Origin: an uncultured archaeon | Lineage (GTDB): Archaea; Aenigmatarchaeota; Aenigmatarchaeia; CG10238-14; SCSR01 | Assembly (NCBI GenBank): GCA_964366355.1 | Contig: CAYITO010000001.1 | Coordinates: 2,459 to 66,458, forward strand | Length of the DNA stretch: 64,000 bases | Reading direction: 5' to 3' | Shown: positions 1-64,000 of the stretch, in pieces | Numbering within the stretch: the first letter of the stretch is position 1 | Layout of the letters: every line of letters starts with the position of its first letter | Program-made: the position numbers and the translations under genes | Notes under the pieces: generated by a model | Told to the model about the DNA's origin: nothing | The model's database searches: none | What the model saw: the letters and a program-made list of their open reading frames with translations, nothing else

Positions 1-1
1 G

Positions 2-742
2 ATTTTTTTAGGAAGCTTCGTTTATGCTTTAAACGCAAATCCAAGTGAACCATTGTATGGGCTTAAAAGATTTACAGAGTCAACAAGACTGTTAATTGCA
101 AGCAGTGAGCCAGAAAAAGTTAGTCTACATATGCAAATTGCTGAAGAGAGGTTGAAGGAAGCAAAGGTTGCAGCTGAGAGAAATGATACTGAAACCTTTA
201 AAGAAGTAGTTAATGAATATAAAAGGCAAGTAGAAAATGCTAACATACAATTGGATAAAGCTCAAAAAGAGCAAAAAGAGGTAACACACTTATTGGAAAA
301 AATTACTGAAGATACAGCTAAGCATATTTCTATACTGGAAAATATTGAAGAAAAACATCCAACGTTAAAGGATGAAATAAAGCCAGCTTACAATGTATCT
401 GTAGAATCATTTAAGAAAGCTAAAAGTGAATTAGAAGTGGTGATTAAAGAGAACTACAAGAAAATAAAAGATAACAGGAATGAATCTGTTTTAGATATTC
501 AAGATAGTAAACCAAATTTCACTATTCCCATAGAATCGTACAACAATACAGAGGATAAGTCAAGAAATAAAAATAAGACGAAATACGAATATAAAATGAA
601 ATACAATAAAACAAAGGATGAATTGGAAAAATCAAATAAAACAAGTGACAAAATAAAACCTCATTGGAAAGTTAAAGGTAAATTACAAAAGGCTGTTGAT
701 GAATTAGAGGAAATGAACAAAGATAATAGTACTATAGAATGA
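2..742 (+). CDS. K/E-rich coiled-coil protein, 5' end cut by window edge (DUF5667-like N-terminal region)
   Basis: Frame is open from nt 2 with no upstream stop. The track start at 53 is a TTG. Lys/Glu-rich heptad-like sequence (..AEERLKEAKVAAERN..). Confidence 0.45.
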   Translation: MFLGSFVYALNANPSEPLYGLKRFTESTRLLIASSEPEKVSLHMQIAEERLKEAKVAAERNDTETFKEVVNEYKRQVENANIQLDKAQKEQKEVTHLLEKITEDTAKHISILENIEEKHPTLKDEIKPAYNVSVESFKKAKSELEVVIKENYKKIKDNRNESVLDIQDSKPNFTIPIESYNNTEDKSRNKNKTKYEYKMKYNKTKDELEKSNKTSDKIKPHWKVKGKLQKAVDELEEMNKDNSTIE

Positions 743-848
743 TGCACTTTTTCATTTTTGTGTTTATTTCACATTAACATAACTTATCCTGGCGCGAGTG
801 TGTTTGGTAACTGTAATAAATAATACAAAAAGTAAACAATCATTTAAA

Positions 849-1340
849 ATGAAAATAAGCAAATCACAATCAGCAATGGAATATCTGATGACCTATGGTT
901 GGGCTGTTCTTGTTGTTTTAGTGGTTATAACACTTCTCTTTTCTTACTCTTATATTCCACGCTCTGATAAATTTTCGGTAAATCGATGTGTATTTCAATC
1001 AGGAATTGTGTGCATAGATTATAAAGTAGAAAATGATCCATCTGACAACGGCGTTATAAAACTAGCTATATACAATTCACATGGTCATGACATGACAGAT
1101 ATAGTTGTTACCACAACAGATTGTGGTGTAGCCAATCAAACGGATATCCCAAGCGGAGAAAATGCGATAGTAACAGTTAATTGTAGCCAACCATTGTCAG
1201 GCTCAAAATATAGTGGAGAAGTAAATATTACTTATATAAATCCCGTTTCAGGATTAACACATACAATACAAGGCTCGATATCAACAACTATAGATGAGAC
1301 TACTTCTGTAGACACAATTCCCCCTGTAAGATCAAATTGA
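849..1340 (+). CDS. Archaeal type IV pilin-like protein with class III (prepilin) signal peptide
   Basis: N-terminus MKISKSQSAMEYLMTYGWAVLVVLVVITLLF matches the class III signal motif (basic residues, Q-S-x-E-Y-L, then a hydrophobic helix). The rest is a Cys-containing globular domain. Confidence 0.7.
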   Translation: MKISKSQSAMEYLMTYGWAVLVVLVVITLLFSYSYIPRSDKFSVNRCVFQSGIVCIDYKVENDPSDNGVIKLAIYNSHGHDMTDIVVTTTDCGVANQTDIPSGENAIVTVNCSQPLSGSKYSGEVNITYINPVSGLTHTIQGSISTTIDETTSVDTIPPVRSN

Positions 1341-1451
1341 CAGCCAACAGAAGTTCTCTCACCAGGAACAACTCAAGCAGCAATTTCTGTAGCAACGAAT
1401 GAAAATTCCAATTGCCGTTATTCGACAACTCTAGGGACATCTTATTCTTCT

Positions 1452-2081
1452 ATGAATGAATTTTCAATAACAGGAACAACTTCACATTCTACAACAATAT
1501 ATGGTTTAGCAAATGGAACTATTTACAATTATTATATAAAATGTCAAGATACAGTTGGGAATTTTAACAACGATGACTTTACTATAACATTTAGAATTGC
1601 TACAGCTATTATAAATATTTCTAATATTGACGATGCTTATATACGTAACGATGTTCCTGATACCAATCACGGTGGCTCAAGTCGTTTTCTTATAGATGGA
1701 GCACCAGTCATATACAGAACATTGATAAAACCATTAGATTTGGGAGGCATTCCACCAAACACGACGATACTAAAAGCCGAGCTAGTGCTAACGGCTTATG
1801 ATTTAGGGAGTCCAGCTAATGCCTCTAAGGTATTGAGCACATGGAATGAAAATACAGTAACTTGGAATACTCTTCCAGCAATCGAGTCAATGCCATTTAC
1901 CACATTCCGTACCAACTCAACTACAGTTATTGTAGACATAACCTCACTAATGCAAGAGTGGATAAATAGTGAGCCAATTTATGGAGTATTACTTTGGTCA
2001 TTTAGAACTGATGGGAGTGATTATAGAAGCACTGAATATAGTATCGTTGCTCAACGCCCAAAGATAATTGTCATGATTTAA
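1452..2081 (+). CDS. DNRLRE (disaggregatase-related) domain protein; no signal peptide of its own. Probably the C-terminal extension of the pilin gene across an in-frame TGA at 1338-1340.
   Basis: Motifs LSTWNENTVTWNTLPA and GVLLWS are typical of DNRLRE domains. Same frame as 849..1340. The 111 nt between the TGA and the ATG at 1452 has no stop and encodes conserved-looking ..SNCRYSTTLGTSYSSM.. Confidence 0.55.
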   Translation: MNEFSITGTTSHSTTIYGLANGTIYNYYIKCQDTVGNFNNDDFTITFRIATAIINISNIDDAYIRNDVPDTNHGGSSRFLIDGAPVIYRTLIKPLDLGGIPPNTTILKAELVLTAYDLGSPANASKVLSTWNENTVTWNTLPAIESMPFTTFRTNSTTVIVDITSLMQEWINSEPIYGVLLWSFRTDGSDYRSTEYSIVAQRPKIIVMI

Positions 2082-2213
2082 CATTTCGTAAAATCTAAAT
2101 TATAATTAAGAAAGCCTAAGATATAAAGTTTAGAAGGTTGATTTATGATGAAATCAAAAAACTGATAACAATTTTAATCAAAGCTTTAAAAACAGAAAAT
2201 AAGAAGTAATAGT

Positions 2214-2621
2214 ATGGTAAAGGAGTTTAGGTATAGGGGAACAAGTTTAGAAGACTTGAAGAAGATGTCTATTGATGAGATTGCTAAATTATTGCCATCT
2301 AGGGCCAGAAGAAGTTTGAAGAAAGGACTGACTGACCAGCAAAAGAAATTCTTGGAAAATTTAAGGAAAACCCCTGAGAAGTTCCACAAGACGCATGTAA
2401 GGGACATGATAATTTTGCCTGAAATGGTTGGCGCCAAAGTCGGCATTTACAAGGGAGGAGCGAAGGCAGGCGACAGCAGCAAATGGGTTAATGTAGTCAT
2501 TGCTCCGCAGATGATAGGGCACAGGATAGGGGAATACAGCATACCTATAGGAAGAGTGAAACATTCTGCACCAGGGATCGGAGCTTCAAAAGGCAGCAAG
2601 CATATCGCAACTAAAACATAA
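2214..2621 (+). CDS. rps19p: 30S ribosomal protein S19 (uS19)
   Basis: ..FRYRGTSLEDLKKMSIDEIAKLLPSRARRSLKKG.. and HSAPGIGASKGSK are a typical archaeal uS19 pattern. Confidence 0.9.
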   Translation: MVKEFRYRGTSLEDLKKMSIDEIAKLLPSRARRSLKKGLTDQQKKFLENLRKTPEKFHKTHVRDMIILPEMVGAKVGIYKGGAKAGDSSKWVNVVIAPQMIGHRIGEYSIPIGRVKHSAPGIGASKGSKHIATKT

Positions 2622-2632
2622 ATGGAGATTCT

Positions 2633-2989
2633 ATGCAAGTCACATCCAAATTAAAAGATGCAGGAATATCATTCAAAAGCTCGCTAATTATGTCGAGAGA
2701 GTTGAAGGGATTGAAAGTTGAAAGGGCAAAGCGGCTTCTTGACGATTTGATCAACCAAAAGGCAAGTGTTGACGGAAAATACTATACCAAGGTTGCCAAA
2801 AATTTCCTGAACGTACTGAAGTCAGCAGAAGCCAATGCCAGACAGAAGAATTTGGACACGGAAAAACTGTTTGTCAAGGTTGCGAAGACGGACAAGGCTG
2901 CAAAGGCCGTCAGACCTAAATCAAGGTTTAAGTTCAGAGGAAGGGAAGCTAAGGTTGCGAATATTGAAATCGTGCTTGAAGAAAGATAG
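2633..2989 (+). CDS. rpl22p: 50S ribosomal protein L22 (uL22), short form
   Basis: Position directly after S19, plus basic uL22-like sequence (..RAKRLLDDL.., KAAKAVRPKSRFKFRGREAKVANIEIVLEE). Confidence 0.75.
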   Translation: MQVTSKLKDAGISFKSSLIMSRELKGLKVERAKRLLDDLINQKASVDGKYYTKVAKNFLNVLKSAEANARQKNLDTEKLFVKVAKTDKAAKAVRPKSRFKFRGREAKVANIEIVLEER

Positions 2990-3039
2990 TCTAGTTCGTT
3001 TACAAAACCTTAAAAATGTAACTCTTAAAATGAAATAAT

Positions 3040-3360
3040 ATGCAGCCAATGAGAAAATCGGGACTTATAAATGAATTGTATAATTTAGAAAGAAGCGCGC
3101 AGATAGTTGACGGTAATAGTTATTGGGCAGCCATAAATCGTTCCGATAGATATTGGACACCTATGTTACTTAGATGGAATATTTTAACTCATGCCGGCAC
3201 TGCTGATGATCTTAGGGAAGGAGGAATAGAAACAGGATATCATAGAAGGCGTACAGTTTATAAAGTAAATCATCATATACTCAAAAAATTGAAAGATGGT
3301 AGCGAATCATTTGGTAAGAATGTTGACGAGGAAGATGTGAATAGAGTTTTATTTTCTTAA
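3040..3360 (+). CDS. Hypothetical Trp-rich protein inserted between L22 and S3
   Basis: 106-aa ORF filling a 430-nt gap in an otherwise tight r-protein operon. No recognisable family. Confidence 0.35.
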   Translation: MQPMRKSGLINELYNLERSAQIVDGNSYWAAINRSDRYWTPMLLRWNILTHAGTADDLREGGIETGYHRRRTVYKVNHHILKKLKDGSESFGKNVDEEDVNRVLFS

Positions 3361-3421
3361 TTATTGTTTACTTTTCCTTTGACCAAAGCCTTAAAAACGG
3401 ATTCTACCAATAATTGAATCT

Positions 3422-4027
3422 ATGGCAATCGAGAAACTCTTCGTGAAAGAGGGGATAAAGGAATCCGAGGTAGAGGAATTTCTGAGAACCAAGTTCGAAA
3501 AGGCAGGCTACAGCCATTCTCTTATCGAGAGAACGCCGCTGGGAACCAGGATAATAATTTTTGCCCACAAGCCTGGACTGGTCATAGGCAGGAGCGGCAG
3601 AAGGATCAACGAAATTGCCGAGGAGATAAAGGAAAAATTCGGGTTTGAAAATCCTCTGGTTGATGTAAAGGAAGTGGACAACCCATTCCTGGACGCAAAC
3701 ATTATCGCAAACCGAATAGCAAGGGCAATCGAAAAGAATATCAACTTCAAGAAAGTTGCAAACTATTATCTTGAAAAAGTTACAGAAGCTGGCGCAATAG
3801 GCATCTCAATCCATGTAGGCGGCAAGCTTGCAGGCAGCGAGAGAAGCAGGTTCCAGAAGTTCAAGAGGGGATTCATCGCTTTCTCAGGGGAATATGCAGA
3901 GAGGCTTGTTGACAAAGGAAATGCAAAGGCCAATATCAAACCTGGAATAGTTGGGATAAAGGTTTTCATAATGCAGGAAATGCCGAAGGAAGTAATCTAC
4001 AAAGAAGGCTCCGATGAGGAGCGATAG
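3422..4027 (+). CDS. rps3p: 30S ribosomal protein S3 (uS3), KH domain
   Basis: ..GLVIGRSGRRINEIAEEIKEKFG.. KH motif, with archaeal uS3 conservation throughout. Confidence 0.9.
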   Translation: MAIEKLFVKEGIKESEVEEFLRTKFEKAGYSHSLIERTPLGTRIIIFAHKPGLVIGRSGRRINEIAEEIKEKFGFENPLVDVKEVDNPFLDANIIANRIARAIEKNINFKKVANYYLEKVTEAGAIGISIHVGGKLAGSERSRFQKFKRGFIAFSGEYAERLVDKGNAKANIKPGIVGIKVFIMQEMPKEVIYKEGSDEER

Positions 4028-4065
4028 ACTTTTATATATTGAATTATCATAAAGGTTTAGAGCAA

Positions 4066-4281
4066 ATGGCGATTCTTAAAACAAAGCAGATTAGAGAAAC
4101 GAAGCAAGACGGCTTGAGCAAAAGGCTGTCTGAGCTGAGATTGGAACTTCTTAAAGAACAAGGCAACGTAAAGATGGGAAGGCCGATTAAAAATCCCGGA
4201 AAAATCAGGGTTTTGAAGAAGACGATTGCTAGAATAGCTACGATACAGAATGAAAGAAGATTGAAAGAGGTAAAGAAGTAA
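4066..4281 (+). CDS. rpl29p: 50S ribosomal protein L29 (uL29)
   Basis: MAILKTKQIRE..LSELRLELLKEQGN.. uL29 signature. Internal ATG at 4066 is the likely start. Confidence 0.8.
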   Translation: MAILKTKQIRETKQDGLSKRLSELRLELLKEQGNVKMGRPIKNPGKIRVLKKTIARIATIQNERRLKEVKK

Positions 4282-4283
4282 CA

Positions 4284-4619
4284 ATGGCCGAAGTCTGTCC
4301 CAAATGTAGAAGTCCAATGATGGCAAGCGTTTGTTCAAGATGCGGCCTGCCATCTGATATATGCGCTTGCGTTGCAATAGACCAAGCTGGACACAAGATA
4401 AGAGTTTTCATAGAGACCAGAAAGTTCAGAAAACCCATCACAATTATAGAAGGTATAACCGATAATGCAAAGGACATCTCAAAGCAATTGAAGTCAAAGC
4501 TTGCATGCGGCGGGACTTACAAGGACAATCACATAGAATTGCAGGGTAACCATACGCACAGGATAAAGGACATGCTGGTTAAATTGGGTTATTCGGCAGA
4601 CCAGATTGAAGTAAGTTGA
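4284..4619 (+). CDS. Translation initiation factor aSUI1 (eIF1 family) with N-terminal Zn-ribbon
   Basis: ..[46 protein letters not shown].. SUI1 fold motifs. CPKC..CSRC cysteines. Canonical position after L29. Confidence 0.8.
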
Positions 4620-4623
4620 TGGC

Positions 4624-5043
4624 ATGAAATCAAAAACGCCAAAGACAGAAGGCGAATGGAAGACATGTCTTACTCCCGCGCAATATCACATATTAAGGCA
4701 AAAGGGAACTGAAGCACCCTTTACTGGCAAATACTACAAAAATAAGAAAAAGGGAATGTATATCTGCGCAGGTTGCGGAGCCAAGTTATTTTCTTCAGAT
4801 GCAAAGTATGAGTCCGGCACTGGATGGCCGAGCTTTTGGGCTCCGGCTTCCAAAGACAATGTAGAGACTAAATCGGATAACAGCATGTTGATGCATAGAA
4901 CTGAGGTGTTGTGCAGGAAGTGCGGCGGGCATTTAGGACATGTTTTTGACGACGGTCCAAAACCTACTGGTTTACGTTACTGCATCAATTCTGCGGCATT
5001 AAATTTCAAGGAAATGAAGCAGGCTAAAAGGTCAAAGGATTGA
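4624..5043 (+). CDS. msrB: Peptide-methionine (R)-S-oxide reductase MsrB
   Basis: [35 protein letters not shown], the SelR/MsrB Zn and catalytic-Cys pattern. Confidence 0.85.
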
Positions 5044-5125
5044 ATTGTGAATGAGCGTAGGGGTTAGAAGACTTGGCTGGATTTTGAGCAAATACTTTAT
5101 AAAAGTAATACTTTACTTATAGATA

Positions 5126-5533
5126 ATGGTAAATTACATATCAGTCTTATTGGGTTACTTTAATCCACAAAGAAGAAGTGACGACCTATTTAAAAGAGTT
5201 CTTAAAGAGAGTGATAGAGATCCTGAGAATGCACGATGCATGCAAAATGTAGACCGCATGGTATATATGCTTAGAGAAAATGGGATTGATGGAGGACAAT
5301 TTGGTATCTTATGTATAGCTGCTGCAGATGATTCCCCATCTATAATACAAACTAACAGAGGACTACGGGTTTATGATTATCACTTAGCACTGGTGGTAAA
5401 AAATGGAGATAAAATTACTGTCTTAGACCCTTACTCAAATAGAGGTATTCATGGCTCATTAGAAGATTATTCGAGTGATACAAGAGTATCTAGAGATAAT
5501 ATGGAAATTAGATGGCTTCAAGATCCAAGATAA
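5126..5533 (+). CDS. Hypothetical protein
   Basis: 135-aa ORF between msrB and the Rpp29 gene. No recognisable motifs. Confidence 0.35.
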   Translation: MVNYISVLLGYFNPQRRSDDLFKRVLKESDRDPENARCMQNVDRMVYMLRENGIDGGQFGILCIAAADDSPSIIQTNRGLRVYDYHLALVVKNGDKITVLDPYSNRGIHGSLEDYSSDTRVSRDNMEIRWLQDPR

Positions 5534-5547
5534 TAGATTGTGAAACT

Positions 5548-5832
5548 ATGCCAATCACGCCATATAATCTTGTAAGACACGAATTAATTTCCTTACCTGT
5601 GAAAATTATAAAATCGTCAGACCCAACTCTAAAAAAACTATCAGGAAAAGTCACCGACGAAACCTACAATACCCTCAAGATTGAAACAAAAGACGGTAGG
5701 GAAAAAACCGTAATAAAAGAAAATTGCATCTTCATCTTCACCCTCCCCGACAAAACCAAAGTGCAGGTGGACGGCAAACTGCTTGTATCAAGACCGGAAG
5801 ACAGGATAAAGAAAAAATTCCCGAGATGGTGA
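5548..5832 (+). CDS. rnp1: RNase P protein component 1 (Rpp29/Pop4)
   Basis: ..NLVRHELISLPVKIIKSSDPTLKKLSGKVTDETYNTLKIETKDG.. ..VDGKLLVSRPEDRIKK matches the Rpp29 Sm-like fold consensus. Canonical position before S17. Confidence 0.75.
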   Translation: MPITPYNLVRHELISLPVKIIKSSDPTLKKLSGKVTDETYNTLKIETKDGREKTVIKENCIFIFTLPDKTKVQVDGKLLVSRPEDRIKKKFPRW

Positions 5833-5880
5833 ATTAAAAAGCAATAAAAACATGTCTTTTCTAATTAATACAGTATCTTT

Positions 5881-6207
5881 ATGGAAGCACGAAACATCGG
5901 GATAGATGTCAAGAAACCAGAAAAGACATGCGAAGATGTCAGCTGCCCGTTCCACGGAACGCTCAGCGTTAGAGGAAACATCATTCAGGGAAAAGTTGTT
6001 TCGACACGGGCGCAGAAGACTGCAGTTATAGAAAAAAACTACCAGCACTTCTTGACAAAGTACGAGCGATATGAAAGACGGCACACAAGAATCGTGGCAT
6101 ACAATCCCGAATGCATAGGAGCAAAAGAGGGGAATGTCGTTAACATAGCCGAGTGCAGGCCTCTGAGCAAGACCAAGGCATTTGTTGTTATAGAGAAGGT
6201 GGGATGA
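5881..6207 (+). CDS. rps17p: 30S ribosomal protein S17 (uS17)
   Basis: ..CPFHGTLSVRGNIIQGKVVSTRAQKTAVIE..YERRHTRIVAYNPECI.. uS17 OB-fold signature. Confidence 0.85.
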   Translation: MEARNIGIDVKKPEKTCEDVSCPFHGTLSVRGNIIQGKVVSTRAQKTAVIEKNYQHFLTKYERYERRHTRIVAYNPECIGAKEGNVVNIAECRPLSKTKAFVVIEKVG

Positions 6208-6605
6208 TGAAACCAATCAAGGCAAGAATTGCCAGGGGTTTGAGGGTAGGAAGCAATCTGGTATGCGCAGATAATACTGGCGCCAAAATAATCCAGATAA
6301 TCTCGGTTGCAGGCTACAAGGGAGTGAAAAAAAGGCAACCTACCTGCGGTGTAGCTGATGTGATAAAGGCTACTGTGAAACAGGGCGACATTAAAATCAG
6401 AAAGCAAGTTGTGGGCGCTGTAATAATCAGGCAGAAGACAGAATATCGCAGGAAGGAAGGATTGAGAGTTACTTTTGAGGACAATGCGGCGATTTTAGTT
6501 GATGACAACCAGGAACCTCGAGGGACGGAAGTGAAAGGACCTGTTGCCAAAGAAGTTATTGAAAGATTCTCATCGATCAGCAAGGTCACGAGCATGGTGG
6601 TTTAA
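6204..6605 (+). CDS. rpl14p: 50S ribosomal protein L14 (uL14)
   Basis: ..LVCADNTGAKIIQIISV.. ..FEDNAAILVDDNQEPRGTEVKGPVAKE.. Start ATG at 6204 overlaps the S17 stop. Confidence 0.9.
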   Translation: MMKPIKARIARGLRVGSNLVCADNTGAKIIQIISVAGYKGVKKRQPTCGVADVIKATVKQGDIKIRKQVVGAVIIRQKTEYRRKEGLRVTFEDNAAILVDDNQEPRGTEVKGPVAKEVIERFSSISKVTSMVV

Positions 6606-6647
6606 ATTAGCGTCAAATCAAAAAAGCCAAGCAAGAAAAGGAAATTT

Positions 6648-7106
6648 TTGCATACAGCACCATTGCATTCCCGAAGAAAGCTGTTGTCAGCCCACCTATC
6701 CAAAGAATTAAGGCAGCAGTTCAAGCGAAGAGCGCTGCCATTGAGGAAGGGAGATGAAGTTGAAATAATGAAAGGCAGCTTTGCTGGCAAATCCGGAAAA
6801 GTTGCAAAAGTCGATCTGGAAAACTATAGAATTTATGTTGAAGGCATAACAAGGAAACGAACCGTCGGAACGGATGTGCAGGTTCCAATAAGCCCAAGCA
6901 ACCTCAAAATAACAAATTTAAGCCTAGATGACGAATTTAGGAGAAAAATATTGCAGAGGAAGGGCGGAATAAAATTAGAAAAACCAACGAAGAAGGAGGA
7001 AGTTAAGGAAGATGTCAAATCTCAAAAGGCTGCTGATACCACGATTTTGGCGAGTGCAGAAAAAGACAAAGACGTGGGCAGTAAGTCCGAGACCGGGTCC
7101 CCATAA
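6648..7106 (+). CDS. rpl24p: 50S ribosomal protein L24 (uL24, KOW) with K/E-rich C-terminal tail
   Basis: ..APLHSRRKLLSAHLSKELRQQF..RKGDEVEIMKGSFAGKSGKV.. KOW motif. The tail overlaps the S4e start in another frame. Confidence 0.8.
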   Translation: MHTAPLHSRRKLLSAHLSKELRQQFKRRALPLRKGDEVEIMKGSFAGKSGKVAKVDLENYRIYVEGITRKRTVGTDVQVPISPSNLKITNLSLDDEFRRKILQRKGGIKLEKPTKKEEVKEDVKSQKAADTTILASAEKDKDVGSKSETGSP

Positions 7107-7710
7107 AAAATTCGAATCCATACCACTGCAGGTATTGGTCAGGGACATTCTCAGCATAGCAGAGACAGGAAAGGAAGCCCAGGCGATAATCAGCAAGGGC
7201 GAAGTGATCGTCGACGGCAAGGCCAGAAAAGATAATGCTTATCCTGTTGGTTTGTTTGACACAATCAACCTACCAGTTTCTAATCAATTCTACCGCGTCG
7301 TCCCATCCCATGATGGCATGAATGTAATTTCTATCGAAAAGGACGAGGCGAATGTGAAAATCTGCAGGATCGAGGGCAAGACCCTGATTGAAAAGGGAAA
7401 ATTGCAATTGAACCTGAACGACGGCAAGAACATTCTTGTTGATGATGGAAAATATAAAACAGGCGATTCTATATTGATAGAGGTGCCGTCATTGAAAATC
7501 AGGGAGCATGTGAAACTAGCCAAGGGGAGCATGGGAATTATTCTCAAAGGCAAAAACTCGGGAAAATCCGGGGAAGTCAAGGAAATCCTGCCAGGGAAAT
7601 TCAGGCAACATCCAAGCATCATCTGCAGGATAGAAGGTGAGGATGCGGAAGTTTTGAGAGACAATTTTATTATAGTCGGAAAAGAAAAACCATTGGTAAC
7701 GGTGGGCTAG
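7012..7710 (+). CDS. rps4e: 30S ribosomal protein S4e (eS4)
   Basis: ..LKRLLIPRFWRVQKKTKTWAVSPRPGPHK.. canonical eS4 N-terminus. Confidence 0.9.
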   Translation: MSNLKRLLIPRFWRVQKKTKTWAVSPRPGPHKKFESIPLQVLVRDILSIAETGKEAQAIISKGEVIVDGKARKDNAYPVGLFDTINLPVSNQFYRVVPSHDGMNVISIEKDEANVKICRIEGKTLIEKGKLQLNLNDGKNILVDDGKYKTGDSILIEVPSLKIREHVKLAKGSMGIILKGKNSGKSGEVKEILPGKFRQHPSIICRIEGEDAEVLRDNFIIVGKEKPLVTVG

Positions 7711-8217
7711 ATGCAGGAAAATCCTATGCATGCAATCAAGATAGAGAAATTAACCCTCAATGTCGGTTGCGGAAATGATCATGAAAAGATAGAGAGGGCA
7801 AAAAAGTTGCTGGAGATGCTATCCAGCCAGAAGTCAATAATAACTGTGTCTAAAACAAGATCAACTTTCGGAATTCCGAAAGGAAAGCCCCTTGGGGTCA
7901 AAGTGACATTGAGAAAAGCAAAGGCAGAGGAATTTTTCAAAAAAGTCCTGCAGAGCTTGGACAACAAGCTGGAATCCGCGCATCTTGACAAATATGGCAA
8001 CATAAACATAGGCATAAAGGAATACATAGACCTGCCGCAGGTGAAGTACAGCCATGATATCGGGATGCTGGGATTGAACTGCTCTATAACACTCCAAAGA
8101 CCCGGATACAGCATCAAGCGTAGGCGCATACAAACAAGGAATATATCCTCGAAAAGCAAAATCTATAAAGAAGAAGTGGTCAGTTGGTTGAAGGGAAAAG
8201 GCGTTCAAATTGAATGA
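7711..8217 (+). CDS. rpl5p: 50S ribosomal protein L5 (uL5)
   Basis: ..NPMHAIKIEKLTLNVGCG.. ..GMLGLNCSITLQRPGYSIKRRR.. uL5 pattern. Confidence 0.9.
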   Translation: MQENPMHAIKIEKLTLNVGCGNDHEKIERAKKLLEMLSSQKSIITVSKTRSTFGIPKGKPLGVKVTLRKAKAEEFFKKVLQSLDNKLESAHLDKYGNINIGIKEYIDLPQVKYSHDIGMLGLNCSITLQRPGYSIKRRRIQTRNISSKSKIYKEEVVSWLKGKGVQIE

Positions 8218-8392
8218 AAACGAGGTTAGCATGATGGAATTAACAGCGAAGCTGGGCGGAGTGATTTTGAAGAAAGCCGAGCTTGAGAATGATTTCGAGG
8301 CCGTCTATTCCAAAGTTTTCGAGAGAATGTTCCAGTTGCAATCAACAGGCAATGACGAGTTCCTTTTCATCCTTGGTGATATTGGCGGATAG
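8210..8392 (+). CDS. Small hypothetical ORF between L5 and S14
   Basis: 60-aa ORF overlapping the L5 stop by 8 nt. Possibly spurious. Confidence 0.2.
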   Translation: MNENEVSMMELTAKLGGVILKKAELENDFEAVYSKVFERMFQLQSTGNDEFLFILGDIGG

Positions 8393-8555
8393 ATTTTCGG
8401 GTGTTTTTCTGGCTGTTAAAAAGTTTGGCAAGGCTACAAAAATGTGCAGGCGTTGTGACAATTCCCGAGGAGTCATCAAGAAATACGGACTTTCCTATTG
8501 CAGGAGATGCTTCAGGGAAATAGCCAATGACATAGGATTCCACAAGTATAGATAA
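8376..8555 (+). CDS. rps14p: 30S ribosomal protein S14, type Z (Zn-binding)
   Basis: ..KKFGKATKMCRRCDNSRGVIKKYGLSYCRRCFREIANDIGFHKYR, the CxxC..CxxC type Z S14 motif. The true start is probably a GTG or TTG upstream of the internal ATG and is uncertain. Confidence 0.7.
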   Translation: MILADRFSGVFLAVKKFGKATKMCRRCDNSRGVIKKYGLSYCRRCFREIANDIGFHKYR

Positions 8556-8586
8556 AGAATAAAAGTTTGACTATTAAGCTAATAAT

Positions 8587-8928
8587 ATGAGGCAAGAAAG
8601 AAAATTCGCTCTTATAGTAACAAGTTGTGATCCTCAAGAAAAGACTTTGTATTGGGGCCCACCACCTCTTGATGTAATTGGGCTTCTTCCAAGTTATCAG
8701 AATTTTCATGGCTATGTTACAACTGCTGAAACCGTAGACGAGACGACCTATAGATTCTTTGGTGTTCACCCGTATAATCCAGGTGCAACTCTAGAATTTG
8801 TCGAGGAAACATCGATAATGAGACGATTGTTTCCTTACACCAGTTTAGAAGCAGTAGATAGTAACGAACGTATACCCGTTAAAAAACCAAATCTTTATAG
8901 AGGACTAAAAGCTTTAGCTTATGTATAA
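8587..8928 (+). CDS. Hypothetical protein; the r-protein cluster ends here instead of continuing to S8/L6
   Basis: 113-aa ORF with no recognisable motifs. Confidence 0.35.
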   Translation: MRQERKFALIVTSCDPQEKTLYWGPPPLDVIGLLPSYQNFHGYVTTAETVDETTYRFFGVHPYNPGATLEFVEETSIMRRLFPYTSLEAVDSNERIPVKKPNLYRGLKALAYV

Positions 8929-8939
8929 ATAATTTAATT

Positions 8940-9806
8940 ATGGTATTTCAAACAATTGCTTTATCAACAGCATTTATCGGTTCTTCTATAGCTGCTCTAT
9001 GGGACTTGAAAACAACAGAAATTCCCGACCAGATACCCCACATCATGGTTATCATAGCGCTGGTTGTTTATGGGGTTCAGTCTTATGCAGAATTTAACTA
9101 TTGGATTCTCCTTACAAGCATCATATCTGGATTGCTGCTTCTAGGCTTCGGTTTTCTCATGTACTTTTCGAGCCAGTGGGGCGGAGGGGATGCTAAGTTA
9201 TTGTCGGCAATCGGTTTTTTATTGCCCACAGCTCCAAGCGGTTTTGCCAATACATTTTTCCCATTCCCAGCAAGTTTTCTCTTCAACCTGTTTTTGGTGG
9301 GTGCGGGTTACATGATTGTTTATGCCTTGATTCTGGCATTGATGAATAAAAAAATTATTGAAAGATTTGCGAGCGACATGAAATCAAGCAGCAAGATTTT
9401 TGTTTTCGGTTCTGCAACACTTTTCGTTGTTTTCACGCTTCTAAGTTTATTGGTTGCAAATGCATTTTCAATTCAGGTCAGTACAAAGTTTCTGTTGGAT
9501 AATTCTGTTTTGCTTTTGGGCGCCACGATTTTTATTTTCATAATTTGGAAATTCGCCAAAGCGGTGGAGGATGTCGGATTCAGGAAGAAAATTCATATCA
9601 GCAAACTTAGAGTCGGCGATGTGCTGTTGGAATCTAAACTTTGGGAAGGGATAACAGTAAAGGAATTGAGGGCTGTTAAAAAATCCGGCAAGAGAGTGGT
9701 CTGGATTAAGGAAGGCGTTAGGTTTGCGCCCGCATTTCCATTGGCTTTAATATTTACTCTATATGTGGGAGAAGGAATTTTCCTATTCTTGAATTTTGTA
9801 CTTTAG
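8940..9806 (+). CDS. Archaeal prepilin/preflagellin peptidase (A24 family, PibD/FlaK/EppA-like)
   Basis: Polytopic membrane protein with catalytic-Asp motifs ..WDLKTTEIPD.. and ..QWGGGDAKLLSAIG.. (the GGGD[AV]KL hallmark). Confidence 0.75.
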   Translation: MVFQTIALSTAFIGSSIAALWDLKTTEIPDQIPHIMVIIALVVYGVQSYAEFNYWILLTSIISGLLLLGFGFLMYFSSQWGGGDAKLLSAIGFLLPTAPSGFANTFFPFPASFLFNLFLVGAGYMIVYALILALMNKKIIERFASDMKSSSKIFVFGSATLFVVFTLLSLLVANAFSIQVSTKFLLDNSVLLLGATIFIFIIWKFAKAVEDVGFRKKIHISKLRVGDVLLESKLWEGITVKELRAVKKSGKRVVWIKEGVRFAPAFPLALIFTLYVGEGIFLFLNFVL

Positions 9807-10355
9807 CCTTTCGCTATTGACTAGAGTAAAAATTTTCTTCAAGTCTGCATCTGTAAATTCATCTGCGTGCCAGTCAAAAAATTCTTTCAAGTCTTCTTCC
9901 TTATAACCTTCTTCTAAATACTCTAAAGCTTGAATGATCATTTCCAGTCTGTCTAGTTGCCTGACAATTTTCGCCTCAGGAGTTTTCATTTCCTCGAATT
10001 CACTCCATGCGTCAAAATACTTTTCTCTTATAGTTTTTGGCAGTATTGACAGCAATTTATCCAAAGCCTCTTTTTCCTTCGCTTTCCACTTTTCTATACC
10101 CAGTTTCTTTTTGGCCATGGGATCCCAATCGCCTATTATAGCTTCCGGCAAATCGTGCAGCAAACACATCCTGACTATCCGCTCAGTGTTTAGCTTTTTC
10201 ATATCAGCTACAATCAATCCCAGAACAGCAGTCCTAAAAATATGTTCCGCCACACTCTCCGGATTTTCTATTTTGGCCCAAGTGACCCAGCCAGTTCTTT
10301 CTATTTTCTTCAACTTCCCGATTAATTTGGAAAATGCTAAAATCTCTTCAATCAT
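9783..10355 (-). CDS. HD-domain phosphohydrolase (YfbR-like 5'-deoxynucleotidase family)
   Basis: ..AEHIFRTAVLGLIVA.. ..LLHDLPEAIIGDWD.. are HD motifs. Confidence 0.7.
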   Translation of the reverse strand: MIEEILAFSKLIGKLKKIERTGWVTWAKIENPESVAEHIFRTAVLGLIVADMKKLNTERIVRMCLLHDLPEAIIGDWDPMAKKKLGIEKWKAKEKEALDKLLSILPKTIREKYFDAWSEFEEMKTPEAKIVRQLDRLEMIIQALEYLEEGYKEEDLKEFFDWHADEFTDADLKKIFTLVNSERLKYKIQE

Positions 10356-10421
10356 TCAAACACTTTATAAAAATAATGAAGCAAACCTTTAATACTCCCC
10401 GCCGAATAATTGTAACACGTG

Positions 10422-11747
10422 TTACCCTAAATAAAGTTTTCTATATGTGACCATTTCAGTAGGGATTGAAACATCCAATTTTTTAATACCATTCATATAA
10501 GGCTGCAAAACTTTTGGTATCAATACCGAACCATCCTTCTGCTGGAACTGCTCCAGTATAGCAATCATCGTTCTGCTAGTAGCCAATGCAGTATTGTTCA
10601 AAGTATTTACGAACCCAACAGGAGCCTGCCCTTGCTTCTCCCTGAACCTTATGTTGAGCCTTCTGCCTTGATAGTCTGTGCAATTGCTGTTCGATCCTAT
10701 TTCCCTGAATTTACCGTCAGCCATCCAGACTTCCGTATCATATTTTTTTGCAGCAATATTGCCAATATCACCAGAACAAACATTAACAACACGATAATGC
10801 AATCCCAATGCCTGATACAGTTCCTCTGAATTTTTCTGAAGTTCCTCATGTATTTTCCAAGACTGCTCAGGCAAACAAAACACAAACTGCTCCACTTTGT
10901 TGAACTGATGCATCCTGAACAAACCTTTTGTATACTTTCCATGCGCTCCTATCTCTTTCCTGAAACACGGCGATACACCAGCAACTTTTAGCGGCAAATT
11001 AGTTTTGTCAACAATTTCACCAGCAAGCATCGCGCCCAACGCGTGCTCAGAAGTAGCTATCAAGTACAAATCCTCATTCTCAATCTTGTATGTCACCATT
11101 TCAAAATCAGTCGCATCTATCATTCCCTCGTATGCATTCCTGTTAATCATCAGCGGCGGCTCTACTATCACAAAGCCTCTCTTTCCTAGAAAATCCAATG
11201 CAAATCTTTGTATAGCCAAATCCAACAGCACAGCTTCATTTTTCAAAAATACAAACCCAGTTCCTGCAACCTTAGCAGCCCTTTCGGCATCAACCAAATT
11301 CAAATTCTCCAAAATTTCCATGTGATTCTTAGGTATGAAATCAAATCTGGGCTTCGAACACCATTTTCTTACTTCAATGTTATCGTTTTCATCTTTGCCG
11401 ATTGGAACTGATTCATGCAGAAGATTCGGTATGCTCATCAAGAGTGTTTTTTCTTTGGCTTCAAGATCATTTAGATTCTTCTGTTTTTTTTCTATCAGTG
11501 CATCGACTTTCTTCGCATCAGCCAGCGGCTTTTTTGCCAACTTCCCTTCTTTTTTCAGCTTGGCGATCTCAAGGCTCAATTTGTTTCTTTTCTGCCTTAA
11601 TTCATTTATTTCAGTTTGTGATTTTCTCCATTGACTGTCAACTTTCAACAATTCTCCCAAAAGTTTTAATTTTTCAGGGTCATCCCTTTTCTTGATATTT
11701 TCCTTGATTAAAGAAGGATTTTCTCTTATGAGTTTAATGTCGAGCAT
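10422..11747 (-). CDS. serS: Seryl-tRNA synthetase
   Basis: N-terminal coiled coil, then class II motifs (..FRMHQFNKVEQF.., ..GSNSNCTDYQGRRLNIRF..). Start at MLDIKLIREN. Confidence 0.9.
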   Translation of the reverse strand: MLDIKLIRENPSLIKENIKKRDDPEKLKLLGELLKVDSQWRKSQTEINELRQKRNKLSLEIAKLKKEGKLAKKPLADAKKVDALIEKKQKNLNDLEAKEKTLLMSIPNLLHESVPIGKDENDNIEVRKWCSKPRFDFIPKNHMEILENLNLVDAERAAKVAGTGFVFLKNEAVLLDLAIQRFALDFLGKRGFVIVEPPLMINRNAYEGMIDATDFEMVTYKIENEDLYLIATSEHALGAMLAGEIVDKTNLPLKVAGVSPCFRKEIGAHGKYTKGLFRMHQFNKVEQFVFCLPEQSWKIHEELQKNSEELYQALGLHYRVVNVCSGDIGNIAAKKYDTEVWMADGKFREIGSNSNCTDYQGRRLNIRFREKQGQAPVGFVNTLNNTALATSRTMIAILEQFQQKDGSVLIPKVLQPYMNGIKKLDVSIPTEMVTYRKLYLG

Positions 11748-11781
11748 AACTACATTTAATAAATTGAATTTAAAATAGTAT

Positions 11782-12072
11782 ATGCACAAAGCTCTTTTGT
11801 TGCTGAAGAAAATACCGGAAGGTAAAGTAGTCTCTTATGGTGAATTGGCTAGAGTATGTAAAACTTCTCCGCGAGCTATTGGAAGAGTAATGAAAAGTAA
11901 TTTACATCCAGAAGAATATCCCTGCTACAAGGTGGTTGGTAGTTCTGGTGATTTGGTTGGGTATAGTGGAAAAGGCGGCCTGGCAACTAAAATTAAACTA
12001 CTTGGAAAAGAGGGAATTATTATTCAAAATGGTAAAGTTGAGAAAAAGTATTTCTATAGTTTCAGTGCGTGA
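11782..12072 (+). CDS. Methylated-DNA-protein-cysteine methyltransferase (MGMT/Ogt) DNA-binding/active-site domain only
   Basis: ..VSYGELARVCKTSPRAIGRVMKSN..PCYKVVGSSGDLVGYSGKGGLATKIKLL.. The PCHR-type active-site Cys is retained as PCYK. Confidence 0.6.
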   Translation: MHKALLLLKKIPEGKVVSYGELARVCKTSPRAIGRVMKSNLHPEEYPCYKVVGSSGDLVGYSGKGGLATKIKLLGKEGIIIQNGKVEKKYFYSFSA

Positions 12073-12117
12073 TTTCCTGTTTTTTGGTATGACAATATCT
12101 GTGAGGAGCTAAAATTT

Positions 12118-13197
12118 CTATCTTGTTATTTGAGCATTCCTTACAATTTCATAAAGTTTTTTAGCCTTACCTTTTTCAAAATGCTTTCTGACAGGACTTA
12201 GTATCTCGTCAAGCGCTAAAGTTGTTTCTTTTTTTAAGTCGAGAGGATGTAAACTACCTTTTTTGAATATGTTTTCGAGTTCGTCGTATTTTTGGATTTC
12301 CAGATTTCCCCCGAATTTTGGTGGTCGTTTTATTAGTCTCGAATCAAACTTTCTAAGAATTATGTATTTCCAGATTTCAAGTATAGGATTTCCTTCAACA
12401 ATTTTCTCGGGGCAGAATGCTTTATTGATTTTTTCTTCAATTTCTTTTTTGTTGTCATGTATGAATATTGCTGTCTGGGGTTTTGATTTACTCATCTTAT
12501 CCTCCAGTTGAAATGTTGCTGTTTCTTGGCCCATTCTTCCTTCTGTCCCTTGCAAACTGACAAGAAGGTGGTGATGTACACATACTCTTGGTGTTTGTCC
12601 TAGTTTTTGAGACAGTTCTCGTGATAAAAGTGTTGCGTGCCTCTGATCCATTCCAAGTTGTAAAATATCGGCGCCGAAATAAAATGGATCCCATGCTTGC
12701 ATCATTGGATAGAGAAGTTGTGCTGTATATTTCATGTCAGTTTCACTTCTTCCCATTATAGGACTAGCTCTTATTGCTCGTTGGACTGTAACATTTTTTG
12801 CAACATCTATGACACCTTTCCAATATAAATCATCTTTTACAGCATCGCTTGCCCATAATATCTTTACTTTTTTGATATCTACACCACACGCTTTCCAGCC
12901 TTCAATAAAATATTCTCCTACTTTTTTGATAAGTTCTAGATTTCCACTCATCTTGTTATTGATATATCCGAACCAATCGGCAATCCAAAGAATGAAATCA
13001 ACTTTGGCCTCCAGAAAGTCATTTATCTTTATTGCTCTTAGAATTCCGCTACCTAGGTGTAAAGTTCCTGAAGGTTCAAAGCCATCATAAGCCACTGGTT
13101 TTTGTTTTGTCTCCAACAGAGTTCTAAGATCATCTTCTGTAATTATCTCTTCTGTTGGAGGTCTTTTGATTAACTCAAGTTTCGTCTCCAAGTCCAT
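12118..13197 (-). CDS. tyrS: Tyrosyl-tRNA synthetase (archaeal type)
   Basis: Near-colinear similarity to archaeal TyrRS: ..AYDGFEPSGTLHLGS.. (HIGH), KMSKS present, C-terminal ..KRPPKFGGNLEIQKYDELENIFKKGSLHPLDLKK.. Confidence 0.9.
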   Translation of the reverse strand: MDLETKLELIKRPPTEEIITEDDLRTLLETKQKPVAYDGFEPSGTLHLGSGILRAIKINDFLEAKVDFILWIADWFGYINNKMSGNLELIKKVGEYFIEGWKACGVDIKKVKILWASDAVKDDLYWKGVIDVAKNVTVQRAIRASPIMGRSETDMKYTAQLLYPMMQAWDPFYFGADILQLGMDQRHATLLSRELSQKLGQTPRVCVHHHLLVSLQGTEGRMGQETATFQLEDKMSKSKPQTAIFIHDNKKEIEEKINKAFCPEKIVEGNPILEIWKYIILRKFDSRLIKRPPKFGGNLEIQKYDELENIFKKGSLHPLDLKKETTLALDEILSPVRKHFEKGKAKKLYEIVRNAQITR

Positions 13198-13288
13198 ACT
13201 ACAATTACGAAATAGTTCAATTTATCTTTTATTGGCTTCGCTTAGATAATCTTAAATAACTACAAAATATCATAACTGTTGACTGAAG

Positions 13289-14701
13289 ATGCAGACCGCA
13301 GTATTACAAGAGATTGTGCCAAATGGGTTGACCTATGGCATTGATGATAGAAGAACAGTAAGCGAACGTGGAATACCGGTTGAAGTCCGATATAAAACTC
13401 CTTTAGACAAATCATGGAAAGAGGTATGGTATGGCAGAAGAAATCATGGAGGCAATATATTCAACAGAAGTGGTGTATGGCGCCATAGAGAGGCGCTTAA
13501 TTTTCTTGGCATAGACACAGAAAACTATGAAAATTGTGCGGCAAATCTTGTTTCATTAGACGGAGCTGAAGGTGCAAATTCAGGACCATTTCACTTGTCC
13601 AGCTCTGCACAATATGCTGGATTGCCTAGCGACGATGTTGTATTTTTATACGAAGGCAATAACCCTAGCGGTTCATTCAAAGACAGAGGAACTGTAGTTG
13701 CAGCTACCGATGGCAGAAGACATGGCACAGAACGTTACATAGTAGCTTCTACAGGTAATACAGCAGCATCTATGGCAGCGGTGATTGCTAATGAAAAATC
13801 AGGAGGAAGATATTCACAAAATGTAGAGCTTATAGTACTCATACCTCGTGGCAGAGTAGCAGCAGAAAAACTGCTACAAGCCCAAGCATATAGAGCCAAA
13901 ATTATACAAGTAGACGGAGATTTTGATGCTACTTTAGAGTTGTCTCGTAAGTTGAGAGAAGCTGATCCTGCACTGTATCCTGTTAATTCTTACAATCCAT
14001 TCAGAGTAGAAGGACAAAAAACTGAAACTTTTACAATAATCGAACATCTGAGATACCAAGTTCCAGACTGGATAATTACCCCCGGGGGTAATTTAGGCAG
14101 TACAGCTGCTATACATAAAGCACTTCTGGATTTGCGAGATTGGGGATGGATTTCCAAAGTTCCGAGAATCGCTGTTGTAAATGCAGCCAGCGCCAATACA
14201 CTTGAACTACTTTATAACAGAGAAGGTTTGAGGTGGAATAATGGTGATTTTGATGTTCAGTCAATAACAGAATTTTATTCTCAATTAAGAGACGAGCGTG
14301 CTAGTGCTAGACATCCTAGACGGACTCATATGTCAGCCATCGATATACATTATCCCGCAGAAGAAAATATGATTAAAACACTGCGAGCATTGGAAGATAC
14401 GAATGGTGTAGTCACAAGTGTAACTGATATAGAGGCATGGGATGCAAAACGAACAATTGACAGCAATGGTTTGTTTATGGTTGACTTGGCATCTGCCGCG
14501 GCCTTAGCCGGTTTGAAAAAACTTGTTCGAATCGGTGAGGTAGAACATGGTCAAAGTGTAGCGGTTAGATTAACAGGTAGGGACAAAGATCCTGCGTTGA
14601 GCGCAAGATACTATGGAGATGAAAACAAGCAATATTCCAATAGACCCATAGAACTTCCCAATGATTTAGGAGCAGTTAGAAATTTTATCTATAACCAATA
14701 A
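13289..14701 (+). CDS. thrC: Threonine synthase (long form, PLP-dependent)
   Basis: PLP-lysine motif ..NPSGSFKDRG.. with fold type II conservation. Confidence 0.8.
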   Translation: MQTAVLQEIVPNGLTYGIDDRRTVSERGIPVEVRYKTPLDKSWKEVWYGRRNHGGNIFNRSGVWRHREALNFLGIDTENYENCAANLVSLDGAEGANSGPFHLSSSAQYAGLPSDDVVFLYEGNNPSGSFKDRGTVVAATDGRRHGTERYIVASTGNTAASMAAVIANEKSGGRYSQNVELIVLIPRGRVAAEKLLQAQAYRAKIIQVDGDFDATLELSRKLREADPALYPVNSYNPFRVEGQKTETFTIIEHLRYQVPDWIITPGGNLGSTAAIHKALLDLRDWGWISKVPRIAVVNAASANTLELLYNREGLRWNNGDFDVQSITEFYSQLRDERASARHPRRTHMSAIDIHYPAEENMIKTLRALEDTNGVVTSVTDIEAWDAKRTIDSNGLFMVDLASAAALAGLKKLVRIGEVEHGQSVAVRLTGRDKDPALSARYYGDENKQYSNRPIELPNDLGAVRNFIYNQ

Positions 14702-14746
14702 GAAATTGTTAACTATTTACTATTGCTTCACAAATTATTTTGACAT

Positions 14747-16015
14747 ATGCAATTGAATTTTCTCGGGGCTATGAATTCTGTCACGCCTTCCGGAATTCTG
14801 GTTGACACCGGCAAAGCACGGTTCGTCCTTGACTACGGCGCTGACGTGGAGCATATGCCGCCAAAGCCCCCGATGGCTGTTGATAAAGTCGATTACATTC
14901 TGCTGTCGCACGGACATCTCGATCACTGCGGCTCGCTGCCGATTCTGGTGAAGAAAAACAGCTGCCCAATAATCTCAAATTCCTGCACAAAAGAGCTCAC
15001 GGAACTGCTACTCTTGGATTCTGTGAAGATAAACATGTTCGAAGCAGGCGATATAGAAGAGGCCAAACTCCCCTTCGATAAAACTGATGTCAAGCTTACA
15101 ATAAAGAAATTCGTTGACCTTAAGTACAGAAAACCTTTGTCTTTCAAGAACACAGAAATTGCCTTTTATGACGCTGGGCACATCCCTGGCAGTGCTATGA
15201 TACTCATGAAAACCAAGGGCAAGAACTTGCTGTACAATGGCAATTTCAACACAGCCGACACCCGCCTATTGGCAGGATGCGATCAAGACCTTCCAAAAAT
15301 CGATTATCTGATAACCGAATCAACCTATTCGCAGCGCGACCATCCGGATAGAAAATCGCAGGAAAAGGGGTTGGTGCAATTAGTCAACGAGACTATATCG
15401 AATGACAGCGTTGCTTTGATTTCCACCTTTGCAATCGGCAGGGCTCAGGAGATATTGCAAGTGTTGAATTCGTATGGGATAGATTATCCGCTGTATTTGG
15501 ATGGAATGGCAAGGAAATCCACCACTATTATCAACAGATACAAAAATCTGCTAAGAGAGCCTAATAGTTTGGATGATGTGCTGGAAAAAGTTACTTTTGT
15601 TGGTGGGGATAGGATGAGGGACAAGATTGTAAAACAGCCTTGCGCCATAGTTACTACGTCAGGCATGTTGGCAGGAGGGGCGATAATTCCTTACATACAG
15701 AAACTGCATAAGGACAGAAATTCGAGTCTGATTCTCACGGGATTCCAAGTGCCAAACACCCCTGGACACAAGCTTCTGCAGACTGGTAGGTTCATTCATG
15801 AAGAGATAGATGTGGAGGTTGAGATGTTTATCAAGAGATTTGACTTTAGTGCACATGGTGGCAGGAAGGAATTGTTAGGGTTTGTTAAAGATGTCAACCC
15901 AGAGAAGGTTTTTTGTGTGCATGGCGATGATACAATAGGTTTTGCAAAGGAATTAGATGAAAAGGGTTTTGATGCAATAGCACCAACCGTTGGCAACAGA
16001 ATTTTTGAGTTATAG
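14747..16015 (+). CDS. Metallo-beta-lactamase / beta-CASP family ribonuclease (aCPSF/RNase J-like, no KH domains)
   Basis: ..LSHGHLDHCGSLP.. (HxHxDH), then beta-CASP motifs, and a C-terminal ..CVHGDD.. His motif. Confidence 0.8.
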   Translation: MQLNFLGAMNSVTPSGILVDTGKARFVLDYGADVEHMPPKPPMAVDKVDYILLSHGHLDHCGSLPILVKKNSCPIISNSCTKELTELLLLDSVKINMFEAGDIEEAKLPFDKTDVKLTIKKFVDLKYRKPLSFKNTEIAFYDAGHIPGSAMILMKTKGKNLLYNGNFNTADTRLLAGCDQDLPKIDYLITESTYSQRDHPDRKSQEKGLVQLVNETISNDSVALISTFAIGRAQEILQVLNSYGIDYPLYLDGMARKSTTIINRYKNLLREPNSLDDVLEKVTFVGGDRMRDKIVKQPCAIVTTSGMLAGGAIIPYIQKLHKDRNSSLILTGFQVPNTPGHKLLQTGRFIHEEIDVEVEMFIKRFDFSAHGGRKELLGFVKDVNPEKVFCVHGDDTIGFAKELDEKGFDAIAPTVGNRIFEL

Positions 16016-16020
16016 ATAAT

Positions 16021-16434
16021 TTATACCATGTCAGCACGTAAATGTGAAATCGCGATTATAGTATCCACATCAATGATGTAATTGGTTTCTAACGCTTCGA
16101 AAGCTTTTTTCAGGGTTATTGAATACTCCATAGCAATTTTCCAAGCCTTATTTCCTAAAGCCGGCGTATATTCGGTGGGGTGGGTCTGTTCAATTTCATT
16201 CAAGATGCCATCTATCATTAGTGGCGGTTCTAAGCCTAAAATCCTTGCTTGACCGCAAACGTAGCGCAATCTTTGCTCATTTATTCCCCTTTTAATCGGA
16301 TCGGTAAGATAGCCATAAACAGCATCACATGCTGCTTGCATTAGAGCACTATCTGCCGAAGTTCTTACAAGTCTTCTCAATCTACGTTTCGCGTATGCTT
16401 GAAAATCGAATGGGTAGTTGTTTGTCATAAACAC
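16021..16434 (-). CDS. Hypothetical protein
   Basis: 137-aa ORF with no family recognised. Confidence 0.4.
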   Translation of the reverse strand: MFMTNNYPFDFQAYAKRRLRRLVRTSADSALMQAACDAVYGYLTDPIKRGINEQRLRYVCGQARILGLEPPLMIDGILNEIEQTHPTEYTPALGNKAWKIAMEYSITLKKAFEALETNYIIDVDTIIAISHLRADMV

Positions 16435-16548
16435 TTCTCTTTTATTATGTATATTCTACCAAAAGATTTTTATTAATACGCTAATATAAGCATTTCGCTA
16501 CTGAAGAATAGTAATCTATATATACTTACCACTACCATACAGTGACAT

Positions 16549-17379
16549 ATGCCAATACAGAACCAGATAGCTCTGTGCTCAGAGCATTACGGGAGATGGA
16601 AGAATGCGGCCTTGAATACAGACGGTATACAGGCTAAAAGGGCTATGGAAAGGGCGTTCTTCTGGCTAGAGCTGCAAACAGCATTTATTGCATTGCATGC
16701 TTTGGAGCAATCTAGAAATGATGCAAAGACAAAAAGAAAGCTAATTATTGCTAAAACTAATCTATCAAAGAAATTGGCTGAATATGCGAATGAAACATTA
16801 AAAGAATTGTATTAAAAACACGTCTATAAATTGGTTATAATATGCGCGACTGAGCTGGATATTGGAGAGAACGAATCTCTAAATGGGATGTTTCTGAAGA
16901 GGACAGAAGATATCTAGAAGGTGTTTATGTTGTTTCCAGAGAGGCGATTATTTCGGACATCGTTTCCTATGCTATAAATAAACCAGAAATATTTATGGAT
17001 CTTCAATTTCGTACTATGTCTATAGACGGTGTTATTAGCGATACGCCTGATAAGTTAAGACCTTACACAAGACAATTGTTTGATGCATATCAAGATTTTT
17101 ATAGATGATTTACAAGAAGTTTCGGGAGGTTCTGTTCGTTATCTGATGGCATTACTCAATTTTGATTGGATTTGCGCAAATAGACAATGGATACCGGCTT
17201 TAAGGGAAAGATTAGACAACATTTATGCAACCACACAAAAATCTTCAGATAACCCTAGCCTTTTAGGTCATTATAGGGAAATATACAGAACTTATTCTTC
17301 GAGAAACCCTAAAGAAGCCTTGCGAGCAACATATTATGCAAATAAGGCATTTTTTGATCAAATTCGTGCCAAAACATAA
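16549..17379 (+). pseudogene. Three consecutive ORF fragments (frames +1/+0/+1), possibly one frameshifted gene of unknown function
   Basis: ORFs 16549..16815, an 84-codon stop-free stretch at 16854..17108 without ATG, and 17080..17379. They overlap or abut in shifting frames. Confidence 0.3.
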
Positions 17380-17472
17380 AAAGCGATTGTTGAGCAGCTT
17401 TATTCTTTATCAAAATGATATTGAAAGAATTATTGAAACTAATTAATCTTGAAAGCCAATATTACTAATTAT

Positions 17473-18690
17473 ATGCCTAAGAAAAAAGTCATTTTCCTGT
17501 TTCTAGACGGTCTGCCTGATATGCCCAAAGACGACAAGACACCGCTGACAGAGGCTGAAAAGCCGAACATAGACTGGTTTGCCAAGAACGGCGTGACGGG
17601 TGAAATGATACTTTTGGACAAGAGCTACTGGACTGAATTAAGCCGCACAAGCGTCTCCCATACAGCCAACATCAGCCTTCTAGGATATACTCCCAACAGA
17701 TTTCCGGTCAAGAGGGGCGTTCTGGAAGCATTGGGGGCTGACATACAGTACAAAGAAGGCTACCTAGCATTAAGGTGCAACTTCGCAACCGTGGACAAGG
17801 ACCTGCGGGTGGTTGACAGGCATGTTGGCAGGAATGTAACAGGACTGCCAGAGCTAACAAGATACATAAACGAGAATGTCAACATAGGCGTCCCATTTAT
17901 TTTCAAGCGCACGTATGAGCACAGGGCTGCTTTGATGATAAAGATGAGCTTGAACGATGAGATAACGAGCAACGATCCTATGAAAGAGGGGGAGAAGGTA
18001 AAGAAAATATCCGCAACCAAACCAGAAGCTTTTGTTTCGGCCAAGATAGTACAGGATTTCATCGACAAGGTTCACGGCCTAATAGAATATCACACTGTCA
18101 ACGAAGAACGAACAAGAAAGAAGATTCCCGCAGCAAACTACATTCTTGTAAGAGAGGCCGGCAACAAACTTTTGGATCTATTGCCCCATTTCACAGAGAA
18201 ACATAAAATCAAGAAAGCCGTGTCAATCTCCGAGTCAGGCTCGATAAAGGCCACATGCCTTTTGGCAGGATTCGATTCCATAACAGTCCCGGAGATAATC
18301 GACGATGGCAGAATAAACTACCGCAAGACCATGGATTTTGTTTTCAACAACATTGAATATGCATTGCCAGATTACGATTTTGTTTTTGCCCATATCAAGG
18401 AGACAGATGTTGCAGCCCATGACAAGGATTTCCAAAGGAGGGTTGATACGATAGAGGCAATGGATGCCAAACTTGAAGCTTTCAGGGATTCCAACAACAT
18501 CTTGGTTATAACTTCCGACCACATAACTTCAACTGAAACAGGCAAGCATGAATACGGACCAGTGCCTGTTCTTGCGTATGGGAAAGGTAAGGATAAGGTA
18601 AAGAAATTTGATGAGATATCTGTGAAGAAAGGGAAATTGAAGAAATATACTGGAACTAAGTTAATGAAGTTTATTTTTAAAAAGAAATGA
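17473..18690 (+). CDS. apgM: 2,3-bisphosphoglycerate-independent phosphoglycerate mutase, archaeal type (ApgM)
   Basis: ..VIFLFLDGLPD.. N-terminus and ..ITSDHITSTETGKH.. motifs of the archaeal iPGM family. Confidence 0.85.
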   Translation: MPKKKVIFLFLDGLPDMPKDDKTPLTEAEKPNIDWFAKNGVTGEMILLDKSYWTELSRTSVSHTANISLLGYTPNRFPVKRGVLEALGADIQYKEGYLALRCNFATVDKDLRVVDRHVGRNVTGLPELTRYINENVNIGVPFIFKRTYEHRAALMIKMSLNDEITSNDPMKEGEKVKKISATKPEAFVSAKIVQDFIDKVHGLIEYHTVNEERTRKKIPAANYILVREAGNKLLDLLPHFTEKHKIKKAVSISESGSIKATCLLAGFDSITVPEIIDDGRINYRKTMDFVFNNIEYALPDYDFVFAHIKETDVAAHDKDFQRRVDTIEAMDAKLEAFRDSNNILVITSDHITSTETGKHEYGPVPVLAYGKGKDKVKKFDEISVKKGKLKKYTGTKLMKFIFKKK

Positions 18691-18700
18691 AATTAATATT

Positions 18701-18925
18701 GTGGATAGATATCTTCATCCGCGAAACATGTTAGTACAAGTACGTAGAGTCATAGAAGGAATAGAATCAATTGTAGCTTTCTTAGAAGATGGCTATACAA
18801 TCAATGGTTATCGTGTTGAATCATTACCACGAAATCGAGCTAAAAAACTGCAAGGAGACTTTCAAAGATTGTCTGAAACACTACACGGAATTAAAGATTT
18901 GTTAGAAAACTACAATCATGAATAA
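18701..18925 (+). CDS. Small hypothetical protein
   Basis: 74-aa ORF between apgM and eno. Confidence 0.3.
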   Translation: MDRYLHPRNMLVQVRRVIEGIESIVAFLEDGYTINGYRVESLPRNRAKKLQGDFQRLSETLHGIKDLLENYNHE

Positions 18926-18976
18926 AAAAATTAATAAACATAGCCTTTAATTATCCAAATACGAAAATGATTTTCA

Positions 18977-20134
18977 ATGAAAGTCAAAAGTTTGAAAATA
19001 CGGGAAGTGCTTGCAACAAATTCCCACAAAACAATCGAGGTTGAACTGCAGACAGAGAAGGGTTCTGTAAGGGCGTCGGTTCCTATCGGCACTAGCAGAG
19101 GCAAGTACGAGGTTGCTTATCTGCCAGTAGATGAGGCAGTATTAAAATTTGGTGGTATCAAACGACATTTTACATCCGAGGAACTGTCCGAGCAGAAAGA
19201 AGTTGACGAGATGCTCAGGATGATAGACAAGACTCCGGACTTCAAGGAAATTGGCGGCAATCTCGCATTGGGCATATCATCAGCTTTCCTGAAGGCTTTT
19301 GCACTTGAAAACAACCAAGAAGTATTCCAATTCTTGTCAAAAAAGCCATCCATGCCAAAACCGATATCGATAGTCGCCGGTGGATGGAAGGGACAGAGCG
19401 ACATACAGGAATTCCACTTTCTCCCTGTGCACCAAAATTCTTTCTTTGATAATATAACCAAAATCGCTTCAGCATATTTTGCGGTTGGAGAGAGCTTGAA
19501 AGAACATGATAGAAGTTTTAAATTCAGCAAAATTATCGAGTCAGGCTGGTTCACAACCCTGCACTATGAAAAACTGTTGGATGTCTTGACAAAAATCGCA
19601 AATGAAAAATCGCTGAAGATTGGATTGGATGTCGCAGCTTCGGAAATTTGGGATGGCGATGCTTATGTCTATTCGGATGGCAAACGCCTGTCTGCAACAC
19701 AACAAATCGAACTGATGGAAAATCTGGCCAATAATTACCCGATAACTTATATCGAAGATCCGTTCAACGAAGACGACTTCATTTCATTTTCAACCCTAAC
19801 CCATAGATTGCAAAACAAAACAGTATGCGGCGACGACATTTTCACAACAAATCTCAAAAGATTGAATTATGGCATCATGCACAAGGCAGCCAATGCCATC
19901 CTGATCAAGCCAAACCAAATCGGCACAATAACAGACATGATGAAGGTCATAGAGGAAGCCAAGAGAAACAGGCTGGTCACAGTGATGTCACACCGTTCTT
20001 CAGAATGCGACGATGTGTTAATTGCACATTTGGCTGTCGGATTGAATTGTGATTATGTAAAGTTCGGCATATCAGGAGACAGGGTAATCAAGCTAAACGA
20101 GATGATAAGAATAGAAGAAAAGCTTGCAAGTTAA
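18977..20134 (+). CDS. eno: Enolase (phosphopyruvate hydratase), short/divergent
   Basis: ..AANAILIKPNQIGTITD.. and ..VMSHRSSECDD.. (canonical SHRSGETED). Confidence 0.85.
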   Translation: MKVKSLKIREVLATNSHKTIEVELQTEKGSVRASVPIGTSRGKYEVAYLPVDEAVLKFGGIKRHFTSEELSEQKEVDEMLRMIDKTPDFKEIGGNLALGISSAFLKAFALENNQEVFQFLSKKPSMPKPISIVAGGWKGQSDIQEFHFLPVHQNSFFDNITKIASAYFAVGESLKEHDRSFKFSKIIESGWFTTLHYEKLLDVLTKIANEKSLKIGLDVAASEIWDGDAYVYSDGKRLSATQQIELMENLANNYPITYIEDPFNEDDFISFSTLTHRLQNKTVCGDDIFTTNLKRLNYGIMHKAANAILIKPNQIGTITDMMKVIEEAKRNRLVTVMSHRSSECDDVLIAHLAVGLNCDYVKFGISGDRVIKLNEMIRIEEKLAS

Positions 20135-20143
20135 ATTATATTC

Positions 20144-20752
20144 ATGGCCAAGATGCCATTAGAAGACGCCGATGAGCGAAATACAAGCAAGCTGCATTTA
20201 AACCCCTGGGAAATCATCCAGATTGTCTTGATTGTAATCGTGGCCTATCTGATGTATCTGTGGAAAGGCCCTCCGCTCGCGGCATTGACTGTCATGGTAT
20301 GGATTGACAAAAATTTCTTTACTAGGTTGAAATTTCAGGACCAATTTGGCTTGGAGCTGGAGACATTATCTTCGATAATTGCCGGCGTTATCTATGGTCC
20401 GTTCTTCGGCTTCTTCTTCGGCTTTGTCGTCTGGACATTTATCGGCGGCCTTTTTGAGATCGTTGCTTGGATGATTGTCCCGCCATATGGGCCTGCGACA
20501 TATCCATTCGTTCCGTCATTCGATACGCTGACTGACGGCTTTTTGGGTGTTGTAGGCGGTTTAGTCGGTACATCTATACCTCTGTTATTTCTAGTGTTCG
20601 GTGCATGTGTAATCCGAAATGTCATACAAATTGTTAAAGATTACGTATACGGCTGGCCACCGAAATTCGCATATGTGATAAACATTCTTTTCAATGTTAT
20701 CATAGTGATTGCATTCCAGTATTATTTGAAAGCAATATTCAATATATCCTAA
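20144..20752 (+). CDS. Integral membrane protein, unknown function
   Basis: Several hydrophobic helices. No motif recognised. Confidence 0.45.
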   Translation: MAKMPLEDADERNTSKLHLNPWEIIQIVLIVIVAYLMYLWKGPPLAALTVMVWIDKNFFTRLKFQDQFGLELETLSSIIAGVIYGPFFGFFFGFVVWTFIGGLFEIVAWMIVPPYGPATYPFVPSFDTLTDGFLGVVGGLVGTSIPLLFLVFGACVIRNVIQIVKDYVYGWPPKFAYVINILFNVIIVIAFQYYLKAIFNIS

Positions 20753-20804
20753 TTCCTTCCATGTTTGAAAATTTTTAAATATCATTACAACTAAGATAGA
20801 TGAT

Positions 20805-21878
20805 ATGGTTTCAATCGAAGCTTTAATCCCGAATGAATATCTCAATTTTCTGATAATCATAGTAGCCTCTGTAGTCTTTTCATGGCTAGCTCATTTTATC
20901 CTGAATAGACACGTCAAGAAAATCGTCGAAAAAACAAAGCAAGAAATCGATGATGAAATTCTTAAAGTCTCCTCTAAACCATTGCACACTTTGATCATTT
21001 CTATAGGACTATACATCGCCTTGAAATCTCTGTCAATTTTAACACCATACACCATTTGGTTGGATGGAGGATTTTTCGTACTTATTGCATTGGTCATATC
21101 ATGGACAATTTCCAGAATTTTAAAAATTTTAATAAGCCATTGGATCAAAGTTCAACATGGCTATGAAAAAGCACCCGAAGTAATCAGCAAAATAATTTCG
21201 ATGATAGTTTATCTTATAACTATTTTAATTATTCTCGCTTATTTCCGAATTGAGATAACACCTCTGATTGCAGCTTTGGGATTAGGCGGTGTGGCTGTAG
21301 GACTTGCCCTCCAAAGCACGCTCTCAGACTTTTTTGCCGGCATAAACATAGTCACGGACCGTCCAATAAAAGTCGGCGATTTTGTAGATCTCGAGGGAAA
21401 TATTTTGGGCGAGGTGGAGGATATAGGATGGCGAACGACAAAAATCAAGGTATTAGGTGGTGATGTAGCAATCGAGCCATTAGTAGCTGACATCATAATT
21501 ATTCCAAATTCAAAGCTTTCCAACTCTATAATCAAGAACTACTCTGTTCCCAGCCCAAGGACTACAGCATTAGTCGAATGCGGCGTTTCCTATAAATCTG
21601 ATTTGAGAAAAGTAGAGAAGATTACATTGGATGTCGCGAAAAAAATACAGGGAACATTTCCAGGTGCAGTTAAAGATGCTGAACCAGCTATGATGTACAA
21701 AACTTTCGGCGATTCTAACATCAATTTCATAGTTATACTGCGTGTTGAAAATATTATGCAGAAACGGCCAGTAATTCATGAATTCATAAAAGCGCTCAAA
21801 GAACGATACGACAAAGAAGGAATAGAAATTTCCTGGCCAATCAGAAAAATATACTATGGCAACAATGAGAAACTCTAA
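20805..21878 (+). CDS. Mechanosensitive ion channel, MscS family
   Basis: TM helices then ..GLALQSTLSDFFAGINIVTDRPIKVGDFVDLEGNILGEVEDIGWRTTKI.., the MscS beta-domain signature. Confidence 0.8.
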   Translation: MVSIEALIPNEYLNFLIIIVASVVFSWLAHFILNRHVKKIVEKTKQEIDDEILKVSSKPLHTLIISIGLYIALKSLSILTPYTIWLDGGFFVLIALVISWTISRILKILISHWIKVQHGYEKAPEVISKIISMIVYLITILIILAYFRIEITPLIAALGLGGVAVGLALQSTLSDFFAGINIVTDRPIKVGDFVDLEGNILGEVEDIGWRTTKIKVLGGDVAIEPLVADIIIIPNSKLSNSIIKNYSVPSPRTTALVECGVSYKSDLRKVEKITLDVAKKIQGTFPGAVKDAEPAMMYKTFGDSNINFIVILRVENIMQKRPVIHEFIKALKERYDKEGIEISWPIRKIYYGNNEKL

Positions 21879-21892
21879 CAGTTCAGTTTTTT

Positions 21893-22726
21893 TTAAATCC
21901 CTTTCGATATTTCTTTCAATCTTCTAATTCGCTCTTGGACTGGCGGATGAGTCGAAAATAACTTTACGAAAGCATCTCCGCTGAATGGATTTACAATAAA
22001 TAAATGGCTTGTGGCCGAATTCCCCTGCAGAGGATGATTAGTAGCAACCTTGGATATCTTGTCTAACGCAGATGCCAACGCCAATGGCTTCTTAGAAATC
22101 AAAGCGCCTGTTTTATCGGCTGCATATTCTCTTGTTCTCGATATTCCTAGTTGAATTAACGTAGCTGCCAGTGGTGCTAAAATTATCAAAGGCAGAAAGA
22201 TTGCACTACTACCCTGTCTTCTCTCACCGCCAAATGCTCCCCATAAAGCCATATGTGCAATGTAGGAAATGGCACCGGCGACCGTAGCAACAATTGTAGA
22301 AGTAAGTGTATCCCTATTTTTAACATGACTCAATTCATGCGATAGAACACCTTCAATCTCATCCCAATCCAATTGTTTCAAAAGTCCACTAGTTACTGCA
22401 ACAGCCGCATGCTTAGGCGAACGACCTGTTGCGAACGCATTTAGGACAGGCAAATTAACCAAATACAGCTTAGGTTTGGGCATCCCCGCCTCGTCTGCAA
22501 TCCTTTCTACAATATCATGCAACTTAGGCTCATCGCTTTTTGAAATAGGTTTTGCCCTGTACATTGCAAGTACAATTTTGTCAGAATACCAGTAGCTGAA
22601 GAAATTCAGGCCCAAGGCGATGAAAAAGAAAATTGTCATGCCCTGTATTCCAGCCAATAAGAAGCCTATGACTAATAGAATGCCTGTAAGCAATCCCAAC
22701 AATGCAGCAGTTCTTAAAAAGCTCAT
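21893..22726 (-). CDS. htpX: Zinc metalloprotease HtpX (M48 family)
   Basis: ..VLSHELSHVKNRD.. HExxH, a downstream ..EYAADKTGA.. motif, and N-terminal TM helices. Confidence 0.85.
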   Translation of the reverse strand: MSFLRTAALLGLLTGILLVIGFLLAGIQGMTIFFFIALGLNFFSYWYSDKIVLAMYRAKPISKSDEPKLHDIVERIADEAGMPKPKLYLVNLPVLNAFATGRSPKHAAVAVTSGLLKQLDWDEIEGVLSHELSHVKNRDTLTSTIVATVAGAISYIAHMALWGAFGGERRQGSSAIFLPLIILAPLAATLIQLGISRTREYAADKTGALISKKPLALASALDKISKVATNHPLQGNSATSHLFIVNPFSGDAFVKLFSTHPPVQERIRRLKEISKGI

Positions 22727-22794
22727 TTTCCCAACCGTAATTTATTGTTGTATAACCTTATAAAAATATCATATCCAGAATGTAATATATTTTA

Positions 22795-23397
22795 ATGGCA
22801 AAGAGAAGCAGACATACTATTGACGGGGCTATAAAGAATTTTGTCGGCGACTATCAATGGGAGCATAGGAATGCATTTTTTATAATTCTGAGTATAATTG
22901 TTGCCTACATCTTGCTGAAATCACAATTAATCCACAATTCAATTGCAACTATTGGTGATCTTGGCTATATTGGAAGTTTTGTTGCCGGGCTATTTTATGC
23001 ATATACTTTGACAGCAATTCCAGCTACAGCTAGTCTGTTCCTTCTTGGAGGACAGCTAAATCCCATACTCATCGCAATAACAGGGGCAGCCGGTGCAGTT
23101 TTAGGCGACTATATGATATTTCGTTTTGTCAAAGACAGTTTTATCCAAGGACTAGAGGAATTTCCAACCTTGAGGAAAATTATTTTCAAAATAAGCGACA
23201 ATATGAAAAAATCAAAAATTTCGAAAAAGCTTATCCCACTTCTGGCAGGTTTTATAATTGCTTCGCCGTTGCCTGATGAGTTGGGAGTAAGCATGCTTGG
23301 TATGGTTCGCTTTCGTTCAAGGAAATTCTTCATTTATTCATTTTCTTTGAATTTCATAGGAATTTTATTGATTGCATTTGCCGGAAAAGTTTTGTAA
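22795..23397 (+). CDS. Integral membrane protein, unknown function
   Basis: Four to five predicted TM helices. Confidence 0.45.
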   Translation: MAKRSRHTIDGAIKNFVGDYQWEHRNAFFIILSIIVAYILLKSQLIHNSIATIGDLGYIGSFVAGLFYAYTLTAIPATASLFLLGGQLNPILIAITGAAGAVLGDYMIFRFVKDSFIQGLEEFPTLRKIIFKISDNMKKSKISKKLIPLLAGFIIASPLPDELGVSMLGMVRFRSRKFFIYSFSLNFIGILLIAFAGKVL

Positions 23398-23427
23398 AAA
23401 TATAAATATACAACCGAAATATAACTC

Positions 23428-24381
23428 ATGCTCAATTTAATTGATTTAGTTGACAATGAGGAAAAAACTTTAACTCTTGATGAACTAAAGGAAGCGAAAC
23501 TGCATAATGTCTGGCTGGATTTAAAAGACCCTTCTGATGAGGAGGTCAGGGCTTTAGCAGAGAAAGTTGACATTTCCAAAAATCTCATCAAACCCACAGA
23601 GCTTCCAACATTTTCATCCATCCGTTACGTAGAAAATATGGCTATATTTTATTTTTCCAGTTTCTCAGGAGAATTTGACTTAAAAGAACTGTCTACAATT
23701 GCAATAATTTTTTCAAAAACTTTCATCGTTACGGTGCGAATCGGAGACATGCCTGCTTTGGACAAGGCAAAACAGCGCCTGCGCAAGGCAGAGACTGATT
23801 CACCGTCATATGTTCTTTATGTCCTTCTGGATGAAATCATAGGCAATTATTTTTCCTATGTAGAGCTTATAGACGACAAAGTTTCTCATCTGGAAGAAGC
23901 TGTGATAGAAAAACCTGCCGAAGGGTTGTTCAAGGAAATTATCGAAACGAAATCAAAATTAACCACTTTCAGCCGTTTTCTTTGGTACGAAAGGAGCGTC
24001 CTGTACGTTCTCAAGCGATCAGCCTTGCCTTTCATTACTGATATGACCAAAAGTTATCTGGATGAATTGGTAGACGACCTAACAAAACAAATTGATAGTG
24101 TCACTATATTCCGAGAAATTCTCACAGATGCGATGAACTTTTATCGTGCCGCCCTGACGCAGCAGTCGAATGAGAGGATAGAAAAACTTTCCGATATAGT
24201 GAAAGTACTGACAGCTTTGACGGTTATTATGGCAATCCCAGCTTCAATATCCTCTCATTATGGGCAAAACTTTCCTATACCGGAAATCAAGTCAGTAGAA
24301 TTTTATTACTTGACCACTGTGGTCACAGTAGGTTTGATATTGTTTGTAATTTTCATTTTCAAGAAAAAGGGCTGGATTTAG
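23428..24381 (+). CDS. corA: CorA-family divalent cation transporter (variant GQN motif)
   Basis: Soluble N-domain plus two C-terminal TM helices, with ..HYGQNFPIPE.. at the GMN-motif position. Confidence 0.7.
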   Translation: MLNLIDLVDNEEKTLTLDELKEAKLHNVWLDLKDPSDEEVRALAEKVDISKNLIKPTELPTFSSIRYVENMAIFYFSSFSGEFDLKELSTIAIIFSKTFIVTVRIGDMPALDKAKQRLRKAETDSPSYVLYVLLDEIIGNYFSYVELIDDKVSHLEEAVIEKPAEGLFKEIIETKSKLTTFSRFLWYERSVLYVLKRSALPFITDMTKSYLDELVDDLTKQIDSVTIFREILTDAMNFYRAALTQQSNERIEKLSDIVKVLTALTVIMAIPASISSHYGQNFPIPEIKSVEFYYLTTVVTVGLILFVIFIFKKKGWI

Positions 24382-24398
24382 AAGCTTAACTCAGAATT

Positions 24399-24974
24399 TT
24401 ATTTTACAATTTCCAACTTCAAAATACCGTTCTTGAATTGTCTGTCCACATACGCATTAGCTGGGACAGGTAACAGCTTAAAATAGCCTTTGTTGCCAGC
24501 AGCTGCTCTTATCTCAATGCTTTGTTCCAGCTGCTTTATCTGGACATCTTCCTCTTTGACATCTGGCAAGTTGATTGTAATTATCTGCTTTTTGCCAACA
24601 TGCTGTATCTTGGTCTCAGGTTCTTCGGTAAATTCTGGAATTCTAATCTCCCTTTTACCTTCGAACACAGGTTCTTTAACAGGAAATCTATGTTCGTGAT
24701 GTCTGTGGCCGGCAGATGTTTTGACCTCAACCCTAGGCTGGATGCCTGTGCCTGATGTTATTGTAATGCTTACGCCCCTTGCAGGAGACTTTAATCTAAA
24801 TCTCGGAAATCCCAAATTTCCCTCGAGCGTTTTATTGATCATTTCCATTTCCCTGCCGATATTTTTGTAATCACCGAAACTCTTCCCCAGCAAATCAACC
24901 CCGCAATTCGGGCAGAAATTCCATTTGTCCTTTGTCTCAACATTACAGTTTTTGCATTTCTTTTTCCAAAACAT
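24399..24974 (-). CDS. Small heat shock protein (Hsp20/alpha-crystallin) with N-terminal Zn-ribbon
   Basis: N-terminus CKNC..CPNC, C-terminus ..FKNGILKLEIVK, typical of an sHSP ACD. Confidence 0.7.
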   Translation of the reverse strand: MFWKKKCKNCNVETKDKWNFCPNCGVDLLGKSFGDYKNIGREMEMINKTLEGNLGFPRFRLKSPARGVSITITSGTGIQPRVEVKTSAGHRHHEHRFPVKEPVFEGKREIRIPEFTEEPETKIQHVGKKQIITINLPDVKEEDVQIKQLEQSIEIRAAAGNKGYFKLLPVPANAYVDRQFKNGILKLEIVK

Positions 24975-25010
24975 ACTATCTCATGCTCCTTCCTATTAAT
25001 ATATTCTAGT

Positions 25011-25466
25011 TTATCGAATTTTAATCTCTTTGCCAGCCTTCTTCTTTTCCTTCTTAGGCAGCCTGACTACAAGCGAGCCATTTTCAAACTCAGCCTCCGC
25101 TTTTTTATAGTCGACCTCTACAGGCAGGGTCATGAATTTCCTGAATGTGCCCAACCTTCTCTCAGCCCTATAAACGTCTCTAGCCTTCTCAATTTTACTT
25201 TCTTTATGGCTTGCAGAAATCTCGACGGTTCTTTCAGTCACTTTCACTGCAATCTCGTCTTTGTTGAACTGCGGAAGATAGGCTTTTACCACAACATCTT
25301 CATCCGTCTCGCCAACATCGATAAAATCAAACATTCCAGTAATATCTTTCATCGGCATGCCTTCCATGCTTTCTGACATCATTTTTGCAAACAATTTTTT
25401 CATCCTCTTCAATTCAGAAAAGTTCTCGTCCCAAACCATACAATCACCACTAATAGTAAGAATCAA
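25011..25466 (-). CDS. Small heat shock protein Hsp20
   Basis: ..AEFENGSLVVRLPKKE.. ACD C-terminal motif, with ..YRAERRLGTFRKFMTLP.. Confidence 0.8.
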   Translation of the reverse strand: MILTISGDCMVWDENFSELKRMKKLFAKMMSESMEGMPMKDITGMFDFIDVGETDEDVVVKAYLPQFNKDEIAVKVTERTVEISASHKESKIEKARDVYRAERRLGTFRKFMTLPVEVDYKKAEAEFENGSLVVRLPKKEKKKAGKEIKIR

Positions 25467-25480
25467 ATTTTATAAATATA

Positions 25481-25669
25481 TTAAGTAAGTGTCTGAATCT
25501 TTTTTCCTTTGAAGAGCGCCTTGCCGCCAGTCGGGAGAACCAACTCTTCTTCGCAATTTAGGCATTTCACAACCATTGAAGCCTTGCTGAATATAATCTG
25601 CTCATTCTTGCATTTGCGACAAAGCAATTTTATGAATCGCGATTCCGGAGCAGTTATTATCTCTTTCAT
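25481..25669 (-). CDS. rps27e: 30S ribosomal protein S27e (eS27)
   Basis: ..FIKLLCRKCKNEQIIFSKASMVVKCLNCEEELVLPTGGKA.. C4 Zn finger eS27. Confidence 0.85.
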   Translation of the reverse strand: MKEIITAPESRFIKLLCRKCKNEQIIFSKASMVVKCLNCEEELVLPTGGKALFKGKKIQTLT

Positions 25670-25950
25670 CCCTTCACCAGTTCAAGCTTCTTTACCCTAA
25701 AACCAGCACCGTGCATATGTTTCTTACCACATACAGAACATTTAAACCTCAAATCAACTTTTCTTGTGGGCTTCTCCCTTCCTTTCGGATTCTCCTTAGG
25801 AAAGCTTCCATATCCCAGCATCTTCCTTAAGAAGCGCCTCTGGCCCTGCGCCATCGTTCTTCTAGTCTTCTTCTTTGCCAACTCTGCGGTATGCGGCGTG
25901 TGTTTCTTGCAAAATAGACAGTATATATTGAGTTCCTTCGGGAATTTCAT
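25666..25950 (-). CDS. rpl44e: 50S ribosomal protein L44e (eL42)
   Basis: ..YCLFCKKHTPHT..QGQRRF..GYGSFPK..FKCSVCGKKH.. eL42 pattern. Confidence 0.85.
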   Translation of the reverse strand: MKFPKELNIYCLFCKKHTPHTAELAKKKTRRTMAQGQRRFLRKMLGYGSFPKENPKGREKPTRKVDLRFKCSVCGKKHMHGAGFRVKKLELVKG

Positions 25951-25968
25951 TCTTATCAATTGAAAGAT

Positions 25969-26343
25969 TTACTTTAAAAGTATTAAGAGTTTGGGATAAA
26001 ATAGGATTATTCCTACAATCACAGACGCTATCACGGTTATCAGTACTGCGCTTGCCGAAATGTCTTTTACAATTTTTATTGAAGGGTTGTGTTTTTTATC
26101 CACATAATCCGCAAAAATTTCTATTGCAGTGTTGAACGCCTCTGCAGCCAATACGCTTGAAATAATCAGAATCAGTATCAGCCACTCTACTGCACTAAAA
26201 CCAAGATACAAAGCCGCGATAATTGTTGCAATCGCAATTACAAGATGTATCTTGAAGGTATTCTCCGTGCGCGTGACTTCCATTAGTCCTGCCAATGCTT
26301 CCTTGAAGTGTATGTGTCTCACAATTAGAAAATTCAATTTCAA
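25969..26343 (-). CDS. dgkA: Diacylglycerol/undecaprenol kinase (DgkA family)
   Basis: Three TM helices, with ..AAEAFNTAIE..VDKKHNPSIKIVKDISASAVL.. DgkA motifs. Confidence 0.7.
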   Translation of the reverse strand: MKLNFLIVRHIHFKEALAGLMEVTRTENTFKIHLVIAIATIIAALYLGFSAVEWLILILIISSVLAAEAFNTAIEIFADYVDKKHNPSIKIVKDISASAVLITVIASVIVGIILFYPKLLILLK

Positions 26344-26870
26344 GCCTTAAATTCTTCTATCGCGTCTTTTTCCATCAGGACTTTGGCATTATCTTCAGGC
26401 AAGCTTGCAGTATCCCCCTTCTTGAAAGGGCCGTAAGTCTTCATATCGCTTCCGATAAATTCAGGAACATCTTCCTTGAAAATTATCAAGCTGGGTTCCT
26501 TCTTCTCGCCAGCAATTATAGATTTCAACATACCATCCCGCCTTCCCCTTATCAAGCCCACCAAGGAACTGTAGAATATCTTTTCTTCCTGCGTCAAGTT
26601 TTCCGGCGTTATTCTTGTTCGTACATTTATTATCGCAGCATTCAGAATTTTCCTCTCCCGCCTGTTGACTATATCCTCAACCAACCTTTCAACGCCCTTT
26701 ATTTCCAAGAACTCCTTCCTGTCATCATTCGACACCAAGCTTCTTTTATGATCCAGATATGCTGCAATTGCATCGAAGAAATTCTCAGGAAGCCTCGCCA
26801 ATTTTGGCAGTCTTTGCTCTTCCCTTTGTATCTTTCTTATCAGCTCAAAAGTTATGGTTTCCTCTAGCAT
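26340..26870 (-). CDS. GINS subunit (Gins51/Gins15 family), candidate
   Basis: ~177 aa, weak GINS A-domain-like pattern (..LPENFFDAIAAYL.., ..RRERKILNAA..). Sits immediately downstream of the primase gene, the conserved archaeal priS-gins15 arrangement. Confidence 0.5.
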   Translation of the reverse strand: MLEETITFELIRKIQREEQRLPKLARLPENFFDAIAAYLDHKRSLVSNDDRKEFLEIKGVERLVEDIVNRRERKILNAAIINVRTRITPENLTQEEKIFYSSLVGLIRGRRDGMLKSIIAGEKKEPSLIIFKEDVPEFIGSDMKTYGPFKKGDTASLPEDNAKVLMEKDAIEEFKA

Positions 26871-27171
26871 ACCAGTTAATATACAACACCTAAAACGTAA
26901 AAAGCTAACTAAACTGTAGATATTGAACAAAGAGTAATTTTATCTTTACCAAATAGGAAAATGCATTTCGTCTAACGTATGCTATTTACAGAAGCTTTTT
27001 GCCCTCTGGAACGAGGCACGGCAACTCTGCCGAGCGACGAACTGGCAAAAAATTTGGGTGAACGACTGCTTTTCCAACAAGTCAAAGAAAATTTTATCCT
27101 GAGGTATAAGCCACTCTTTAAGTCCCATAATCCCCGATAAATTACTTGTAAACTAAAGTTATAACTCTATT

Positions 27172-28470
27172 CTATCGCGTCTTTTTCCTAGTCCCAGATT
27201 TGTCGGCTTTCGAAATTTTCCTCATAGGATAGCTGATTGGATTCTTGATTCCTTGCGCATGGAGGTCTTTGCATAAGTCATACAGCCCCATGCTTTTGTA
27301 GAAGTTCTCATTGTCGCAGTTTGGCGGAGCCAATATCCTGTCACTTTGCCTGAAGTGCCATCTCAACTGGGAGCGCAGATAGCTGGACCTCAAAGGCGAA
27401 TAGTTCTTTTCATTCCACTCAAAAATCCTTTTTTCCACCTGCTCAGGATTCCAACCCATGTTTCTTAGGAAGTTGATTAGAATGAATAGCGAACGCTTCT
27501 TGCCGTCGCCTATGCCCTCCAAGATTTTTTTGATGCAGGGCGGGAAATAAGTTTCTGGAATGAATCTTGTTCTGTTGAATTCCCTTGTTTTTGGAAGTCC
27601 CTCTTTTTCTTCAACCATGTTTTTGGCAGCCCAGTCCAAAGCTTCTATCACCAAATCTTGAGCATCGCCCTTTGTCTCCGGAATTAAAAATTTCACCTCA
27701 ACCTTTGCATTTTCTGGCAAAGCCTGCTCCTTTTCAAACTTTCTTATATCCTCGGCTTTCAATGGCAAACTAACCAGCAAAGTGCTTTCGTGCAATGAAT
27801 ACGGCAGACGGAACAGATGCCTGCTTTTGAAAATGTCCATGTTGACAATCTTGAACGGGTCTATTTCCTCGTCCTTGATTATTTCATTCAAATTTTTCTC
27901 GCTTCTTCTTGCCAAGTTTTCAAGACTATCCAATGCAATCAGTTCATCCTTCAGCATGTCTTTGATATACCATTTTATGAAATTCGTAACCTTTTCCTGC
28001 AAACCAGGATAAAGCAACTGGATAGGCTGGTAGTTGATAGTCGGAGGCAGTGATTCGAACGGAACACCTATATGAAACCCCTTGCCACCGGAAAATTTCA
28101 AAGAGTAATTTCTCACACCATGATCTTTGAGAGCTTCTATGACAGTTCTTGTGGCGACTTTTGCAATTTCGAAGTCCTTGACGTCCGGATCGAAGAAAAC
28201 GCTCCAGCCCGTTCTCATATTATCCAAGTCCTTTTTAATCATGCCCACTTCCAGTTTCATGGGATTGGACCAGTGCTCGATGCTGCCGTGAAATGCAATA
28301 GCCCCCTCCGACACGGCATTTAGAATATCGCTCGGATACTGCATTATGTCAGGGCGCTTGCCAAAGGCACCACCATTGTAGACCGAGACTACTTCACGGT
28401 TATTCGAAACTTCTAGAATTGCTTTTTGTACAGATTCTTTAGAATACCAGTTGTAGGCTTTTTGCAGCAT
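27172..28470 (-). CDS. DNA primase, fused small (PriS catalytic) and large (PriL C-terminal-like) subunits
   Basis: PriS motifs ..FFDPDVKD.., ..FSGGKGFHIGV.., ..MDIFKSRHLFRLPYSLHEST.. in the N-terminal part. The C-terminal part has ..YFPPCIKKILEG..DGKKRSLFILINFLRNMGW.., the FPPC PriL signature. Confidence 0.8.
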   Translation of the reverse strand: MLQKAYNWYSKESVQKAILEVSNNREVVSVYNGGAFGKRPDIMQYPSDILNAVSEGAIAFHGSIEHWSNPMKLEVGMIKKDLDNMRTGWSVFFDPDVKDFEIAKVATRTVIEALKDHGVRNYSLKFSGGKGFHIGVPFESLPPTINYQPIQLLYPGLQEKVTNFIKWYIKDMLKDELIALDSLENLARRSEKNLNEIIKDEEIDPFKIVNMDIFKSRHLFRLPYSLHESTLLVSLPLKAEDIRKFEKEQALPENAKVEVKFLIPETKGDAQDLVIEALDWAAKNMVEEKEGLPKTREFNRTRFIPETYFPPCIKKILEGIGDGKKRSLFILINFLRNMGWNPEQVEKRIFEWNEKNYSPLRSSYLRSQLRWHFRQSDRILAPPNCDNENFYKSMGLYDLCKDLHAQGIKNPISYPMRKISKADKSGTRKKTR

Positions 28471-28563
28471 AACGTTCCATGAGAAGCAGAGCTCCTCAAG
28501 ATATATTAAGAGGGTATATTTAAATCCTAATTTTTAGGTTATGTAGTACGTACTACATTGAAT

Positions 28564-29982
28564 TTATTTTAATTTCCTCCACTTTACTCCTTCTTTCATG
28601 TCCTCGATAACTATCCCAAACTCTTCCTTCAACCTATTTCTTATCTTATCCGCCATCTTGTAGTCACCTTTCATTCTAGCCTCCTCCCTTTCAGAAATCA
28701 ACCTCTCAGCCTCTCTCGATAATTTCTCCTCTTTCAGGGCATCCTTCAAATCCAAACCAAGCACTCTATCCAACTCCAAAACTGTTTTAATTACATTCTT
28801 TGCATCAGTCTCGCTAATGGCGTCAGAATTCACCAGCCGGTTTATCCGATTCATAAATTTGAACAATGAAGCCAAAGCATCGTTTATGTTAAGGTTATTA
28901 TCCATAGCGTCATTGAACTCCTTTAAGACCTCAACTATCAGCCTCTTTACGTCTGGATTGTTTTTTTTACCTTTGACATACTTCAAACTCTTCATGAAAT
29001 TGAACAAATTGTCAACAGTCTGCTTGGCTGCATCCAAAGAGCTGAAAGTAAAGTTGAGCTTTTGTTTGAAATTTGCCGACAATAACAAAAACCTGATAAC
29101 CTTTGGATCATACCCTTTGTCCAAAATATCTCTGAGTGTGTAAAAATTCCCCAGAGACTTGCTCATCTTCTGCCCGTCCACAAGCAGATGCTCGCCGTGC
29201 AACCAATAGTCGACAAATTTCTTTCCTGTTGCCGCTTCACTCTGTGCAATCTCATTTTCATGATGCGGGAACATCAAATCAACACCGCCTGTGTGAATGT
29301 CAAATGTCCTTCCCAAATATTTCATGCTCATGGCACTGCATTCTATGTGCCATCCAGGCCTCCCTTTCCCGATTTTTGCATTCCAGAATACGTCACCATC
29401 CTCCTCATCCCAGAATTTCCATAATGCGAAATCTTGCGCTTCCTCCTTGGTATACAAGTCGCTTCTAACTCTCGCGCCAGCCTTCAATCCCTTTAATTTT
29501 ACTTTTGAAAGCTTGCCGTAACTTTTGAATTTAGAAATGTCAAAATAGATTCCGTCAGTAGATTTGTATGCAACTCCCTTCTTGCGTAGAGTTTCTATCA
29601 AGCCTGTCATTTCCTTTATGTGTTCTGTGGCTTTTGGGAAGATATCTGCAGGCAGGATGTTCAGGGATTTCATATCATCAAAAAACGCTTTGGTGTACCT
29701 TTGAGTGAAATCTTTCAATTTGATTCCCTCTTTTCTCGCGCCTTTGATTGTCTTGTCATCGACATCTGTAAGATTCATCACATGCTTTACTTTGAATCCC
29801 CTGTACAGCAGCCATCTTTTAAGCATGTCCTGCCAGACGTAAGTTCTGAAATTCCCGAGATGCGCAAAATCATAGACAGTAGGACCACAGGTATACAACC
29901 CGACTTTTCTATCCTTCAAGGGTTTGAAGACTTCTTTTTTTCTATCCAATGTGTTGAAAATTTTTAGTGTAATATTAACCAT
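28564..29982 (-). CDS. cysS: Cysteinyl-tRNA synthetase
   Basis: ..LYTCGPTVYDFAHLGNFRTY.. (HIGH region), ..KMSKSLGN.., and Zn-binding Cys residues. Confidence 0.9.
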   Translation of the reverse strand: MVNITLKIFNTLDRKKEVFKPLKDRKVGLYTCGPTVYDFAHLGNFRTYVWQDMLKRWLLYRGFKVKHVMNLTDVDDKTIKGARKEGIKLKDFTQRYTKAFFDDMKSLNILPADIFPKATEHIKEMTGLIETLRKKGVAYKSTDGIYFDISKFKSYGKLSKVKLKGLKAGARVRSDLYTKEEAQDFALWKFWDEEDGDVFWNAKIGKGRPGWHIECSAMSMKYLGRTFDIHTGGVDLMFPHHENEIAQSEAATGKKFVDYWLHGEHLLVDGQKMSKSLGNFYTLRDILDKGYDPKVIRFLLLSANFKQKLNFTFSSLDAAKQTVDNLFNFMKSLKYVKGKKNNPDVKRLIVEVLKEFNDAMDNNLNINDALASLFKFMNRINRLVNSDAISETDAKNVIKTVLELDRVLGLDLKDALKEEKLSREAERLISEREEARMKGDYKMADKIRNRLKEEFGIVIEDMKEGVKWRKLK

Positions 29983-30011
29983 AAATAATTTCTAATCGAA
30001 AACTAATAACT

Positions 30012-31670
30012 TTATAGCAAAAATGCAACAGACAACCCAGCAAATACGATCAAAAATGAAATGACAATTCCAAGCGCTCTTGCGTAACTTCTTATTTCCT
30101 TGCCTTCGACGTATATCTTGTTAAGCTCTATCCAATGCGATAAACCCCTTAAGAACCACCCGTCTACAGTACAGCTCTTTCCGATCAACTTGTTTGTTTT
30201 TGTAAGTGCGAAAATCAAATTCCCAAAAAGCGGTATGAAATTTTCATAATTCAAATATATTATGCCGGTTTTATCTTCGAACATCATGTCTTCTGAAAAT
30301 ATGTAACCTGGTACCCCCTTCCCAACAATCTTACCTCTAAACTTAATCGGTCTGCCTTTTATACTAGAAGTGTATATGTCATCCATTATGTCGGCTATGT
30401 CAGTATCTTCGAATTTATTCCGTGTCGAATAAGTATAAAGAGTTCTTAATAAAGTCCCTGCGCCGAAAGATGCTAACAATGATCCAATAAAGAACGGTAA
30501 TTGTTCCGTATAACCGCTTAAAGTATTGGGGGTAAAGAAGTTTGATACAAGCAAGCCACCAACTGCTAAAGGTATGGTCACAGGGAGAAGATGGAAAAAT
30601 ACATCTATGAAGAAGTTTCTATACAATTTCCTTTTATCGACTTGATATTTCGTTAAGAGATTGTTAAAATCGAATAATGGTTTCACTCCAATTTTTACAG
30701 CAAAGTTCGACAATCTTCTTATTCTTTTTCCAGTCAAAGGATGCGTTGAGCTCAATTCCGAAATCCAGCCCCATGGGTTATGCATATCAAAAAGTATAGC
30801 CCCTTCTACAGGAGCCCAGCTTTTCATTTTTACCGAATTCAGATAAACAAGACCCATAGTCTTTGCCATCTTGAAATCGAATATACCTAAACTTCTGGTC
30901 GACTTGAGGAACCTAATTTCCTTTTCACTTCTTTCAGGATTTTTTATTATACCATAGGATATTTTTATAAGTGCATTTGATAACAGATTGGGATTTTTTG
31001 TAACTTCTGCTGAAAATTCATCTGCATAATATTCTCTTGTCCTATTCAGCAACAAAACTATGTATGTGCCTATAATGTAGAAAATATACGAAATTGCTGC
31101 AACTGCGAGAAATATAGCTCCACCACCTTTTCTCCTACCACCACCTCTTGTTATTACATATACCTCAAATAATAGTTGAACTATGACAGAAGCCATTGTC
31201 ATTATGATAAAATCAAGATGAACTATATGACCTATCTCATGGGCAAGTACAGATTTGATTTCGTCTGATTTCAAGTAAGTAAATAATCCCTCAGTAAAGA
31301 CTATTCTTGAATTGAAAGGCGCACTACCATAAGCAAATGCTGTTGGATTATCGTCTTTAATTATTCCTATCTTCGGGACTTTTATTTTCTTAGAGTTACA
31401 AACACTTTCTACAAAAGAAGCTATGTTAGGATCTCTCTTTTTCAAACCTTCTATACCAATCCATTCCACATGATAAAAAAACCTATAGATCCAGTCTGCT
31501 ATGTATGGTGAAAGTAGCCATATGAAAAAATTTACTGCTAGAGTTAAGATAATTAAGAAATACCATTCGAAGAAGCCCAAAAGGTAGGCTGTTGTGGCAA
31601 GAACTGTGAAAAGCATGCCAAATAAAAGGCTAAGTATAAGTACAGAAGCTAAAATCAAATTAATGTTCAA
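30012..31670 (-). CDS. M48-family (HtpX-like) membrane metalloprotease with ~200-aa C-terminal extension
   Basis: ..SVLAHEIGHIVHLD.. HExxH, ..EYYADEFSA.., and multiple TM helices. Confidence 0.7.
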   Translation of the reverse strand: MNINLILASVLILSLLFGMLFTVLATTAYLLGFFEWYFLIILTLAVNFFIWLLSPYIADWIYRFFYHVEWIGIEGLKKRDPNIASFVESVCNSKKIKVPKIGIIKDDNPTAFAYGSAPFNSRIVFTEGLFTYLKSDEIKSVLAHEIGHIVHLDFIIMTMASVIVQLLFEVYVITRGGGRRKGGGAIFLAVAAISYIFYIIGTYIVLLLNRTREYYADEFSAEVTKNPNLLSNALIKISYGIIKNPERSEKEIRFLKSTRSLGIFDFKMAKTMGLVYLNSVKMKSWAPVEGAILFDMHNPWGWISELSSTHPLTGKRIRRLSNFAVKIGVKPLFDFNNLLTKYQVDKRKLYRNFFIDVFFHLLPVTIPLAVGGLLVSNFFTPNTLSGYTEQLPFFIGSLLASFGAGTLLRTLYTYSTRNKFEDTDIADIMDDIYTSSIKGRPIKFRGKIVGKGVPGYIFSEDMMFEDKTGIIYLNYENFIPLFGNLIFALTKTNKLIGKSCTVDGWFLRGLSHWIELNKIYVEGKEIRSYARALGIVISFLIVFAGLSVAFLL

Positions 31671-31732
31671 TTAATTCACTTAAATATGATATTATTTTAA
31701 ACCTAATTAATATTCTCTTAAAAGAGCTTAAA

Positions 31733-32839
31733 TTAGCAGCACCATTTTCTTATCAAATCTGTATAAAGTTTAGTGGTTTTTTTGATACTTGAAATTTTTA
31801 CAAACTCGTCATTGACGTGCGCCTGACCCTTTTCTATAGGACCGCATGCAACGCATTCCATACTCAACTCCCTTATGTACAATTCCATTTCCGTATATCC
31901 TGATTTTGAACCCACTTTTAGTTTACCATCGATACTCTTCAAAACTTCAACTAGCTTGGAATCTTTAGCTGTTTTAACAGCAAGTCTTGGTTCATTCAAA
32001 AATTTAACTTCTGCACTTATGCTCTGTTTTCTTAACAAATTTTTGAACTGATTCAATGCAGAATTAGGAGTTTCACCCCACGTAAGCCTTCTATCAACCT
32101 CAACCTCACATTTGTCTGCAACTATGTTCACCTTCGTCCCACCAGAAATCTTACCGACATTTATCGTTCCATACCCAAGCGTGACATCTTTGTGTTTTTT
32201 CAAATTACTTTGAATTGCTTCCAAGCTACTTACAAATTTCGTAGCTTTCGTAATTGCATTAACTCCTTTTTCTGGTTCAGAGCCATGCGCAGCCTTGCCA
32301 TGAAAGACAAATTTAACATGCAATATTCCCTTTTGTCCAACAGCAATATCATAATCACTGTCTGCAATCAAACCATATTTGACATCTTTGAAAATTTTCC
32401 CCCTATTTTTAATCAGGTATTTGCTACCACCTTGGGCTACTTCCTCATCCCCGACCAACGCGATTAATAACTTTCTTTTGAAATTTCGTTTCACATTATT
32501 CTTCAAAGCTGTTAAGATAGCTGCAACACCACTTTTACTATCGCTCGCACCTCTACCATAAATTTTATCCCCAACAATCTTCGCAGAAAATGGATCGTAT
32601 TTCCATGCTTTCAAATCACCCACAGGAACAGTATCGATATGCGTATTAAACATCAACCCATTACCCTTACCTACCGATGCAACTACACTATATCTATTAC
32701 TTCCAAATTCAACCAATCTTGTGTCAATTCTCAAACCATCCAAATAATCAAAAATATATTTTGCTACCTGCTTTTCGTTTCCTGGTGGATTTTGTGAATC
32801 TATCCTAACCAATTCTTGTGTCAATTGTACTTCTTCCAA
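31733..32839 (-). CDS. M20 family metallopeptidase (ArgE/DapE-like deacylase)
   Basis: ..MFNTHIDTVP.. and ..GRGASDSKSG.. metal-binding motifs, ..GHGSEPEKG.. Confidence 0.8.
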   Translation of the reverse strand: MEEVQLTQELVRIDSQNPPGNEKQVAKYIFDYLDGLRIDTRLVEFGSNRYSVVASVGKGNGLMFNTHIDTVPVGDLKAWKYDPFSAKIVGDKIYGRGASDSKSGVAAILTALKNNVKRNFKRKLLIALVGDEEVAQGGSKYLIKNRGKIFKDVKYGLIADSDYDIAVGQKGILHVKFVFHGKAAHGSEPEKGVNAITKATKFVSSLEAIQSNLKKHKDVTLGYGTINVGKISGGTKVNIVADKCEVEVDRRLTWGETPNSALNQFKNLLRKQSISAEVKFLNEPRLAVKTAKDSKLVEVLKSIDGKLKVGSKSGYTEMELYIRELSMECVACGPIEKGQAHVNDEFVKISSIKKTTKLYTDLIRKWCC

Positions 32840-32855
32840 TGAAACACCTTAAAAA

Positions 32856-33101
32856 TTATTCTAGAGATTTTAAGAATTCCTCTTTACTGATTCTTGCTTG
32901 TTCTAAAATTCCCAATAGAGTGCCTAGCGTCACTTCTTTATGCAGAGGGATAACGGTTGCTATTTTCTCCCTTCCAATAAACTTCCTTAGGACAACATGA
33001 CTTCCTGTCTGTCTGGCAGCTTTGAAGCCGAATTCCTTCACCAAAATTTTTATTATTTTAATGCCAGAAAGCCTAGGCAATTTCGACACTAACCGCACCA
33101 A
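32856..33101 (-). CDS. hicA: HicA-family mRNA interferase toxin
   Basis: ..ILVKEFGFKAARQTGSHVVLRK..TVIPLHKEVTLGTLLGILEQARI.., the YcfA/HicA pattern. Confidence 0.7.
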   Translation of the reverse strand: MVRLVSKLPRLSGIKIIKILVKEFGFKAARQTGSHVVLRKFIGREKIATVIPLHKEVTLGTLLGILEQARISKEEFLKSLE

Positions 33102-33282
33102 TTGTTTCCATACTTTTAAGCTCTTTTTTCATTTCCGGCATTTCTTCTAGATAGAGCTCTACTGCTTCTTTTATGTTATTTATTGCATCTTCAATAGTTT
33201 TGCCTTGAGTGGTAACACCAGTAACCGCTTCCTTGATTACATACATATCATCTTCTCTCCACACGACAGTTTGCAACTTCAT
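33073..33282 (-). CDS. hicB: HicB-family antitoxin (UPF0150)
   Basis: 69 aa, ..YVIKEAVTGVTTQGKTIEDAINNIKEAVELYLEE.. Overlaps the hicA start. Confidence 0.65.
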   Translation of the reverse strand: MKLQTVVWREDDMYVIKEAVTGVTTQGKTIEDAINNIKEAVELYLEEMPEMKKELKSMETIGAVSVEIA

Positions 33283-33337
33283 ATTATCACTATCTATAGT
33301 TTCTTTTATAAGGCTATCTAAGTATTAATCTTTGCAG

Positions 33338-33826
33338 TTATAATTTTGGAATCCATCTTGGCACTTTCTTCTTATATTCTAAATATCGTTTCCCAAATCT
33401 TTTCTCCAAATTCCTTTCTTCCGACCTAACTACTGCAAAATGCACGGCTAGCATGAAGATTGGGATGATTATGAACATCGTTGATAAGTTTATGAAAACT
33501 GCAAATCCACTCATCATCAATAACCAGGAAAGATATATAGGATTTCTCGTGTACCGAAACGGACCTGTTGTGAGCAAGACTTTTGGCGGTTTCCATGGCA
33601 TGGGTGTGCCTTTGGCATCTAGAAATGATTTTACTGAATAAACATCTAGAAAAATTCCAACTAGAACTATAAAGAGCCCACCGAGATTTGTCGGATAGCT
33701 AAAAATTCCTGGCAAAGGCAGGTAGGCAACCAAAGAGACAGCAAGATAGTAGGGCAAGAGGAAAATTAGAAATAATATAAAAGTTGGGCGCAAAAGGAAC
33801 AGTTCGATGCTTGTAGGTATTTTCAT
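33338..33826 (-). CDS. Isoprenylcysteine carboxyl methyltransferase family (ICMT/PEMT-like) membrane methyltransferase
   Basis: ..LLTTGPFRYTRNPIYLSWLLMMSG..AVVRSEERNLEKRFGKRYLEYKKKVPRWIP.. C-terminal ICMT signature. Confidence 0.7.
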   Translation of the reverse strand: MKIPTSIELFLLRPTFILFLIFLLPYYLAVSLVAYLPLPGIFSYPTNLGGLFIVLVGIFLDVYSVKSFLDAKGTPMPWKPPKVLLTTGPFRYTRNPIYLSWLLMMSGFAVFINLSTMFIIIPIFMLAVHFAVVRSEERNLEKRFGKRYLEYKKKVPRWIPKL

Positions 33827-33858
33827 TCGATCACAAGTTAAGAGCTCTAATGTAATTA

Positions 33859-34137
33859 TTACAATCTAAAAATCTTCTCTATTATATTCTTACTACCCTT
33901 GTACTTTTGATAGAATTTCAATGCTGCCTCATACAATTTATAATTCCCATAAGGAAGCAGTTCCCATGCAAAGGACTCAAATTTCTTCTCCCAAAGCAGC
34001 TTGAAAATCAGGTAATCCTTTTTTATTTCACCGAATTTCCTTGCTTCATCTATATTCTCAAACATTTTAGAAAATATCCTCTTAGCATTCTTTGTTATCC
34101 ACACTACTTTTATAGTTCCTTTTTCTATAGCAGCCAT
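33859..34137 (-). CDS. Hypothetical protein
   Basis: 92-aa ORF. Confidence 0.35.
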   Translation of the reverse strand: MAAIEKGTIKVVWITKNAKRIFSKMFENIDEARKFGEIKKDYLIFKLLWEKKFESFAWELLPYGNYKLYEAALKFYQKYKGSKNIIEKIFRL

Positions 34138-34152
34138 TCTATCACAAATCAG

Positions 34153-34223
34153 AGCTCGGGAGGGGAATCGAACCCCCTTGCGCCGCTCTGCAGGCGGCTA
34201 CATATCCAATCTGCCACCCGAGC
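34153..34223 (-). tRNA. tRNA-Cys (anticodon GCA)
   Basis: Reverse complement is GCTCGGG-TG-GCAGATTGGATATGT-A-GCCGC-CTGCAGA-GCGGC-GCAA-GGGGGTTCGATTCCCCT-CCCGAGC-T. It folds with a 7-bp acceptor stem, a 5-bp anticodon stem, a U-GCA-GA loop, a GGGGG/CCCCT T-stem with TTCGATT loop, and discriminator U. CCA is not encoded. Confidence 0.8.
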
Positions 34224-34253
34224 ATAATTAACTATTGTCTTTAGAATGCCTTT

Positions 34254-35645
34254 TTATTTAACTTTTGTTACTAATCCAGCAGTCGCATCAATCTCTATCC
34301 TATCCCCATCTTTTAGAACCTTCGTGGCATTCTTAGTGCCCACTATGCATGGTATTCTCAACTCCCTAGAAACGATTGCAGCATGGCTGGTAATCCCCCC
34401 TTCATCGGTGACAATCGCAGCCGCCTTGTGCATTGCTATCACATAATCGGGATGAGTCATGACAGCCACAATGATATCACCCTTGTTTACCTTTGCCAAG
34501 TCTGAAACACCTCTGACAATCTTTACGATGCCTGACGCTTTACCGCGGGATGCGGAAATCCCCTTTATTTCTTCCGAAAGTTCATCAACTGACGTCAAAC
34601 CCAATTCTTCTAAAGTCTCTTGCAGCCCATTGCCACTTTTGCAAACAAGCTTCTTCTCTGCGTTAAAGTAAATGGCAAATCCTCTTTCCCTTTCTTCTAC
34701 GACACTTTTAGAAACACCCTTTCCACTATCCAGAAAATCTACAATTTCATCCTCCATCATGTAAGAAACGTCCTCCATTTTTACCGACATTCTCCTGGCA
34801 ATCTCCTCAAACAACTTTTGGCCATAGAATATACCCTGTCTTCTGAAATCGTCCTTCAAATCTTTCAGATAGGATAGTCGCTTTGCGATGTCAAGTATTT
34901 TCATCTCTTCATCTGAAGGTCTGATGCTTTCAATCAAATCACCATAAGATGTCGATGCAACATTTTCGGTTTTCTTGAACTCGCTTATGTGCGAGAAAAA
35001 TTTCTGCTTTGTCCACGGCATGTTGTGTATGTCCAAACAAGGCAGCCATTGGAATTTCTCGTATACCGCAGTTTTTTCATCCTCATTCATCCTTTCCCAT
35101 TTAGAAGCTAGGTCATTCAGTTGAACTGATGCAGCCTTCTTATCGGGTCTTAAAGCTATTTCGATGAGATCATGCAATTTCTCATTGTCTTCCCCGATTT
35201 TGTTTTCGATTATCTCCTTAGCTTTGTCTGAAAAGAAATTGTTTATGATAAACTGTATCCAGATGAACGGGCCGTATCTAATATTTTTGCTACTGTAGCC
35301 TAGATACATTTCTTTTAATTCTCTGTTGGTTTTATCCTTGAGGTTAGATTTTGCTATCTTCTCGGCTGTCAGCAGGTAGTCATTTCCAGTTTGGATGAAC
35401 ATTTTTTCGAATCCCTCATAGTTTTCGGGATTATCTAGGTACTTCTCTTTTAATCTGACAACAAATTCATTCCACTTCTCTTCATCTATGTAGCAAACCT
35501 CATTCCCGTGTTCCGGCACATAAATTTGCTCGTAAAAGGGGGCTGGGACAATGAAGCTGTTGATTGGAGTCAGGCACTTCAACGATAATTCTGTATATTG
35601 CACACCATATTCCCTTGCCAGTATTTTCTTCCAAGGCATTTTCAT
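34254..35645 (-). CDS. PEP-utilising enzyme mobile (phosphohistidine) domain protein, PEP synthase/PPDK-related
   Basis: C-terminus ..DEGGITSHAAIVSRELRIPCIVGTKNAT..GDRIEIDATAG.. is the swivelling phospho-His domain. The N-terminal 330 aa have no classic ATP-grasp motifs. Confidence 0.7.
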   Translation of the reverse strand: MKMPWKKILAREYGVQYTELSLKCLTPINSFIVPAPFYEQIYVPEHGNEVCYIDEEKWNEFVVRLKEKYLDNPENYEGFEKMFIQTGNDYLLTAEKIAKSNLKDKTNRELKEMYLGYSSKNIRYGPFIWIQFIINNFFSDKAKEIIENKIGEDNEKLHDLIEIALRPDKKAASVQLNDLASKWERMNEDEKTAVYEKFQWLPCLDIHNMPWTKQKFFSHISEFKKTENVASTSYGDLIESIRPSDEEMKILDIAKRLSYLKDLKDDFRRQGIFYGQKLFEEIARRMSVKMEDVSYMMEDEIVDFLDSGKGVSKSVVEERERGFAIYFNAEKKLVCKSGNGLQETLEELGLTSVDELSEEIKGISASRGKASGIVKIVRGVSDLAKVNKGDIIVAVMTHPDYVIAMHKAAAIVTDEGGITSHAAIVSRELRIPCIVGTKNATKVLKDGDRIEIDATAGLVTKVK

Positions 35646-36208
35646 TCCCTAAAGACATCGTCTTGTTTTAATCCAAGCTCTTTCCTTACAGACTTGATTC
35701 GCTTCACATATTCGTCGTAAATTTCCTTTGGCTTGTGCAAGATGTAAAACCCTTTTGCATTTTCGTATAGGGAGCAGTCAAAAACATCCGCATCCTTCAC
35801 TAACTCGACATAAGGCTTGTCGGTATAGATTTGTTTCTCGCTGTGGTGGGCTATAGATTCGGTAATGGTATTTATTTCTTCTTTGCTGAAGTCCCGAGAA
35901 TCTTCAAGGATTTTTCCAGTGATTTCGGCGCCTCTTTTCCCATGACCCTCGTACTTCCCCTCAACAATGACATAAATATCGTGCAGCAAACAAGCAATCT
36001 CTGCAATTTCAACATCCAAATTCCTTTTTTGGGCGAGTATCCTGCCTATTTGCAAGCAGCCAGAGGAATGCTTTAATTCCCAGACTATGGAGCTTTCGCG
36101 CTTTTCGTCAGGGATTTTGCTTTTGAGAAGCAATTCCACTACTTTTCTCTGTAATTTTTCAGACCTAGTCAGTTCATTTCCCTTGAAGTGGTGGAAGTCC
36201 TTTGTCAT
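35642..36208 (-). CDS. HD-domain phosphohydrolase
   Basis: ..LQIGRILAQ.. ..ACLLHDIYV.. H..HD motif spacing. Confidence 0.6.
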   Translation of the reverse strand: MTKDFHHFKGNELTRSEKLQRKVVELLLKSKIPDEKRESSIVWELKHSSGCLQIGRILAQKRNLDVEIAEIACLLHDIYVIVEGKYEGHGKRGAEITGKILEDSRDFSKEEINTITESIAHHSEKQIYTDKPYVELVKDADVFDCSLYENAKGFYILHKPKEIYDEYVKRIKSVRKELGLKQDDVFRE

Positions 36209-36229
36209 ACAAAATAACAGTTAAGAAAA

Positions 36230-36499
36230 CTATTTCTTCTTTGCTTCTTTCTTCAATCTCAACAGTTTTATCTTGAATCCGCATTTGTTGCATGTCAAGT
36301 TAAACTTCTGGTTGGCGCCAGTTCCAGTTACGAAGGGCTCGCCCCACCCCTCTTTTCTCTTTTCGCTATTATTACATTCGGGGCATGTTAAATCAACATT
36401 AGCTTCGCTTTCCTCTTTTAGTTTCAAAATTCTAATCTTGCCATTAGCCTTTCCAGAAGAATTTTCCAATCCTCTGGTCGTGATATACTCCAAAGCCAT
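36230..36499 (-). CDS. Small Zn-ribbon protein
   Basis: CPEC..CNKC pairs. 89 aa. Confidence 0.4.
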   Translation of the reverse strand: MALEYITTRGLENSSGKANGKIRILKLKEESEANVDLTCPECNNSEKRKEGWGEPFVTGTGANQKFNLTCNKCGFKIKLLRLKKEAKKK

Positions 36500-36503
36500 G
36501 TCA

Positions 36504-36674
36504 TCACAACGGTCTTTTCTTAGGTCTTAATGCCCTGCTGCCGCATTTCCTGCATTTGACTTTGGCTTCCTTAACCTTGGCAGAGTCAGCCCTTATCTTG
36601 CTCTTGCATACCCTGCAAACATAAACCCTGAGGAACAATCTTGCCAGCGCTTCAGGGAAAGTTTTCTTAACCAT
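36504..36674 (-). CDS. rpl40e: 50S ribosomal protein L40e (eL40); absent from ORF track because it is under 60 aa
   Basis: Manual translation gives MVKKTFPEALARLFLRVYVCRVCKSKIRADSAKVKEAKVKCRKCGSRALRPKKRPL, the eL40 pattern (C..C..C.KCG..LRPKK). Confidence 0.75.
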   Translation of the reverse strand: MVKKTFPEALARLFLRVYVCRVCKSKIRADSAKVKEAKVKCRKCGSRALRPKKRPL

Positions 36675-36950
36675 AACAAGAATTATCGATTATACCTTTT
36701 AAGTCTTTCAACGGCACAACTTCAATACAACATATTTATACTTGGTTTAATCTAAATACTAAACGAAAGCATAGTTTAGAAAAGGTAAGGTCATATGCCT
36801 GTACTATGTAAAAGATGCGGAGCAAATGTTCCCGCTCAAGAGCTAATAAGACATCTATGGATATACCATCGAGATCAATTCATGATTGTTGATGAGCCTG
36901 TTTAACTAGACAAACTTTAAATATTAATTTGCATATTTCTTTTCGGTATA

Positions 36951-37529
36951 ATGCTTAAACCAGAGATAAGAATACTAGGTTTTGATGACGGCCCTTTTGA
37001 TTCTAAAACAAAAACCACTCCTGTAGTTGGCGTTGTATATAGGGGAGGCAGGTTCTTGGACGGGATACTTAAAACAGACGTGGAGGTTGACGGACTGGAT
37101 TCTACGCAGAAACTGGAAAAGCTTATTAATTCCAGCAGGCATAAACAACAGTTAAAAGTAATCATGCTAGACGGCATTACGGTAGGCGGTTTTAACATAA
37201 TAGACATAAAACAGCTGCATGAGAACACAAACATCCCTGTGATAGTTTTCAACAGGAAATATCCGGACCTGAATTCTGTAAAAAATGCCTTGGACAATTT
37301 CGTCGATTCTGATTTGAGATGGAACCTGATTAAAAATGCTGGGAAAATAAAGGAATGCAAGCTTGGTGCCGACAAGACAATCTATTACCAGGCGATCGGA
37401 ATGGCGGACGAGGATGTTGAAGATACGCTGCTCTTGAGCTCTACGCACGGAGACATACCAGAACCCCTAAGGGTAGCTCATTTGATAGCGACAGCAATAG
37501 TAAGGGGAGAATCTTATGGACGCGCGTGA
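36951..37529 (+). CDS. UPF0215/DUF99 family protein
   Basis: ..RILGFDDGPF.. N-terminal signature of DUF99. Confidence 0.65.
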   Translation: MLKPEIRILGFDDGPFDSKTKTTPVVGVVYRGGRFLDGILKTDVEVDGLDSTQKLEKLINSSRHKQQLKVIMLDGITVGGFNIIDIKQLHENTNIPVIVFNRKYPDLNSVKNALDNFVDSDLRWNLIKNAGKIKECKLGADKTIYYQAIGMADEDVEDTLLLSSTHGDIPEPLRVAHLIATAIVRGESYGRA

Positions 37530-38049
37530 AACCTGGAAAAGGCTAAATGAAGGATGGATAGGAATTTTCTTCTCGATATTCTTGGGGGTAATCTTTGCGG
37601 CATTTTTCTATTATGTGGTTTTGGCATCTGTTTTGAATACAAGCTTGCCGGTGGTTGCAGTGGTTTCATCCTCGATGCAGCATGACAATGCCGAATTGAC
37701 GCATTACAGCGTGTTGCAGAGAGCCTACAGTTATTCAAGAGCTGAGATTGATTCATGGCCAGCGGCAGGCGGATTCGCTATAGGTGATATGCCTGTTGTT
37801 CAGGGTTCGGATAGCTACAAGATAGGCGATGTGATAGTGTATAGTGTAGAGAGCCAGCCAGCGCCGATAATCCACAGGATAATAAAAGTCAACGACGACG
37901 GGACCTTCCAGACAAAGGGGGACAACAACCTCAGCCAGTTGCCGTACGAATCCTCGGTCAGCAAGAGCCAAATAAGCGGCAAAGTAATCTTTATAATTCC
38001 CAAACTCGGATATGTAAAGGTATTAGCTTCCAAAATCTTCGGTATTTGA
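37516..38049 (+). CDS. Signal peptidase I, archaeal/eukaryotic type (S26B, Sec11-like)
   Basis: TM anchor, ..VVSSSMQ.. (catalytic Ser box), ..GDVIVY.., ..IIHRIIKVNDDGTFQTKGDNN.. (His box). Confidence 0.75.
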   Translation: MDARETWKRLNEGWIGIFFSIFLGVIFAAFFYYVVLASVLNTSLPVVAVVSSSMQHDNAELTHYSVLQRAYSYSRAEIDSWPAAGGFAIGDMPVVQGSDSYKIGDVIVYSVESQPAPIIHRIIKVNDDGTFQTKGDNNLSQLPYESSVSKSQISGKVIFIIPKLGYVKVLASKIFGI

Positions 38050-38050
38050 T

Positions 38051-38383
38051 ATGATTAAGTTCTGCGCAAAATGCGGCAATCTTCTGGTAATTGAGAGGAA
38101 AGGCAAGAGGACATTTTTGATCTGCAAGAAAGGGCACAAGCAGACAAAATTAAAGCGCGAAAAAATTGTGATATCGGAGCATATTGCAGACCAGAAGAGG
38201 GGAATAGTTGTCATGGGCAAGGACGAGGGTATAGCAGAATTGCCGACGACAAAGATAATGTGTCCTAAGTGCGAGCACATGGAAGCTCATTGGTGGATGC
38301 AGCAGACAAGAACTGCTGATGAGCCGCCGACATTGTTCTACAGATGCAAGAAATGCGGTTACAGCTGGAGAAGTTACGGTTAA
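38051..38383 (+). CDS. tfs: Transcription factor S / RNAP subunit M (TFIIS-type Zn ribbon)
   Basis: N-terminal CAKCGN Zn ribbon. C-terminal ..CPKCEH..QTRTADEPPTLFYRCKKCGYSWR.. TFIIS acidic hairpin. Confidence 0.85.
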   Translation: MIKFCAKCGNLLVIERKGKRTFLICKKGHKQTKLKREKIVISEHIADQKRGIVVMGKDEGIAELPTTKIMCPKCEHMEAHWWMQQTRTADEPPTLFYRCKKCGYSWRSYG

Positions 38384-38386
38384 ATT

Positions 38387-40573
38387 TTACGGCGAAACAA
38401 TCCCAGACGCCGTGTCATTGTATCCTGTTGAGTTTACAGTGACATTTGTTGGATATACCCCGCCGCTAGAATAATTGGTTTCAATTACGATGAACAAGGG
38501 CTCTGTAGTGTTTAATGTCACATCTTGATTGGATGATATGCTTTGGGCATCAGTCTTGAACAGCCATGAAACCGCCCTCTGGCCTATGTTGTTTACTGCG
38601 GTAATTAATTGTATAGTGCTGCCCTGGCTTTCCGAGAATGTGGAATGCTCGGTTATCTCAACCATCTTTACGACGAACCTGTCGACAAGAGAATCGAGGA
38701 AAGAGCCGCTGTATGCGTTTATTGTGTTTGACTTGTTGCCTTGGGTTGTGTAGTTGTGCCTGTGGGAGACATTGGTCGCCCCGCCTCTTGGCAAGGTTGA
38801 GATGTTACTGTTGGTGACGCTAGGATCAGTCATGTTCCAAGAAACAGCCAAGTCCTGCGGCCAGTAGTTCTTGATTGTGAAGTTGGTTGTCCTGTTGGTC
38901 TCCCTCTCCCTATAGCTGTTGTAGTTTTCTATTTCTATAGATTTCAAAGTAAATGTCTCATTGAATCTGTCGCTTAAGCCTCCGGAAGAAACTACTACAG
39001 AAACATTCTTATCTCCCTCCGTTGTGTAGGTTATATCCTGTGTTATTTGTCTTGACTGGTTTGTGGCTAATGTAAGAGAGTTTGAAAAGGTCTGCCCATC
39101 ACTGATGATGTGCCATGTTATCGTAGATGGATAATAGTAATTTGTGATGTTGAACTTTACCAGCCTATTGTTTCCTGATAGCGAGCTCGCATTGTAGTCT
39201 TCTATAGCTATTCCCTTGATTTCAAAATTGATTGTCTTTGAATGGTTGCCATCTGTTGAATTTGCAATGCAAGTGAAAGTCTTCTTCCCTGGCAATGAGT
39301 AATTATAATTAAATGTGATGTTTCTGTATTCCTTGGCAGCCATGGTGAATGAGGAGTTGGACGACCTCCCTTCGCTGCAGTCCCAATTGACGCTTGAAGA
39401 CGCGACATCCATGTCGTTGAATATCTGCAGGCTGAAGTTCACCAAAGTCCTGTCTTGGTTGGGAGTTGACAAGTCCGTTATCTTGATTCCAAACTTTGCA
39501 TTTAGATTTTCAAAATCTACTGAATTGCTTGCTGAGCGTCCAGTGATATTTATCCTGTAGTCTCCTGCGCTGGTGTAGTTGTTCGCGGCTACAACCAATA
39601 TAGATTCGTTGTTCAGGATGTCGAATGCGATTGCTGAATTGACCAGTATGGTGCCGAAGTCTATGCTCCAAGCGCCGCTGGTTGCAGTTGTGTTCTTCTC
39701 GTTAGCAAGGTAGAATTGAATTGTTCTTGTCCTGTTGGTTGAATAGAGCTCTCCTTGGTTGATTACATCTATTCCTGCATCGCCAGTCACTATTTGGAAT
39801 GGCGCATGGACTGGAGTTCCGTTGTAGACGAACTTGGTCGTGTTGATGCTGTTCCTGACAATTTTCAGGATGTTGCCTATTGCATTGTAGGAATAGTAGA
39901 ATGTCTGACCACCTAAGCTGGCATTTACTAGCCTGTCCAAGAAATCATAGGTCATGTTGTACGTCCTGCCGTTTGCCTTGTCGTCTATCACAATGATGTT
40001 GCCAACCTTGTCATAGTAGTAAGTCAGATTTTGTACGCTTCCTGTCCTTATCTGCGCCAGCCTCGCATTCTGGGAGTCGTATGAGAACTCAGTAACCCTT
40101 GTATTTGCATAAGTTCTATTTAGAGGATTGTCGAACGCGTTGTGGAATGTGCTGTTGATAAAATCAATTATTTTTGATATCTTGCTCTGGTTGTTGTAGT
40201 TGTAGTCCGTGGTTATGCCTGGGCTGAGCGTTTGTTTCACCAGCCTGTCCATGGAGTCGTAGTAGTTCCTTTTCTCGAAAATGATTCCGTCTATGGTTCT
40301 AGTTTCTTTAGTTACTCTGAGCTTGTCATCGTATTCGTATTTGAATGTTGAGTTGCTGAAGGTGATGTTGGTTAATGTCCCCTCGTAATCCTTGTCGTAT
40401 GCATAGGTGATGTTTATACTTGTCATGTTTTTCGTAAGTATTCTGTTCAATGCATCGTAGGATATGTTCACTTGGTTTGTTGGGTTGTCGTAGGTGAGAT
40501 TTTGCACAGAGGCTACGGCTAATTGTGGCAATGCTAGCAAAAACAAAATAAAAACTATTGTTTCAGTTTTCAT
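38387..40573 (-). CDS. Secreted YD-repeat protein with tandem Ig/PKD-like, N-glycosylation-sequon-rich C-terminal repeats
   Basis: Signal peptide MKTETIVFILFLLALPQLAVA. N-terminal RHS/YD-type repeats (..YAYDKDY.., ..YYDSMDRLV.., ..YDFLDRLV..). The C-terminal half has ~100-aa internal repeats with very many N-x-S/T. Confidence 0.7.
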   Translation of the reverse strand: MKTETIVFILFLLALPQLAVASVQNLTYDNPTNQVNISYDALNRILTKNMTSINITYAYDKDYEGTLTNITFSNSTFKYEYDDKLRVTKETRTIDGIIFEKRNYYDSMDRLVKQTLSPGITTDYNYNNQSKISKIIDFINSTFHNAFDNPLNRTYANTRVTEFSYDSQNARLAQIRTGSVQNLTYYYDKVGNIIVIDDKANGRTYNMTYDFLDRLVNASLGGQTFYYSYNAIGNILKIVRNSINTTKFVYNGTPVHAPFQIVTGDAGIDVINQGELYSTNRTRTIQFYLANEKNTTATSGAWSIDFGTILVNSAIAFDILNNESILVVAANNYTSAGDYRINITGRSASNSVDFENLNAKFGIKITDLSTPNQDRTLVNFSLQIFNDMDVASSSVNWDCSEGRSSNSSFTMAAKEYRNITFNYNYSLPGKKTFTCIANSTDGNHSKTINFEIKGIAIEDYNASSLSGNNRLVKFNITNYYYPSTITWHIISDGQTFSNSLTLATNQSRQITQDITYTTEGDKNVSVVVSSGGLSDRFNETFTLKSIEIENYNSYRERETNRTTNFTIKNYWPQDLAVSWNMTDPSVTNSNISTLPRGGATNVSHRHNYTTQGNKSNTINAYSGSFLDSLVDRFVVKMVEITEHSTFSESQGSTIQLITAVNNIGQRAVSWLFKTDAQSISSNQDVTLNTTEPLFIVIETNYSSGGVYPTNVTVNSTGYNDTASGIVSP

Positions 40574-40877
40574 ATAAGCCTCTTTTAATCCTCTGACCGA
40601 ACGGGTCGTAGGAGTATTCTTCAACGATTGGGAAAGTTGCGTCTATTTCTACCGAATAGTTTTCCAAAAATATTTCAAATCCGATTAGGTAGTGTGAAAA
40701 GTTGCCGATGGTGTTGTTATCTTTGTCTGCTATAGTTCCTAGAGTTTCGAAGATGGTGAGGTTGGTGGGAAAGGGAAAAGAAGTTTCAGTTGAAGGTTCT
40801 GTATAATCTAATGCCTCAGCTTCTTGTGTAAATAAAATTATTGTTAGAAGTAATGTAAGTAAAAATAACAATCTCAT
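40563..40877 (-). CDS. Small secreted protein ending in an Rhs-like YDPFGQRIK motif (possible Rhs-derived fragment)
   Basis: Signal peptide MRLLFLLTLLLTIILFTQEAEA. C-terminus ..EEYSYDPFGQRIKRG is identical over 9 aa to ..YTYDPFGQRIKIS in the large Rhs protein. Confidence 0.45.
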   Translation of the reverse strand: MRLLFLLTLLLTIILFTQEAEALDYTEPSTETSFPFPTNLTIFETLGTIADKDNNTIGNFSHYLIGFEIFLENYSVEIDATFPIVEEYSYDPFGQRIKRGLYEN

Positions 40878-41476
40878 TTTTTACTCTCCTTTGTAAAATA
40901 ATACTCTATGTTAGAGTCGTAGACTTCTCTAAGTCTGTGAGAGGAATATGTTTTGTCCAAAAGTCCAGTAGCAAAAACTTTTACTAAATGTATAGGATTT
41001 ACTGGTATCTTCCCACCGACTAAAACAGGTTTATGGTAATCTATATCATTTTTAGGTTTCTTGATAAAGTCCCATTTAAGTCCTTTTACATTTTTTCTAA
41101 ATGTTTCACCAAGATACATTCCTATATCGTAACATAAGGAAAGTGTTTCCTTAGACAGGTCTACTTTCGGTATATCCACATGCGGTTTTAAGTGCCCCGG
41201 AATTCCACTCTCAATTTTTTCAATTTCATTTTTAGTCAATTTTCTACTTGTTATGCGTTTTGCAAACCATTCACCTAAATATTTTAGAGACTCTGGAGAA
41301 AAGTTTAGTTTTCTAGGGTCGTATCCAGTATTTTGCGCCGTTTTTTTAAAAATTTCTATCCTTCCCGGTATAGATTTAACAAACCATTTTAGAAATTTTT
41401 CAGCTTCTTTCTCGGACATTTCTTTGAAGCTTCTTTTGATCGGAAATTCTATTAGTTTATAATTTCTTACGGCCAT
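40874..41476 (-). CDS. Candidate Rhs immunity protein (cytoplasmic, no signal peptide)
   Basis: 200-aa ORF overlapping the 3' end of the rhs gene by 10 nt. Position is typical of rhsI immunity genes. No known family recognised. Confidence 0.5.
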   Translation of the reverse strand: MAVRNYKLIEFPIKRSFKEMSEKEAEKFLKWFVKSIPGRIEIFKKTAQNTGYDPRKLNFSPESLKYLGEWFAKRITSRKLTKNEIEKIESGIPGHLKPHVDIPKVDLSKETLSLCYDIGMYLGETFRKNVKGLKWDFIKKPKNDIDYHKPVLVGGKIPVNPIHLVKVFATGLLDKTYSSHRLREVYDSNIEYYFTKESKK

Positions 41477-44400
41477 TTTATTTTCACCTGTGAAACAACA
41501 TACGAAATAGCACCTTTAGTTTGTTCTATTGACTTTTCAAATTCTTTTAATGCACCCCTTGTGAATCCAGACTTTCCAGTTATAGGACTTTCAAATAAAA
41601 CCCACTGTATACTTTTCTTTACACCACTTTGCACTAGTTCTATGTCTTTTGCTATTTGGGCTTTAAAATCTTTTGTTGCAGAAACTCTTCCAACTTTGAC
41701 TTCAAATGCTTTTCCAGTTTGCGGTACTATTACATCTGGAATGCGTTTGCCTTGACTAGTAGATAATGGTTGCTTATTAAGCACTCCTCCTTCTTGCTTA
41801 GCTATTGTGCTTTCTGAGCTTTTGCTTATTTGTTTGTTTATTTCGATTTGTTTGGCTTTTTCAATATTTCTACTAATATCAGTAATTTTACCACCAGAAC
41901 TAATCGCATTAATCCCAGCTTCAGCTCCTTTTACTACAACTCTCCCGCCAGTCAAACCAGGAGCAGCCAACCCGCCTATATCAGCAATCAAAGAACCATA
42001 ATTCCAAAGATTAGTTGGATCATCTTGTATATCCCGTATATCCATAGTTATGAACGCTACATCTACAGCAGATTCTAAGTATTTTCCACAAGGATCCTTG
42101 TACTTGTAAGGGTTGCCTAGCGCATACGAGTACCTATTCAGAAACTGCGGGTTATACGGATTTTGAACTATCGGATCAGGTCGTAACCTCAATCCCCACT
42201 CAGGCTTGTAAGGAACGTTGCAAAGCATGTAAGTGTTGGTTTGGTCTTTGAATTGTCCTGTGTATAACTTCGGGTCGGCAAGACCACCTCCAAGCAACTC
42301 CCCATAAGGCGAGTAGTAACTGTTCTCGACAACATTGCCATTAGAATCAGTAATCAACGTAGTGCTCCCAAGATGGTCTGGATGGTAGAAATATTTACTG
42401 CCATCTGGATTAACTCTCGCAACAAGTATTCCTTCCTGGTATACGTAAGTGAAGTCAAAAGTGCCAGTGGAATTTTTAATTCTCATTAGCTCCTTGAACG
42501 GGATGTATACTGTCGTGTTTGTAGTGTCATTCCTAGAAATCTTTATCCTCTGCCCGAACGGGTCGTATGTATAGTTTTCTAATATTGGTGAACTAGATGT
42601 ACTGCCATTCCTAATTTTTATTAACTGATTCAATCCATCATATTCCCTGTAATATCCATCGCCAGTAACAAGATTGCCCCCACCATTCTGCCTCTGAGTA
42701 ATTAGATTGCCAACAAGGTCGTATGCATAAGTCCAATTCCCCAAATCAGGGTCGCTAAGTGCAATTCTCCTGCCAAGCGAGTCATAAGCGAATGTAAACT
42801 TGTTGCCAAGAGCATCGGTAATCTTGATTAAATTGTCTTGAGTATCATACTCGTAAGAGGTGTTGTAGACTTCCTCGGAAGTTACGTTCAATACTGCATC
42901 TAGGATTGGGTCGTTGTTGTACTCCAAGACATTTGCAATTCTATCGTACCCATCAAGCACGTAAGCTTTCCTGTGGCTGTTCTCGTCGAATGCTGTAATA
43001 GTTCTGTGATTAAATAAAATTGTCTTGTTCGTCCCGTCTGGGTTTCTAACAAAAGTCACTCTACCCAGCACATCAAACGTGTAGTTAGTGTTGTTGACAG
43101 TAGCAGACGGCGTGCTCAATCCAGTACTAAAGCTATCAAAATATGGATTCTGCTCGCTAACAACTCTGCCAAGACTATCATAGAAAAGATTCTTCACAAT
43201 CTGCTGGCTGCCGTCAGCAGGTCTTTTAAATTGAACAAAGTTGGCAAACCCGTCGTAGTAGAAGTAAGTGTCGTAAGTCTTGTTGGCAGTAGTCCTTTGT
43301 GAAACTTTGATTATCTCAGGCGCAACCCCGTCGAATATGTAGGTGTAGTTTTTGGTAGGCAGTTCAAAGCTATCAAACGGCTGCACTTCCTTGGCAATCC
43401 TTCCAAAAACATCATAGTGATAAGAGGTATTCACATCATTCGAAAACTGCCACAATAGGTTCCCAGTACCCAGATCATACTTGTAGTCAGCCCTGTGAAA
43501 TAGCGCATTGGTAACCGCATCAGGATAAGTGAATGTAGTGTCCCTAAAGCCGAAGTTATATCTTACAACCCTTCCAAGAGGGTCTGTCTGCCTAACCACA
43601 TTCCCGAAAGGATCATAATCATACTTGACGACATGCCTTCCCCCAGTGTCAACCCAAGTATCAATTTCTGTTACATCGCCTTTAGTAGCATTCGAACCGT
43701 ATGGCAATCCATCATAAGAATACCTGACATCACCAACTTTGGTGGAATTGTCCGATGAAAATAGTTGATACTGCTTCAGCCTGTCGACAATCCATGAAGT
43801 GCTGTTGACAACATAGGAATACCTCTCGTACTTCTCATCTCCAGTTACATTGACATCGCCAAAGAATACACTCGAGACAAGATTCCCGAAATTGTCGTAT
43901 GAATAAGAGGCATTCGTCACCTTGGCGCCGGTGGAGTTGCCATCATGCAAATAATTAGCCTGCGAAAGAAGGAAAATCTTGAAATAGCCGCTGGTGTTGG
44001 TGAAATTGTACACGCTCTCATCCTTCGAGAAAATGCTGCCCGTGGAATTAAACACCTCTGTCTTGTATTCCGTCCCCCTCCTCGCATCATCCTGGTGGAA
44101 GTAATGGCTTACCAACGAGTTATCAGGCAGCGTCTCGTTCACAACCCCGAATCCCCTAAACTCAAAATCGTCATAATCGTAGCTGGCATTCGCATACGTG
44201 TAATTGAACCTTCCGACAACGCCGAATGCATTGGTCATGGAGTTGTTCTGCGTTGCATTCGCCACGACCCAGACATTGAACCCGATGTCGGAAACGTTAT
44301 TGGTTCCGTTGTTGCCGAATGACGTGGAGGCGGTATAGTTTATCGACTCTATCGCAATAACCCCGCCAAGCTCGTTGACGATGCGCTTGAGCAGGAAAGG

Positions 44401-46383
44401 CGTGGTCTGGTTCTTGATCCAAGTGAACTTGGTGCTGCCGTTGGCTATGAATATGTCCATGAAGCCGTCGCCATTTGCATCCGACACCCTCCTCCCAATA
44501 TTCCTCCCGTTCATTATGAAAACCTCAGGAGACCCCCATGAGTTGTTCATCGTCCACCCATTCCCATTATTCAGCCAAGTGTTCCTCGACGAAGTGCTTT
44601 CATTGAAGTAATCCTCAATAATGTCAACCAAACCATCGCCGTTTATATCGGCAAACCTAACCCCCCTGTCAGGATTGCTGCCAGTCACAAAATCAATCGG
44701 GGGAGCCCACACGGAGGAAAAGTCCGCCCAAGTGCCATTCCCCATGTTGAGCCACGCATTATGCCCGTTGTGCCCCTTGATGATATCAACCAATCCATCC
44801 CCATTAACATCCTCCAGCCTCGCCCCCGTGTCCACACCCGTGCCGTCTATGAACTCCACAGGAGCCACCCACACAGAGCTCACATTAGTCCACCCGTCGC
44901 CGTTGTTTACAAACGCGCTTTTGTTGCCGCCTCTCGACTGCAGTATGTCGACCCTCCCGTCGCCGTTGAAATCAACCAAATGAGTCCCGCCGTCAAAACC
45001 GCCCTGGAGAAAATAAACAGAGTTTGGTAACTTCCATGCGGCCGAACTGTTCCACCCCGTGCCGTTGTTGAGCCACGCCAGCCTCGTGTCAGGCGTGTTC
45101 TTCGACTGCACGATATCCATCAACCCGTCATTGTTCAAGTCCGCAAACCTCACGCCCTGGTCAGCATCGTTGCTGTCGACAAAATAAATCGGCGGGGCAA
45201 ATGAATTGTCAGGCACGAAATTGCCGTTCCTGTCGTTTACCCAAGCCCTCTTGTCCGCATTGATTTCCCTTCCCAGCAGCACATCAACAAACCCGTCGTT
45301 ATTGAAATCGACCAGCCTCGCCCCGTGGTCAGACGTCTCCACGGAAAAATCCGTGGGCATCACCCACTTTGTGAAAGACTTGCTGAAATTTGCGCCAGGA
45401 GAATGATAGTCGAACGATATCTGGTGAAGCAGCGAGACCCCGTCAGAGCCGAAATATTTCATCCTCCCCAAAGACGACAAGGACCTCTCTGCGCTCAAGT
45501 TCAGATATTCGAAGCTATAATTTCTGACCAGCTTGCCGTCTGCAAACACGTGAATATTTTCAAGCCTCCTGCTTTCATTAAGAATGTTCCCCTGCTCAAA
45601 CACCGTCCTCTTGTCAGGCCTTGCGGAACCCTCGTAGACAAAATCTATAACTCTCCTCCTGTCATTGTTGTACTGTATCTGAACCAGGTATGCGGCACCG
45701 TTGTCCTCTGAGTTTGGGTCCTCAGAATAATGGTAAAATATCTTGTTGTCGTGGGTGTCGTTAACCAAATCAACGCTCCACCTGACAGCATAATTCTTTC
45801 CCGTATTCGACGCCAGTTCAGAATAGTTGCTGTATCCAAACCTGTACTGCGTGCCGTCCTTTGCAGTAACAATCCAGTAAAGGCCATAGGTGTTGTTGAT
45901 GCTTGACGAATTCTGGATCTTCATGAACGACTCAATCCTGGTATGGAACAACCCGTCATTGCTGTCATAAACCAATTCATAAGCATTGCCGTTTAGGATT
46001 AGTTTGAACTCGTCGTCGGGCGTGCTGGCCGCCGTGCCGTTCACATCCCTGAACACATAGCTCTGCGTCAACTGCCATCCGCTGCCGAGTACTCCAGGCC
46101 TCTGCTTCACACTCTGGCTGTTGTACGTTATTGACAGAAATGGCTGCAATCCATTGGTGCCTTTAGGAACCTCTATGGGATACGCGTAAGTAGCCGCTCC
46201 AGTGAACAAGTTTGTGCTATAGCTCCCGTACAATTTCACCTTCGGATGCTCGGGGATATTGGCCTTATGCAGGTAAGGCTTGTAGGAGTCGTCGGCAGCA
46301 ATCGATGCGGGAACTAAAACCAGAAAACTGATGAGAACCAAAATCAAATTCTGGTTTGTTATAATCCAAATGCATCTCACCAT
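41467..46383 (-). CDS. Rhs/YD-repeat polymorphic toxin, TcB/TcC-like architecture (SpvB N-domain, FG-GAP-like beta-propeller, RHS shell, Rhs core, C-terminal toxin domain)
   Basis: Signal peptide MVRCIWIITNQNLILVLISFLVLVPASIAA. SpvB-like ..VKQRPGVLGSGWQLTQSYV.. Six or more D-x-N-x-DG-x-x-D repeats (FVDFNGDGRVD, FADLNNDGLMD, LEDVNGDGLVD, FADINGDGLVD..). Many YDxxGR-type repeats. Rhs core ..YYSPYGELL..YMLCNVPYKPEWGLRLRPDP..LNRYSYALGNPYKYKDPCGKY. Then a ~220-aa unique C-terminal domain. Confidence 0.85.
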   Translation of the reverse strand: MVRCIWIITNQNLILVLISFLVLVPASIAADDSYKPYLHKANIPEHPKVKLYGSYSTNLFTGAATYAYPIEVPKGTNGLQPFLSITYNSQSVKQRPGVLGSGWQLTQSYVFRDVNGTAASTPDDEFKLILNGNAYELVYDSNDGLFHTRIESFMKIQNSSSINNTYGLYWIVTAKDGTQYRFGYSNYSELASNTGKNYAVRWSVDLVNDTHDNKIFYHYSEDPNSEDNGAAYLVQIQYNNDRRRVIDFVYEGSARPDKRTVFEQGNILNESRRLENIHVFADGKLVRNYSFEYLNLSAERSLSSLGRMKYFGSDGVSLLHQISFDYHSPGANFSKSFTKWVMPTDFSVETSDHGARLVDFNNDGFVDVLLGREINADKRAWVNDRNGNFVPDNSFAPPIYFVDSNDADQGVRFADLNNDGLMDIVQSKNTPDTRLAWLNNGTGWNSSAAWKLPNSVYFLQGGFDGGTHLVDFNGDGRVDILQSRGGNKSAFVNNGDGWTNVSSVWVAPVEFIDGTGVDTGARLEDVNGDGLVDIIKGHNGHNAWLNMGNGTWADFSSVWAPPIDFVTGSNPDRGVRFADINGDGLVDIIEDYFNESTSSRNTWLNNGNGWTMNNSWGSPEVFIMNGRNIGRRVSDANGDGFMDIFIANGSTKFTWIKNQTTPFLLKRIVNELGGVIAIESINYTASTSFGNNGTNNVSDIGFNVWVVANATQNNSMTNAFGVVGRFNYTYANASYDYDDFEFRGFGVVNETLPDNSLVSHYFHQDDARRGTEYKTEVFNSTGSIFSKDESVYNFTNTSGYFKIFLLSQANYLHDGNSTGAKVTNASYSYDNFGNLVSSVFFGDVNVTGDEKYERYSYVVNSTSWIVDRLKQYQLFSSDNSTKVGDVRYSYDGLPYGSNATKGDVTEIDTWVDTGGRHVVKYDYDPFGNVVRQTDPLGRVVRYNFGFRDTTFTYPDAVTNALFHRADYKYDLGTGNLLWQFSNDVNTSYHYDVFGRIAKEVQPFDSFELPTKNYTYIFDGVAPEIIKVSQRTTANKTYDTYFYYDGFANFVQFKRPADGSQQIVKNLFYDSLGRVVSEQNPYFDSFSTGLSTPSATVNNTNYTFDVLGRVTFVRNPDGTNKTILFNHRTITAFDENSHRKAYVLDGYDRIANVLEYNNDPILDAVLNVTSEEVYNTSYEYDTQDNLIKITDALGNKFTFAYDSLGRRIALSDPDLGNWTYAYDLVGNLITQRQNGGGNLVTGDGYYREYDGLNQLIKIRNGSTSSSPILENYTYDPFGQRIKISRNDTTNTTVYIPFKELMRIKNSTGTFDFTYVYQEGILVARVNPDGSKYFYHPDHLGSTTLITDSNGNVVENSYYSPYGELLGGGLADPKLYTGQFKDQTNTYMLCNVPYKPEWGLRLRPDPIVQNPYNPQFLNRYSYALGNPYKYKDPCGKYLESAVDVAFITMDIRDIQDDPTNLWNYGSLIADIGGLAAPGLTGGRVVVKGAEAGINAISSGGKITDISRNIEKAKQIEINKQISKSSESTIAKQEGGVLNKQPLSTSQGKRIPDVIVPQTGKAFEVKVGRVSATKDFKAQIAKDIELVQSGVKKSIQWVLFESPITGKSGFTRGALKEFEKSIEQTKGAISYVVSQVKIKWP

Positions 46384-48338
46384 CACGACATTCTGGTATT
46401 TGCAATGAAGTTCTGCACATCGGTTGTGACATTTGCGCTGGTGGTCCTGTTTACCATCTCTAAAACATTCAATGCATTCCCAACACCAGGGACATTCGCA
46501 GGAGTCTGGCTGTCCGTGATGTAGTTGAAGGCCCATATCTGGCTTCCGACCCTTGTTGCCTTGTCGAACCTTCCCAAGTATTGCGAAGTGTTCGTTAGCC
46601 TGACATAGATTTGCTGGTCCGTATAGATAGGGACTGAAGTGCCGAGAGCATTTCTTATGCCGGCTATAATCGCATCCCTTCCGCTACTCTCGCTTAGGTA
46701 TGGAGATGCTGGAGGGTCCCCGCCGCCACTCACGGTAAAGACCGGAGTCATCGTTATCGTAAAAGAAGTGAGGTTGTAAATCCTCGGCTCCCCCACGCCT
46801 GCATTTGAGTTATTGTAGAAATAAATGTCATCATACTCGCAATCTCCCCCCGTTTTTTCAATTCCGAAATATGTGATTCCCGTAGCATCAGTGGTATTGG
46901 AAAAGCTGTGATTCCAACCCACATGCTCGTCTATGCTATTTAACCATGCCTTCCCGTAAAGCCTTTCCTTCAACTCTATTTTCATCATGTACTGGACATT
47001 GGTGCTTGGAAATGGAGCTCCAAATGTCTGTGCTCCCTGGTTATAATCATCAACCGCAAAGAACCCGCCATCTCCACCTACTCCAAACAGCCTTTGACTG
47101 CCTTGAATAGTATTCCCATTGTGGTATATGTCAATTCTGCACCTGTCTCCAGTACTTCTAAGCAACAGCTTTCCATAAGCCCCGACTGTCCCATTAGTTT
47201 TTGGATTGATTGCTGGAATATTCCTTAATGCAAATGCAAATCCAGGGTCACTCCCCATTTTTACAATTTTATTTGAAAAGGTCGGGCTTCCAGTAGTGGT
47301 AAATCCACCTCTGTCTCCTGCATCATAAGTTTCATTAGTTATATACCAAGTAACATTTCCAAAAGTTGTAACCGCTGAATCATTGAACCACACATGAACA
47401 GGATTTGTGTTCATATCAGAGGTTGCCCTGAAATTAATCTGCGTCCTGTTTCCAGATGTCGTGTTGCACCCGCTCAATTCAAGAGTCCCTATTCCGAATT
47501 TAAGAGCCGTATCATTAGCATTGTTGGTTAGTCTTATATCCTGACAGGCATCTCTAATGTCAACAGAAGCATCAAACCCAGAAGCCCTTGCCAGTTCCAC
47601 CCATATCGTCGCATTCTCAACCGAAGCGCTTGTCGATATGCCTATAACCTTGTTGTAATTCTCAAACGTCACAGCCCAATCAAATTTCTTGTACGTCTGA
47701 TTCAAAACTTTCACCGCAGGAATGACATCCCTCTTGTTCAACCCGAGCTGCCTTTTGAAGTATGTTATGTATTGAATCTCGATGTTTTCGTTCGGCTTGA
47801 GCCTTAGTTTTGCCCTCCCGTCCTTTATCTGGGTTATGTTCACCCATCCAGAGTCCACAAGTACCTTGTAGGTTGAGGGATTCCCGTCCACCTGAACCAA
47901 TTGTAGTTCGCTCCAAGTTATCGTTCCGTTAGGGAATGTCTCGGTGTGTGAGATTGTATTTTCAACAACCGTCTTATTTTGTACAACTACTTCCTTCAGG
48001 GTTGTATTTTTAACTAAGATGTCAAATCCGTTGCTTTGTTGAGCCACGCCTTCAAGCAACTCCTCCCATTCAAATTCAAACTCCTGTTCTGTCGGCAATG
48101 GGTTTTTAAGAGTAAATCGAATCGACGAGCCTATCCTGTCGCTCATTTGCTGCTCCCTTCTGACCTCCAACAGTTCAGCAAAGATGCTGTCAGCCGTATA
48201 TGCAGGCTGTGAAAAGACTTGAGATGCTAAAGCCAAGGTTAGCAAAGACGCAATTAGAAAAAAGGCGGTAAAGAATACTGATGCAGAACGGCTTTTCAAT
48301 TCGACTAAGCGCATTATAAATGAATCAAGCACTGTCAA
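46383..48338 (-). CDS. Secreted N/T/G-rich protein of unknown function, stop overlapping the rhs start
   Basis: Signal peptide ..VFFTAFFLIASLLTLALASQVFSQPAYTA. Its stop TGA overlaps the rhs start ATG by 1 nt. Confidence 0.6.
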   Translation of the reverse strand: MTVLDSFIMRLVELKSRSASVFFTAFFLIASLLTLALASQVFSQPAYTADSIFAELLEVRREQQMSDRIGSSIRFTLKNPLPTEQEFEFEWEELLEGVAQQSNGFDILVKNTTLKEVVVQNKTVVENTISHTETFPNGTITWSELQLVQVDGNPSTYKVLVDSGWVNITQIKDGRAKLRLKPNENIEIQYITYFKRQLGLNKRDVIPAVKVLNQTYKKFDWAVTFENYNKVIGISTSASVENATIWVELARASGFDASVDIRDACQDIRLTNNANDTALKFGIGTLELSGCNTTSGNRTQINFRATSDMNTNPVHVWFNDSAVTTFGNVTWYITNETYDAGDRGGFTTTGSPTFSNKIVKMGSDPGFAFALRNIPAINPKTNGTVGAYGKLLLRSTGDRCRIDIYHNGNTIQGSQRLFGVGGDGGFFAVDDYNQGAQTFGAPFPSTNVQYMMKIELKERLYGKAWLNSIDEHVGWNHSFSNTTDATGITYFGIEKTGGDCEYDDIYFYNNSNAGVGEPRIYNLTSFTITMTPVFTVSGGGDPPASPYLSESSGRDAIIAGIRNALGTSVPIYTDQQIYVRLTNTSQYLGRFDKATRVGSQIWAFNYITDSQTPANVPGVGNALNVLEMVNRTTSANVTTDVQNFIANTRMS

Positions 48339-48472
48339 CCTACTATAGCATTAAATTCGGCCAATAAAAAGCTTTTCCAACTCGCAACCAAACCTGATTT
48401 AAAAACTTTTAAGCTTAAACTCCTCAATCATTTTTAACTCAATTGCTTGTCAAGCCTCTGGGGCAAATAACA

Positions 48473-48793
48473 ATGATAGAAAATTCACTTGAGAAGGTCA
48501 GGGAAGCGGAAAATCGTGCAGCTAAGATTATAGAAGATGCCAATCAAGAGAAGGAAAACATAATTGCTGAAGCCAAGAAAAGAGCGTTGGGCATTATAGA
48601 AGAACTTGAGGAACAATCAAGAAAAGACCGTGCGAAGCTGCTTGAAAAATTGAAAAGGGAACTAGAGGAAGAGAAGAGCGAGAAGATTGAAACCGCGGAA
48701 TTCAGCATAAAGAAACTCAAGACCGATTCTAAAAGCAAAACTTCAGGCCAAGTCAGCTTTCTGTACGAGAAATTTCTCGAGGCGATAGGATGA
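48473..48793 (+). CDS. atpH: A1A0 ATP synthase subunit H
   Basis: Short charged coiled-coil protein first in the atp operon (..LEKVREAENRAAKIIEDANQEKENIIAEAKK..). Confidence 0.65.
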   Translation: MIENSLEKVREAENRAAKIIEDANQEKENIIAEAKKRALGIIEELEEQSRKDRAKLLEKLKRELEEEKSEKIETAEFSIKKLKTDSKSKTSGQVSFLYEKFLEAIG

Positions 48794-50592
48794 TAAAACC
48801 GAAAGAAATGACAATGGTAAGAATAATCAGTCCTTCCAACAAGGCGTATAGTGTTATCGAATCTTTATACGAAATGAAAGTATTGCATATTCTTGATTTC
48901 AAGAAGGGCGAGAAGGAGTTCTTCGATATTGGCAAGCCATTCAAGGAGGCATCCAGCTATTCAGAGCAGCTGATTGCTTTGCGTTCCATGATAGCAAGGC
49001 TGAAGATATCAGGCAAGCCTAAGCATTTGAAGAACTTCCATGAAGCCCAAAAAAATTTTTTACATTCGAATGAAACCTTCAGGCGCATTATCGAAAAGAT
49101 GGAAAAGGCAAAAGCAGAAGAAACCGAGCTCTCGGAGGAAGCCAAAAACCCATTGATAAATCTCGGCATCGCCCGAGCTGAAATAAAGGAATACAAATCA
49201 CTTGTAAGTTTTCTGGGCACTGTAAAATCTCCGATCGAACCAAAATTGCAATCCATAACTTCCGATTACACCCTTCTTCAAAAAAAATTGGAAAAGCAAA
49301 TTGCAGTTGCACTTTTTGTAAAACGCGGAACAGAAGAAAAAACAAAAGAGCTGCTGAGCAAGTCCGGTTTTACCGAATACAAGCTTCCCGGTTTAAGCAA
49401 GTCAGAAATCGAGGAAAGGCTGTCCGAAATTAAAGAAGAGATAAGCACTTTAGAAAAGCAGCTGGAAGATTTCAAGAAAACAAACTCACAATTTTTGATC
49501 AACTATGAATTTGCATTGGCTGAGTTGAATGAAAAGGCAGAAGTGCCATTGAGATTTGCTGCGAGCAGGAGCACACTTATTGCTATAGGTTGGGTGCCTG
49601 CTGACACGGCTGAGGCACTAAAGCAAAATTTGGCTGAAGTAGCTAAGGGAAAGGTTTCTGTAGAATTAATGCAAGGCAAAAACCCGCCGACTGTCTTGGA
49701 AAATTCCAAATTGGCAAAACCATTTGAACTTCTTCTGGATTTGTATTCCTTGCCAAGATATTACGAGATTGATCCTACAGTGCTGATGTTCATAGCATTT
49801 CCTTTATTCTTTGGCTTCATGCTTGGCGATGTCGGCTACGGATTGATCACTTTTTTTGCCATGCTTATGATCGGAAAGGTGGTGCCGGTTGAAGTCAAGC
49901 CTTTGTTGAGGATAATAACCATCTCGGCTTTGGCAAGCATAGCATTCGGTTTTGTATTCGGCGAATTTTTCGGACATGAGTTCATCAAGCATCCCATTTT
50001 GAACAGAGTACATGACATAAACACAATGATGCTGATATCGGTTGCAGTTGGAGTTGTGCATTTAAATCTCGGTCTGGTTTTGGGCATAATTAATGAGATG
50101 AAGCATCACAACTTTTTCGTCGCTTTCCTGAAGAAAGGTTCATGGATGGTTCTTCAAGTTGCAGTTGGAATTCTCGGCTACGGTTTCTTGCAATCAAACC
50201 GAACTTTCGAGATTGCCGGTGGTGCGTTGTCGATAATTTCCATAGCAATGATAATCAAGGGCGAAGGTCTGTTGAGAATCGTCGAACTTCCTGCACTTCT
50301 GTCAAACATTCTATCATACATGAGATTATACGCAATCGGTCTTGCGTCAGTTTCATTTGCGGCAGTAATCAACAACTTGTCATCCGGCCTTTTTGCACAA
50401 GGCGGTTTAATGATGATAGTCGGCGCAGTTATTTTACTCTCAGGCCATCTGGTGAATTTGTTGCTCGGTCTTTTAGGACCATTCTTGCATTCACTCAGAT
50501 TGCACTATGTTGAGTTTTTCCAAAAATTTTATGAGGGAGGAGGCTACAAGTATAGCCCCTTCGGAATAGTTAAAATGTTAGGAGGTAGATAG
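48790..50592 (+). CDS. atpI: A1A0 ATP synthase subunit I (a-subunit, membrane)
   Basis: Soluble coiled-coil N-domain plus a C-terminal multi-TM domain containing ..LSYMRLYAIGLAS.., the conserved Arg helix. Confidence 0.85.
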   Translation: MIKPKEMTMVRIISPSNKAYSVIESLYEMKVLHILDFKKGEKEFFDIGKPFKEASSYSEQLIALRSMIARLKISGKPKHLKNFHEAQKNFLHSNETFRRIIEKMEKAKAEETELSEEAKNPLINLGIARAEIKEYKSLVSFLGTVKSPIEPKLQSITSDYTLLQKKLEKQIAVALFVKRGTEEKTKELLSKSGFTEYKLPGLSKSEIEERLSEIKEEISTLEKQLEDFKKTNSQFLINYEFALAELNEKAEVPLRFAASRSTLIAIGWVPADTAEALKQNLAEVAKGKVSVELMQGKNPPTVLENSKLAKPFELLLDLYSLPRYYEIDPTVLMFIAFPLFFGFMLGDVGYGLITFFAMLMIGKVVPVEVKPLLRIITISALASIAFGFVFGEFFGHEFIKHPILNRVHDINTMMLISVAVGVVHLNLGLVLGIINEMKHHNFFVAFLKKGSWMVLQVAVGILGYGFLQSNRTFEIAGGALSIISIAMIIKGEGLLRIVELPALLSNILSYMRLYAIGLASVSFAAVINNLSSGLFAQGGLMMIVGAVILLSGHLVNLLLGLLGPFLHSLRLHYVEFFQKFYEGGGYKYSPFGIVKMLGGR

Positions 50593-50596
50593 AAAA

Positions 50597-50824
50597 ATGG
50601 CAGTAGATATAGGAACAGGATTGCTAGGACTCGGAGCCGGTATTGCAATAGCTGGAGGAGCGCTAGCTGCAGGTATAGCTGAAAAGGATATAGGAACCGC
50701 AGCAATAGGCGCCATGGCTGAAAAAGAAGAGCTTTTTGGTAAAGGCTTGATTCTTACAGTCATTCCTGAAACATTAGTCATCTTCGGCATGGTTGTAGCA
50801 ATACTGATACTAGGCAAAGCATGA
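50597..50824 (+). CDS. atpK: A1A0 ATP synthase subunit K (proteolipid c-subunit, single hairpin)
   Basis: 75-aa Gly/Ala-rich hairpin with the ion-binding Glu in ..LTVIPETLVIFG.. Confidence 0.85.
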   Translation: MAVDIGTGLLGLGAGIAIAGGALAAGIAEKDIGTAAIGAMAEKEELFGKGLILTVIPETLVIFGMVVAILILGKA

Positions 50825-50836
50825 TAGAGAATAAAC

Positions 50837-51400
50837 ATGGGATTGGAAAATGTAATAGATGAAATTATTTCGCAGGCTGAAAAGCAGAAGCAGGAAATAA
50901 TTGATCAAGGCAAGCAGGAGGCCAAGAAAATAGTAGACGAAGCTATGCGCAAGGGAAATGAACAGGCCAAAAAATTCGATGAGGAAACGAGAAGAATAAT
51001 CGGCGAAACTAAAAAGATGGAACTTTCGGCAGGCAATATCAAAACGCATAAGATGATGCTTGAGGCAAAGAAGAGCATACTTGACGAGGTCTACAATCAA
51101 GTGATTGAGAAGGTAAGCAAGATTGACTCTTCCAAGCGAAAGGAAATCTTGCACAAGTTGGTGGAAAGGGCGGAGAAGGAATTGGAGGATGCAAAGTTTG
51201 TTTACTGTGCTGGTCGAGATAAGGAACTCGTTTCGGACATGAAAGGCTTGAAATTCGGGGGCGAGATTGATTGCATCGGCGGTGTGATAGTAGAAAATTC
51301 CAGCAAAACCATCAAAATAAATTACACATTTGATGTGCTGCTTAAGGATGTGAAGGAGATATATCTGAATGAAATTTCAAAAAAAATCTTTCAAAGTTAG
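50837..51400 (+). CDS. atpE: A1A0 ATP synthase subunit E
   Basis: Position in operon and charged coiled-coil N-terminus typical of subunit E. Confidence 0.75.
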   Translation: MGLENVIDEIISQAEKQKQEIIDQGKQEAKKIVDEAMRKGNEQAKKFDEETRRIIGETKKMELSAGNIKTHKMMLEAKKSILDEVYNQVIEKVSKIDSSKRKEILHKLVERAEKELEDAKFVYCAGRDKELVSDMKGLKFGGEIDCIGGVIVENSSKTIKINYTFDVLLKDVKEIYLNEISKKIFQS

Positions 51401-51401
51401 G

Positions 51402-52313
51402 ATGAAAAAACATCCTGCACGTGCGGTGAGGGTATCTCCATATACCTACACTAGAGTAAAGGCTATGAAGGCAAAACTGCTTGGAAAGGAAGACTACCAG
51501 AAGTTCCTCAAGATGTCCCAGGAAGAGATTGCAAGATACCTGCAGGAGACTGAATACAACAAGGAAATCACAGAGCTTGCCATGAAATTCAGCGGGACAA
51601 ACCTCATTGAATACGGATTGAACAGGAATTTGGAGAACACGTTTTCGAAAATATGGAAAATTGCATTGCGACAGACCAAAGAGCAAATCGGACTTTACCT
51701 GAGACGCTACGATATAGCAAACATAAAAACAATTTTGAGGGGCAAATACGCCAAAGTCCCGAATGAGAAAATAATCAATGAGTTGGTTGTGAGTGGGGAA
51801 TTGTCAAGGAACTTTTTTGAACTGGTGATAAAGGAATCAACGAACTTGGAAAGCGCGATAGAATATTTCAAGAGAACTGAATACTATCCTGTTTTGAAAA
51901 AATTTTCAAACAATTTGACAAAATTGGAAGACGAGCTGGACAAACTTTATTTTTCGATGGCATTGGATGCTGCCGGAAAGGACCTCAAAGATTACATACA
52001 GATGGAGATTACAATTAAAAATGCATTGAATAGATTAAGAGCAAAGAAGGCTAACATAAACGTCGAGCTTCTCCTGGGCGAGAAGAAAATAAAGATACCA
52101 TATCAGGACGATTCTGTTGAGGCGAGAGTCTTCATGAAGAAACTTTTAATCGAAAGGGCAATCAGGATGGTGCACGAAGCCAAGCTCAATCTCAAGCCAA
52201 TCTTGGGCTATTTCATCGCAAAGGAAAATGAAATCAGCAACATAAGAATGATAACGCGGGGGAAGCATGCGGGATTGGGCGAAGAATTAATCCAGAGGCA
52301 GTTGGTGATCTGA
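51402..52313 (+). CDS. atpC: A1A0 ATP synthase subunit C
   Basis: Position in operon. ~300-aa helical protein. ATG at 51402 follows the atpE stop. Confidence 0.75.
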   Translation: MKKHPARAVRVSPYTYTRVKAMKAKLLGKEDYQKFLKMSQEEIARYLQETEYNKEITELAMKFSGTNLIEYGLNRNLENTFSKIWKIALRQTKEQIGLYLRRYDIANIKTILRGKYAKVPNEKIINELVVSGELSRNFFELVIKESTNLESAIEYFKRTEYYPVLKKFSNNLTKLEDELDKLYFSMALDAAGKDLKDYIQMEITIKNALNRLRAKKANINVELLLGEKKIKIPYQDDSVEARVFMKKLLIERAIRMVHEAKLNLKPILGYFIAKENEISNIRMITRGKHAGLGEELIQRQLVI

Positions 52314-52609
52314 TGGAGATAGCAGTAGTTGGAAATGACGATTTTGTAACCGGCTTTTCATTGGCAGGCGTAAGATATTATTTCACTTCAGAAACTAACC
52401 TCGACCAAAAAGTCGAAGAGGTTTTGAAATACGATGAGATAGGCGTGTTGGTCATGGAGGAGGAACAATTTAAATCGTTGAACAGCAAAACTAGAAAGAT
52501 GCTCGAAAAATTGGTTAAACCTGTCTTGGTTTTGGTCTCTGACACAGGAAAGGAGACAGATCTCAGGCAGATGATAAAAAGAAGTTTGGGTGTTGACTTA
52601 TGGCGATAG
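52313..52609 (+). CDS. atpF: A1A0 ATP synthase subunit F
   Basis: [20 protein letters not shown].., the typical subunit F N-terminus. Confidence 0.8.
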
Positions 52610-54339
52610 GCAAGCTATACCGTATATCCGGCCCGGTAGTAGTTGCAGAAGGATTAGACGCAAAGATGTACGAATTGGTAAAAGTTGGAAATGAAAAACT
52701 ATTGGGTGAAGTAGTTCAGATAACAGGAGACAGAGCTACAATACAAGTTTATGAAGAGACTATTGGTCTGAAGCCTGGCGAGCCGGTTGAAGGCACTGGG
52801 GCTTCGCTTTCTGTAGAGTTGGGACCTGGATTGTTATCACAAATTTATGACGGCGTACAAAGGCCGTTGCCAGTTTTGCATGAGTTCGGAGGAGAATTTA
52901 TAGCTCGAGGCATCACGGCGCCTGCGTTGGATGAAAATAAAAATTGGGAATTCGTTGCAAAAGTTGGGAAGGGCGACGAGGTTGCAGGCGGCGACACACT
53001 CGGAACAGTTCAGGAAACAAAACATTTCGAGCATAAAATTTTAGTTACTCCCAACGTCAAAGGAAAAATAAAAGAAATAAATTCCGGCAAGTTCAACATC
53101 AGACAGCCTATCGGGGAATTGACAAACGGAACGAAATTATATCTGTCTCACAAGTGGCCAGTTAGAACTCCAAGACCTGTCAAAGAAAAATTGATGCCGA
53201 CACTACCAATGATAACAGGACAGAGAATACTTGATGCTCTATTTCCAATTGCCAAAGGCGGGACGGCTGCAATGCCAGGGCCATTTGGATCAGGAAAAAC
53301 TGTAACACAACAACAATTAGCAAAGTGGAGTGATGCGAAGATTGTAGTCTACATCGGATGCGGCGAAAGAGGAAACGAGATGACCGAAGTTTTGACAGAA
53401 TTTCCAAAATTAATCGACCCTTATACAAATGCTCCCTTGATGGAAAGAACAGTTTTGATTGCAAACACGTCAAACATGCCGGTTGCTGCGAGAGAAGCAT
53501 CAGTTTACACAGGCATGACGATTGCAGAATACTTCAGAGATCAGGGTTATGATGTTGCATTGATGGCTGATTCAACCAGCAGGTGGGCAGAGGCAATGAG
53601 AGAAATTTCTTCTAGATTGGAAGAGATGCCTGGCGAAGAGGGATACCCAGCTTATCTTGCTGCAAGATTGTCGGAATTTTATGAAAGAGCGGGAAGGTGT
53701 ATTTGTCTTGGTAGTGACAAAGAAGGTTCCATCACTGCAATAGGTGCAGTGTCGCCTCCAGGAGGAGATTTTTCAGAACCTGTGACACAGAACACTCTGA
53801 AGATAACAAAAGTTTTCTGGGCTCTTGATGCGAGACTCGCTCAAAGAAGGCACTTCCCCGCAATAAATTGGTTGGATTCCTATTCGCTTTACAAGGACAC
53901 TCTGGCGCAGTGGTATATTGACAAAGTTGCAGACGATTGGAATGATATAAGGCAAAAGGCAATGGAGATTTTGCAGCAGGAGGCATCGTTGCAGGAAATA
54001 GTCCAGCTGGTTGGAAGCGACGCACTGCCTGAAAAAGAAAGGCTTACGATTGAAATCGCAAGGATGATTCGTGAAGGATTCCTGCAGCAGTCCGCATATC
54101 ACCCGGTTGATTCTTACTGCAGCCTGAAGAAGCAGTACGGCCTTTTGAAATCTATAATGAAGTTCAGAGAGTTGGCATTCCAATCTCTTGACGAGGGTGC
54201 GAACTTACCAGCAATAGCTGCGCTTGACATCAAGACAAAACTTATAAAAGCTGCTCTGATAGATGAGAAGAGCTTCGAACATGAAATCAAGAAGATAAAC
54301 GAGCAGATGGGCTCAGACTTCAAAGGATTGGTTGTATAA
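52600..54339 (+). CDS. atpA: A1A0 ATP synthase catalytic subunit A
   Basis: Walker A ..GPFGSGKTV.. plus the non-homologous region typical of A/V-type A subunits. Confidence 0.95.
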
Positions 54340-55714
54340 TATGAAGGAATACAGGACAATATCACGAATCGCAGGACCATTGGTTTTTGTAGAGAAGACG
54401 CACGAGGTTGCATACGGGGAGCTTGTTGAAATAGAATTGGACGGACAAAAAAAGTCAGGACAGGTTCTTGACACTTCCAAGGATATTGTCGTCGTGCAGG
54501 TTTTCGAGGGAACATCCGGGATAGATAGAAATTCAACTGTGAAATTTTTGGGCAGGACAATAAAGCTCAGCTGCACCAAAGAACTTATGGGAAGAATTTT
54601 GGACGGGTTGGGAAGACCAATCGACGGCGGGCCTGAAGTGATTCCAGACGAGCAAAGGGATGTAAATGGCTCAGCAATGAATCCCTATTCCCGTGATGCT
54701 CCAAGAGATTTCATACAGACAGGCATATCATCAATCGACGGAATGAATACACTCGTGAAAGGCCAGAAGCTTCCAATATTTTCCGGTTCAGGTTTACCCC
54801 ATAACGACATAGCATTGCAGATAGCGCGACAGGCAAAGGTCGGCAAGAATTTCGCCGTAGTTTTTGTAGCGATGGGAATAACAAACGAAGAAGCTCAGAG
54901 GTTCATCAAGGAATTCGAGCATACCGGGGCGCTGGAAAGGGCTGTCGTATTTTTGAACTTGGCTGACGACCCTGCGATTGAAAGATTGGTGACGCCGAGA
55001 ATGGGACTGACTGCGGCAGAGTATCTTGCATTCACCCATGGGATGGATGTTTTGGTTATTTTGACAGACATGTCCAGCTATTGTGAAGCACTACGTGAGA
55101 TAGGTGCAGCACGCGAGGAAGTTCCTGGAAGAAGAGGATATCCTGGCTACATGTACACAAATCTCGCATCACTTTACGAGAGGGCGGGATTGATAAAAGG
55201 GAAGAAGGGATCGATAACACAATTTCCAATTTTGACTTTGCCGGGGGATGATATAACTCATCCGATACCTGATTTGACCGGATACATCACGGAAGGGCAG
55301 ATAGTTCTTTCAAGGGAGTTGCATGCAAAGGGAACCTATCCTCCTGTGGATGTGCTGCCGTCGTTAAGCAGGCTGATGCAGATTGGAATCGGCGCTGGCA
55401 AGACTAGGGATGACCACAGGGCTGTTAGCAACCAGTTGTATGCTGCGTATGCCGAAGGAAGATCGTTAAGAGGATTGGTTGCAATTGTCGGCGAAGAGGC
55501 GTTGACGGAAAGGGACAGGGCATACCTGAAGTTTGCAAAAACATTCGAGGAGCAGTTCGATGGACAAGGAAAGACTGAGGACAGAAGCATAGAGGAGACT
55601 TTGAACTTGGGATGGAAGCTGCTGCAATTGATGCCGAGGAATGAATTGATAAGAATTGATGATTCATTGATAGAGAAATATTCTAAGCAGTTGGATTTGA
55701 AATTTGCTGGATAA
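54332..55714 (+). CDS. atpB: A1A0 ATP synthase subunit B
   Basis: ..[11 protein letters not shown].. N-terminus, ..[22 protein letters not shown].. Confidence 0.95.
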
Positions 55715-55980
55715 CCGTAGGTTTAAAACTGAAATTTTTATTGATACCCATTTGATGCCCTATAAATCACCATATGGTCAGAGGGTAATATCCCATATAC
55801 AGGAACTAATTCAAGGCCAGTCAACTGAGGCAGTAAATACGGCAGAGTTGGAGAATGAATAACTCTCCCATTAGGATTCCTTGAAGTAGGTCTAGTTTTA
55901 ACCCCCCAGCGCAACATATTGTCGTGCAATTCTACTTATTTCCACTCGTCTACCCATAGTCATAATATCATCCATCCTGC

Positions 55981-57423
55981 CTACGCATTCAAGTATGTGA
56001 AAAATTCCCAGGGCGTCGGCCTTAATGAAACTTGCAACTGCTCATCTTTTTTAAATTCTACATATTTTTCCAGGAAGTCTCCGGTGAAAACCGGTTTCAA
56101 GAAATCATCATCGGACAACAACGACTCGATAGCTTCCTTTAAAGAGCCGGGCAGTTCCTTAACACCCAGAGCTCTTCTCCTGTCTGGAGTTAGTTTGTAA
56201 ATGTCTTCATCAACTGACGAGCCAGGATCGATCTTTCTCCTTATCCCATCCAACCCAGCCATTAGCATTGCCGCAAATGCGATATAGGGATTGCATGACG
56301 GATCGGGTGTTCTGAATTCAAGCCTCTTGGCATGCTCTATCCCCTTATGATACATAGGAATTCTTACGTTTGCAGAACGATTCCTAACACTCCATGCAAC
56401 AAATACAGGTGCTTCATATCCCGGAACCAACCTTCTGTAGGAATTGGTAGTTGGATTTGTTATTGCACACAAAGCACGCGAATGTTCCAATAATCCGCCA
56501 ATGTAGTATCTTCCGGTCTGGCTCAATTCAGCATAATCGTCGTCAGGATCGAAAAATGAATTCTTCCCATTCTTCCACAAGCTTTGGTGCGTATGCATGC
56601 CTGATGCATTATCGCCGAATATCGGTTTGGGCATGAACGTGGCTACCTTTCCCAGTCTGCTGGCGAGCATCTTGATGACGTATTTGTAGGTTACCACCTT
56701 GTCAGCCATGCTCACCAATTCATCATACTTCATGTTGATTTCACACTGCCCGGCCGTTGCAACCTCGTGATGGTGGGCATCCAGAAAAATTCCGAAACTA
56801 TCTGTAAGAATTCTGCATACTTCATTCCTGAATTCTGTCAATGTGTCTTGGGGCGATGACGGATAATAGCCTGCTTTGAACGGAATTGGATATCCCTTGC
56901 CGCCGTTGTTATGCCACGGCGCTTCAGAAGATTCTATCAAGTACCCCGAACCAGCCCATGAATCCCTGGCAGCTATGGGACTTGGCAACAGTTGCACAGA
57001 ATCAAAAACAAAGAATTCCAGCTCAGGCCCCCAATAAGTTTTATCAAAGCCCATCTTCATTGCCTCCTCTTCGGCCTTCTGCGCTATGAATCTAGAATCG
57101 CGCGTGAACCTGTCTTTTCCAAATCCTTCATAAACATCGACAATTACTCTTGCGGTCTTGTGATCGTCTTGGTTCCAAGGAAGCGTGGCGAAAGTCTTCA
57201 GGTCAGGCCTCATTATCATGTCCGACTCGTGTATGTCCTTGAATCCCTTTATCGAACTGCCGTCCAACTTGCCAAAGCCATCGGCAAAATCACCTTCGCC
57301 TATTGAGTTGGTGGGAATGTTGATGTGCTGTAGAGCGCCTAGAATATCCACAAACTGAAACTCCAGCCACTTTATATTGTTAAATTTTATCTTGTCCAAA
57401 ATGCCGCCAACTAAGGTGTCCAT
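55981..57423 (-). CDS. glnA: Glutamine synthetase type I
   Basis: ..FMPKPIFGDNASGMHTHQSLW.. and ..NPTTNSYRRLVPGYEAP.. GS motifs. Confidence 0.9.
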   Translation of the reverse strand: MDTLVGGILDKIKFNNIKWLEFQFVDILGALQHINIPTNSIGEGDFADGFGKLDGSSIKGFKDIHESDMIMRPDLKTFATLPWNQDDHKTARVIVDVYEGFGKDRFTRDSRFIAQKAEEEAMKMGFDKTYWGPELEFFVFDSVQLLPSPIAARDSWAGSGYLIESSEAPWHNNGGKGYPIPFKAGYYPSSPQDTLTEFRNEVCRILTDSFGIFLDAHHHEVATAGQCEINMKYDELVSMADKVVTYKYVIKMLASRLGKVATFMPKPIFGDNASGMHTHQSLWKNGKNSFFDPDDDYAELSQTGRYYIGGLLEHSRALCAITNPTTNSYRRLVPGYEAPVFVAWSVRNRSANVRIPMYHKGIEHAKRLEFRTPDPSCNPYIAFAAMLMAGLDGIRRKIDPGSSVDEDIYKLTPDRRRALGVKELPGSLKEAIESLLSDDDFLKPVFTGDFLEKYVEFKKDEQLQVSLRPTPWEFFTYLNA

Positions 57424-57554
57424 AAAAACTATAACTTTTATTGCAAATGAAGATATTTATATTTGATTATCGACAATTGAATAGTAAAAATCATAAATTG
57501 TGAAGATAAAAAAATTAAAGAACTAATAAAGAAGTATATTCTTATGAAAAAAAT

Positions 57555-57905
57555 ATGACTATTCTTATATCACTAATTATTACAGTCACTTTCGGTGTAC
57601 TTGCTTATATCTATGTCAGCAGTGGTTTACACATTGTTGAAGCAAATTGCGTCGGTGATATAATAACTGTTACCATAAAAAATGGTAGTGGATCGCAGAT
57701 TGATAATGTTTCTGTAGAGGCTGTACAGCCCGATGGAAGAACCAGCGGTTCATGTGTTATTGGGGACATGAGTGCTGGCGGTAAGGGTAGTTGTATGATT
57801 AACAGGCCTAGTGGAGCTAGTATAGGAACATACAAAGTAAGTGTAACCGTATCGGGGGCTGCAGTAATTACAGGAAATGTAGTTTGTTCAGCCACAGGCG
57901 TTTAG
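57555..57905 (+). CDS. Small N-terminally anchored or secreted Gly/Ser/Cys-rich protein
   Basis: N-terminal hydrophobic helix. 116 aa. Confidence 0.4.
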   Translation: MTILISLIITVTFGVLAYIYVSSGLHIVEANCVGDIITVTIKNGSGSQIDNVSVEAVQPDGRTSGSCVIGDMSAGGKGSCMINRPSGASIGTYKVSVTVSGAAVITGNVVCSATGV

Positions 57906-57979
57906 ATTATTAATGAACATTTCATGGCAGCAAATAGAATGATATAAATAAAAACACAGAATTTAACTAAAGATTTATT

Positions 57980-58603
57980 ATGACTATTACACCCACACGC
58001 TCGACATTATTGAAGTTGAAAAAGACCATCAAGCTGGCAGTGGCTGGACATTCTCTCTTGAAGAGAAAGCGAGACGGTTTGATACAAGAATTCTTCAAGG
58101 TGCTTGGGCAGGCGAAAGAGTTCCAGTCGAAATTGCAGGAAAATTATCAAAAGGCCAAAGGGGCGATAAATTTGGCACGGGCTGTAGACGGGAGTGCTGT
58201 GGTGAAATCTGCATCATTCGCACACAAGGACAGTGCAGAGATAGAGCTTGAAACTAGGAACGTGATGGGAGTGATAGTTCCAAAAATCACCAGCGATTAT
58301 CATGTTGAAGCATTCCATACTCGAGGTTATGGTATCATTGGCACATCTGGGTATATAGATGATGCAGCAGAATCATACGAACAGGTTTTGAAAGACGTGA
58401 TTACAATCGCCGAAATCGAGACGGCATTGAAGAAATTGCTGATAGAGATAGACAAAACTAAAAGGCGTGTTAATGCGCTGGAATTCAGGGTGATACCAAG
58501 GTTGCAGGGCGATGCGAAATATGTGAAACAAAGATTAGAGGAAATGGAGAGGGACGACGTCTTTAGGTTGAAAAGGATTAAGGCAAAGAAAGCAGTCAAA
58601 TGA
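57980..58603 (+). CDS. atpD: A1A0 ATP synthase subunit D
   Basis: ..TRSTLLKLKKTIKLAVAGHSLLKRKRDGLIQEF.., the conserved subunit D N-terminus. Confidence 0.85.
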   Translation: MTITPTRSTLLKLKKTIKLAVAGHSLLKRKRDGLIQEFFKVLGQAKEFQSKLQENYQKAKGAINLARAVDGSAVVKSASFAHKDSAEIELETRNVMGVIVPKITSDYHVEAFHTRGYGIIGTSGYIDDAAESYEQVLKDVITIAEIETALKKLLIEIDKTKRRVNALEFRVIPRLQGDAKYVKQRLEEMERDDVFRLKRIKAKKAVK

Positions 58604-58607
58604 ATTT

Positions 58608-58991
58608 TTAGTTTTTGCTGCCAGCTCTTCTGAGTAAAATTTTACTATACTGGTCCACCAGCCTCTGAACATCTTCTGAATTAGTTCCAGCGCGTCTGCT
58701 TAAGTTTAAGTAATGAGTTATATCTCCGACCTCTACACCTGTTTCCGCACAGTCCCTAAGTCTAGACAAAATGGCGCTGTTACGCAGACTTTCCATGCCA
58801 AGAAGAAGACTAATTGATTGAATACTAACCAGATATCCCAATTGATTTAGAAAAATATTTTGTAAAGGTGTATAACTTCTTCCATACGGTTGAATTGCCG
58901 AAGAGGTTACCATAAATAATAATTTGTTTTCGCTTTTTAACTCCTTTTCTATTGTGCAAAGTAAATTATTTGTATAGCAATTCTGAATCAT
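58608..58991 (-). CDS. Hypothetical protein
   Basis: 127-aa ORF in an otherwise empty 350-nt gap. No motif. Confidence 0.3.
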   Translation of the reverse strand: MIQNCYTNNLLCTIEKELKSENKLLFMVTSSAIQPYGRSYTPLQNIFLNQLGYLVSIQSISLLLGMESLRNSAILSRLRDCAETGVEVGDITHYLNLSRRAGTNSEDVQRLVDQYSKILLRRAGSKN

Positions 58992-58996
58992 TATTC

Positions 58997-59500
58997 ATGG
59001 CATTTGCAGACTTTTGGCGTTTGATGGCAGCAATCGGCGATTTTGAAGTCTGGCTGGCAATAGTTTTCTTAATTCTGGCACTTTATGCTGTATTTCCGAA
59101 ATCAAAGAAACATAGAATTGCATTTTTAGTATTCGTTCTCGTGCCCTCACTTTTTATTTCTGCTGGTATAACTGAATTGCTCAAGATTTATACACAGATA
59201 CCGCGACCATGCCTTGGACAGGCAGACTGCCCTTCTAATTTTTCATTCCCAAGCGGGCATGCCGCAGCAATGTTTGCACTGGCTGCTGCAGTGGCACTGA
59301 ACAACAAAAATTTGGGAATTAAATCTGCTTTCGCAATCTTGGCCATCTTGGTTTCAATTTCTAGGGTTGCATTGAATTACCATACGTATGCCGATATAAT
59401 CGGCGGCGCATTCGTTGGGATTTCCACGGTATATTTGATCGAAATTTTATATAAGCGAAACATCTTAAGCTTAAAAGCTTTCAAGTCAATAATCTCTTGA
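58997..59500 (+). CDS. PAP2-family (type 2 phosphatidic acid phosphatase) membrane phosphatase
   Basis: ..FSFPSGHAAAMFA.. and ..SRVALNYHTYADIIGG.. PAP2 motifs. Confidence 0.7.
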   Translation: MAFADFWRLMAAIGDFEVWLAIVFLILALYAVFPKSKKHRIAFLVFVLVPSLFISAGITELLKIYTQIPRPCLGQADCPSNFSFPSGHAAAMFALAAAVALNNKNLGIKSAFAILAILVSISRVALNYHTYADIIGGAFVGISTVYLIEILYKRNILSLKAFKSIIS

Positions 59501-59787
59501 TGGCTAATTACATTCCCAAAAAAATCTCTCAGGTTACAAAAACAGATTCAAGAGTTTCTGTAATCGGCAAGATCCTGGATGTCGGCAATAATTCTTTTGT
59601 ACTGCAAGACGATGCAAGCACGACAGAAGTATTCTCAGATATCCCGGCAGAAAAGGACAAGTTAGTCCGAATCTACTGCTCTGTCATAGAAGGGCGATTG
59701 AAGGCAGATGTAATCCAGGACTTGACAGGCTTCGATTTTCCTCTATTTAAAAAAGTTGAAGAACTATATAATAAAGCAGGTGTTTGA
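59497..59787 (+). CDS. Small OB-fold-like protein
   Basis: 96-aa ORF. Beta-rich prediction by eye only. Confidence 0.4.
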   Translation: MMANYIPKKISQVTKTDSRVSVIGKILDVGNNSFVLQDDASTTEVFSDIPAEKDKLVRIYCSVIEGRLKADVIQDLTGFDFPLFKKVEELYNKAGV

Positions 59788-59788
59788 A

Positions 59789-60541
59789 TTGTTCAAAGCA
59801 ACATTGGCAGAACCGCAACTTCTAGTCAACTCAATTTCAACCATTGCAGAATTGATAGATGAAGGTTTGTTCAAGATTTCTAAAAATGGCATTAGTTTGG
59901 TTGCAGCGGACCGGGCGATGGTCGCTGTCGTTGATTTCAGTTTGTCATTAGGCGCTTTCCAGAATTACGAGTTGGAAGAGGAGCAGACAATAGGGCTGAA
60001 CATAACCAATCTGTTGTCGGTTTTGAAAAGGGCTACAAGCAATGACAAGATCTCCTTGAATCTGCATGGCAAGAAGCTGGAGATTTTATTGGATGGCAGC
60101 AGCAAGAGGAAGTTCACAGTTCCTTTGCTTGATTTGAGCCAGGAGGAAGTCCCGCCGATAGACCAGTTGGAATTTACTGCAGGAGCAGAAATAAAGCCGG
60201 AAGTTTTGCAGTCTGGAGTTGATGACGCGGAGATAATTTCAGATTCTGTTGTTTTTGAGATATCGCCAAGTATATTTTTGATGAAGGCCGAAGGCGATGT
60301 GAGCAGAGCAGAATTGGAACTCGAGAAGGGCAACCAAGCCTTGATTGATATAAAATCAGACAGCAATGCAAAATCCAGATACCCTTTGGATTATTTGAAG
60401 AAGATGATGAAGGCAGGCAAGGTTGCAGATTCAGTTGGAATAAAGTTCGGGCAGGACTATCCGATGAAGCTGTCTTTCAAGTCAGGCGACAAATGCTCTT
60501 TGCAATTCATTTTAGCACCGAGAGTCGCTGAGAACGAATAA
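59789..60541 (+). CDS. pcn: PCNA sliding clamp
   Basis: MFKATLAEPQLLVNSISTIAELIDEGLFKIS.. matches the archaeal PCNA N-terminus. Probable TTG start at 59789, 6 nt after an AGGTG, though the track ORF starts at 59756. C-terminal ..LAPRVAE.. Confidence 0.8.
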   Translation: MFKATLAEPQLLVNSISTIAELIDEGLFKISKNGISLVAADRAMVAVVDFSLSLGAFQNYELEEEQTIGLNITNLLSVLKRATSNDKISLNLHGKKLEILLDGSSKRKFTVPLLDLSQEEVPPIDQLEFTAGAEIKPEVLQSGVDDAEIISDSVVFEISPSIFLMKAEGDVSRAELELEKGNQALIDIKSDSNAKSRYPLDYLKKMMKAGKVADSVGIKFGQDYPMKLSFKSGDKCSLQFILAPRVAENE

Positions 60542-60580
60542 ATTTTATAATCAGCCGGCGATAATTTCTAATAGAGTTCA

Positions 60581-61249
60581 ATGAATACTGACAGGGCTTT
60601 GGATGAAATAACTTGGTTCGGACATGCCAGCTTCTTGATACATGACAAACTAAATAATAAAAACATATATTATCTTGATCCTTTTGATTTCAAGGAAAAA
60701 CCCAAAGAAACAGCCGACATAATTTTTATCACTCACGCACATTACGACCATTGGAGCCCCAAGGACATACAGAAAATTTTGGATGATGAGACGATAGTTG
60801 TAGGCGTGAATGGGTGCGAGGGAATGAAGCTTCCGGAAGAAAGGTTTATGATAACCGAGCCCAACCGAGAGTTTGAGTTGAAGGGAATAAAAATAAAAAC
60901 CGTTCCTGCATACAACATCAGGCCCGAGAGATTGCAATTCCATCCGAAAGCAAACAAGTGGGTAGGCTACATATTGGAGGTAAACAATGTTAAAATCTAC
61001 CATGCAGGAGACACAGATTTTATACCTGAAATGAAAAATCTGGGAAAGGTCAATGTTGCAATGCTTCCAATGGGAGGGACTTATACGATGGACGTCGACG
61101 AATCTATACAGGCCGCTAATGCAATCAAGGCAGAGGTAACTGTTCCGATGCACTACAGAACTCTGCTGAAAGATTTCGAGTCTGCTGAAAAAAGGTTCAA
61201 AGCTGGCGTCAAGGGCAGGGTTGAAATTCTGGATGAAGTTGCTGCCTGA
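60581..61249 (+). CDS. Metallo-beta-lactamase-fold hydrolase
   Basis: ..IFITHAHYDHW.. HxHxDH motif. Confidence 0.75.
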   Translation: MNTDRALDEITWFGHASFLIHDKLNNKNIYYLDPFDFKEKPKETADIIFITHAHYDHWSPKDIQKILDDETIVVGVNGCEGMKLPEERFMITEPNREFELKGIKIKTVPAYNIRPERLQFHPKANKWVGYILEVNNVKIYHAGDTDFIPEMKNLGKVNVAMLPMGGTYTMDVDESIQAANAIKAEVTVPMHYRTLLKDFESAEKRFKAGVKGRVEILDEVAA

Positions 61250-61252
61250 TGC

Positions 61253-61417
61253 TTACTTTCCTGCCAGTTTGTTTTTCTTCACGAAAGCCCAAAGTTTCTT
61301 CGTCATTTGACTTGGAGCCAATCCCCCTGTCCCGAAGATTTTCGAGATAGGCCAATCCTTGACTTTCTTGAAGTTTACGCTATATCCGCCGAATGGTTTC
61401 TTTGCTATTTTGATCAA
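61253..61417 (-). CDS. Small basic peptide resembling the N-terminal half of a SWIB/MDM2 domain
   Basis: Manual translation gives (TTG)IKIAKKPFGGYSVNFKKVKDWPISKIFGTGGLAPSQMTKKLWAFVKKNKLAGK, preceded by AGGAGG. Compare the SWIB consensus ..LAEFLG..MSRTEVVKKLWDYIKENNL. Confidence 0.3.
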   Translation of the reverse strand: MIKIAKKPFGGYSVNFKKVKDWPISKIFGTGGLAPSQMTKKLWAFVKKNKLAGK

Positions 61418-61454
61418 CCTCCTTTAGAAACGTTATTTTCTTAGAATAAAAGCA

Positions 61455-62468
61455 TTGCTACCAACCCCAGTTTTAACAATCAACATATTCTGGCTAGAGC
61501 AAATAATACTTATGCTCAGCAAACTGATTGTCTTGCTAATTTTGATAATGACAGGACTTTATTTCCTAAACCAATTCAATTCCGCACAAATCACTCCCGA
61601 AACTAAGCAACAAACACTAAAGCCAGTAACCATTCCACCATCACTTCTAGACTATCCGAATTTAAGATGGAACCACATGCCACTTACCGTCTTCATAAAT
61701 CCAGCTGCCTCAAAAGAGTCATACATATCTGATGTCAAGCTTGCGATGGCATTATGGAAGGATGCGACAAACGGCATGATTTCCTTCGAATTGACAAAGT
61801 CAAAAGACGCCGACATAACAATCGAATGGGTTGGCGAACTGAAAACAAATTCCTTGGATGCAGCTGGCGACACGAACATCAACTTCTACAATCAGACAGC
61901 ATTCAAAATTATAAACAACGCCACCATAGAGCTGCTGGACAAAATAGATTCGAAAGAACTTAATGATTTTGACATGACAAACTTGGCAATACATGAAATA
62001 GGACACGCATTAGGCTTGAGCCATAATGATGCTAAAGACAGTGTGATGAACCCAGTCTTGAAAATTCCATCAAAAGAAATCAAACCAATCACAAAGCAGG
62101 AAATCCAGCTTTTGCTTGACACCTACAAAATCCAGCCAAAGCCCGACCTATACATCTCAACAAATTCCACAGTTACAAAAATCGTCGATACGCGTCTCTT
62201 CAAGGAAAACTATTATATCAATACCGTGATTGCTGTAGAGAACAACGGATTGATCACTTCCACAAACACTACAATGCTGATAAAAGCCGGTGGCATGATA
62301 GTGCGGGAAGACAATCTGCCGGAAATCCCTGTCGGTGCAATCTTCACCAGAACCTATGTCAACCAGCCGGTAAGCGGAAATTTCAGTAATGTTGAAATAA
62401 TTCTGGATTCTGACAACCTTGTAGACGAACTTAACGAGGCAAACAATCTTTTAATTTTGAAAGCTTGA
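61455..62468 (+). CDS. Secreted or membrane-anchored matrixin-like zinc metalloprotease (metzincin, M10-like)
   Basis: N-terminal TM/signal, ..AIHEIGHALGLSHNDAKDSVMNP.. (HExxHxxGxxH plus Met-turn). Confidence 0.7.
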   Translation: MLPTPVLTINIFWLEQIILMLSKLIVLLILIMTGLYFLNQFNSAQITPETKQQTLKPVTIPPSLLDYPNLRWNHMPLTVFINPAASKESYISDVKLAMALWKDATNGMISFELTKSKDADITIEWVGELKTNSLDAAGDTNINFYNQTAFKIINNATIELLDKIDSKELNDFDMTNLAIHEIGHALGLSHNDAKDSVMNPVLKIPSKEIKPITKQEIQLLLDTYKIQPKPDLYISTNSTVTKIVDTRLFKENYYINTVIAVENNGLITSTNTTMLIKAGGMIVREDNLPEIPVGAIFTRTYVNQPVSGNFSNVEIILDSDNLVDELNEANNLLILKA

Positions 62469-62658
62469 AAGAAAAAGGAAATGGGGAAAGAGAGGCTAAT
62501 GGTTTTCTGCTTTCCCCAAAGACAGGTTGACAGACGCGCTAGATTAGCTCGTAAAATTATATTGAACATTATGTATTACATTCTTTGTGAAAAGCTGGTA
62601 CAGAACCATGTTCTACAGATAAAAATAGTTAAAAACACTAAATCTTATTGATTGTGAT

Positions 62659-63357
62659 ATGGCAGTATTGATACCTCTCTGGTTCTATGTCTTCAGTTCT
62701 GTTACTTATATCATTGCGTCATTAGCCGGGATTCTTCTCACTTACTTCGCATTAAAACTCTACAAGCTCACAGGCAAGCGCGAGCAGAGGTTTCTGTTCC
62801 AAGCAATGGGGTTCATTACCTTGGGTTTTGTAATTTTATCCATCGCCAACATCTACGGCTATTTCCACTTCCAGTATTGCTTCCCTGCATGCCAGTTCGA
62901 TGTCACGGATCCTAACTATACCCTAATAATCAAGAGCGGAAATTACGCCTATTATGTGGCAAGCCTTCTCGGCTACATACTCTTGGCAATGACCTACTTG
63001 AAGACAATAAAGATAGACAAGCTCTTTGTCGTGATGCCGCTTAATTTGGCTCTGATATTCCAATCGTTGCAGCACGGATTCCTATACCCATTTGACAATT
63101 TCGTATTCCAGCTCTTCCACCTCCTGTCGATAATAATCCTTTCCTACATAAACTTCAACACGATAACCAACTATCTGGTTCTGAAGACCAAGCACAGTTT
63201 TCCTGTGATGGTGGGCTTCCTTTTCATCGGCGCGTATCATTTCCTGATGGCGCTAACGCCATTTAAGCCGATAGTTTTTGCCGCTGCGCATCTCTCATTG
63301 CTGGTAGGTTTGGCATCACTGTTATGGATGCTTGTGCAGGTGAACAGGCGTGGCTGA
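62659..63357 (+). CDS. Integral membrane protein, unknown function
   Basis: Six to seven predicted TM helices. Confidence 0.45.
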   Translation: MAVLIPLWFYVFSSVTYIIASLAGILLTYFALKLYKLTGKREQRFLFQAMGFITLGFVILSIANIYGYFHFQYCFPACQFDVTDPNYTLIIKSGNYAYYVASLLGYILLAMTYLKTIKIDKLFVVMPLNLALIFQSLQHGFLYPFDNFVFQLFHLLSIIILSYINFNTITNYLVLKTKHSFPVMVGFLFIGAYHFLMALTPFKPIVFAAAHLSLLVGLASLLWMLVQVNRRG

Positions 63358-63370
63358 GCGTCGCTCCAAG

Positions 63371-63628
63371 ATGCAGGTGTTGACTGACATACTGAGAGTG
63401 ATACAGAGGGAAGGCGGAACAGCCAAGCCAACGCACATCCTTTACAAGGCAAACCTGTCCCACAAGCTCCTGAAAAGCCACTTGAGCCTGCTGATGGAAA
63501 AGGGCTTCGTAGAACAGAGGCAATACGGCGACAAAATCCACTATTCTGTTACATTGAAAGGCGCCAAGTTCATGGAAGAGTTCAGGAAAGTTGAGAAGCT
63601 GTCGTCGGCATTCGGCCTGTCGGTTTGA
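63371..63628 (+). CDS. Small winged-helix DNA-binding protein (transcriptional regulator)
   Basis: ..MQVLTDILRVIQREGGTAKPTHILYKANLSHKLLKSHLSLLMEKGFVEQ.. wHTH pattern. Confidence 0.5.
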   Translation: MQVLTDILRVIQREGGTAKPTHILYKANLSHKLLKSHLSLLMEKGFVEQRQYGDKIHYSVTLKGAKFMEEFRKVEKLSSAFGLSV

Positions 63629-63631
63629 CTC

Positions 63632-63970
63632 TCATTTTGAGACAATAAATGTAGGCACATATCGATACTTGAGCTTTCTTGCATCTGCATGAGTAAAATG
63701 TTTCATCAGATGTATCCAGAATGGGCTCAAAAGCAAAGTTATGGCTATTACGATGCTTATAATCTGAAAGCCAAAATTCTGTATAATGCCGATTTCCAAG
63801 CCGAATGCTGCAAGAACGAAGCTGAATTCCCCGATTTGCGAAAGCAGCGCGCCTGAATACAGGCTTTCTTCCCAATCCTCGCCAAGAAATCTAAAGACAG
63901 CTGCATTGACAAACGTGTTGGTGAGGAATACGGCCACTACCAGCAGTGAAATTATGACTATGTTTTGCAT
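63632..63970 (-). CDS. Membrane protein, N-terminal part beyond window edge
   Basis: Hydrophobic ORF running off the window end. Confidence 0.35.
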   Translation of the reverse strand: MQNIVIISLLVVAVFLTNTFVNAAVFRFLGEDWEESLYSGALLSQIGEFSFVLAAFGLEIGIIQNFGFQIISIVIAITLLLSPFWIHLMKHFTHADARKLKYRYVPTFIVSK

Positions 63971-64000
63971 CAGAAATGCCAGGTTGATTATAGCTCCTAT

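What the first reader, a model, noticed from the sequence alone, without database searches (positions are those of the whole stretch)
26340..28470. Single-polypeptide PriS-PriL primase followed by a candidate GINS gene
One 432-aa ORF carries all three PriS catalytic motifs in its N-terminal part and an FPPC-containing PriL-like helical region in its C-terminal part. Fused primases are known from Nanoarchaeum and support a DPANN assignment. The downstream 177-aa gene fits Gins51 only weakly by sequence, but its position matches the conserved priS-gins15 linkage.
Basis: partly seen in the sequence, partly recalled or inferred. Interest (0 to 1): 0.55.

Follow-up and report, generated by a model that had tools for sequence, protein, structure and literature searches.

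The report
Fused archaeal primase beside Gins51
This is the single-chain DNA primase (catalytic PriS domain fused to the Fe-S domain of PriL) that tiny DPANN archaea are already known to use, followed by a clear Gins51 replication gene. It is real but ordinary for this lineage, apart from a probable cysteine-to-histidine swap in the iron-sulfur site.

Summary
The minus-strand ORF 27172..28470 (432 aa) has a PriS-type catalytic domain: Pfam PF01896 scores above its cut-off, and D94/D96, H133, D212 and R217/H218 are invariant. A flexible linker joins it to a ~120-aa PriL C-terminal domain. That domain's profile matches Pyrococcus abyssi PriL at E 1.2e-8 across the FPPC and PPNC…NP motifs. There is no PriL N-terminal domain.

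The downstream gene (26340..26870, 176 aa) is a solid Gins51, not a weak one. Gins51_C scores E 9e-18, and the family profile matches T. kodakarensis Gins51 over its full length at E 7.8e-10.

The contig is from a groundwater Aenigmatarchaeote. Fused primases are a published trait of all DPANN cluster 2 lineages, and the Nanoarchaeum enzyme NEQ395 was characterised biochemically in 2023. The primase–Gins51–L44e–S27e order is part of the published PPsG–LSIN supercluster. So this is a new member of a known kind, of low interest.

One fresh detail emerged. This protein has three cluster cysteines instead of four, plus a C-x3-H motif. In 349 relatives, all 53 three-Cys members carry a nearby His. 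This suggests, but does not prove, 3Cys+1His ligation of the [4Fe-4S] cluster.

The parts
27172..28470 (-). Gene for the single-chain (fused PriS-PriL-CTD) primase, 432 aa plus stop codon
   Evidence: ORF list. Identical 432-aa database protein P0001. Pfam and NCBIfam hits. AF2 model with pLDDT 94.2.
27601..28470 (-). PriS-type archaeo-eukaryotic primase (AEP) catalytic domain plus connecting helix (residues 1-290). It contains no cysteine, so it lacks the Zn-binding motif of canonical PriS.
   Evidence: PF01896 scores above its cut-off. The family profile hits human, yeast and Sulfolobus primase small subunits at E 1.7e-8. Foldseek matches Pri1, Pfu PriS, P. abyssi PriS and Prim-PolC at E ~1e-7. 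Cysteine positions.
28183..28200 (-). Motif I, VFFDPD (D94, D96: metal-binding aspartates)
   Evidence: Translation. D94 and D96 are invariant in 76 diverse and 119 close homologues. NEQ395 D87A+D89A is inactive.
28072..28092 (-). Motif II, SGGKGFH (S127, K130, H133)
   Evidence: Translation. G128 and H133 are invariant. The spacing is the same as NEQ395 S119/K122/H125, whose mutants lose activity.
27790..27837 (-). Motif III region, DIFKSRHLFRLPYSLH (D212, R217, H218, R221, H227)
   Evidence: Translation. R217 and H218 are invariant, and R221 is 99% conserved. D212 is invariant in 119 close homologues. NEQ395 D194, H202 and R205 mutants are inactive.
27571..27600 (-). Flexible inter-domain linker (residues 291-300)
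   Evidence: This is the only low-confidence stretch of the AF2 model (pLDDT <50 at residues 293-297). In NEQ395 the equivalent linker is protease-sensitive, and its length sets primer length.
27175..27570 (-). PriL C-terminal (Fe-S) domain-like helical module plus a basic tail (residues 301-432). It includes K324/R326/F329, which are equivalent to NEQ395 R301/R303/F306.
   Evidence: CTD profile against the PDB: P. abyssi PriL 9f26_B at E 1.2e-8, in two colinear stretches. 35 of 38 family CTDs hit PF04104. CTD-only AF2 model has pLDDT 92.6. Fold matches are to PriX and to yeast, Xenopus and human PriL-CTD. G323 and R326 are invariant, and F329 is 96% conserved.
27535..27537 (-). C312 (FPPC): first [4Fe-4S] ligand
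   Evidence: Conserved in 119 of 119 close homologues and 87% of diverse ones. Aligns with the FPPC of P. abyssi PriL.
27316..27318 (-). C385 (PPNC): second cluster ligand
   Evidence: Conserved in 119 of 119 close homologues. Aligns with the PPNC of P. abyssi PriL.
27259..27282 (-). Remodelled third and fourth ligand segment, Y397-D-L-C400-K-D-L-H404. The canonical 'VC-x-PD-x-x-C' is replaced by a short helix carrying C-x3-H.
   Evidence: C400 is present in 118 of 119 close homologues. The canonical Cys position 397 is Tyr here. H404 belongs to a C-x3-H motif found in 44 of 53 three-Cys members against 4 of 250 four-Cys members. AF2 predicts a helix over residues 397-405. Ligation by His is inferred, not shown.
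26871..27171 (.). 301-nt spacer between primase and Gins51. The proximal 41 nt (26873-26913) are conserved with the nearest relative and probably form the Gins51 promoter/5' region. The remaining ~260 nt are lineage-specific.
   Evidence: The same gap appears in three independent assemblies. No Pfam, Rfam or folding signal.
26340..26870 (-). Gins51 (GINS15) gene, 176 aa. A-domain: residues 9-106 (26553-26846). B-domain: residues 128-170 (26361-26489).
   Evidence: PF22090 at E 9.1e-18 and PF05916 at E 5.2e-6. Homologues are named Gins51 or GINS. The family profile matches T. kodakarensis Gins51 3anw_A at E 7.8e-10 over its full length, against Gins23 3anw_B at E 0.13.
25481..25959 (-). Ribosomal protein genes L44e (25666-25959) and S27e (25481-25669). 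They are the 'LS' part of the conserved replication-translation supercluster.
   Evidence: Pfam. The same order primase-Gins51-L44e-S27e occurs in relative L001/L002. Berthon et al. 2008, PMC2643942.
25969..26343 (-). Prokaryotic diacylglycerol-kinase-family gene inserted between Gins51 and L44e. It is context only, not part of the replication module.
   Evidence: PF01219 at E 1.9e-30. Absent at this position in L001/L002.
28564..29982 (-). Cysteinyl-tRNA synthetase, the conserved upstream neighbour of the primase
   Evidence: Pfam. CysRS also lies upstream of the primase in L001/L002.

Best explanation
The 432-aa gene encodes the chromosomal replicative primase of a groundwater Aenigmatarchaeote (DPANN). 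It is in the single-chain form in which the PriS catalytic domain is covalently tethered to the PriL C-terminal domain.

Mechanism, inferred by homology to the characterised Nanoarchaeum equitans enzyme NEQ395:
- The N-terminal AEP domain binds the catalytic metals (D94, D96, D212) and the elongating NTP (H61, S127, K130, H133, H218, R221). It makes the phosphodiester bonds.
- A connecting helix (residues 271-284) and a flexible linker of about 10-15 residues hold the ~120-aa PriL-CTD module close by.
- That module supplies the site for the initiating nucleotide and the 5' end of the primer (K324, R326, F329). This allows de novo dinucleotide synthesis and, through tether length, primer-length counting.
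- The PriL N-terminal scaffold domain is dispensable because the tether replaces it.
- The enzyme is expected to act as a monomer and to make short RNA primers.

The CTD most likely still binds a [4Fe-4S] cluster. Three cysteines (C312, C385, C400) would do this, with His404 as the probable fourth ligand in place of the missing canonical cysteine.

The gene 301 nt downstream encodes Gins51 (A-B domain order), the GINS subunit of the archaeal CMG-like helicase. Primase, Gins51, L44e and S27e together are a remnant of the pan-archaeal PCNA-PriS-Gins15 / L44E-S27E-aIF2alpha-Nop10 supercluster.

Shown here: domain identities, motif conservation, fold, taxonomic placement and synteny.
Inferred: enzymatic activity, monomeric action, cluster ligation, and a separate promoter for Gins51.
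For: - Domain identity: Pfam and NCBIfam hits. Profile hits to solved PriS and PriL chains. 35 of 38 CTDs hit PF04104.
- Structure: high-confidence AF2 models, with fold matches to AEP primases and to PriX/PriL-CTD.
- Conservation: the catalytic and initiation residues equivalent to those shown essential in NEQ395 are invariant (PMC10250227).
- Family breadth: 2301 relatives, and at least 596 species genomes, all DPANN-type where they are credibly labelled.
- Literature: the fusion is a synapomorphy of Undinarchaeota plus DPANN cluster 2, which includes Aenigmarchaeota (PMC7414124; PMC3914693).
- Core-gene synteny: CysRS-primase-Gins51-L44e-S27e in this window and in relatives. A Gins51 homologue lies within the fetched flanks of 53 of 82 primase loci, nearly always immediately downstream on the same strand in Aenigmatarchaeota.
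- Gins51 identity.
- Cluster retention with His: C312, C385 and C400 are conserved in 118-119 of 119 close homologues. All 53 three-Cys family members have a His in the tail segment, against 80 of 250 four-Cys members. C-x3-H occurs in 44 of 53 against 4 of 250. Sister clades carry C-x2-C or CC...H in the same short segment.
Against: - No activity data exist for this protein or for any Aenigmatarchaeota primase.
- The window cannot show that separate priS and priL genes are absent from the rest of the genome.
- PF04104 falls just below its gathering score for this sequence (21.6 against 22.4 bits).
- Fold matches of the isolated CTD are weak by E-value (best 0.085), and the best one is the cluster-free PriX.
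- One canonical cluster cysteine is missing. The equivalent single mutant of NEQ395 (C376A) lost the cluster in vitro yet stayed active, so this protein could be cluster-free.
- The His/Cys co-variation is dominated by one Aenigmatarchaeota subclade, so the Fisher p-values overstate independence.
- The 301-nt spacer means co-transcription with Gins51 is uncertain.
Confidence: 0.9

Rival explanations
1. The C-terminal module has lost its Fe-S cluster. It would then work as a PriX-like, metal-free helper domain that still supports initiation.
For: - Only three of the four canonical cysteines remain.
- The best fold match of the isolated CTD is the cluster-free PriX.
- NEQ395 single Cys mutants lose the cluster but keep, or even gain, primase activity.
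- 21 of 349 family members have replaced all the cluster cysteines, so cluster loss does occur in this family.
Against: - The three remaining cysteines are conserved in 118-119 of 119 close homologues. In truly Cys-less lineages, all positions drifted together to Y, F, S, A or T.
- Every three-Cys member carries a nearby His, mostly as C-x3-H.
- Sister clades restore a fourth Cys in the same short segment, as C-x2-C or CC. That pattern suggests selection for four ligands.
Confidence: 0.3
2. The gene is a primase-polymerase of a plasmid, virus or integrated element, like pTN2 PolpTN2 or pRN1 ORF904. On this reading it is not the cellular replicative primase.
For: - PriS-PriL-like fusions are known on archaeal plasmids (PMC3973330; PMC3914693).
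- There is a sub-threshold Pfam hit to LigD_Prim-Pol (23.0 against 27.4 bits).
- The top Foldseek hit is mycobacterial Prim-PolC.
- Three of 38 family CTDs weakly hit PriCT_1.
Against: - The gene sits between CysRS and Gins51/L44e/S27e, in a core-gene order conserved across relatives.
- No integrase or other mobile-element genes were found among the flanking ORFs that were scanned.
- The family is present in at least 596 species-level genomes.
- Raymann et al. found the pTN2 fusion unrelated in sequence to the DPANN primases.
- NEQ395 is the only primase of N. equitans.
- Foldseek scores for PriS/Pri1 and Prim-Pol are equivalent, so they only indicate the AEP fold.
Confidence: 0.03
3. The downstream 176-aa gene is Gins23, or is not a GINS protein at all.
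For: The only NCBIfam hit is the Gins23 model (44.6 bits, cut-off 120). Precomputed Pfam lists PF27418 GINS23_N as weak.
Against: - Gins51_C hits at E 9.1e-18.
- The domain order is A then B, which defines Gins51/Sld5/Psf1 (PMC2861644).
- The family profile matches T. kodakarensis Gins51 over its full length at E 7.8e-10, against Gins23 at E 0.13.
- The Gins23 hits fall on the shared helical A-domain.
- Homologues are annotated Gins51 or GINS.
Confidence: 0.02

Closest known systems
NEQ395, the monomeric primase of Nanoarchaeum equitans (Schneider, Bergsch & Lipps 2023, PMC10250227)
   Same: Both are a single chain of PriS catalytic domain, connecting helix, protease-sensitive or low-confidence linker, and a compact PriL-CTD. 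Neither has a PriL-NTD. The functional residues are the same: DxD, S/K/H of motif II, D...H..R of motif III, R-x-R...F in the CTD, and the FPPC and PPNC cysteines. The sizes are similar (393 against 432 aa).
   Different: Relatedness rests on family-level evidence and the literature. NEQ395 has four cluster cysteines (C289, C364, C376, C384). The window protein lacks the third and has C-x3-H on a remodelled segment. The host is a mesophilic groundwater Aenigmatarchaeote, not a hyperthermophile.
Canonical heterodimeric archaeal/eukaryotic primase PriS-PriL (e.g. P. abyssi 9f26, S. solfataricus 1zt2/5of3, human 4rr2)
   Same: The AEP catalytic fold and motifs are the same. The PriL-CTD motifs FPPC...PPNC...C..C..NP..Y are colinear with P. 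abyssi PriL.
   Different: The two functions sit on one polypeptide. The PriL N-terminal domain is absent, as are the PriS Zn-binding motif (no Cys in residues 1-311) and the helical insert. The CTD is about 120 aa, against about 180 aa in eukaryotes.
PriX of Sulfolobus solfataricus (4wyh, 5of3)
   Same: It is the best fold match to the isolated C-terminal module (probability 0.96-0.98, TM about 0.6 on the target). It is a small helical initiation-helper domain derived from PriL-CTD.
   Different: PriX has no Fe-S cluster and is a separate subunit. The window domain keeps three conserved cysteines, and its sequence profile matches PriL rather than PriX.
Gins51 of Thermococcus kodakarensis (3anw_A; C-terminal domain 5ghr_B)
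   Same: The profile match covers the full length (E 7.8e-10). The A-B domain order is the same, and the B-domain core Y-G-P-F-x-x-G-D is conserved.
   Different: The identity is low, and the inter-domain linker is shorter. Whether the organism also has a Gins23 is unknown.
PPsG-LSIN supercluster (Berthon et al. 2008, PMC2643942)
   Same: PriS(-L), Gins51, L44e and S27e lie on one strand in the published order.
   Different: PCNA lies about 31 kb away on the other strand (59756-60541). aIF2alpha and Nop10 do not follow S27e. A DAGK-family gene and a 301-nt spacer are inserted.

Membership tests
AEP catalytic subunit PriS (PF01896) | Motif I hhhDhD/E (metal-binding aspartates) | tested here: met
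   VFFDPD at residues 91-96. D94 and D96 are invariant in all alignments.
AEP catalytic subunit PriS (PF01896) | Motif II sxH | tested here: met
   G131-F132-H133. H133 is invariant.
AEP catalytic subunit PriS (PF01896) | Motif III hD/E followed by the nucleotide-binding R/H residues | tested here: met
   M211-D212, then R217-H218 and R221. D212 is invariant in 119 close homologues. In the diverse set the loop length varies, so that column is less clean.
AEP catalytic subunit PriS (PF01896) | Score at or above the Pfam gathering threshold | tested here: met
   30.8 bits against 26.8.
AEP catalytic subunit PriS (PF01896) | AEP fold | tested here: met
   AF2 pLDDT is 94.2. Foldseek E ~1e-7 to human Pri1, Pfu and P. 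abyssi PriS, and Prim-PolC.
Canonical (heterodimeric) PriS | Zn-binding Cys/His motif in the catalytic subunit | tested here: not met
   There is no cysteine in residues 1-311. That the Zn motif is a feature of canonical PriS is from my own knowledge. It is not a feature of the DPANN fused family.
PriL C-terminal Fe-S domain (PF04104, C-terminal part) | Sequence-profile match to PriL | tested here: met
   For this sequence alone the score is 21.6 bits against a cut-off of 22.4, which is borderline. The family CTD profile matches P. abyssi PriL at E 1.2e-8, and 35 of 38 members hit PF04104 with a best E of 1.1e-9.
PriL C-terminal Fe-S domain (PF04104, C-terminal part) | Four cysteines ligating a [4Fe-4S] cluster | tested here: not met
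   Only C312, C385 and C400 are present. The canonical third position is Y397. His404 is a candidate substitute. Actual cluster binding cannot be tested with these tools.
PriL C-terminal Fe-S domain (PF04104, C-terminal part) | Basic and aromatic residues that bind the initiating NTP / 5' primer end | tested here: met
   K324, R326 and F329 align with NEQ395 R301, R303 and F306 by their spacing from the FPPC cysteine. R326 is invariant and F329 is 96% conserved.
PriL (full-length large subunit) | N-terminal domain that binds PriS | tested here: not met
   No PriL-NTD-like region exists. PriL matches start at about residue 261-272. A linker of about 10-15 residues joins the domains.
DPANN cluster 2 / Undinarchaeota fused primase (NEQ395 family) | PriS catalytic domain and PriL-CTD in one ORF | tested here: met
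   Full-length homologues cover 95-100% of the query.
DPANN cluster 2 / Undinarchaeota fused primase (NEQ395 family) | Host is a DPANN cluster 2 archaeon | tested here: met
   The best named relatives are Candidatus Aenigmatarchaeota. The window carries archaeal core genes: S4e, L44e, S27e, A-type ATPase and PCNA. Aenigmarchaeota are placed in cluster 2.
DPANN cluster 2 / Undinarchaeota fused primase (NEQ395 family) | It is the only primase in the genome, and it has monomeric primase activity | not testable with these tools
   Only a 64-kb window was available, and there is no biochemistry.
Gins51 (GINS15) | A-domain (helical) followed by B-domain (A-B order) | tested here: met
   PF05916 covers residues 9-106 and PF22090 covers residues 128-170. 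The definition of the order is from PMC2861644.
Gins51 (GINS15) | Closer to solved Gins51 than to Gins23 | tested here: met
   3anw_A at E 7.8e-10 against 3anw_B at E 0.13.
Gins51 (GINS15) | NCBIfam equivalog-level match | tested here: inconclusive
   No Gins51 model was reported. There was only a sub-threshold Gins23 hit on the A-domain (44.6 against 120 bits).

The most novel reading that the evidence does not exclude
A subclade of Aenigmatarchaeota, this organism included, may ligate the primase [4Fe-4S] cluster with three cysteines and one histidine. The His sits in a C-x3-H motif on a remodelled short helix. To my knowledge this ligand set has not been described for any primase.

Sister clades use C-x2-C or CC...H in the same segment. 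Other DPANN lineages have replaced all four cysteines. Together these would form a natural allelic series for testing whether the primase cluster is a redox switch or merely structural.
Probability: 0.35. Interest if true: 0.5.

Novelty: new member of a known kind. Interest (0 to 1): 0.2.

Why it matters
The finding mainly confirms known biology.

- The fused primase is a marker trait of DPANN cluster 2 and supports the taxonomic assignment of the contig.
- The primase–Gins51–L44e–S27e order extends the replication–translation supercluster to Aenigmatarchaeota.
- These proteins are still labelled 'hypothetical protein' in the public records listed, so a correct annotation is a practical gain.
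- The only forward-looking aspect is the natural variation of the Fe-S ligands in this family: four Cys, three Cys plus His, or none. The role of the primase [4Fe-4S] cluster is disputed (redox switch or structural). In vitro, NEQ395 and Sulfolobus variants prime without it. Naturally His-ligated and cluster-free monomeric primases would be convenient test cases.

Tried and rejected
- Single-sequence search against PDB sequences gave nothing significant (best E 0.064, an NHEJ polymerase). Profiles were needed.
- The exact-sequence contig look-up for the primase failed. The source was recovered through the Gins51 protein instead.
- The 301-nt spacer was examined as a possible gene or RNA. Its 48-codon ORF (26982-27128, minus strand) reminded me of the N-terminus of DUF47/PhoU-like proteins. 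It has no Pfam hit even at E 10 and no relative in 85 loci. Rfam found nothing at E<=1, and folding is no better than shuffles (z -0.29). I rejected the DUF47-remnant idea as unsupported.
- Regex-based classification of the cysteine motifs misparsed 'CNP'/'CSP' as the KNP anchor. It was replaced by an HMM-alignment-based census.
- Naming the taxa of the Cys-less primases by cluster look-up gave no usable names.
- The bacterial-type promoter/terminator scan is uninformative for an archaeon.
- Model coordinates are not exposed, so Cys/His distances could not be measured.
- The third protein-database search, the metagenome scan and the viral scans were not used, because they would not change the verdict.


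Full report
**Observation**

The finding's coordinates are exact. On the minus strand, 27172..28470 is a 432-aa ORF starting with ATG. A protein identical over its whole length is in the public collection (P0001). I checked each by translating the stated coordinates:
- VFFDPD: residues 91-96.
- SGGKGFH: residues 127-133.
- DIFKSRHLFRLPYSLH: residues 212-227.
- FPPC: ends at C312.

The downstream gene is 26340..26870 on the same strand. It is 176 aa from its ATG. The mechanical ORF list extends it to a TTG (196 aa), but the database protein P0270 is exactly the 176-aa version.

**Identity of the primase**

Pfam gives PF01896 (DNA primase small subunit) at 30.8 bits, above the 26.8 cut-off, over residues 100-238. 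It gives PF04104 (large subunit) at 21.6 bits, just below 22.4, over residues 261-345. Several NCBIfam PriL equivalog models match residues 272-424 at E about 5e-6.

A 91-sequence family profile (A1) hits human, yeast, Xenopus and Tetrahymena primase small subunits at E about 2e-8. It also hits P. abyssi PriL and S. solfataricus PriS.

An AlphaFold2 model built on that alignment has mean pLDDT 94.2. Its only disordered stretch is residues 293-297, so the protein is two rigid domains joined by a flexible linker. Foldseek against the PDB returns AEP enzymes at E about 1e-7: mycobacterial Prim-PolC, human Pri1, P. furiosus and P. abyssi PriS, and LigD polymerase domains. This establishes the fold but cannot separate AEP clades.

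**Identity of the C-terminal module**

The domain-only model has pLDDT 92.6. Its fold matches are all weak by E-value. The best are S. solfataricus PriX (4wyh and 5of3; E 0.085-0.18, probability 0.96-0.98). Next come the Fe-S domains of yeast, Xenopus and human PriL.

PriX is a cluster-free variant of PriL (PMC10250227), so this match does not point to an unrelated domain. The sequence evidence decides for PriL:
- A 38-sequence CTD profile (A3) matches P. abyssi PriL (9f26_B) at E 1.2e-8 in two colinear stretches.
- One stretch is over lFPPC..L.G. The other is over PPNCD...C.PD..C...NP..Y, which holds the remaining cluster cysteines.
- 35 of the 38 CTDs individually hit PF04104 (best E 1.1e-9). 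Three hit PriX and three hit PriCT_1.

There is no counterpart of the PriL N-terminal domain.

**Conservation and mapping onto the characterised enzyme**

In 76 diverse and 119 close homologues, D94, D96, G128, H133, R217 and H218 are invariant. R221, H61, S127, Y224 and S225 are nearly so. D212 is invariant among close homologues.

These correspond by spacing to NEQ395 residues H58, D87/D89, S119, K122, H125, D194, H202 and R205. Mutation of these abolishes or reduces activity; K122A, at a less conserved position, only halves it. In the CTD, K324, R326 and F329 correspond to NEQ395 R301, R303 and F306. Those mutants still elongate but fail to initiate (PMC10250227).

NEQ395 has these properties:
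- It is a monomer.
- It needs its two domains in cis.
- It makes primers of about 9 nt.
- It primes at triplets with a central T.
- It changes primer length when its linker is shortened.

I therefore infer the same mechanism here. The link is through the family and the literature.

**Taxonomy and prior knowledge**

The best relatives are Candidatus Aenigmatarchaeota MAGs: 81% identity for JACQIA010000066, and 55-63% for many others. Woesearchaeota, Pacearchaeota and Nanoarchaeota follow at 38-44%. Identical Gins51-bearing contigs come from Hainich well H51 0.1-µm groundwater assemblies. The rest of the window carries archaeal core genes, including S4e, L5, SerRS, enolase, A-type ATPase subunits, PCNA and endonuclease dU.

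The fusion has a clear publication history:
- It was first noted in N. equitans (Iyer et al. 2005, as cited in PMC3914693).
- It was then found in Parvarchaeota and Nanohaloarchaeota (PMC3914693).
- The enzyme was characterised biochemically in 2023 (PMC10250227).

The kind is therefore known, and this is another member. Public records still call these proteins 'hypothetical'.

**Gins51 and gene order**

The 176-aa protein hits Gins51_C at E 9.1e-18 (residues 128-170). It hits the GINS helical domain PF05916 at E 5.2e-6 (residues 9-106), both above their cut-offs. A-then-B order defines Gins51 (PMC2861644).

A family profile (A4) matches T. kodakarensis Gins51 (3anw_A) over its full length at E 7.8e-10, and the Gins51 C-terminal domain (5ghr_B) at E 3.3e-6. 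Gins23 (3anw_B) scores only E 0.13. The sub-threshold NCBIfam Gins23 hit lies on the shared A-domain. Homologues are annotated GINS or Gins51.

In a relative with a 60%-identical primase, the order is CysRS, a 180-aa gene on the opposite strand, primase, Gins51 (44 nt later), L44e, S27e, then a Zn-ribbon protein. PCNA lies 6 kb upstream.

An iterative search found a Gins51 homologue in the fetched flanks of 53 of 82 primase loci. It is nearly always immediately downstream on the same strand in Aenigmatarchaeota, and less often so in Woesearchaeota-labelled loci. There it may be absent from the flank or too divergent to detect.

This is the published PriS–Gins51 adjacency. It is also part of the PCNA-PriS-Gins15 / L44E-S27E-aIF2α-Nop10 supercluster (PMC2643942). 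In the window, a DAGK-family gene is inserted between Gins51 and L44e. aIF2α and Nop10 are not present after S27e.

**The one unusual detail: the Fe-S ligands**

The protein has only three cysteines in total: C312, C385 and C400. Most family members have four, in the pattern FPPC … PPNC-x11-C-x-PD-x-x-C-x2-[IV]KNP. That pattern is colinear with P. abyssi PriL.

In the window protein the last part reads GLYDLCKDLHAQGIKNP. The canonical third cysteine position is Tyr397. The Pro-Asp turn is gone, and AF2 predicts a helix over residues 397-405. Cys400 is followed by His404.

I ran an HMM-alignment census of 349 family members. The set has some redundancy, because it combines database representatives with genome loci.

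| Class | Members | His in the tail segment | C-x3-H |
|---|---|---|---|
| Four-Cys | 250 | 80 | 4 |
| Three-Cys | 53 | 53 | 44 |
| Five-Cys | 12 | 2 | 0 |
| Cys-less | 21 | – | – |

The remaining 13 aligned rows fall into other minor classes.

Further observations:
- The Fisher p-values are 8e-23 for His presence and 3e-39 for C-x3-H. They overstate independence, because most three-Cys members form one Aenigmatarchaeota subclade.
- The same C-x3-H motif appears in a Woesearchaeota-labelled genome at 39% identity (L076). Other Cys/His arrangements appear in P0121, P0138 and P0150.
- Within Aenigmatarchaeota, the same short segment carries C-x2-C (for example L016, L017, L022, L028, L031) or CC…H (22 members, all with His).
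- C312, C385 and C400 are conserved in 118-119 of 119 close homologues.

I read this as selection to keep four ligands, with His404 as the fourth in this lineage. It remains an inference. The NEQ395 C376A mutant, at the equivalent position, lost its cluster in vitro and was still active, so a cluster-free protein is a live alternative (about 0.3).

**Spacer**

Primase and Gins51 are 301 nt apart here, against about 40 nt in the nearest relative. Only the 41 nt next to the Gins51 start are conserved with that relative, so they probably form the Gins51 promoter/5' region.

The remaining ~260 nt are specific to this lineage. They are reproduced identically in three independent assemblies. They contain a 48-codon ORF with no Pfam hit, no relatives among the fetched loci, no Rfam match and no unusual folding. 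I leave this region unexplained.

**Verdict**

This is the expected replicative primase and Gins51 of an Aenigmatarchaeote, a new member of a known and biochemically characterised kind, in a known gene neighbourhood. Interest is low (0.2). The probable 3Cys+His cluster site, and the family-wide ligand diversity, are the only elements that might repay experiments.

Noticed in passing
window 26871-27171 (ORF 26982-27128, minus strand): A 301-nt spacer lies between primase and Gins51, where the nearest relative has about 40 nt. About 260 nt are lineage-specific and are identical in three independent groundwater assemblies. They hold a 48-codon ORF (MGLKEWLIPQDKIFFDLLEKQS...). No Pfam or Rfam match, no relatives in the fetched loci, and no folding signal.
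   Followed up: partly
window 38387-48338, minus strand (41467-46536, 38387-40624, 46383-48338): A 1689-aa protein carries SpvB, FG-GAP, TcdB-middle and RHS/YD-repeat domains (Tc-toxin/RHS-like). It is flanked by a 745-aa RHS-repeat protein and a 651-aa protein with no Pfam hit. GC rises to 0.46-0.50 against about 0.40 elsewhere, which suggests horizontal acquisition. This is unusual cargo for a small DPANN genome.
   Followed up: partly
proteins P0151, P0164, P0172, P0194, P0203, P0211, P0213, P0217, P0222, P0223, P0234, P0236, P0252, P0253, P0255, P0257, P0258, P0260, P0261, P0264, P0268: 21 of 349 fused-primase relatives have replaced all the Fe-S cysteines (FPPC becomes FPP[A/S/T]; PPNC becomes PPN[Y/F/W]; no Cys in the tail). 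These are natural cluster-free PriL-CTD modules. Their taxa could not be named.
   Followed up: partly
proteins P0139 (962 aa), P0144 (934), P0180 (942), P0195 (1019), P0206 (883), and many of 480-560 aa with two matched stretches: Some family members are much longer, or match in two or three separated stretches. This suggests inteins, insertions or N-terminal fusions in the fused primase of other DPANN lineages.
   Followed up: no
window 25969-26343, minus strand: A prokaryotic diacylglycerol-kinase-family gene is wedged between Gins51 and L44e, and its mechanical TTG-start ORF (25969-26343) overlaps the Gins51 stop by 4 nt. It is absent at this position in relative L001/L002.
   Followed up: partly
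window 59756-60541 (+) PCNA; 36951-37529 (+) endonuclease dU (PF01949): In relative L001, PCNA and the endonuclease dU gene lie within 6 kb upstream of the primase. Here they are 9 and 31 kb away on the other strand, so the PCNA-PriS-Gins cluster has been broken up in this lineage.
   Followed up: partly
loci L004, L015, L069, L074, L077; proteins P0069, P0253, P0320: Contigs and proteins that carry this DPANN-type fused primase or its Gins51 are labelled Gammaproteobacteria, 'bacterium', Methanosarcinales, Heimdallarchaeota or Nitrospiraceae in public records. These are probably mis-binned or mislabelled DPANN contigs.
   Followed up: no
window 24399-24974 and 25011-25466, minus strand: [quoted passage not shown] The Zn-ribbon protein is also found after S27e in relative L001.
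   Followed up: no

Follow-up and report, generated by a model that had tools for sequence, protein, structure and literature searches.

A predicted Sec-exported Rhs toxin operon of the TcdB/TcaC class in a DPANN archaeon

RESULTS

Gene organization of the locus. The window (the whole 64,000-nucleotide stretch of DNA analyzed) lies on a contig from Hainich groundwater (0.1-µm fraction). Five consecutive minus-strand genes with short overlaps had been described in it, and all five open reading frames were found at those coordinates (Table 1). The overlaps at the gene junctions are 1, 10, 4, and 11 nt in the order 651, 1638, 200, 104, and 728 aa, with the stop codon of the 651-aa gene overlapping the Rhs start codon, and the five genes form one tightly coupled operon. 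The locus is one module, made up of a partner, a predicted Rhs toxin, its putative immunity gene, a probable relic of a toxin-bearing gene, and an apparently displaced scaffold tail. However, only three of the five products (1638, 104, and 728 aa) contain the YD repeats that had been ascribed to all of them; the 651-aa protein has none. The four exported proteins carry 3 to 5.8 N-x-S/T sequons per 100 aa compared to 0.5 in the 200-aa protein. The flanking TFS and A-type ATPase genes were confirmed, and the assignment of the contig to a DPANN-like archaeon stands. The neighboring "signal peptidase" (37516-38049) shows S26B-like motifs but no Pfam match.

Table 1. Features of the module, all on the minus strand. 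Pfam positions on the large protein were obtained in 1689-aa ORF numbering; subtracting 51 gives the 1638-aa numbering.
Feature	Coordinates	Strand	Residues	Remarks
Upstream partner gene (P0271), 651-aa ORF	46383-48338	minus		NCBI call, 649 aa
Conserved C-terminal domain of the partner	46386-46700	minus	~105 aa	Small alpha-beta4-alpha module
Predicted Rhs polymorphic toxin gene, TcdB/TcaC class	41467-46383	minus	1638 aa	Starts at M52 of 1689-aa ORF; NCBI call also 1638 aa
Signal peptide of Rhs protein	46294-46383	minus	~1-30	MVRCIWIITNQNLILVLISFLVLVPASIAA followed by DD; read from sequence
SpvB domain	45625-46206	minus	60-253	PF03534, E 1.2e-9, 38.2 bits, cut-off 22
Six-bladed FG-GAP (integrin-like) beta-propeller	44434-45351	minus	~345-650	FG-GAP_3, 80.6 bits
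TcdB_toxin_midN domain	44056-44496	minus	630-776	PF12256, E 2e-15, 57 bits, cut-off 24.8
YD-repeat shell, scaffold ("B") part	42664-44055	minus	777 to ~1240	RHS_repeat, 83.5 bits
Shell-closing part and Rhs core	42085-42663	minus	~1241-1433	Alignment to C-type proteins
Pre-toxin linker	41869-42084	minus	1434-1505	Hydrophobic Gly-rich stretch; common to relatives with other toxins
C-terminal toxin domain	41470-41868	minus	1506-1638 (133 aa)	Predicted PD-(D/E)xK nuclease fold
Putative immunity gene	40874-41476	minus	200 aa	Cytoplasmic product; overlaps Rhs toxin gene
104-aa ORF	40563-40877	minus	104 aa	Probable relic of C-type gene
Exported YD/Ig protein gene	38387-40573	minus	728 aa	Starts at M18 of 745-aa ORF

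The Rhs protein. Analysis of the 1638-aa sequence identified it as a genuine member of the TcdB/TcaC class of Rhs polymorphic toxins. The proposed layout of SpvB domain, beta-propeller, RHS repeats, core, and variable tip, as in bacterial TcB-TcC and Rhs toxins, was borne out by Pfam matches, with SpvB, FG-GAP_3, TcdB_toxin_midN, and RHS_repeat all exceeding their curated cut-offs. The mature part of the Rhs homologues begins at the same A-D-D-Y-K-P-Y-L-H motif. The propeller, which aligns with the TcdB1/YenB propeller region, contains six DxNxDGxxD motifs (residues 359, 415, 471, 525, 579, and 635) and is spanned by a DNA repeat family with a spacing of ~165 nt. The strict Y-x-Y-D-x-x-G pattern occurs 7 times, instead of the "tens" of repeats reported earlier, and 3 times in the 728-aa protein. 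The chain is collinear with long scaffold homologues (P0039, P0031, and others) up to approximately residue 1225-1255, and this fused form is without ~230 to 360 aa of the shell found in the single-gene relatives P0084 and P0086.

The following segment, residues ~1241 to 1433, is homologous to the mature part of separate small "C" proteins in related loci. The previously quoted Rhs core string is present (residues 1391 to 1433), and both Rhs core models match, although just below their cut-offs (PF03527, 23.7 versus 27.9 bits; TIGR03696, 32.0 versus 32.5 bits, covering residues 1357 to 1433). The core holds D1403 and D1430-P-C-G1433, and both catalytic aspartates align with those of the solved RhsP. 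The alignment to RhsP 8h8a stops at G1433; in the 8h8b mutant, the residue matching D1430 is Ala. The motif ahead of the first Asp has diverged, reading VPYKPEWGLRLRPDP compared to RYYDPxxGRFxxxDP. The pre-toxin linker yielded no PT-TG or other match in the Pfam search; its identity is 72%, 68%, 52%, and 34% to P0001, P0004, P0084, and P0109, respectively, and the toxin domains of all four differ.

Toxin tip and immunity gene. The 133-aa C-terminal domain gave a high-confidence model of a PD-(D/E)xK nuclease, with E1524, R1547, D1550, E1561, K1563, Q1576, K1579, and D1580 as its conserved residues. No Pfam toxin model was significant on the tip (the best, Tox-REase-7, gave E 0.11), and the predicted activity therefore rests on fold and motif. 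Among related loci, only P0003 has a homologous toxin domain. At that locus, a 226-aa gene occupies the same position as the 200-aa gene and its product is 41% identical (E 3e-58), whereas no homologue of the 200-aa protein was found in 78 other related loci. This co-variation identifies the 200-aa gene as the predicted immunity gene of the nuclease tip, an assignment absent from the preliminary description, and together with the tip it strengthens the toxin role proposed there for the large protein.

Traces of a fusion. The window's Rhs protein is best read, from its alignments, as the N-terminal part of a scaffold fused in frame to a toxin-bearing protein. The 104-aa ORF is probably what remains of a toxin-bearing gene after truncation; it encodes a signal peptide and ~55 unique residues followed by a truncated C-type gene head (…EEYSYDPFGQRIK), and a DNA repeat of 79% identity links it (40585-40631) to the Rhs gene (42542-42588). 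Comparable truncated ORFs precede a 729- to 732-aa gene in loci L001, L002, and L035. The 728-aa protein has its own signal peptide, ~235 aa of YD repeats (39797-40504; RHS_repeat E 4e-9), and ~470 aa of Ig-like repeats (38390-39796) rich in N-glycosylation sequons, the whole protein having 5.8 per 100 aa. Its residues 30 to 727 align with the C-terminal 690 aa of P0039, P0031, P0034, P0053, and P0093, which identifies its gene as a candidate displaced scaffold tail, the C-terminal third of long scaffold homologues. Full-length orthologues of ~50% identity lie 3′ of toxin/immunity genes in L001, L002, L035, L041, L024, and L079. Recombination may thus have joined the N-part of the scaffold, in frame, to a small toxin-bearing protein that was once separate. 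Traces of that event would be the 104-aa ORF (leftover head) and the 728-aa protein (the ancestral scaffold's YD-plus-Ig tail, today exported separately).

The upstream partner. By sequence, the product of the 651-aa gene is a member of a conserved family of upstream partners. It begins with a signal peptide or membrane anchor, followed by a variable body and the C-terminal domain, which is the only segment conserved family-wide. The window's protein has no Pfam match; the bodies of its relatives match Laminin_G_3 (up to 67 bits) and DUF2341 (33.5 bits). Only the C-terminal domain was confidently modeled (pLDDT 73 to 94, compared to 45 over the full chain), and it had no match in the fold search. 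Across 27 related loci, which include both architectures, a homologue sharing this domain is encoded directly 5′ of the Rhs gene.

Distribution. Family members number in the hundreds and occur in DPANN archaea and CPR bacteria. Most are split in a TcB/TcC-like manner into a long scaffold with an Ig-like end and a small secreted toxin-bearing protein. Of the top 120 homologues, for instance, approximately three-quarters consist of a scaffold alone, with an Ig-like end and neither core nor toxin in the same chain; behind such genes come two more, one for a separate secreted core-plus-toxin protein and a small immunity-like one. Relatives also carry arrays of spare core-toxin/immunity cassettes, and toxin tips show extreme turnover among them. 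Contigs from the same groundwater well as the window contain at least three related but distinct partner-Rhs modules, two with known, differing tips. Such systems had been thought essentially undescribed in small-genome archaea. That view is too strong, with >680 homologues in public data, mostly in DPANN MAGs, and the TcdB/TcaC class, Euryarchaeota included, defined in 2012 (PMC3482391); a 2019 paper also pointed out a BC-toxin-like domain in a nanohaloarchaeal protein (PMC6642349). For the DPANN family itself, the literature search found no describing paper. This weapon type is well known from bacteria, and ultra-small archaea commonly have it, though it is unstudied there.

DISCUSSION

Proposed mechanism. 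The archaeal members of this family are known from sequence and models, and the mechanism proposed here is borrowed from bacterial Rhs and Tc proteins of solved structure. The shell would enclose the C-terminal 205 residues, and the core would cut the chain beside D-P-C-G1433. By analogy with bacteria, contact with another cell would release the nuclease into that cell, where it would degrade nucleic acid, and the 200-aa cytoplasmic protein would bind the nuclease and shield the producer and its kin. The 651-aa partner probably anchors or targets the Rhs protein. Sequence, models, and analogy make it somewhat likelier than otherwise that the operon is a Sec-exported TcdB/TcaC-class Rhs toxin system with a nuclease, a cognate immunity protein, and competitors as its target. 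The best guess for these competitors is neighboring archaea, namely further strains of the same DPANN or of related ones, because of the extreme tip turnover, the spare cassette arrays, and the at least three module copies at this well. Pfam searches found no TcA-like translocator in the window, and this is therefore not a full Tc system. Counting against the proposed system are the Rhs core scores below cut-off, the diverged motif before the first Asp, the shell segment missing from the fused form, the nonsignificant Pfam toxin matches of the tip, and the absence of a T6SS, PAAR, or other known delivery device from the locus.

Alternative explanations. The nuclease may instead be delivered by the episymbiont into its host cell, either as a means of killing it or to release nucleotides, which DPANN are unable to synthesize, with the immunity protein protecting the producer only before export. 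This would fit the concentration of the family in two ultra-small episymbiont groups (DPANN and CPR), the lectin-like LamG domains of the partner family, which suit binding to a foreign cell surface, and the similar role proposed for the BC-toxin-like domain of the nanohaloarchaeal SPEARE (PMC6642349); nuclease toxins also need producer immunity whatever their target. A host-directed effector nevertheless appears unlikely, as fast tip swapping and spare toxin/immunity arrays are the signature of bacterial strain-versus-strain conflict (PMC3482391), killing an obligate host is costly, and the producer archaeon has no known host. Less probable again is a three-component Tc-like machine in which the partner, as a functional TcA analogue, docks on the propeller via its C-terminal domain, binds the target surface, and supplies the toxin's exit route. 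The partners have 430 to 700 aa compared to ~2500 aa, show neither a TcA-type Pfam domain nor a predicted long helical channel, and are modeled at low confidence save for the small domain that was null in the fold search. On the other hand, the order partner, scaffold, toxin-bearing protein mirrors tcA-tcB-tcC, the partner stop codon overlaps the Rhs start codon, and the C-terminal domain is kept with both scaffold types across the 27 loci. TcA of Tc toxins likewise carries its TcB-binding domain at the C terminus.

The proteins could also be mainly adhesins, with SpvB-propeller-YD-Ig chains attaching through teneurin-like shells and the toxin tip here incidental or decaying. The many scaffold-only genes among the top 120 homologues, the resemblance of the 728-aa protein and the partner to surface proteins, and the matches of homologues to the teneurin YD-shell model point that way. 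However, scaffold-only genes precede secreted core-plus-toxin and immunity-like genes, which means that toxin function is retained family-wide, and the window's conserved toxin residues and immunity gene are all intact, making an adhesin very improbable. Finally, bacterial Rhs genes misjoined to an archaeal contig are hardly credible. Rhs systems are far commoner in bacteria, a few homologues have bacterial labels, and GC climbs to 0.50 within the Rhs gene, compared to ~0.40 around it. Yet this rise coincides with the Gly/Asp-rich propeller repeats, an independent same-site assembly (a 9142-nt contig, 99.96% identity) spans the ATPase operon, the partner, and the Rhs 5′ end, and the closest relatives are all in DPANN-labeled MAGs, including the closed GW2011_AR15 chromosome.

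Comparison with known systems. The putative exported nuclease system shares features with several known ones. SPEARE of Nanohaloarchaeota is one giant membrane-anchored protein of up to 8553 aa (Hamm et al. 2019, PMC6642349); unlike the present tip, its nuclease part is intracellular and type-III-restriction-like, and no variable tip or immunity gene is described there. T6SS Rhs effectors (RhsP 8h8a/8h8b, Rhs1 7q97, Tse15 8uy4, and RhsA) gave the best solved-structure sequence matches (E 1.7e-21), which extend over the core and the final third of the shell. Their aspartyl self-cleavage motif can be aligned with that of the Rhs protein, and the predicted payload (~22 kDa) resembles the Tse15 toxin (PMC11461821). 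In contrast to them, the Rhs protein has no PAAR, VgrG, clade domain, or T6SS, carries a signal peptide for export, and has a Tc-like N-terminal half. The tip scores only 13.2 bits (cut-off 25) with Tox-REase-7 (PF15649), which found no match on ten relatives at an E threshold of 0.01, and it differs from this and other PD-(D/E)xK toxin domains (Tox-REase-5 TseT and CdiA-CT EC869) in a conserved C-terminal extension, W..F.SPxTGKxG. Sec-dependent export from a cell without an outer membrane is shared with WapA and other Gram-positive YD-repeat toxins. WapA-type toxins inhibit cells on contact and come with a cognate immunity gene. Rhs "C-terminal displacement" with orphan cassettes, reportedly described by Jackson et al. 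in 2009, resembles the relatives' spare core-toxin/immunity arrays and the displaced piece retained downstream here; this piece, however, appears to be a scaffold YD-Ig tail with a signal peptide, conserved at ~50% identity across species, and not a decaying toxin tip.

The Tc (ABC) complexes of Photorhabdus, Yersinia, and Serratia have a similar SpvB domain, propeller, and TcdB mid-domain (TcdB1 and YenB), an RHS shell, and a core releasing a variable C-terminal payload, as would occur here; related loci divide scaffold and toxin-bearing protein between two genes, like tcB and tcC. They differ in having a TcA translocator and a eukaryote-directed enzyme in place of a predicted nuclease with an immunity gene. 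The C-like proteins of related loci are only ~400 to 450 aa with their own signal peptide, and the window's shell region is an estimated ~490 aa shorter than the YenB plus YenC2 shell. The TcdB/TcaC class (Zhang, Aravind et al. 2012, PMC3482391) shares the signal peptide, SpvB, integrin-like beta-propeller, RHS repeats, variable C-terminal toxin, and adjacent immunity gene; here, unlike there, the toxin and immunity proteins have no significant Pfam match, polymorphic-toxin/immunity models included. The system is thus of a known kind, and what is new is its DPANN setting, with alternating split (scaffold plus small secreted toxin-bearing protein) and fused forms, a conserved LamG-type upstream partner, and a scaffold with an Ig-like end.

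Organization and origin of the Rhs locus

All five of the minus-strand ORFs named in the preliminary description were found at their coordinates, and the NCBI gene call for the large protein (P0278) is likewise 1638 aa long. The overlaps at the successive junctions are 1, 10, 4, and 11 nt; TGATG joins the genes for the 651-aa and 1638-aa proteins, and ATGA joins those for the 200-aa and 104-aa proteins. The five genes form a single translationally coupled operon. This operon and TFS (38051-38383) are convergently oriented, and on the other side an A-type ATPase operon points away from it; F and c subunits of the ATPase were additionally called in L080. Of the neighboring genes, the one thought to encode a signal peptidase remains plausible, since its motifs are typical of archaeal Sec11/S26B signal peptidases, but the assignment lacks Pfam support, there being no Pfam match to the 177-aa product even at an E value of 1. 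An Rfam scan of the 64-kb window gave no family at threshold, and the Rfam and tRNA scans together yielded nothing relevant to the Rhs locus.

Features of the Rhs operon and its surroundings in the window
Feature	Position	Strand	Basis or remarks
tRNA-Cys	34152-34223	-	tRNA scan; only tRNA in the window
Endonuclease dU gene	36951-37529	+	PF01949, 199 bits
177-aa ORF, signal-peptidase-like	37516-38049	+	One N-terminal membrane helix; motifs SSSM, GDVIVY, HRI, and KGDNN
728-aa ORF (YD-Ig tail)	38387-40573	-	ORF reading
104-aa ORF	40563-40877	-	ORF reading
200-aa ORF (putative immunity)	40874-41476	-	ORF reading
1638-aa ORF (Rhs toxin)	41467-46383	-	ORF reading
651-aa ORF (partner)	46383-48338	-	ORF reading
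A-type ATPase operon	48443-55714	+	Weak H/G-like subunit, then I, E, C, and A subunits

Bacterial contamination of the contig is very unlikely, for three reasons. First, the window is 99.96% identical to an independent 9142-nt contig from a Hainich groundwater metagenome (well H51, 0.1-µm fraction, ENA ERZ1292643), which runs from ATPase genes across the partner gene into the 5' part of the Rhs gene and so joins the ATPase operon to Rhs. Second, the TFS protein falls in the same 90%-identity cluster as a protein labeled Candidatus Aenigmarchaeota. Third, the flanking genes, namely, TFS, endonuclease dU, and the A-ATPase subunits, are archaeal. The archaeal origin that had been claimed is therefore upheld.

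A Tc-like protein with a predicted self-cleavage site

The large protein begins with a putative signal peptide, whose typical n-h-c pattern, as read by eye from the sequence (MVRC…LILVLISFLVLVPASIAA/DD), is kept in homologues. The SpvB/FG-GAP/RHS architecture first described was borne out by HMM searches: SpvB (PF03534, 38.2 bits), FG-GAP_3 (PF13517, 80.6 bits), and TcdB_toxin_midN (PF12256, 57 bits) all scored above their Pfam cutoffs, as did RHS_repeat (PF05593, 83.5 bits) in the YD shell, where TIGR01643 scored 57.7 bits. The propeller consists of six DxNxDGxxD blades spaced ~55 residues apart, and the YD shell aligns in sequence to solved Rhs cages. At the DNA level, the GC content at 44001-46000 rises up to 0.50 compared to ~0.40 for the window. 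The rise matches the propeller repeats, which are rich in Gly and Asp and whose DNA makes up a repeat family of 5 copies with a spacing of ~165 nt. Also within the propeller repeats, in the stretch at 44614-45288, is a ~40-nt discontinuity (45249-45287) between the window and L081, a second assembly from the same well; on either side of it, the two are 99.97 to 100% identical. This may be population variation or repeat misassembly.

The two Rhs-core models fell just under their cutoffs (PF03527, 23.7 versus 27.9 bits; TIGR03696, 32.0 versus 32.5 bits). Residues 1097-1433 match the solved type VI secretion system (T6SS) effector RhsP (E value of 1.7e-21) as far as the point at which its cleaved fragment ends. 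In this alignment, the DPI and DPxG aspartates of RhsP lie opposite D1403 and D1430, respectively, and 8h8b, an RhsP mutant that stays uncleaved, carries alanine opposite D1430. Self-cleavage by a pair of aspartates has been described for Rhs proteins (PMC11461821), and from this alignment we predict that the large protein cleaves itself beside D-P-C-G1433. A Pfam search of the linker following this site (residues 1434-1505) for a PT-TG domain gave no match, and no recognizable pre-toxin domain was found at the locus.

The variable tip is a predicted nuclease

Directly after the core, the large protein carries a hypervariable C-terminal domain. Among the best 120 of the homologues, those with the same architecture are 49 to 89% identical to it through residue 1433, after which all similarity is gone. 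In the closest relative, P0001, which shows 89% identity over the shell, the first 93 post-core residues are common (72%), and identity is lost after this linker, where an AHH-type tip follows. The tips of twenty relatives are unrelated, and ten other tips gave only weak Pfam matches (DUF2380, zincin-like). A homologous tip occurs among these 120 only in P0003 (35 to 39% identity). A word-index search with the 205-aa C-terminal region produced no match; searched exhaustively against 1.84 billion representatives, the two-sequence tip profile recovered 860 relatives. Across the 150 relatives listed, the median distance from the end of the domain to the C terminus is 4 residues, and the host proteins range from 73 to 4228 aa, some with RHS, PT-TG, DUF6443, or SpvB/FG-GAP domains; PT-TG is carried by two of the tip relatives.

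The residues E1524, R1547, D1550, E1561, K1563, Q1576, K1579, and D1580 are invariant or nearly so, and they match the GxxxE / IxD / ExK / Q series that Zhang et al. gave for Tox-REase-7 (PMC3482391). The Tox-REase-7 model itself (PF15649) scored 13.2 bits on the window tip (E value of 0.11), below its cutoff of 25, and gave no match at an E value of ≤0.01 on ten tip relatives; the tip profile had no match to PDB sequences. The AlphaFold2 model of the tip (pLDDT of 95.2) has the alpha-beta-beta-beta-alpha-beta core of PD-(D/E)xK enzymes, with conserved acidic residues and a lysine (D…ExK). Judged from this model, the tip would adopt a PD-(D/E)xK nuclease fold.

A putative immunity gene and spare cassettes

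The 200-aa gene lies directly downstream of the toxin gene and covaries with the tip, and we consider it the putative cognate immunity gene. It has no homologue in 78 related loci, and the P0003 locus has at the same position a 226-aa gene whose product is 41% identical (E value of 3e-58). N-x-S/T sequons are sparse in the 200-aa protein, at 0.5 per 100 residues compared to 3.0 to 5.8 in the four signal-peptide proteins, which fits a cytoplasmic location. The comparison with relatives points to a toxin family and an immunity family missed by Pfam and NCBIfam models. The P0003 locus (L079:8823-14589) also holds three spare core-toxin genes, each with a small gene after it; in one pair, a Ribonuclease (barnase-type) tip is followed by the gene for a Barstar-domain protein. 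Similar spare-cassette arrays were seen in two other related loci, L005 and L012.

Fused and split forms of one module

The large protein has more than 680 homologues. In one-genome-per-species data, these are spread over Woese-, Pace-, Nano-, and Aenigmatarchaeota, among them the closed GW2011_AR15 chromosome, with further members in several CPR and a few other bacteria. The scaffold family has 27 to 37% identity in the CPR/Patescibacteria loci (L036, L040, L049, L052, L060, L064, and L073), which suggests sharing between two groups of ultrasmall episymbionts, DPANN and CPR; three further loci are labeled Gammaproteobacteria (L038, L039, and L046). Some homologue labels, such as "Methanosarcinales" and "Nitrospinota," look doubtful. 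In L038 and L040, the scaffold is preceded by the small toxin-bearing gene and an immunity-like gene.

Two main architectures were apparent among the top 120 homologues: that of the window and a commoner scaffold of ~1850 to 1930 aa. The scaffold corresponds to window residues 18 to ~1255 joined to residues 30-727 of the 728-aa protein, without core and without toxin. The gene after it is separate and encodes a ~400- to 450-aa protein that has a signal peptide of its own and a short YD head in addition to the shell-closing part, Rhs core, and variable tip; a gene for a small membrane protein follows. This arrangement is a TcB/TcC-like split. Alignment places the mature N terminus of the small proteins (…NGNLVSGDGYYREYNSLNQL…) on window residues ~1236-1300 (…GGGNLVTGDGYYREYDGLNQL…), which argues that the window protein is the N-terminal part of a scaffold fused in frame to a small toxin-bearing protein. 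Interruption of a long scaffold gene by an inserted cassette was also considered and rejected; an in-frame fusion fits better because scaffold-type loci carry a separate secreted core-toxin gene. In a neighbor-joining tree without support values, fused and scaffold forms are interleaved, with nearest neighbors of opposite type up to 79 to 81% identical, which indicates that the change between the forms occurred repeatedly. Single-gene forms with both YD segments and the core (P0084, P0086, and L031) branch near bacterial and CPR versions in the same tree.

Fused-type loci retain the YD-Ig tail as an independent gene, which has a conserved signal peptide of its own. This 728-aa-type gene is always the last of the operon genes and is ~50% identical between species, so that its product is probably functional. 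The idea that the 104-aa and 728-aa ORFs are one frameshifted gene was rejected, as the 728-aa type has its own conserved signal peptide in four genomes. The 104-aa ORF has nothing Rhs-like ahead of it and ends in a truncated copy of the head of the small protein; a 47-nt stretch is 79% identical to the matching part of the Rhs gene, and equivalent truncated ORFs occur in L001, L002, and L035. We read the 104-aa ORF as a probable relic, although it may alternatively be a small secreted protein. At 40500-40652 (minus strand, 104-aa frame), weak similarity to the small-protein head runs past the stop codon and enters the DNA that encodes, in another frame, the signal peptide of the 728-aa protein. 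This signal peptide may have arisen from out-of-frame relic sequence.

The 651-aa partner

In 27 loci, the gene that ends directly ahead of the Rhs or scaffold gene shares with the 651-aa protein a conserved C-terminal stretch, the last ~105 residues; relatives carry Laminin_G_3 and DUF2341 domains. In an AlphaFold2 model (pLDDT of 45), only the C-terminal domain is confident, and Foldseek found no fold match for the model. From its conservation and gene coupling, the partner may anchor or target the Rhs protein. Two further copies of the partner gene (79% identical) were found in the same Hainich H51 samples (L082 and L083), each followed by a gene at the Rhs position. Their context differs: a 53- to 54-aa DUF2080 gene lies upstream of the partner, preceded in L083 by sugar epimerase/aminotransferase genes, and neither copy adjoins the ATPase operon. 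These are either several coexisting strains or a mobile module. The contigs reached via the proteins P0272 and P0273 end inside the Rhs gene.

Meaning of the locus and comparison with known systems

To our knowledge, little is understood of the ways in which DPANN archaea attach to other cells, compete over them, and exploit them, and we know of no archaeal polymorphic toxin that has been tested experimentally. The locus is of interest mainly as a testable entry into cell-cell conflict in ultrasmall archaea, for it compactly combines a predicted nuclease domain of 133 aa, its putative 200-aa immunity protein, a predicted self-cleavage site at a defined position, and a conserved partner. Split or fused versions of the same parts occur in hundreds of genomes of ultrasmall archaea and bacteria, a pattern that points to a contact-dependent system common to episymbionts. 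A much bolder scheme, which we regard as improbable in its entirety, is that DPANN and CPR share a modular Tc-like contact weapon, made of a propeller-docking lectin-type partner, a scaffold cage, and interchangeable small secreted toxin carriers that close the cage. Recurrent recombination would toggle between adhesin-like scaffold and toxin-fused states, and the nuclease would enter host cells, for killing or nucleotide scavenging, without a TcA channel or T6SS.

The toxin interpretation in the preliminary description was right as to the kind of system, but its reading of the parts and of the family's spread was wrong. [quoted passage not shown] We found no description of the DPANN/CPR Rhs family in a literature search that did not extend to a 2019 review of archaeal toxin systems.

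T6SS Rhs effectors carry a PAAR, VgrG-binding, or clade N-terminal domain, whereas Pfam detected none in the large protein, nor was PAAR or VgrG found at the locus. The Tc (ABC) complex has a pentameric TcA-type translocator of about 2500 aa with a TcB-binding domain, which is absent from the operon and the window neighborhood; Pfam showed no TcA-type domain in the 651-aa protein or in ten relatives. Of the features of the TcdB/TcaC class, SpvB, the FG-GAP propeller, the TcdB mid-domain, the YD shell, a variable tip, and a covarying downstream gene are present in the window. In the Tc complex, TcB and TcC are separate and form the cocoon jointly, whereas in the window both parts are in one chain. 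The related loci have a two-gene split as in Tc, but their C-like proteins are much smaller than TcC. The system at this locus is of a familiar type, here in a new form.

Follow-up and report, generated by a model that had tools for sequence, protein, structure and literature searches.

A probable polymorphic toxin–immunity module with a predicted PD-(D/E)xK nuclease tip in a DPANN archaeon

Results

Overview of the locus

The best explanation overall for the locus described here, and one that we hold with good confidence, is that it is a polymorphic toxin–immunity module in a DPANN archaeon, in which a large Rhs protein ends in a 115-aa nuclease tip and the gene directly after it encodes a 200-aa immunity protein. 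The locus lies in a stretch of archaeal DNA of 64,000 nucleotides (the window), and its features are collected in the table below. We regard as established its gene anatomy, its membership of the carrier family, the conservation of the domain, the predicted fold and the linkage between toxin and immunity gene, and on these the explanation is built. Viewed as a whole, it is a weapon of an ordinary bacterial kind whose host is unusual, with toxin and immunity families that both lie outside Pfam and NCBIfam.

Table 1. Features of the Rhs locus and its neighbours, with positions in the window.
Feature	Position	Strand	Basis or remark
Upstream 651-aa gene, secreted-type, many N-x-S/T sequons	46383..48338	-	Stop overlaps Rhs start
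Rhs / TcB-TcC-like polymorphic toxin gene	41467..46383	-	ORF list, Pfam and NCBIfam; likely product 1638 aa from M52
N-terminal hydrophobic segment (LILVLISFLVLVPASIAAD)	46291..46347	-	19-residue Kyte-Doolittle 2.45 at residue 13 of the M52 product
SpvB/TcB N-terminal domain	45625..46206	-	Pfam PF03534, E 1.2e-9, residues 111-304
FG-GAP repeat (beta-propeller) region	44455..45324	-	Pfam FG-GAP_3, E 1.3e-22, 5 stretches
TcdB middle/N-terminal domain	44056..44496	-	Pfam PF12256, E 2e-15
YD/RHS-repeat shell	42316..44055	-	Pfam RHS_repeat E 1.1e-23; TIGR01643 E 8.5e-16
Rhs-associated core, ending in DPCGKY	42079..42315	-	TIGR03696 32.0 bits against a cut-off of 32.5
88-aa pre-toxin linker	41815..42078	-	Aligns with the L005 linker
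Predicted PD-(D/E)xK nuclease toxin domain	41470..41814	-	ORF residues 1575-1689, last 115 aa
Codon D1601 (domain D27), predicted metal-binding Asp of 'PD'	41734..41736	-	Invariant column; N-terminus of strand 28-30
Codons E1612-V-K1614 (domain E38-x-K40), predicted (D/E)xK	41695..41703	-	Invariant columns; inside strand 35-41
Candidate cognate immunity gene, 200 aa, cytoplasmic	40874..41476	-	Homologues follow toxin homologues; no hydrophobic segment
Downstream 104-aa ORF, signal-like N-terminus	40563..40877	-	Start overlaps immunity stop; ends in YD motif YSYDPFGQRIK
Downstream YD-repeat protein, 745 aa, signal-like segment, without toxin tip	38387..40624	-	RHS_repeat E 4.2e-9; TIGR01643

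Architecture of the Rhs carrier

The Rhs reading frame lies on the minus strand and stays open upstream to 46536 (41467..46536, 1689 aa), and it is in this frame that the C-terminal sequence quoted in the earlier note and the DPCGKY boundary named there are both read. The true start is probably M52 (ATG at 46383-46381), an ATG that has one base in common with the TGA ending the upstream gene. Within the protein, the matches to SpvB, FG-GAP, TcdB_toxin_midN and RHS_repeat all stand above their Pfam cut-offs (PF03534 at 38.2 bits, PF13517 at 80.6 bits, PF12256 at 57 bits and, for the repeats of the shell, RHS_repeat at 83.5 bits against a cut-off of 22), while the RHS model PF03527 reaches 23.7 bits and falls below its cut-off of 27.9. 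Scanning against NCBIfam matched YD_repeat and Rhs_assc_core, with TIGR01643 at 57.7 bits (cut-off 15.8). At the level of the DNA, the FG-GAP region contains a 42-nt repeat in five copies at a spacing of ~165 nt.

The Rhs core is of atypical sequence, with DPCGKY (ORF residues 1481-1486, 42079..42096) for DPxGL and YKP for YDP, and its match to Rhs_assc_core (TIGR03696) stays just short of the cut-off; a relative in a second locus, L005, has DPSGHL where the window's protein has DPCGKY. DPCGKY is presumed to be the boundary of autoproteolytic cleavage. The linker that follows looks by eye like PT-TG (..PGLTGG..); it gave no Pfam match at E<=1, and the assignment was dropped. At the other end of the protein, the hydrophobic N-terminus (LILVLISFLVLVPASIAAD) is a probable Sec signal peptide, and 49 N-x-S/T sequons are found along the chain.

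A conserved nuclease-type domain at the C-terminus

The earlier note read the spacing D...E-V-K, within a tip of ~220 aa, as a PD-(D/E)xK active site. The real tip is 203 aa, and although it does end in the nuclease domain, this takes up the last 115 aa only, the preceding 88 aa being linker. GKRIPDVIVPQTGKAFEVKVGRVSATKD is found in this tip, with D1601 and E1612-V-K1614. Searching 1.84 billion representative proteins with the 115-aa domain (phmmer) gave 290 matches at E<=1e-3, the best of them down to 1e-11; the 220-aa tip had returned no match in a word-indexed search for homologues, and it was the exhaustive representative search that found the family. Placement at the C-terminus is a near-constant property of the family, with 147 of 150 aligned stretches ending no more than 26 residues from the C-terminus of the carrier, and the carriers themselves are varied (RHS, PT-HINT, PT-TG, DUF6443, PKD, SpvB/FG-GAP and CdiA or 'filamentous hemagglutinin' proteins). 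In alignments of 40 and 50 sequences, R24, D27, E38, K40, G42 and G83 never vary, Q53, K56 and D57 seldom do, and the window's toxin keeps all of the invariant residues and nearly all of the near-invariant ones. A D-x10-E-x-K string is weak evidence when taken alone; this one goes beyond chance because its D, E and K are invariant across a large toxin family.

The AF2 model of the domain (pLDDT 95.4, pTM 0.87) has helices at residues 2-8, 48-62 and 86-98 and strands at residues 17-19, 22-24, 28-30, 35-41, 68-74 and 103-107. These include the alpha-beta-beta-beta-alpha-beta core that is the canonical topology of PD-(D/E)xK proteins, and in it D27 opens the second core strand and E38-x-K40 lies within the third. 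Judged by their positions in the secondary structure, the predicted catalytic residues would cluster. The structure prediction that had been proposed as a check on the toxin has returned a nuclease topology, and the model supports a PD-(D/E)xK nuclease fold for the 115-aa tip; the active site first suggested from motif spacing now has invariant D27, E38 and K40 and a canonical predicted fold behind it.

Scans of 40-50 members found no Pfam or NCBIfam model that covers the family. The nearest candidate was Tox-REase-7 (PF15649), whose match to the domain, at 13.0-13.8 bits (E 0.07-0.13), is confined to profile positions 22-61, and which was matched by one of the 40 scanned members, namely the window's own sequence. 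We rejected this assignment, with the score under the gathering threshold of 25 bits and the other 39 members without a match. Searches for relatives among PDB sequences (phmmer and profile searches) gave chance-level matches only, and a search of literature and supplements by the motif strings of the family gave no match and no biochemical data for any member.

The overlapping gene and its linkage to the toxin

The start of the next gene lies 10 nt ahead of the Rhs stop codon, the overlap being 41467..41476, and its length of 200 aa and this overlap with the toxin 3' end are as the earlier note described. Its product also has no signal peptide, as stated there: over the first 60 window starts the peak 19-residue Kyte-Doolittle value is 0.25, compared with 2.45 in the signal segment of the Rhs protein, and there is one N-x-S/T sequon compared with 49. 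The further statement that the protein has no recognisable family holds for Pfam, NCBIfam and PDB sequences (chance-level matches only in the last), but not beyond them, as more than 100 homologous loci exist. Among 14 members of this family, none matched an Imm model of Pfam (Imm49, Imm23 and Imm54 included) at E<=0.5. Weak matches of three of the 14 to DUF6278, with a best E of 0.014, were not accepted. The structure predicted for the 200-aa protein from a two-sequence input has a pLDDT of 36.4 and is unusable.

We examined the linkage of the two families from both sides. A narrow four-sequence alignment, which samples one subgroup, found 80 metagenomic loci, and in 78 of these an immunity homologue lies directly downstream of the toxin homologue at a median gap of 4 nt; the loci, at 56-78% identity, belong to a single, fairly close subgroup and so do not count as independent samples. 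Starting instead from the immunity protein, a toxin homologue lies directly upstream in seven of the ten genome loci with enough upstream sequence. Immunity homologues directly follow toxin homologues in L006, L007, L032, L033 and L034, with downstream proteins in L006 and L007 at 32-35% identity to the 200-aa protein, and the pair is present in Prevotella, in Burkholderia (in CdiA loci), in Aliiroseovarius (in SpvB/TcaC loci) and in a second archaeon. Copies of the immunity family are found as orphans, in tandem (L012, L025) and as a fused double (L034) as well. In the window both genes are intact, and they are conserved at 53-62% identity in L005. The 200-aa gene thus has the general properties of an immunity gene, in that it lies downstream of the tip, tracks the toxin across carriers, encodes a cytoplasmic protein and belongs to a family with orphans and arrays. 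Its candidacy as the immunity gene, proposed earlier from its position, is supported by this conserved neighbourhood, beyond position alone.

Neighbouring genes, host and base composition

The host is a groundwater DPANN archaeon, Aenigmatarchaeota-like. The locus is flanked by archaeal signal peptidase I and an A/V-type ATPase operon, and the adjacent TFS gene shares a cluster at >=90% identity with a protein of an Aenigmarchaeota MAG. A chimeric contig, which would place a 'bacterial' toxin amid archaeal genes, was considered and rejected, the same arrangement having been assembled from each of three samples. The Rhs body has a GC content of 45.5%, the toxin domain one of 36.2% and the immunity gene one of 32.5%, the last being within the lowest 2% of 600-nt windows.

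The upstream 651-aa protein has no Pfam or NCBIfam match. Downstream, a 47-nt stretch of the 104-aa ORF is 79% identical to Rhs positions 42542-42588 and covers only the shared YDPFGQRIK; this repeat may be a scar of recombination. The downstream YD-repeat protein is 728 aa long in the gene calls of L001 and carries 5.6 sequons per 100 aa. An Rfam scan of the window gave no match, and we found in it neither a TcA-like translocator nor any known delivery apparatus.

Discussion

Proposed mechanism and alternatives

In the mechanism that we propose, the Rhs protein of ~1640 aa would be exported via its putative N-terminal signal peptide and would fold as a shell of the TcB-TcC/Rhs type, made up of the SpvB N-domain, the FG-GAP propeller, TcdB-mid and the YD-repeat cocoon. 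The shell would be expected to enclose the tip, cut autoproteolytically directly after ..KDPCGKY. The tip itself would be a metal-dependent PD-(D/E)xK endonuclease, with a predicted catalytic set of E1575 (helix 1), D1601, E1612-x-K1614 and Q1627/K1630/D1631 on the following helix, and inside a target cell DNA would be its most likely substrate and tRNA the main alternative. In the producing cell, the 200-aa protein would be expected to hold the nuclease inactive by binding it. Tip and immunity gene together form a low-GC cassette of the type common to bacterial Rhs, CdiA and Tc-like toxins, which points to horizontal transfer and cassette exchange.

The choice of substrate is where an alternative has most to be weighed. 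Some PD-(D/E)xK-fold CdiA-CT toxins of Burkholderia pseudomallei (1026b, E479) cut tRNA, and the toxin family described here is also carried by Burkholderia CdiA proteins. The same architecture and immunity logic would then apply, with the domain an RNase (e.g. tRNA-cleaving) and not a DNase; we consider this unlikely, though worth keeping in view. On a different reading, the DPANN cell is an episymbiont that uses the Rhs protein mainly at its surface, for adhesion or recognition (for instance in attachment to the host), with the tip domain and the gene after it left as a decayed or non-antagonistic remnant. DPANN archaea need cell–cell contact, the operon encodes four signal-bearing, sequon-rich proteins of surface type (one of them the YD-repeat protein that lacks a toxin tip), and the window has yielded no delivery apparatus, all of which would suit an adhesin. 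A decayed tip, however, is at odds with the retention of all invariant and nearly all near-invariant toxin residues, with two intact, overlapping genes conserved at 53-62% identity in L005, and with the full-length immunity gene, which is expected to be kept only with an active toxin, and we give this reading little credence.

The role of the 200-aa protein could also be questioned, given that bacterial effector genes may have adaptor genes next to them and that the model did not resolve a fold for this protein (pLDDT 36.4), so that it might be a chaperone, adaptor or maturation factor of the toxin. Against this, its family tracks the toxin alike on Rhs, CdiA/T5SS, SpvB/TcaC and PKD scaffolds, its gene lies downstream of the toxin and not upstream, and copies exist as orphans, in tandem arrays and as fused duplicates, all of them traits that immunity genes typically show and adaptors do not; we find a role of this kind very improbable.

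Implications

Antagonism by archaea, and above all by DPANN episymbionts, is poorly documented, and the toxin–immunity module provides a concrete, testable effector–immunity pair in a DPANN genome, with D1601, E1612 and K1614 as its predicted key residues. A larger proposal can be framed around it, namely that a pair uncatalogued in Pfam, NCBIfam and PDB is common to bacterial CDI, Rhs and Tc-like systems and to at least two archaeal lineages, and that a Sec-exported, self-contained Rhs cocoon delivers the nuclease into a host archaeon or into neighbouring bacteria with neither T6SS nor TcA. We put this forward tentatively, and would sooner doubt it than rely on it; if it is true, it would give archaea their first tractable Rhs effector, delivered by a new route.

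Neither the immunity family nor the nuclease toxin family, well populated at 290 representative clusters, has a Pfam or NCBIfam model, and because the models are missing, members are labelled 'hypothetical' or by their carrier alone, as in the CdiA of Burkholderia cenocepacia. With two new family models, CDI, Rhs and Tc loci would be better annotated. That bacteria and archaea both have the pair is also relevant to how conflict systems move horizontally between domains.

Comparison with known systems

The closest known parallels include the Tox-REase domains (Zhang et al. 2012, PMC3482391), above all Tox-REase-7, which like the window's toxin are C-terminal REase-fold domains, on RHS, filamentous-haemagglutinin, HINT and TcdB/TcaC carriers, and which likewise have an immunity gene directly downstream. 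Tox-REase-1 and -6 (Zhang et al. 2011/2012) have no Pfam model, and their pattern (E, D, ExK and Q, with an added Y in REase-6) is compatible with the toxin family, in a comparison by motif only and with a pattern that is generic for the fold. The partners of these two are Imm49 or Imm-PA2201, whereas the window's immunity family matches no Pfam Imm model (14 members, E<=0.5), and the Tox-REase motif list lacks the SP.TGK.G that the toxin family conserves after the fourth strand. The Tox-REase-5 T6SS effectors TseT/PA3907 (7DYM, 9OZ0) have 7-8% identity to the toxin domain, and their motifs (Y, FDG, EAK), their immunity protein (Imm52) and their delivery by T6SS are all unlike the window's system.

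The PD-(D/E)xK toxins of the CdiA-CT/CdiI systems of E. coli EC869 (4G6U) and Yersinia pseudotuberculosis (4ZQU) did not match the toxin in phmmer and hmmsearch runs against PDB at E<=10, and the CdiI proteins of these systems have no kinship with the window's immunity family at the sequence level. The carrier differs too, being an archaeal Rhs/Tc-like protein in the window. PD-(D/E)xK proteins that are not toxins (SfsA, AF1548 and NucS/EndoMS) have 8-17% identity to the toxin domain; they serve in housekeeping or DNA repair, have extra domains and no immunity partner, and are never the C-terminal tips of secreted repeat proteins.

As a carrier, the window's Rhs protein has the order of the TcB-TcC and bacterial Rhs cocoons, with SpvB N-domain, FG-GAP propeller, TcdB-mid, YD-repeat shell, Rhs core and variable tip. 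It differs from them in being a single fused archaeal polypeptide with DPCGKY instead of DPxGL. TcA translocator, PAAR/VgrG and T6SS genes were all absent from the vicinity of the Rhs gene, and, on sequence features, the putative signal peptide appears to be its route of export, in contrast to those systems. The bacterial protein P0113 combines this architecture with the same toxin tip.

A conserved, predicted toxin domain at the tip of the Rhs protein

The earlier note had read the end of the Rhs protein as a nuclease domain of about 220 aa following the DPCGKY boundary of the Rhs core; the boundary stands, but 203 residues, not 220, remain after it. The 220-aa tip scored 13 bits against Tox-REase-7 in Pfam, below the cut-off of 25, and had no match in NCBIfam, among PDB sequences or in a word-indexed protein search. 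The last 115 residues (the toxin domain), searched exhaustively with phmmer against 1.84 billion representatives, returned 290 matches at the threshold of E<=1e-3; these make up the family. Among the best 150 of these, the alignment ends at most 26 residues from the protein C-terminus in 147. Long members have RHS repeats, PT-HINT, PT-TG, DUF6443, PKD repeats or SpvB/FG-GAP carriers, and others are annotated 'filamentous hemagglutinin'. Such C-terminal placement on varied carriers is characteristic of polymorphic-toxin tips. The other family members scanned matched no Pfam or NCBIfam family, and the family profile found no PDB sequence.

In alignments of 40 and 50 members, R24, D27, E38, K40, G42 and G83 (domain numbering) are invariant, and G22, Q53, K56, D57, W71, S76, T79 and G80 nearly so. 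The D...E-V-K motif previously proposed as the active site coincides with this invariant core. An AlphaFold2 model built with the 50-sequence alignment (pLDDT 95.4, pTM 0.87) has the elements H2-8, E17-19, E22-24, E28-30, E35-41, H48-62, E68-74, H86-98 and E103-107, and its predicted fold is a PD-(D/E)xK core, as had been suspected from motif spacing. D27 lies just before the second core strand, E38-x-K40 within the third and Q53/K56/D57 on the helix that follows, a topology from which the catalytic residues would be expected to cluster in space. The modelled domain has the features tested for the PD-(D/E)xK superfamily. Foldseek matched it, with weak E-values, to 4G6U (CdiA-CT/CdiI of E. coli EC869; probability 0.98) and to SfsA, a non-toxin protein of the same superfamily (probability 0.99, TM 0.56).

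Features of the Rhs gene and its 3' neighbour in the window
Feature	Position	Strand	Basis
Rhs ORF, 1689 aa	46536 to 41467	minus	ORF list
200-aa ORF directly 3' of Rhs ORF	41476..40874	minus	ORF list
DPCGKY	42079..42096, ORF residues 1481-1486	minus	sequence read
D1601 (domain D27)	codon 41734-41736	minus	invariant column
E1612-x-K1614 (domain E38-x-K40)	codons 41695-41703	minus	invariant columns

Linkage of toxin and immunity genes

The neighbouring gene overlaps the toxin 3' end by 10 nt (41467..41476), as described before. The reading of its product as an immunity protein is supported by linkage that persists well beyond the window. Its one homologue in the indexed protein database, at 63% identity, is encoded directly 3' of a homologous Rhs tip (L005), and products 32-35% identical to it are encoded 3' of a Prevotella DUF6443-Rhs (L006) and of a haemagglutinin-type protein (L007), both of them more distant homologues of the toxin. 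Scanning species-representative genomes with the immunity protein gave 24 bacterial loci (Flavobacteriaceae, Riemerella, Prevotella, Bacteroidales, Parafilimonas, Caulobacteraceae, Anaerolineae, Aggregatilineales, Phycisphaerales and Lachnospiraceae). Ten genome loci extended far enough upstream: seven have the toxin domain immediately before the immunity gene, and three (L011, L016, L022), with no detectable upstream toxin domain, are possible orphans. Two loci from bacterial MAGs (L012, L025) hold tandem immunity copies. A metagenome scan started from the toxin gave 80 loci, all of one subgroup and hence non-independent. In 78 of them the next gene downstream belongs to the immunity family (median gap 4 nt, range -10 to 68); of the other two, one has no such gene in 505 nt of sequence beyond the toxin and the other ends too soon to tell. 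An Aliiroseovarius SpvB/TcaC locus also has the pair.

On Burkholderia cenocepacia plasmid pBcn842-1 (NZ_CP015032.1), from a clinical isolate, a CdiA-type protein ends in the toxin domain, and downstream of it is encoded a 192-aa 'hypothetical protein' (WP_154817265.1) that clearly belongs to the immunity family (E 1e-42); the record annotates neither as such.

A hydropathy scan of the 200-aa protein found no hydrophobic segment, in keeping with the claimed absence of a signal peptide, and the protein has one N-x-S/T sequon. It matched no Pfam or PDB family; the earlier note, too, had recognised no family for it. Weak DUF6278 matches in 3 of 14 immunity-family members (best E 0.014), over a conserved G.Y.GE region, suggest that the family may be distantly related to DUF6278. 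A structure model from two sequences reached pLDDT 36.4.

The Rhs carrier and its operon

Pfam places SpvB (residues 111-304), FG-GAP repeats, TcdB_toxin_midN (681-827) and RHS repeats in the Rhs ORF above cut-off. NCBIfam adds YD repeats and an Rhs-associated core at residues 1408-1484 (32.0 bits, cut-off 32.5). The protein shows the N-terminal, propeller, TcdB-mid and YD-repeat features of the Rhs/Tc carrier class, while its core falls just short of the cut-off and has an atypical boundary motif (DPCGKY; DPSGHL in L005, its closest relative). The first 51 codons of the ORF overlap the 3' end of an upstream 651-aa gene, the ATG of M52 (46383-46381) has one base in common with that gene's TGA stop, and a strongly hydrophobic segment, LILVLISFLVLVPASIAAD (19-residue Kyte-Doolittle score 2.45), follows just after. 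We take M52 as the probable start, giving a predicted product of about 1638 aa with a signal peptide.

At 38387..48338 the minus strand carries five closely spaced genes that look like one operon: a 651-aa secreted-type protein (no Pfam or NCBIfam match), Rhs, the immunity gene, a 104-aa signal-bearing ORF and a 745-aa YD-repeat protein, neighbours overlapping by 1 to 62 nt. The four signal-bearing products carry 3-5.6 N-x-S/T sequons per 100 aa, a richness that suggests glycosylated archaeal surface proteins. A 47-nt direct repeat (79% identity), spanning the common peptide YDPFGQRIK, links 40585-40631 at the end of the 104-aa ORF with 42542-42588 in the Rhs gene; it may be left over from recombination or be no more than a conserved YD motif.

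The GC content drops along the locus: it is 43-54% in the Rhs body, 35% in the tip and 32-33% over the immunity gene and next small ORF, the immunity gene being among the lowest 2% of the contig's 600-nt windows. Bacterial rhs loci have low-GC tip-plus-immunity cassettes, with which this drop agrees. The lowest GC in the window is at 1-800 (about 28-31% in 600-nt windows vs a mean of 40.7%), with further dips near 11550-12000, 20550-20750 and 31150-31500.

An archaeal host

The genes on either side of the operon are archaeal. They encode transcription factor S, a signal peptidase I of archaeal type (TIGR02228, above cut-off) and Endo_dU; the others, an A/V-type ATPase operon (subunits I, C/AC39, A and B) and glutamine synthetase, are archaeal housekeeping genes and occupy 48790-57423. 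Transcription factor S is clustered at >=90% identity with a protein from the MAG of a 'Candidatus Aenigmarchaeota archaeon', an organism assigned by NCBI to Archaea; Nanobdellati. The sole tRNA in the window is tRNA-Cys (GCA; 34152-34223, minus strand), and across the 64 kb no Rfam family reached its gathering score.

Hainich groundwater (0.1-um filter samples) is the origin of the source contigs, and the arrangement is the same in three assemblies. In one replicate assembly (L002, ENA ERZ1292627), compared with L001 and the window, the gene calls split Rhs into two ORFs (577 + 425 aa) and the 745-aa gene into 79 + 621 aa; strain-level frameshifts or errors in assembly may account for this. 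That 425-aa fragment (P0003) is the only form in which the database has the Rhs protein. In a second locus of archaeal context (L034, JGI 3300021167; neighbours primase, L44e, S27e and eIF2-alpha) the same tip is carried by a 1947-aa PKD-repeat protein, and the 421-aa protein encoded after it (10859-12124) consists of two fused immunity-family domains.

Proposed mechanism and comparison with known systems

The Rhs protein would be exported by Sec, its YD-repeat shell enclosing a tip that autoproteolysis would release; the toxin domain would then cleave nucleic acid in the target cell in a metal-dependent manner, while the immunity protein would neutralise it in the producer. Since the best structural matches act on DNA, this is the more likely substrate, an argument also made by Zhang et al. 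(PMC3482391), with tRNA cleavage a real alternative. The 64-kb window contains no delivery component, whether TcA-like, T6SS or other.

The host is a DPANN archaeon, the pair is found in bacteria and archaea alike, and both families, though they have hundreds of members, lack curated models. The locus gives an annotation with good support and a useful starting point for experiments, but no new principle. The toxin domain falls below the Tox-REase-7 threshold and, since the Tox-REase-1 and -6 clades have no Pfam model, is set apart from Tox-REase-7 alone; the immunity protein belongs to none of Imm49, Imm23 and Imm54. In domain order the Rhs protein is the same as the fused TcB-TcC/Rhs cocoon, and the system's proposed working scheme is that of the REase-fold toxins on bacterial Rhs or CdiA proteins and their immunity partners.
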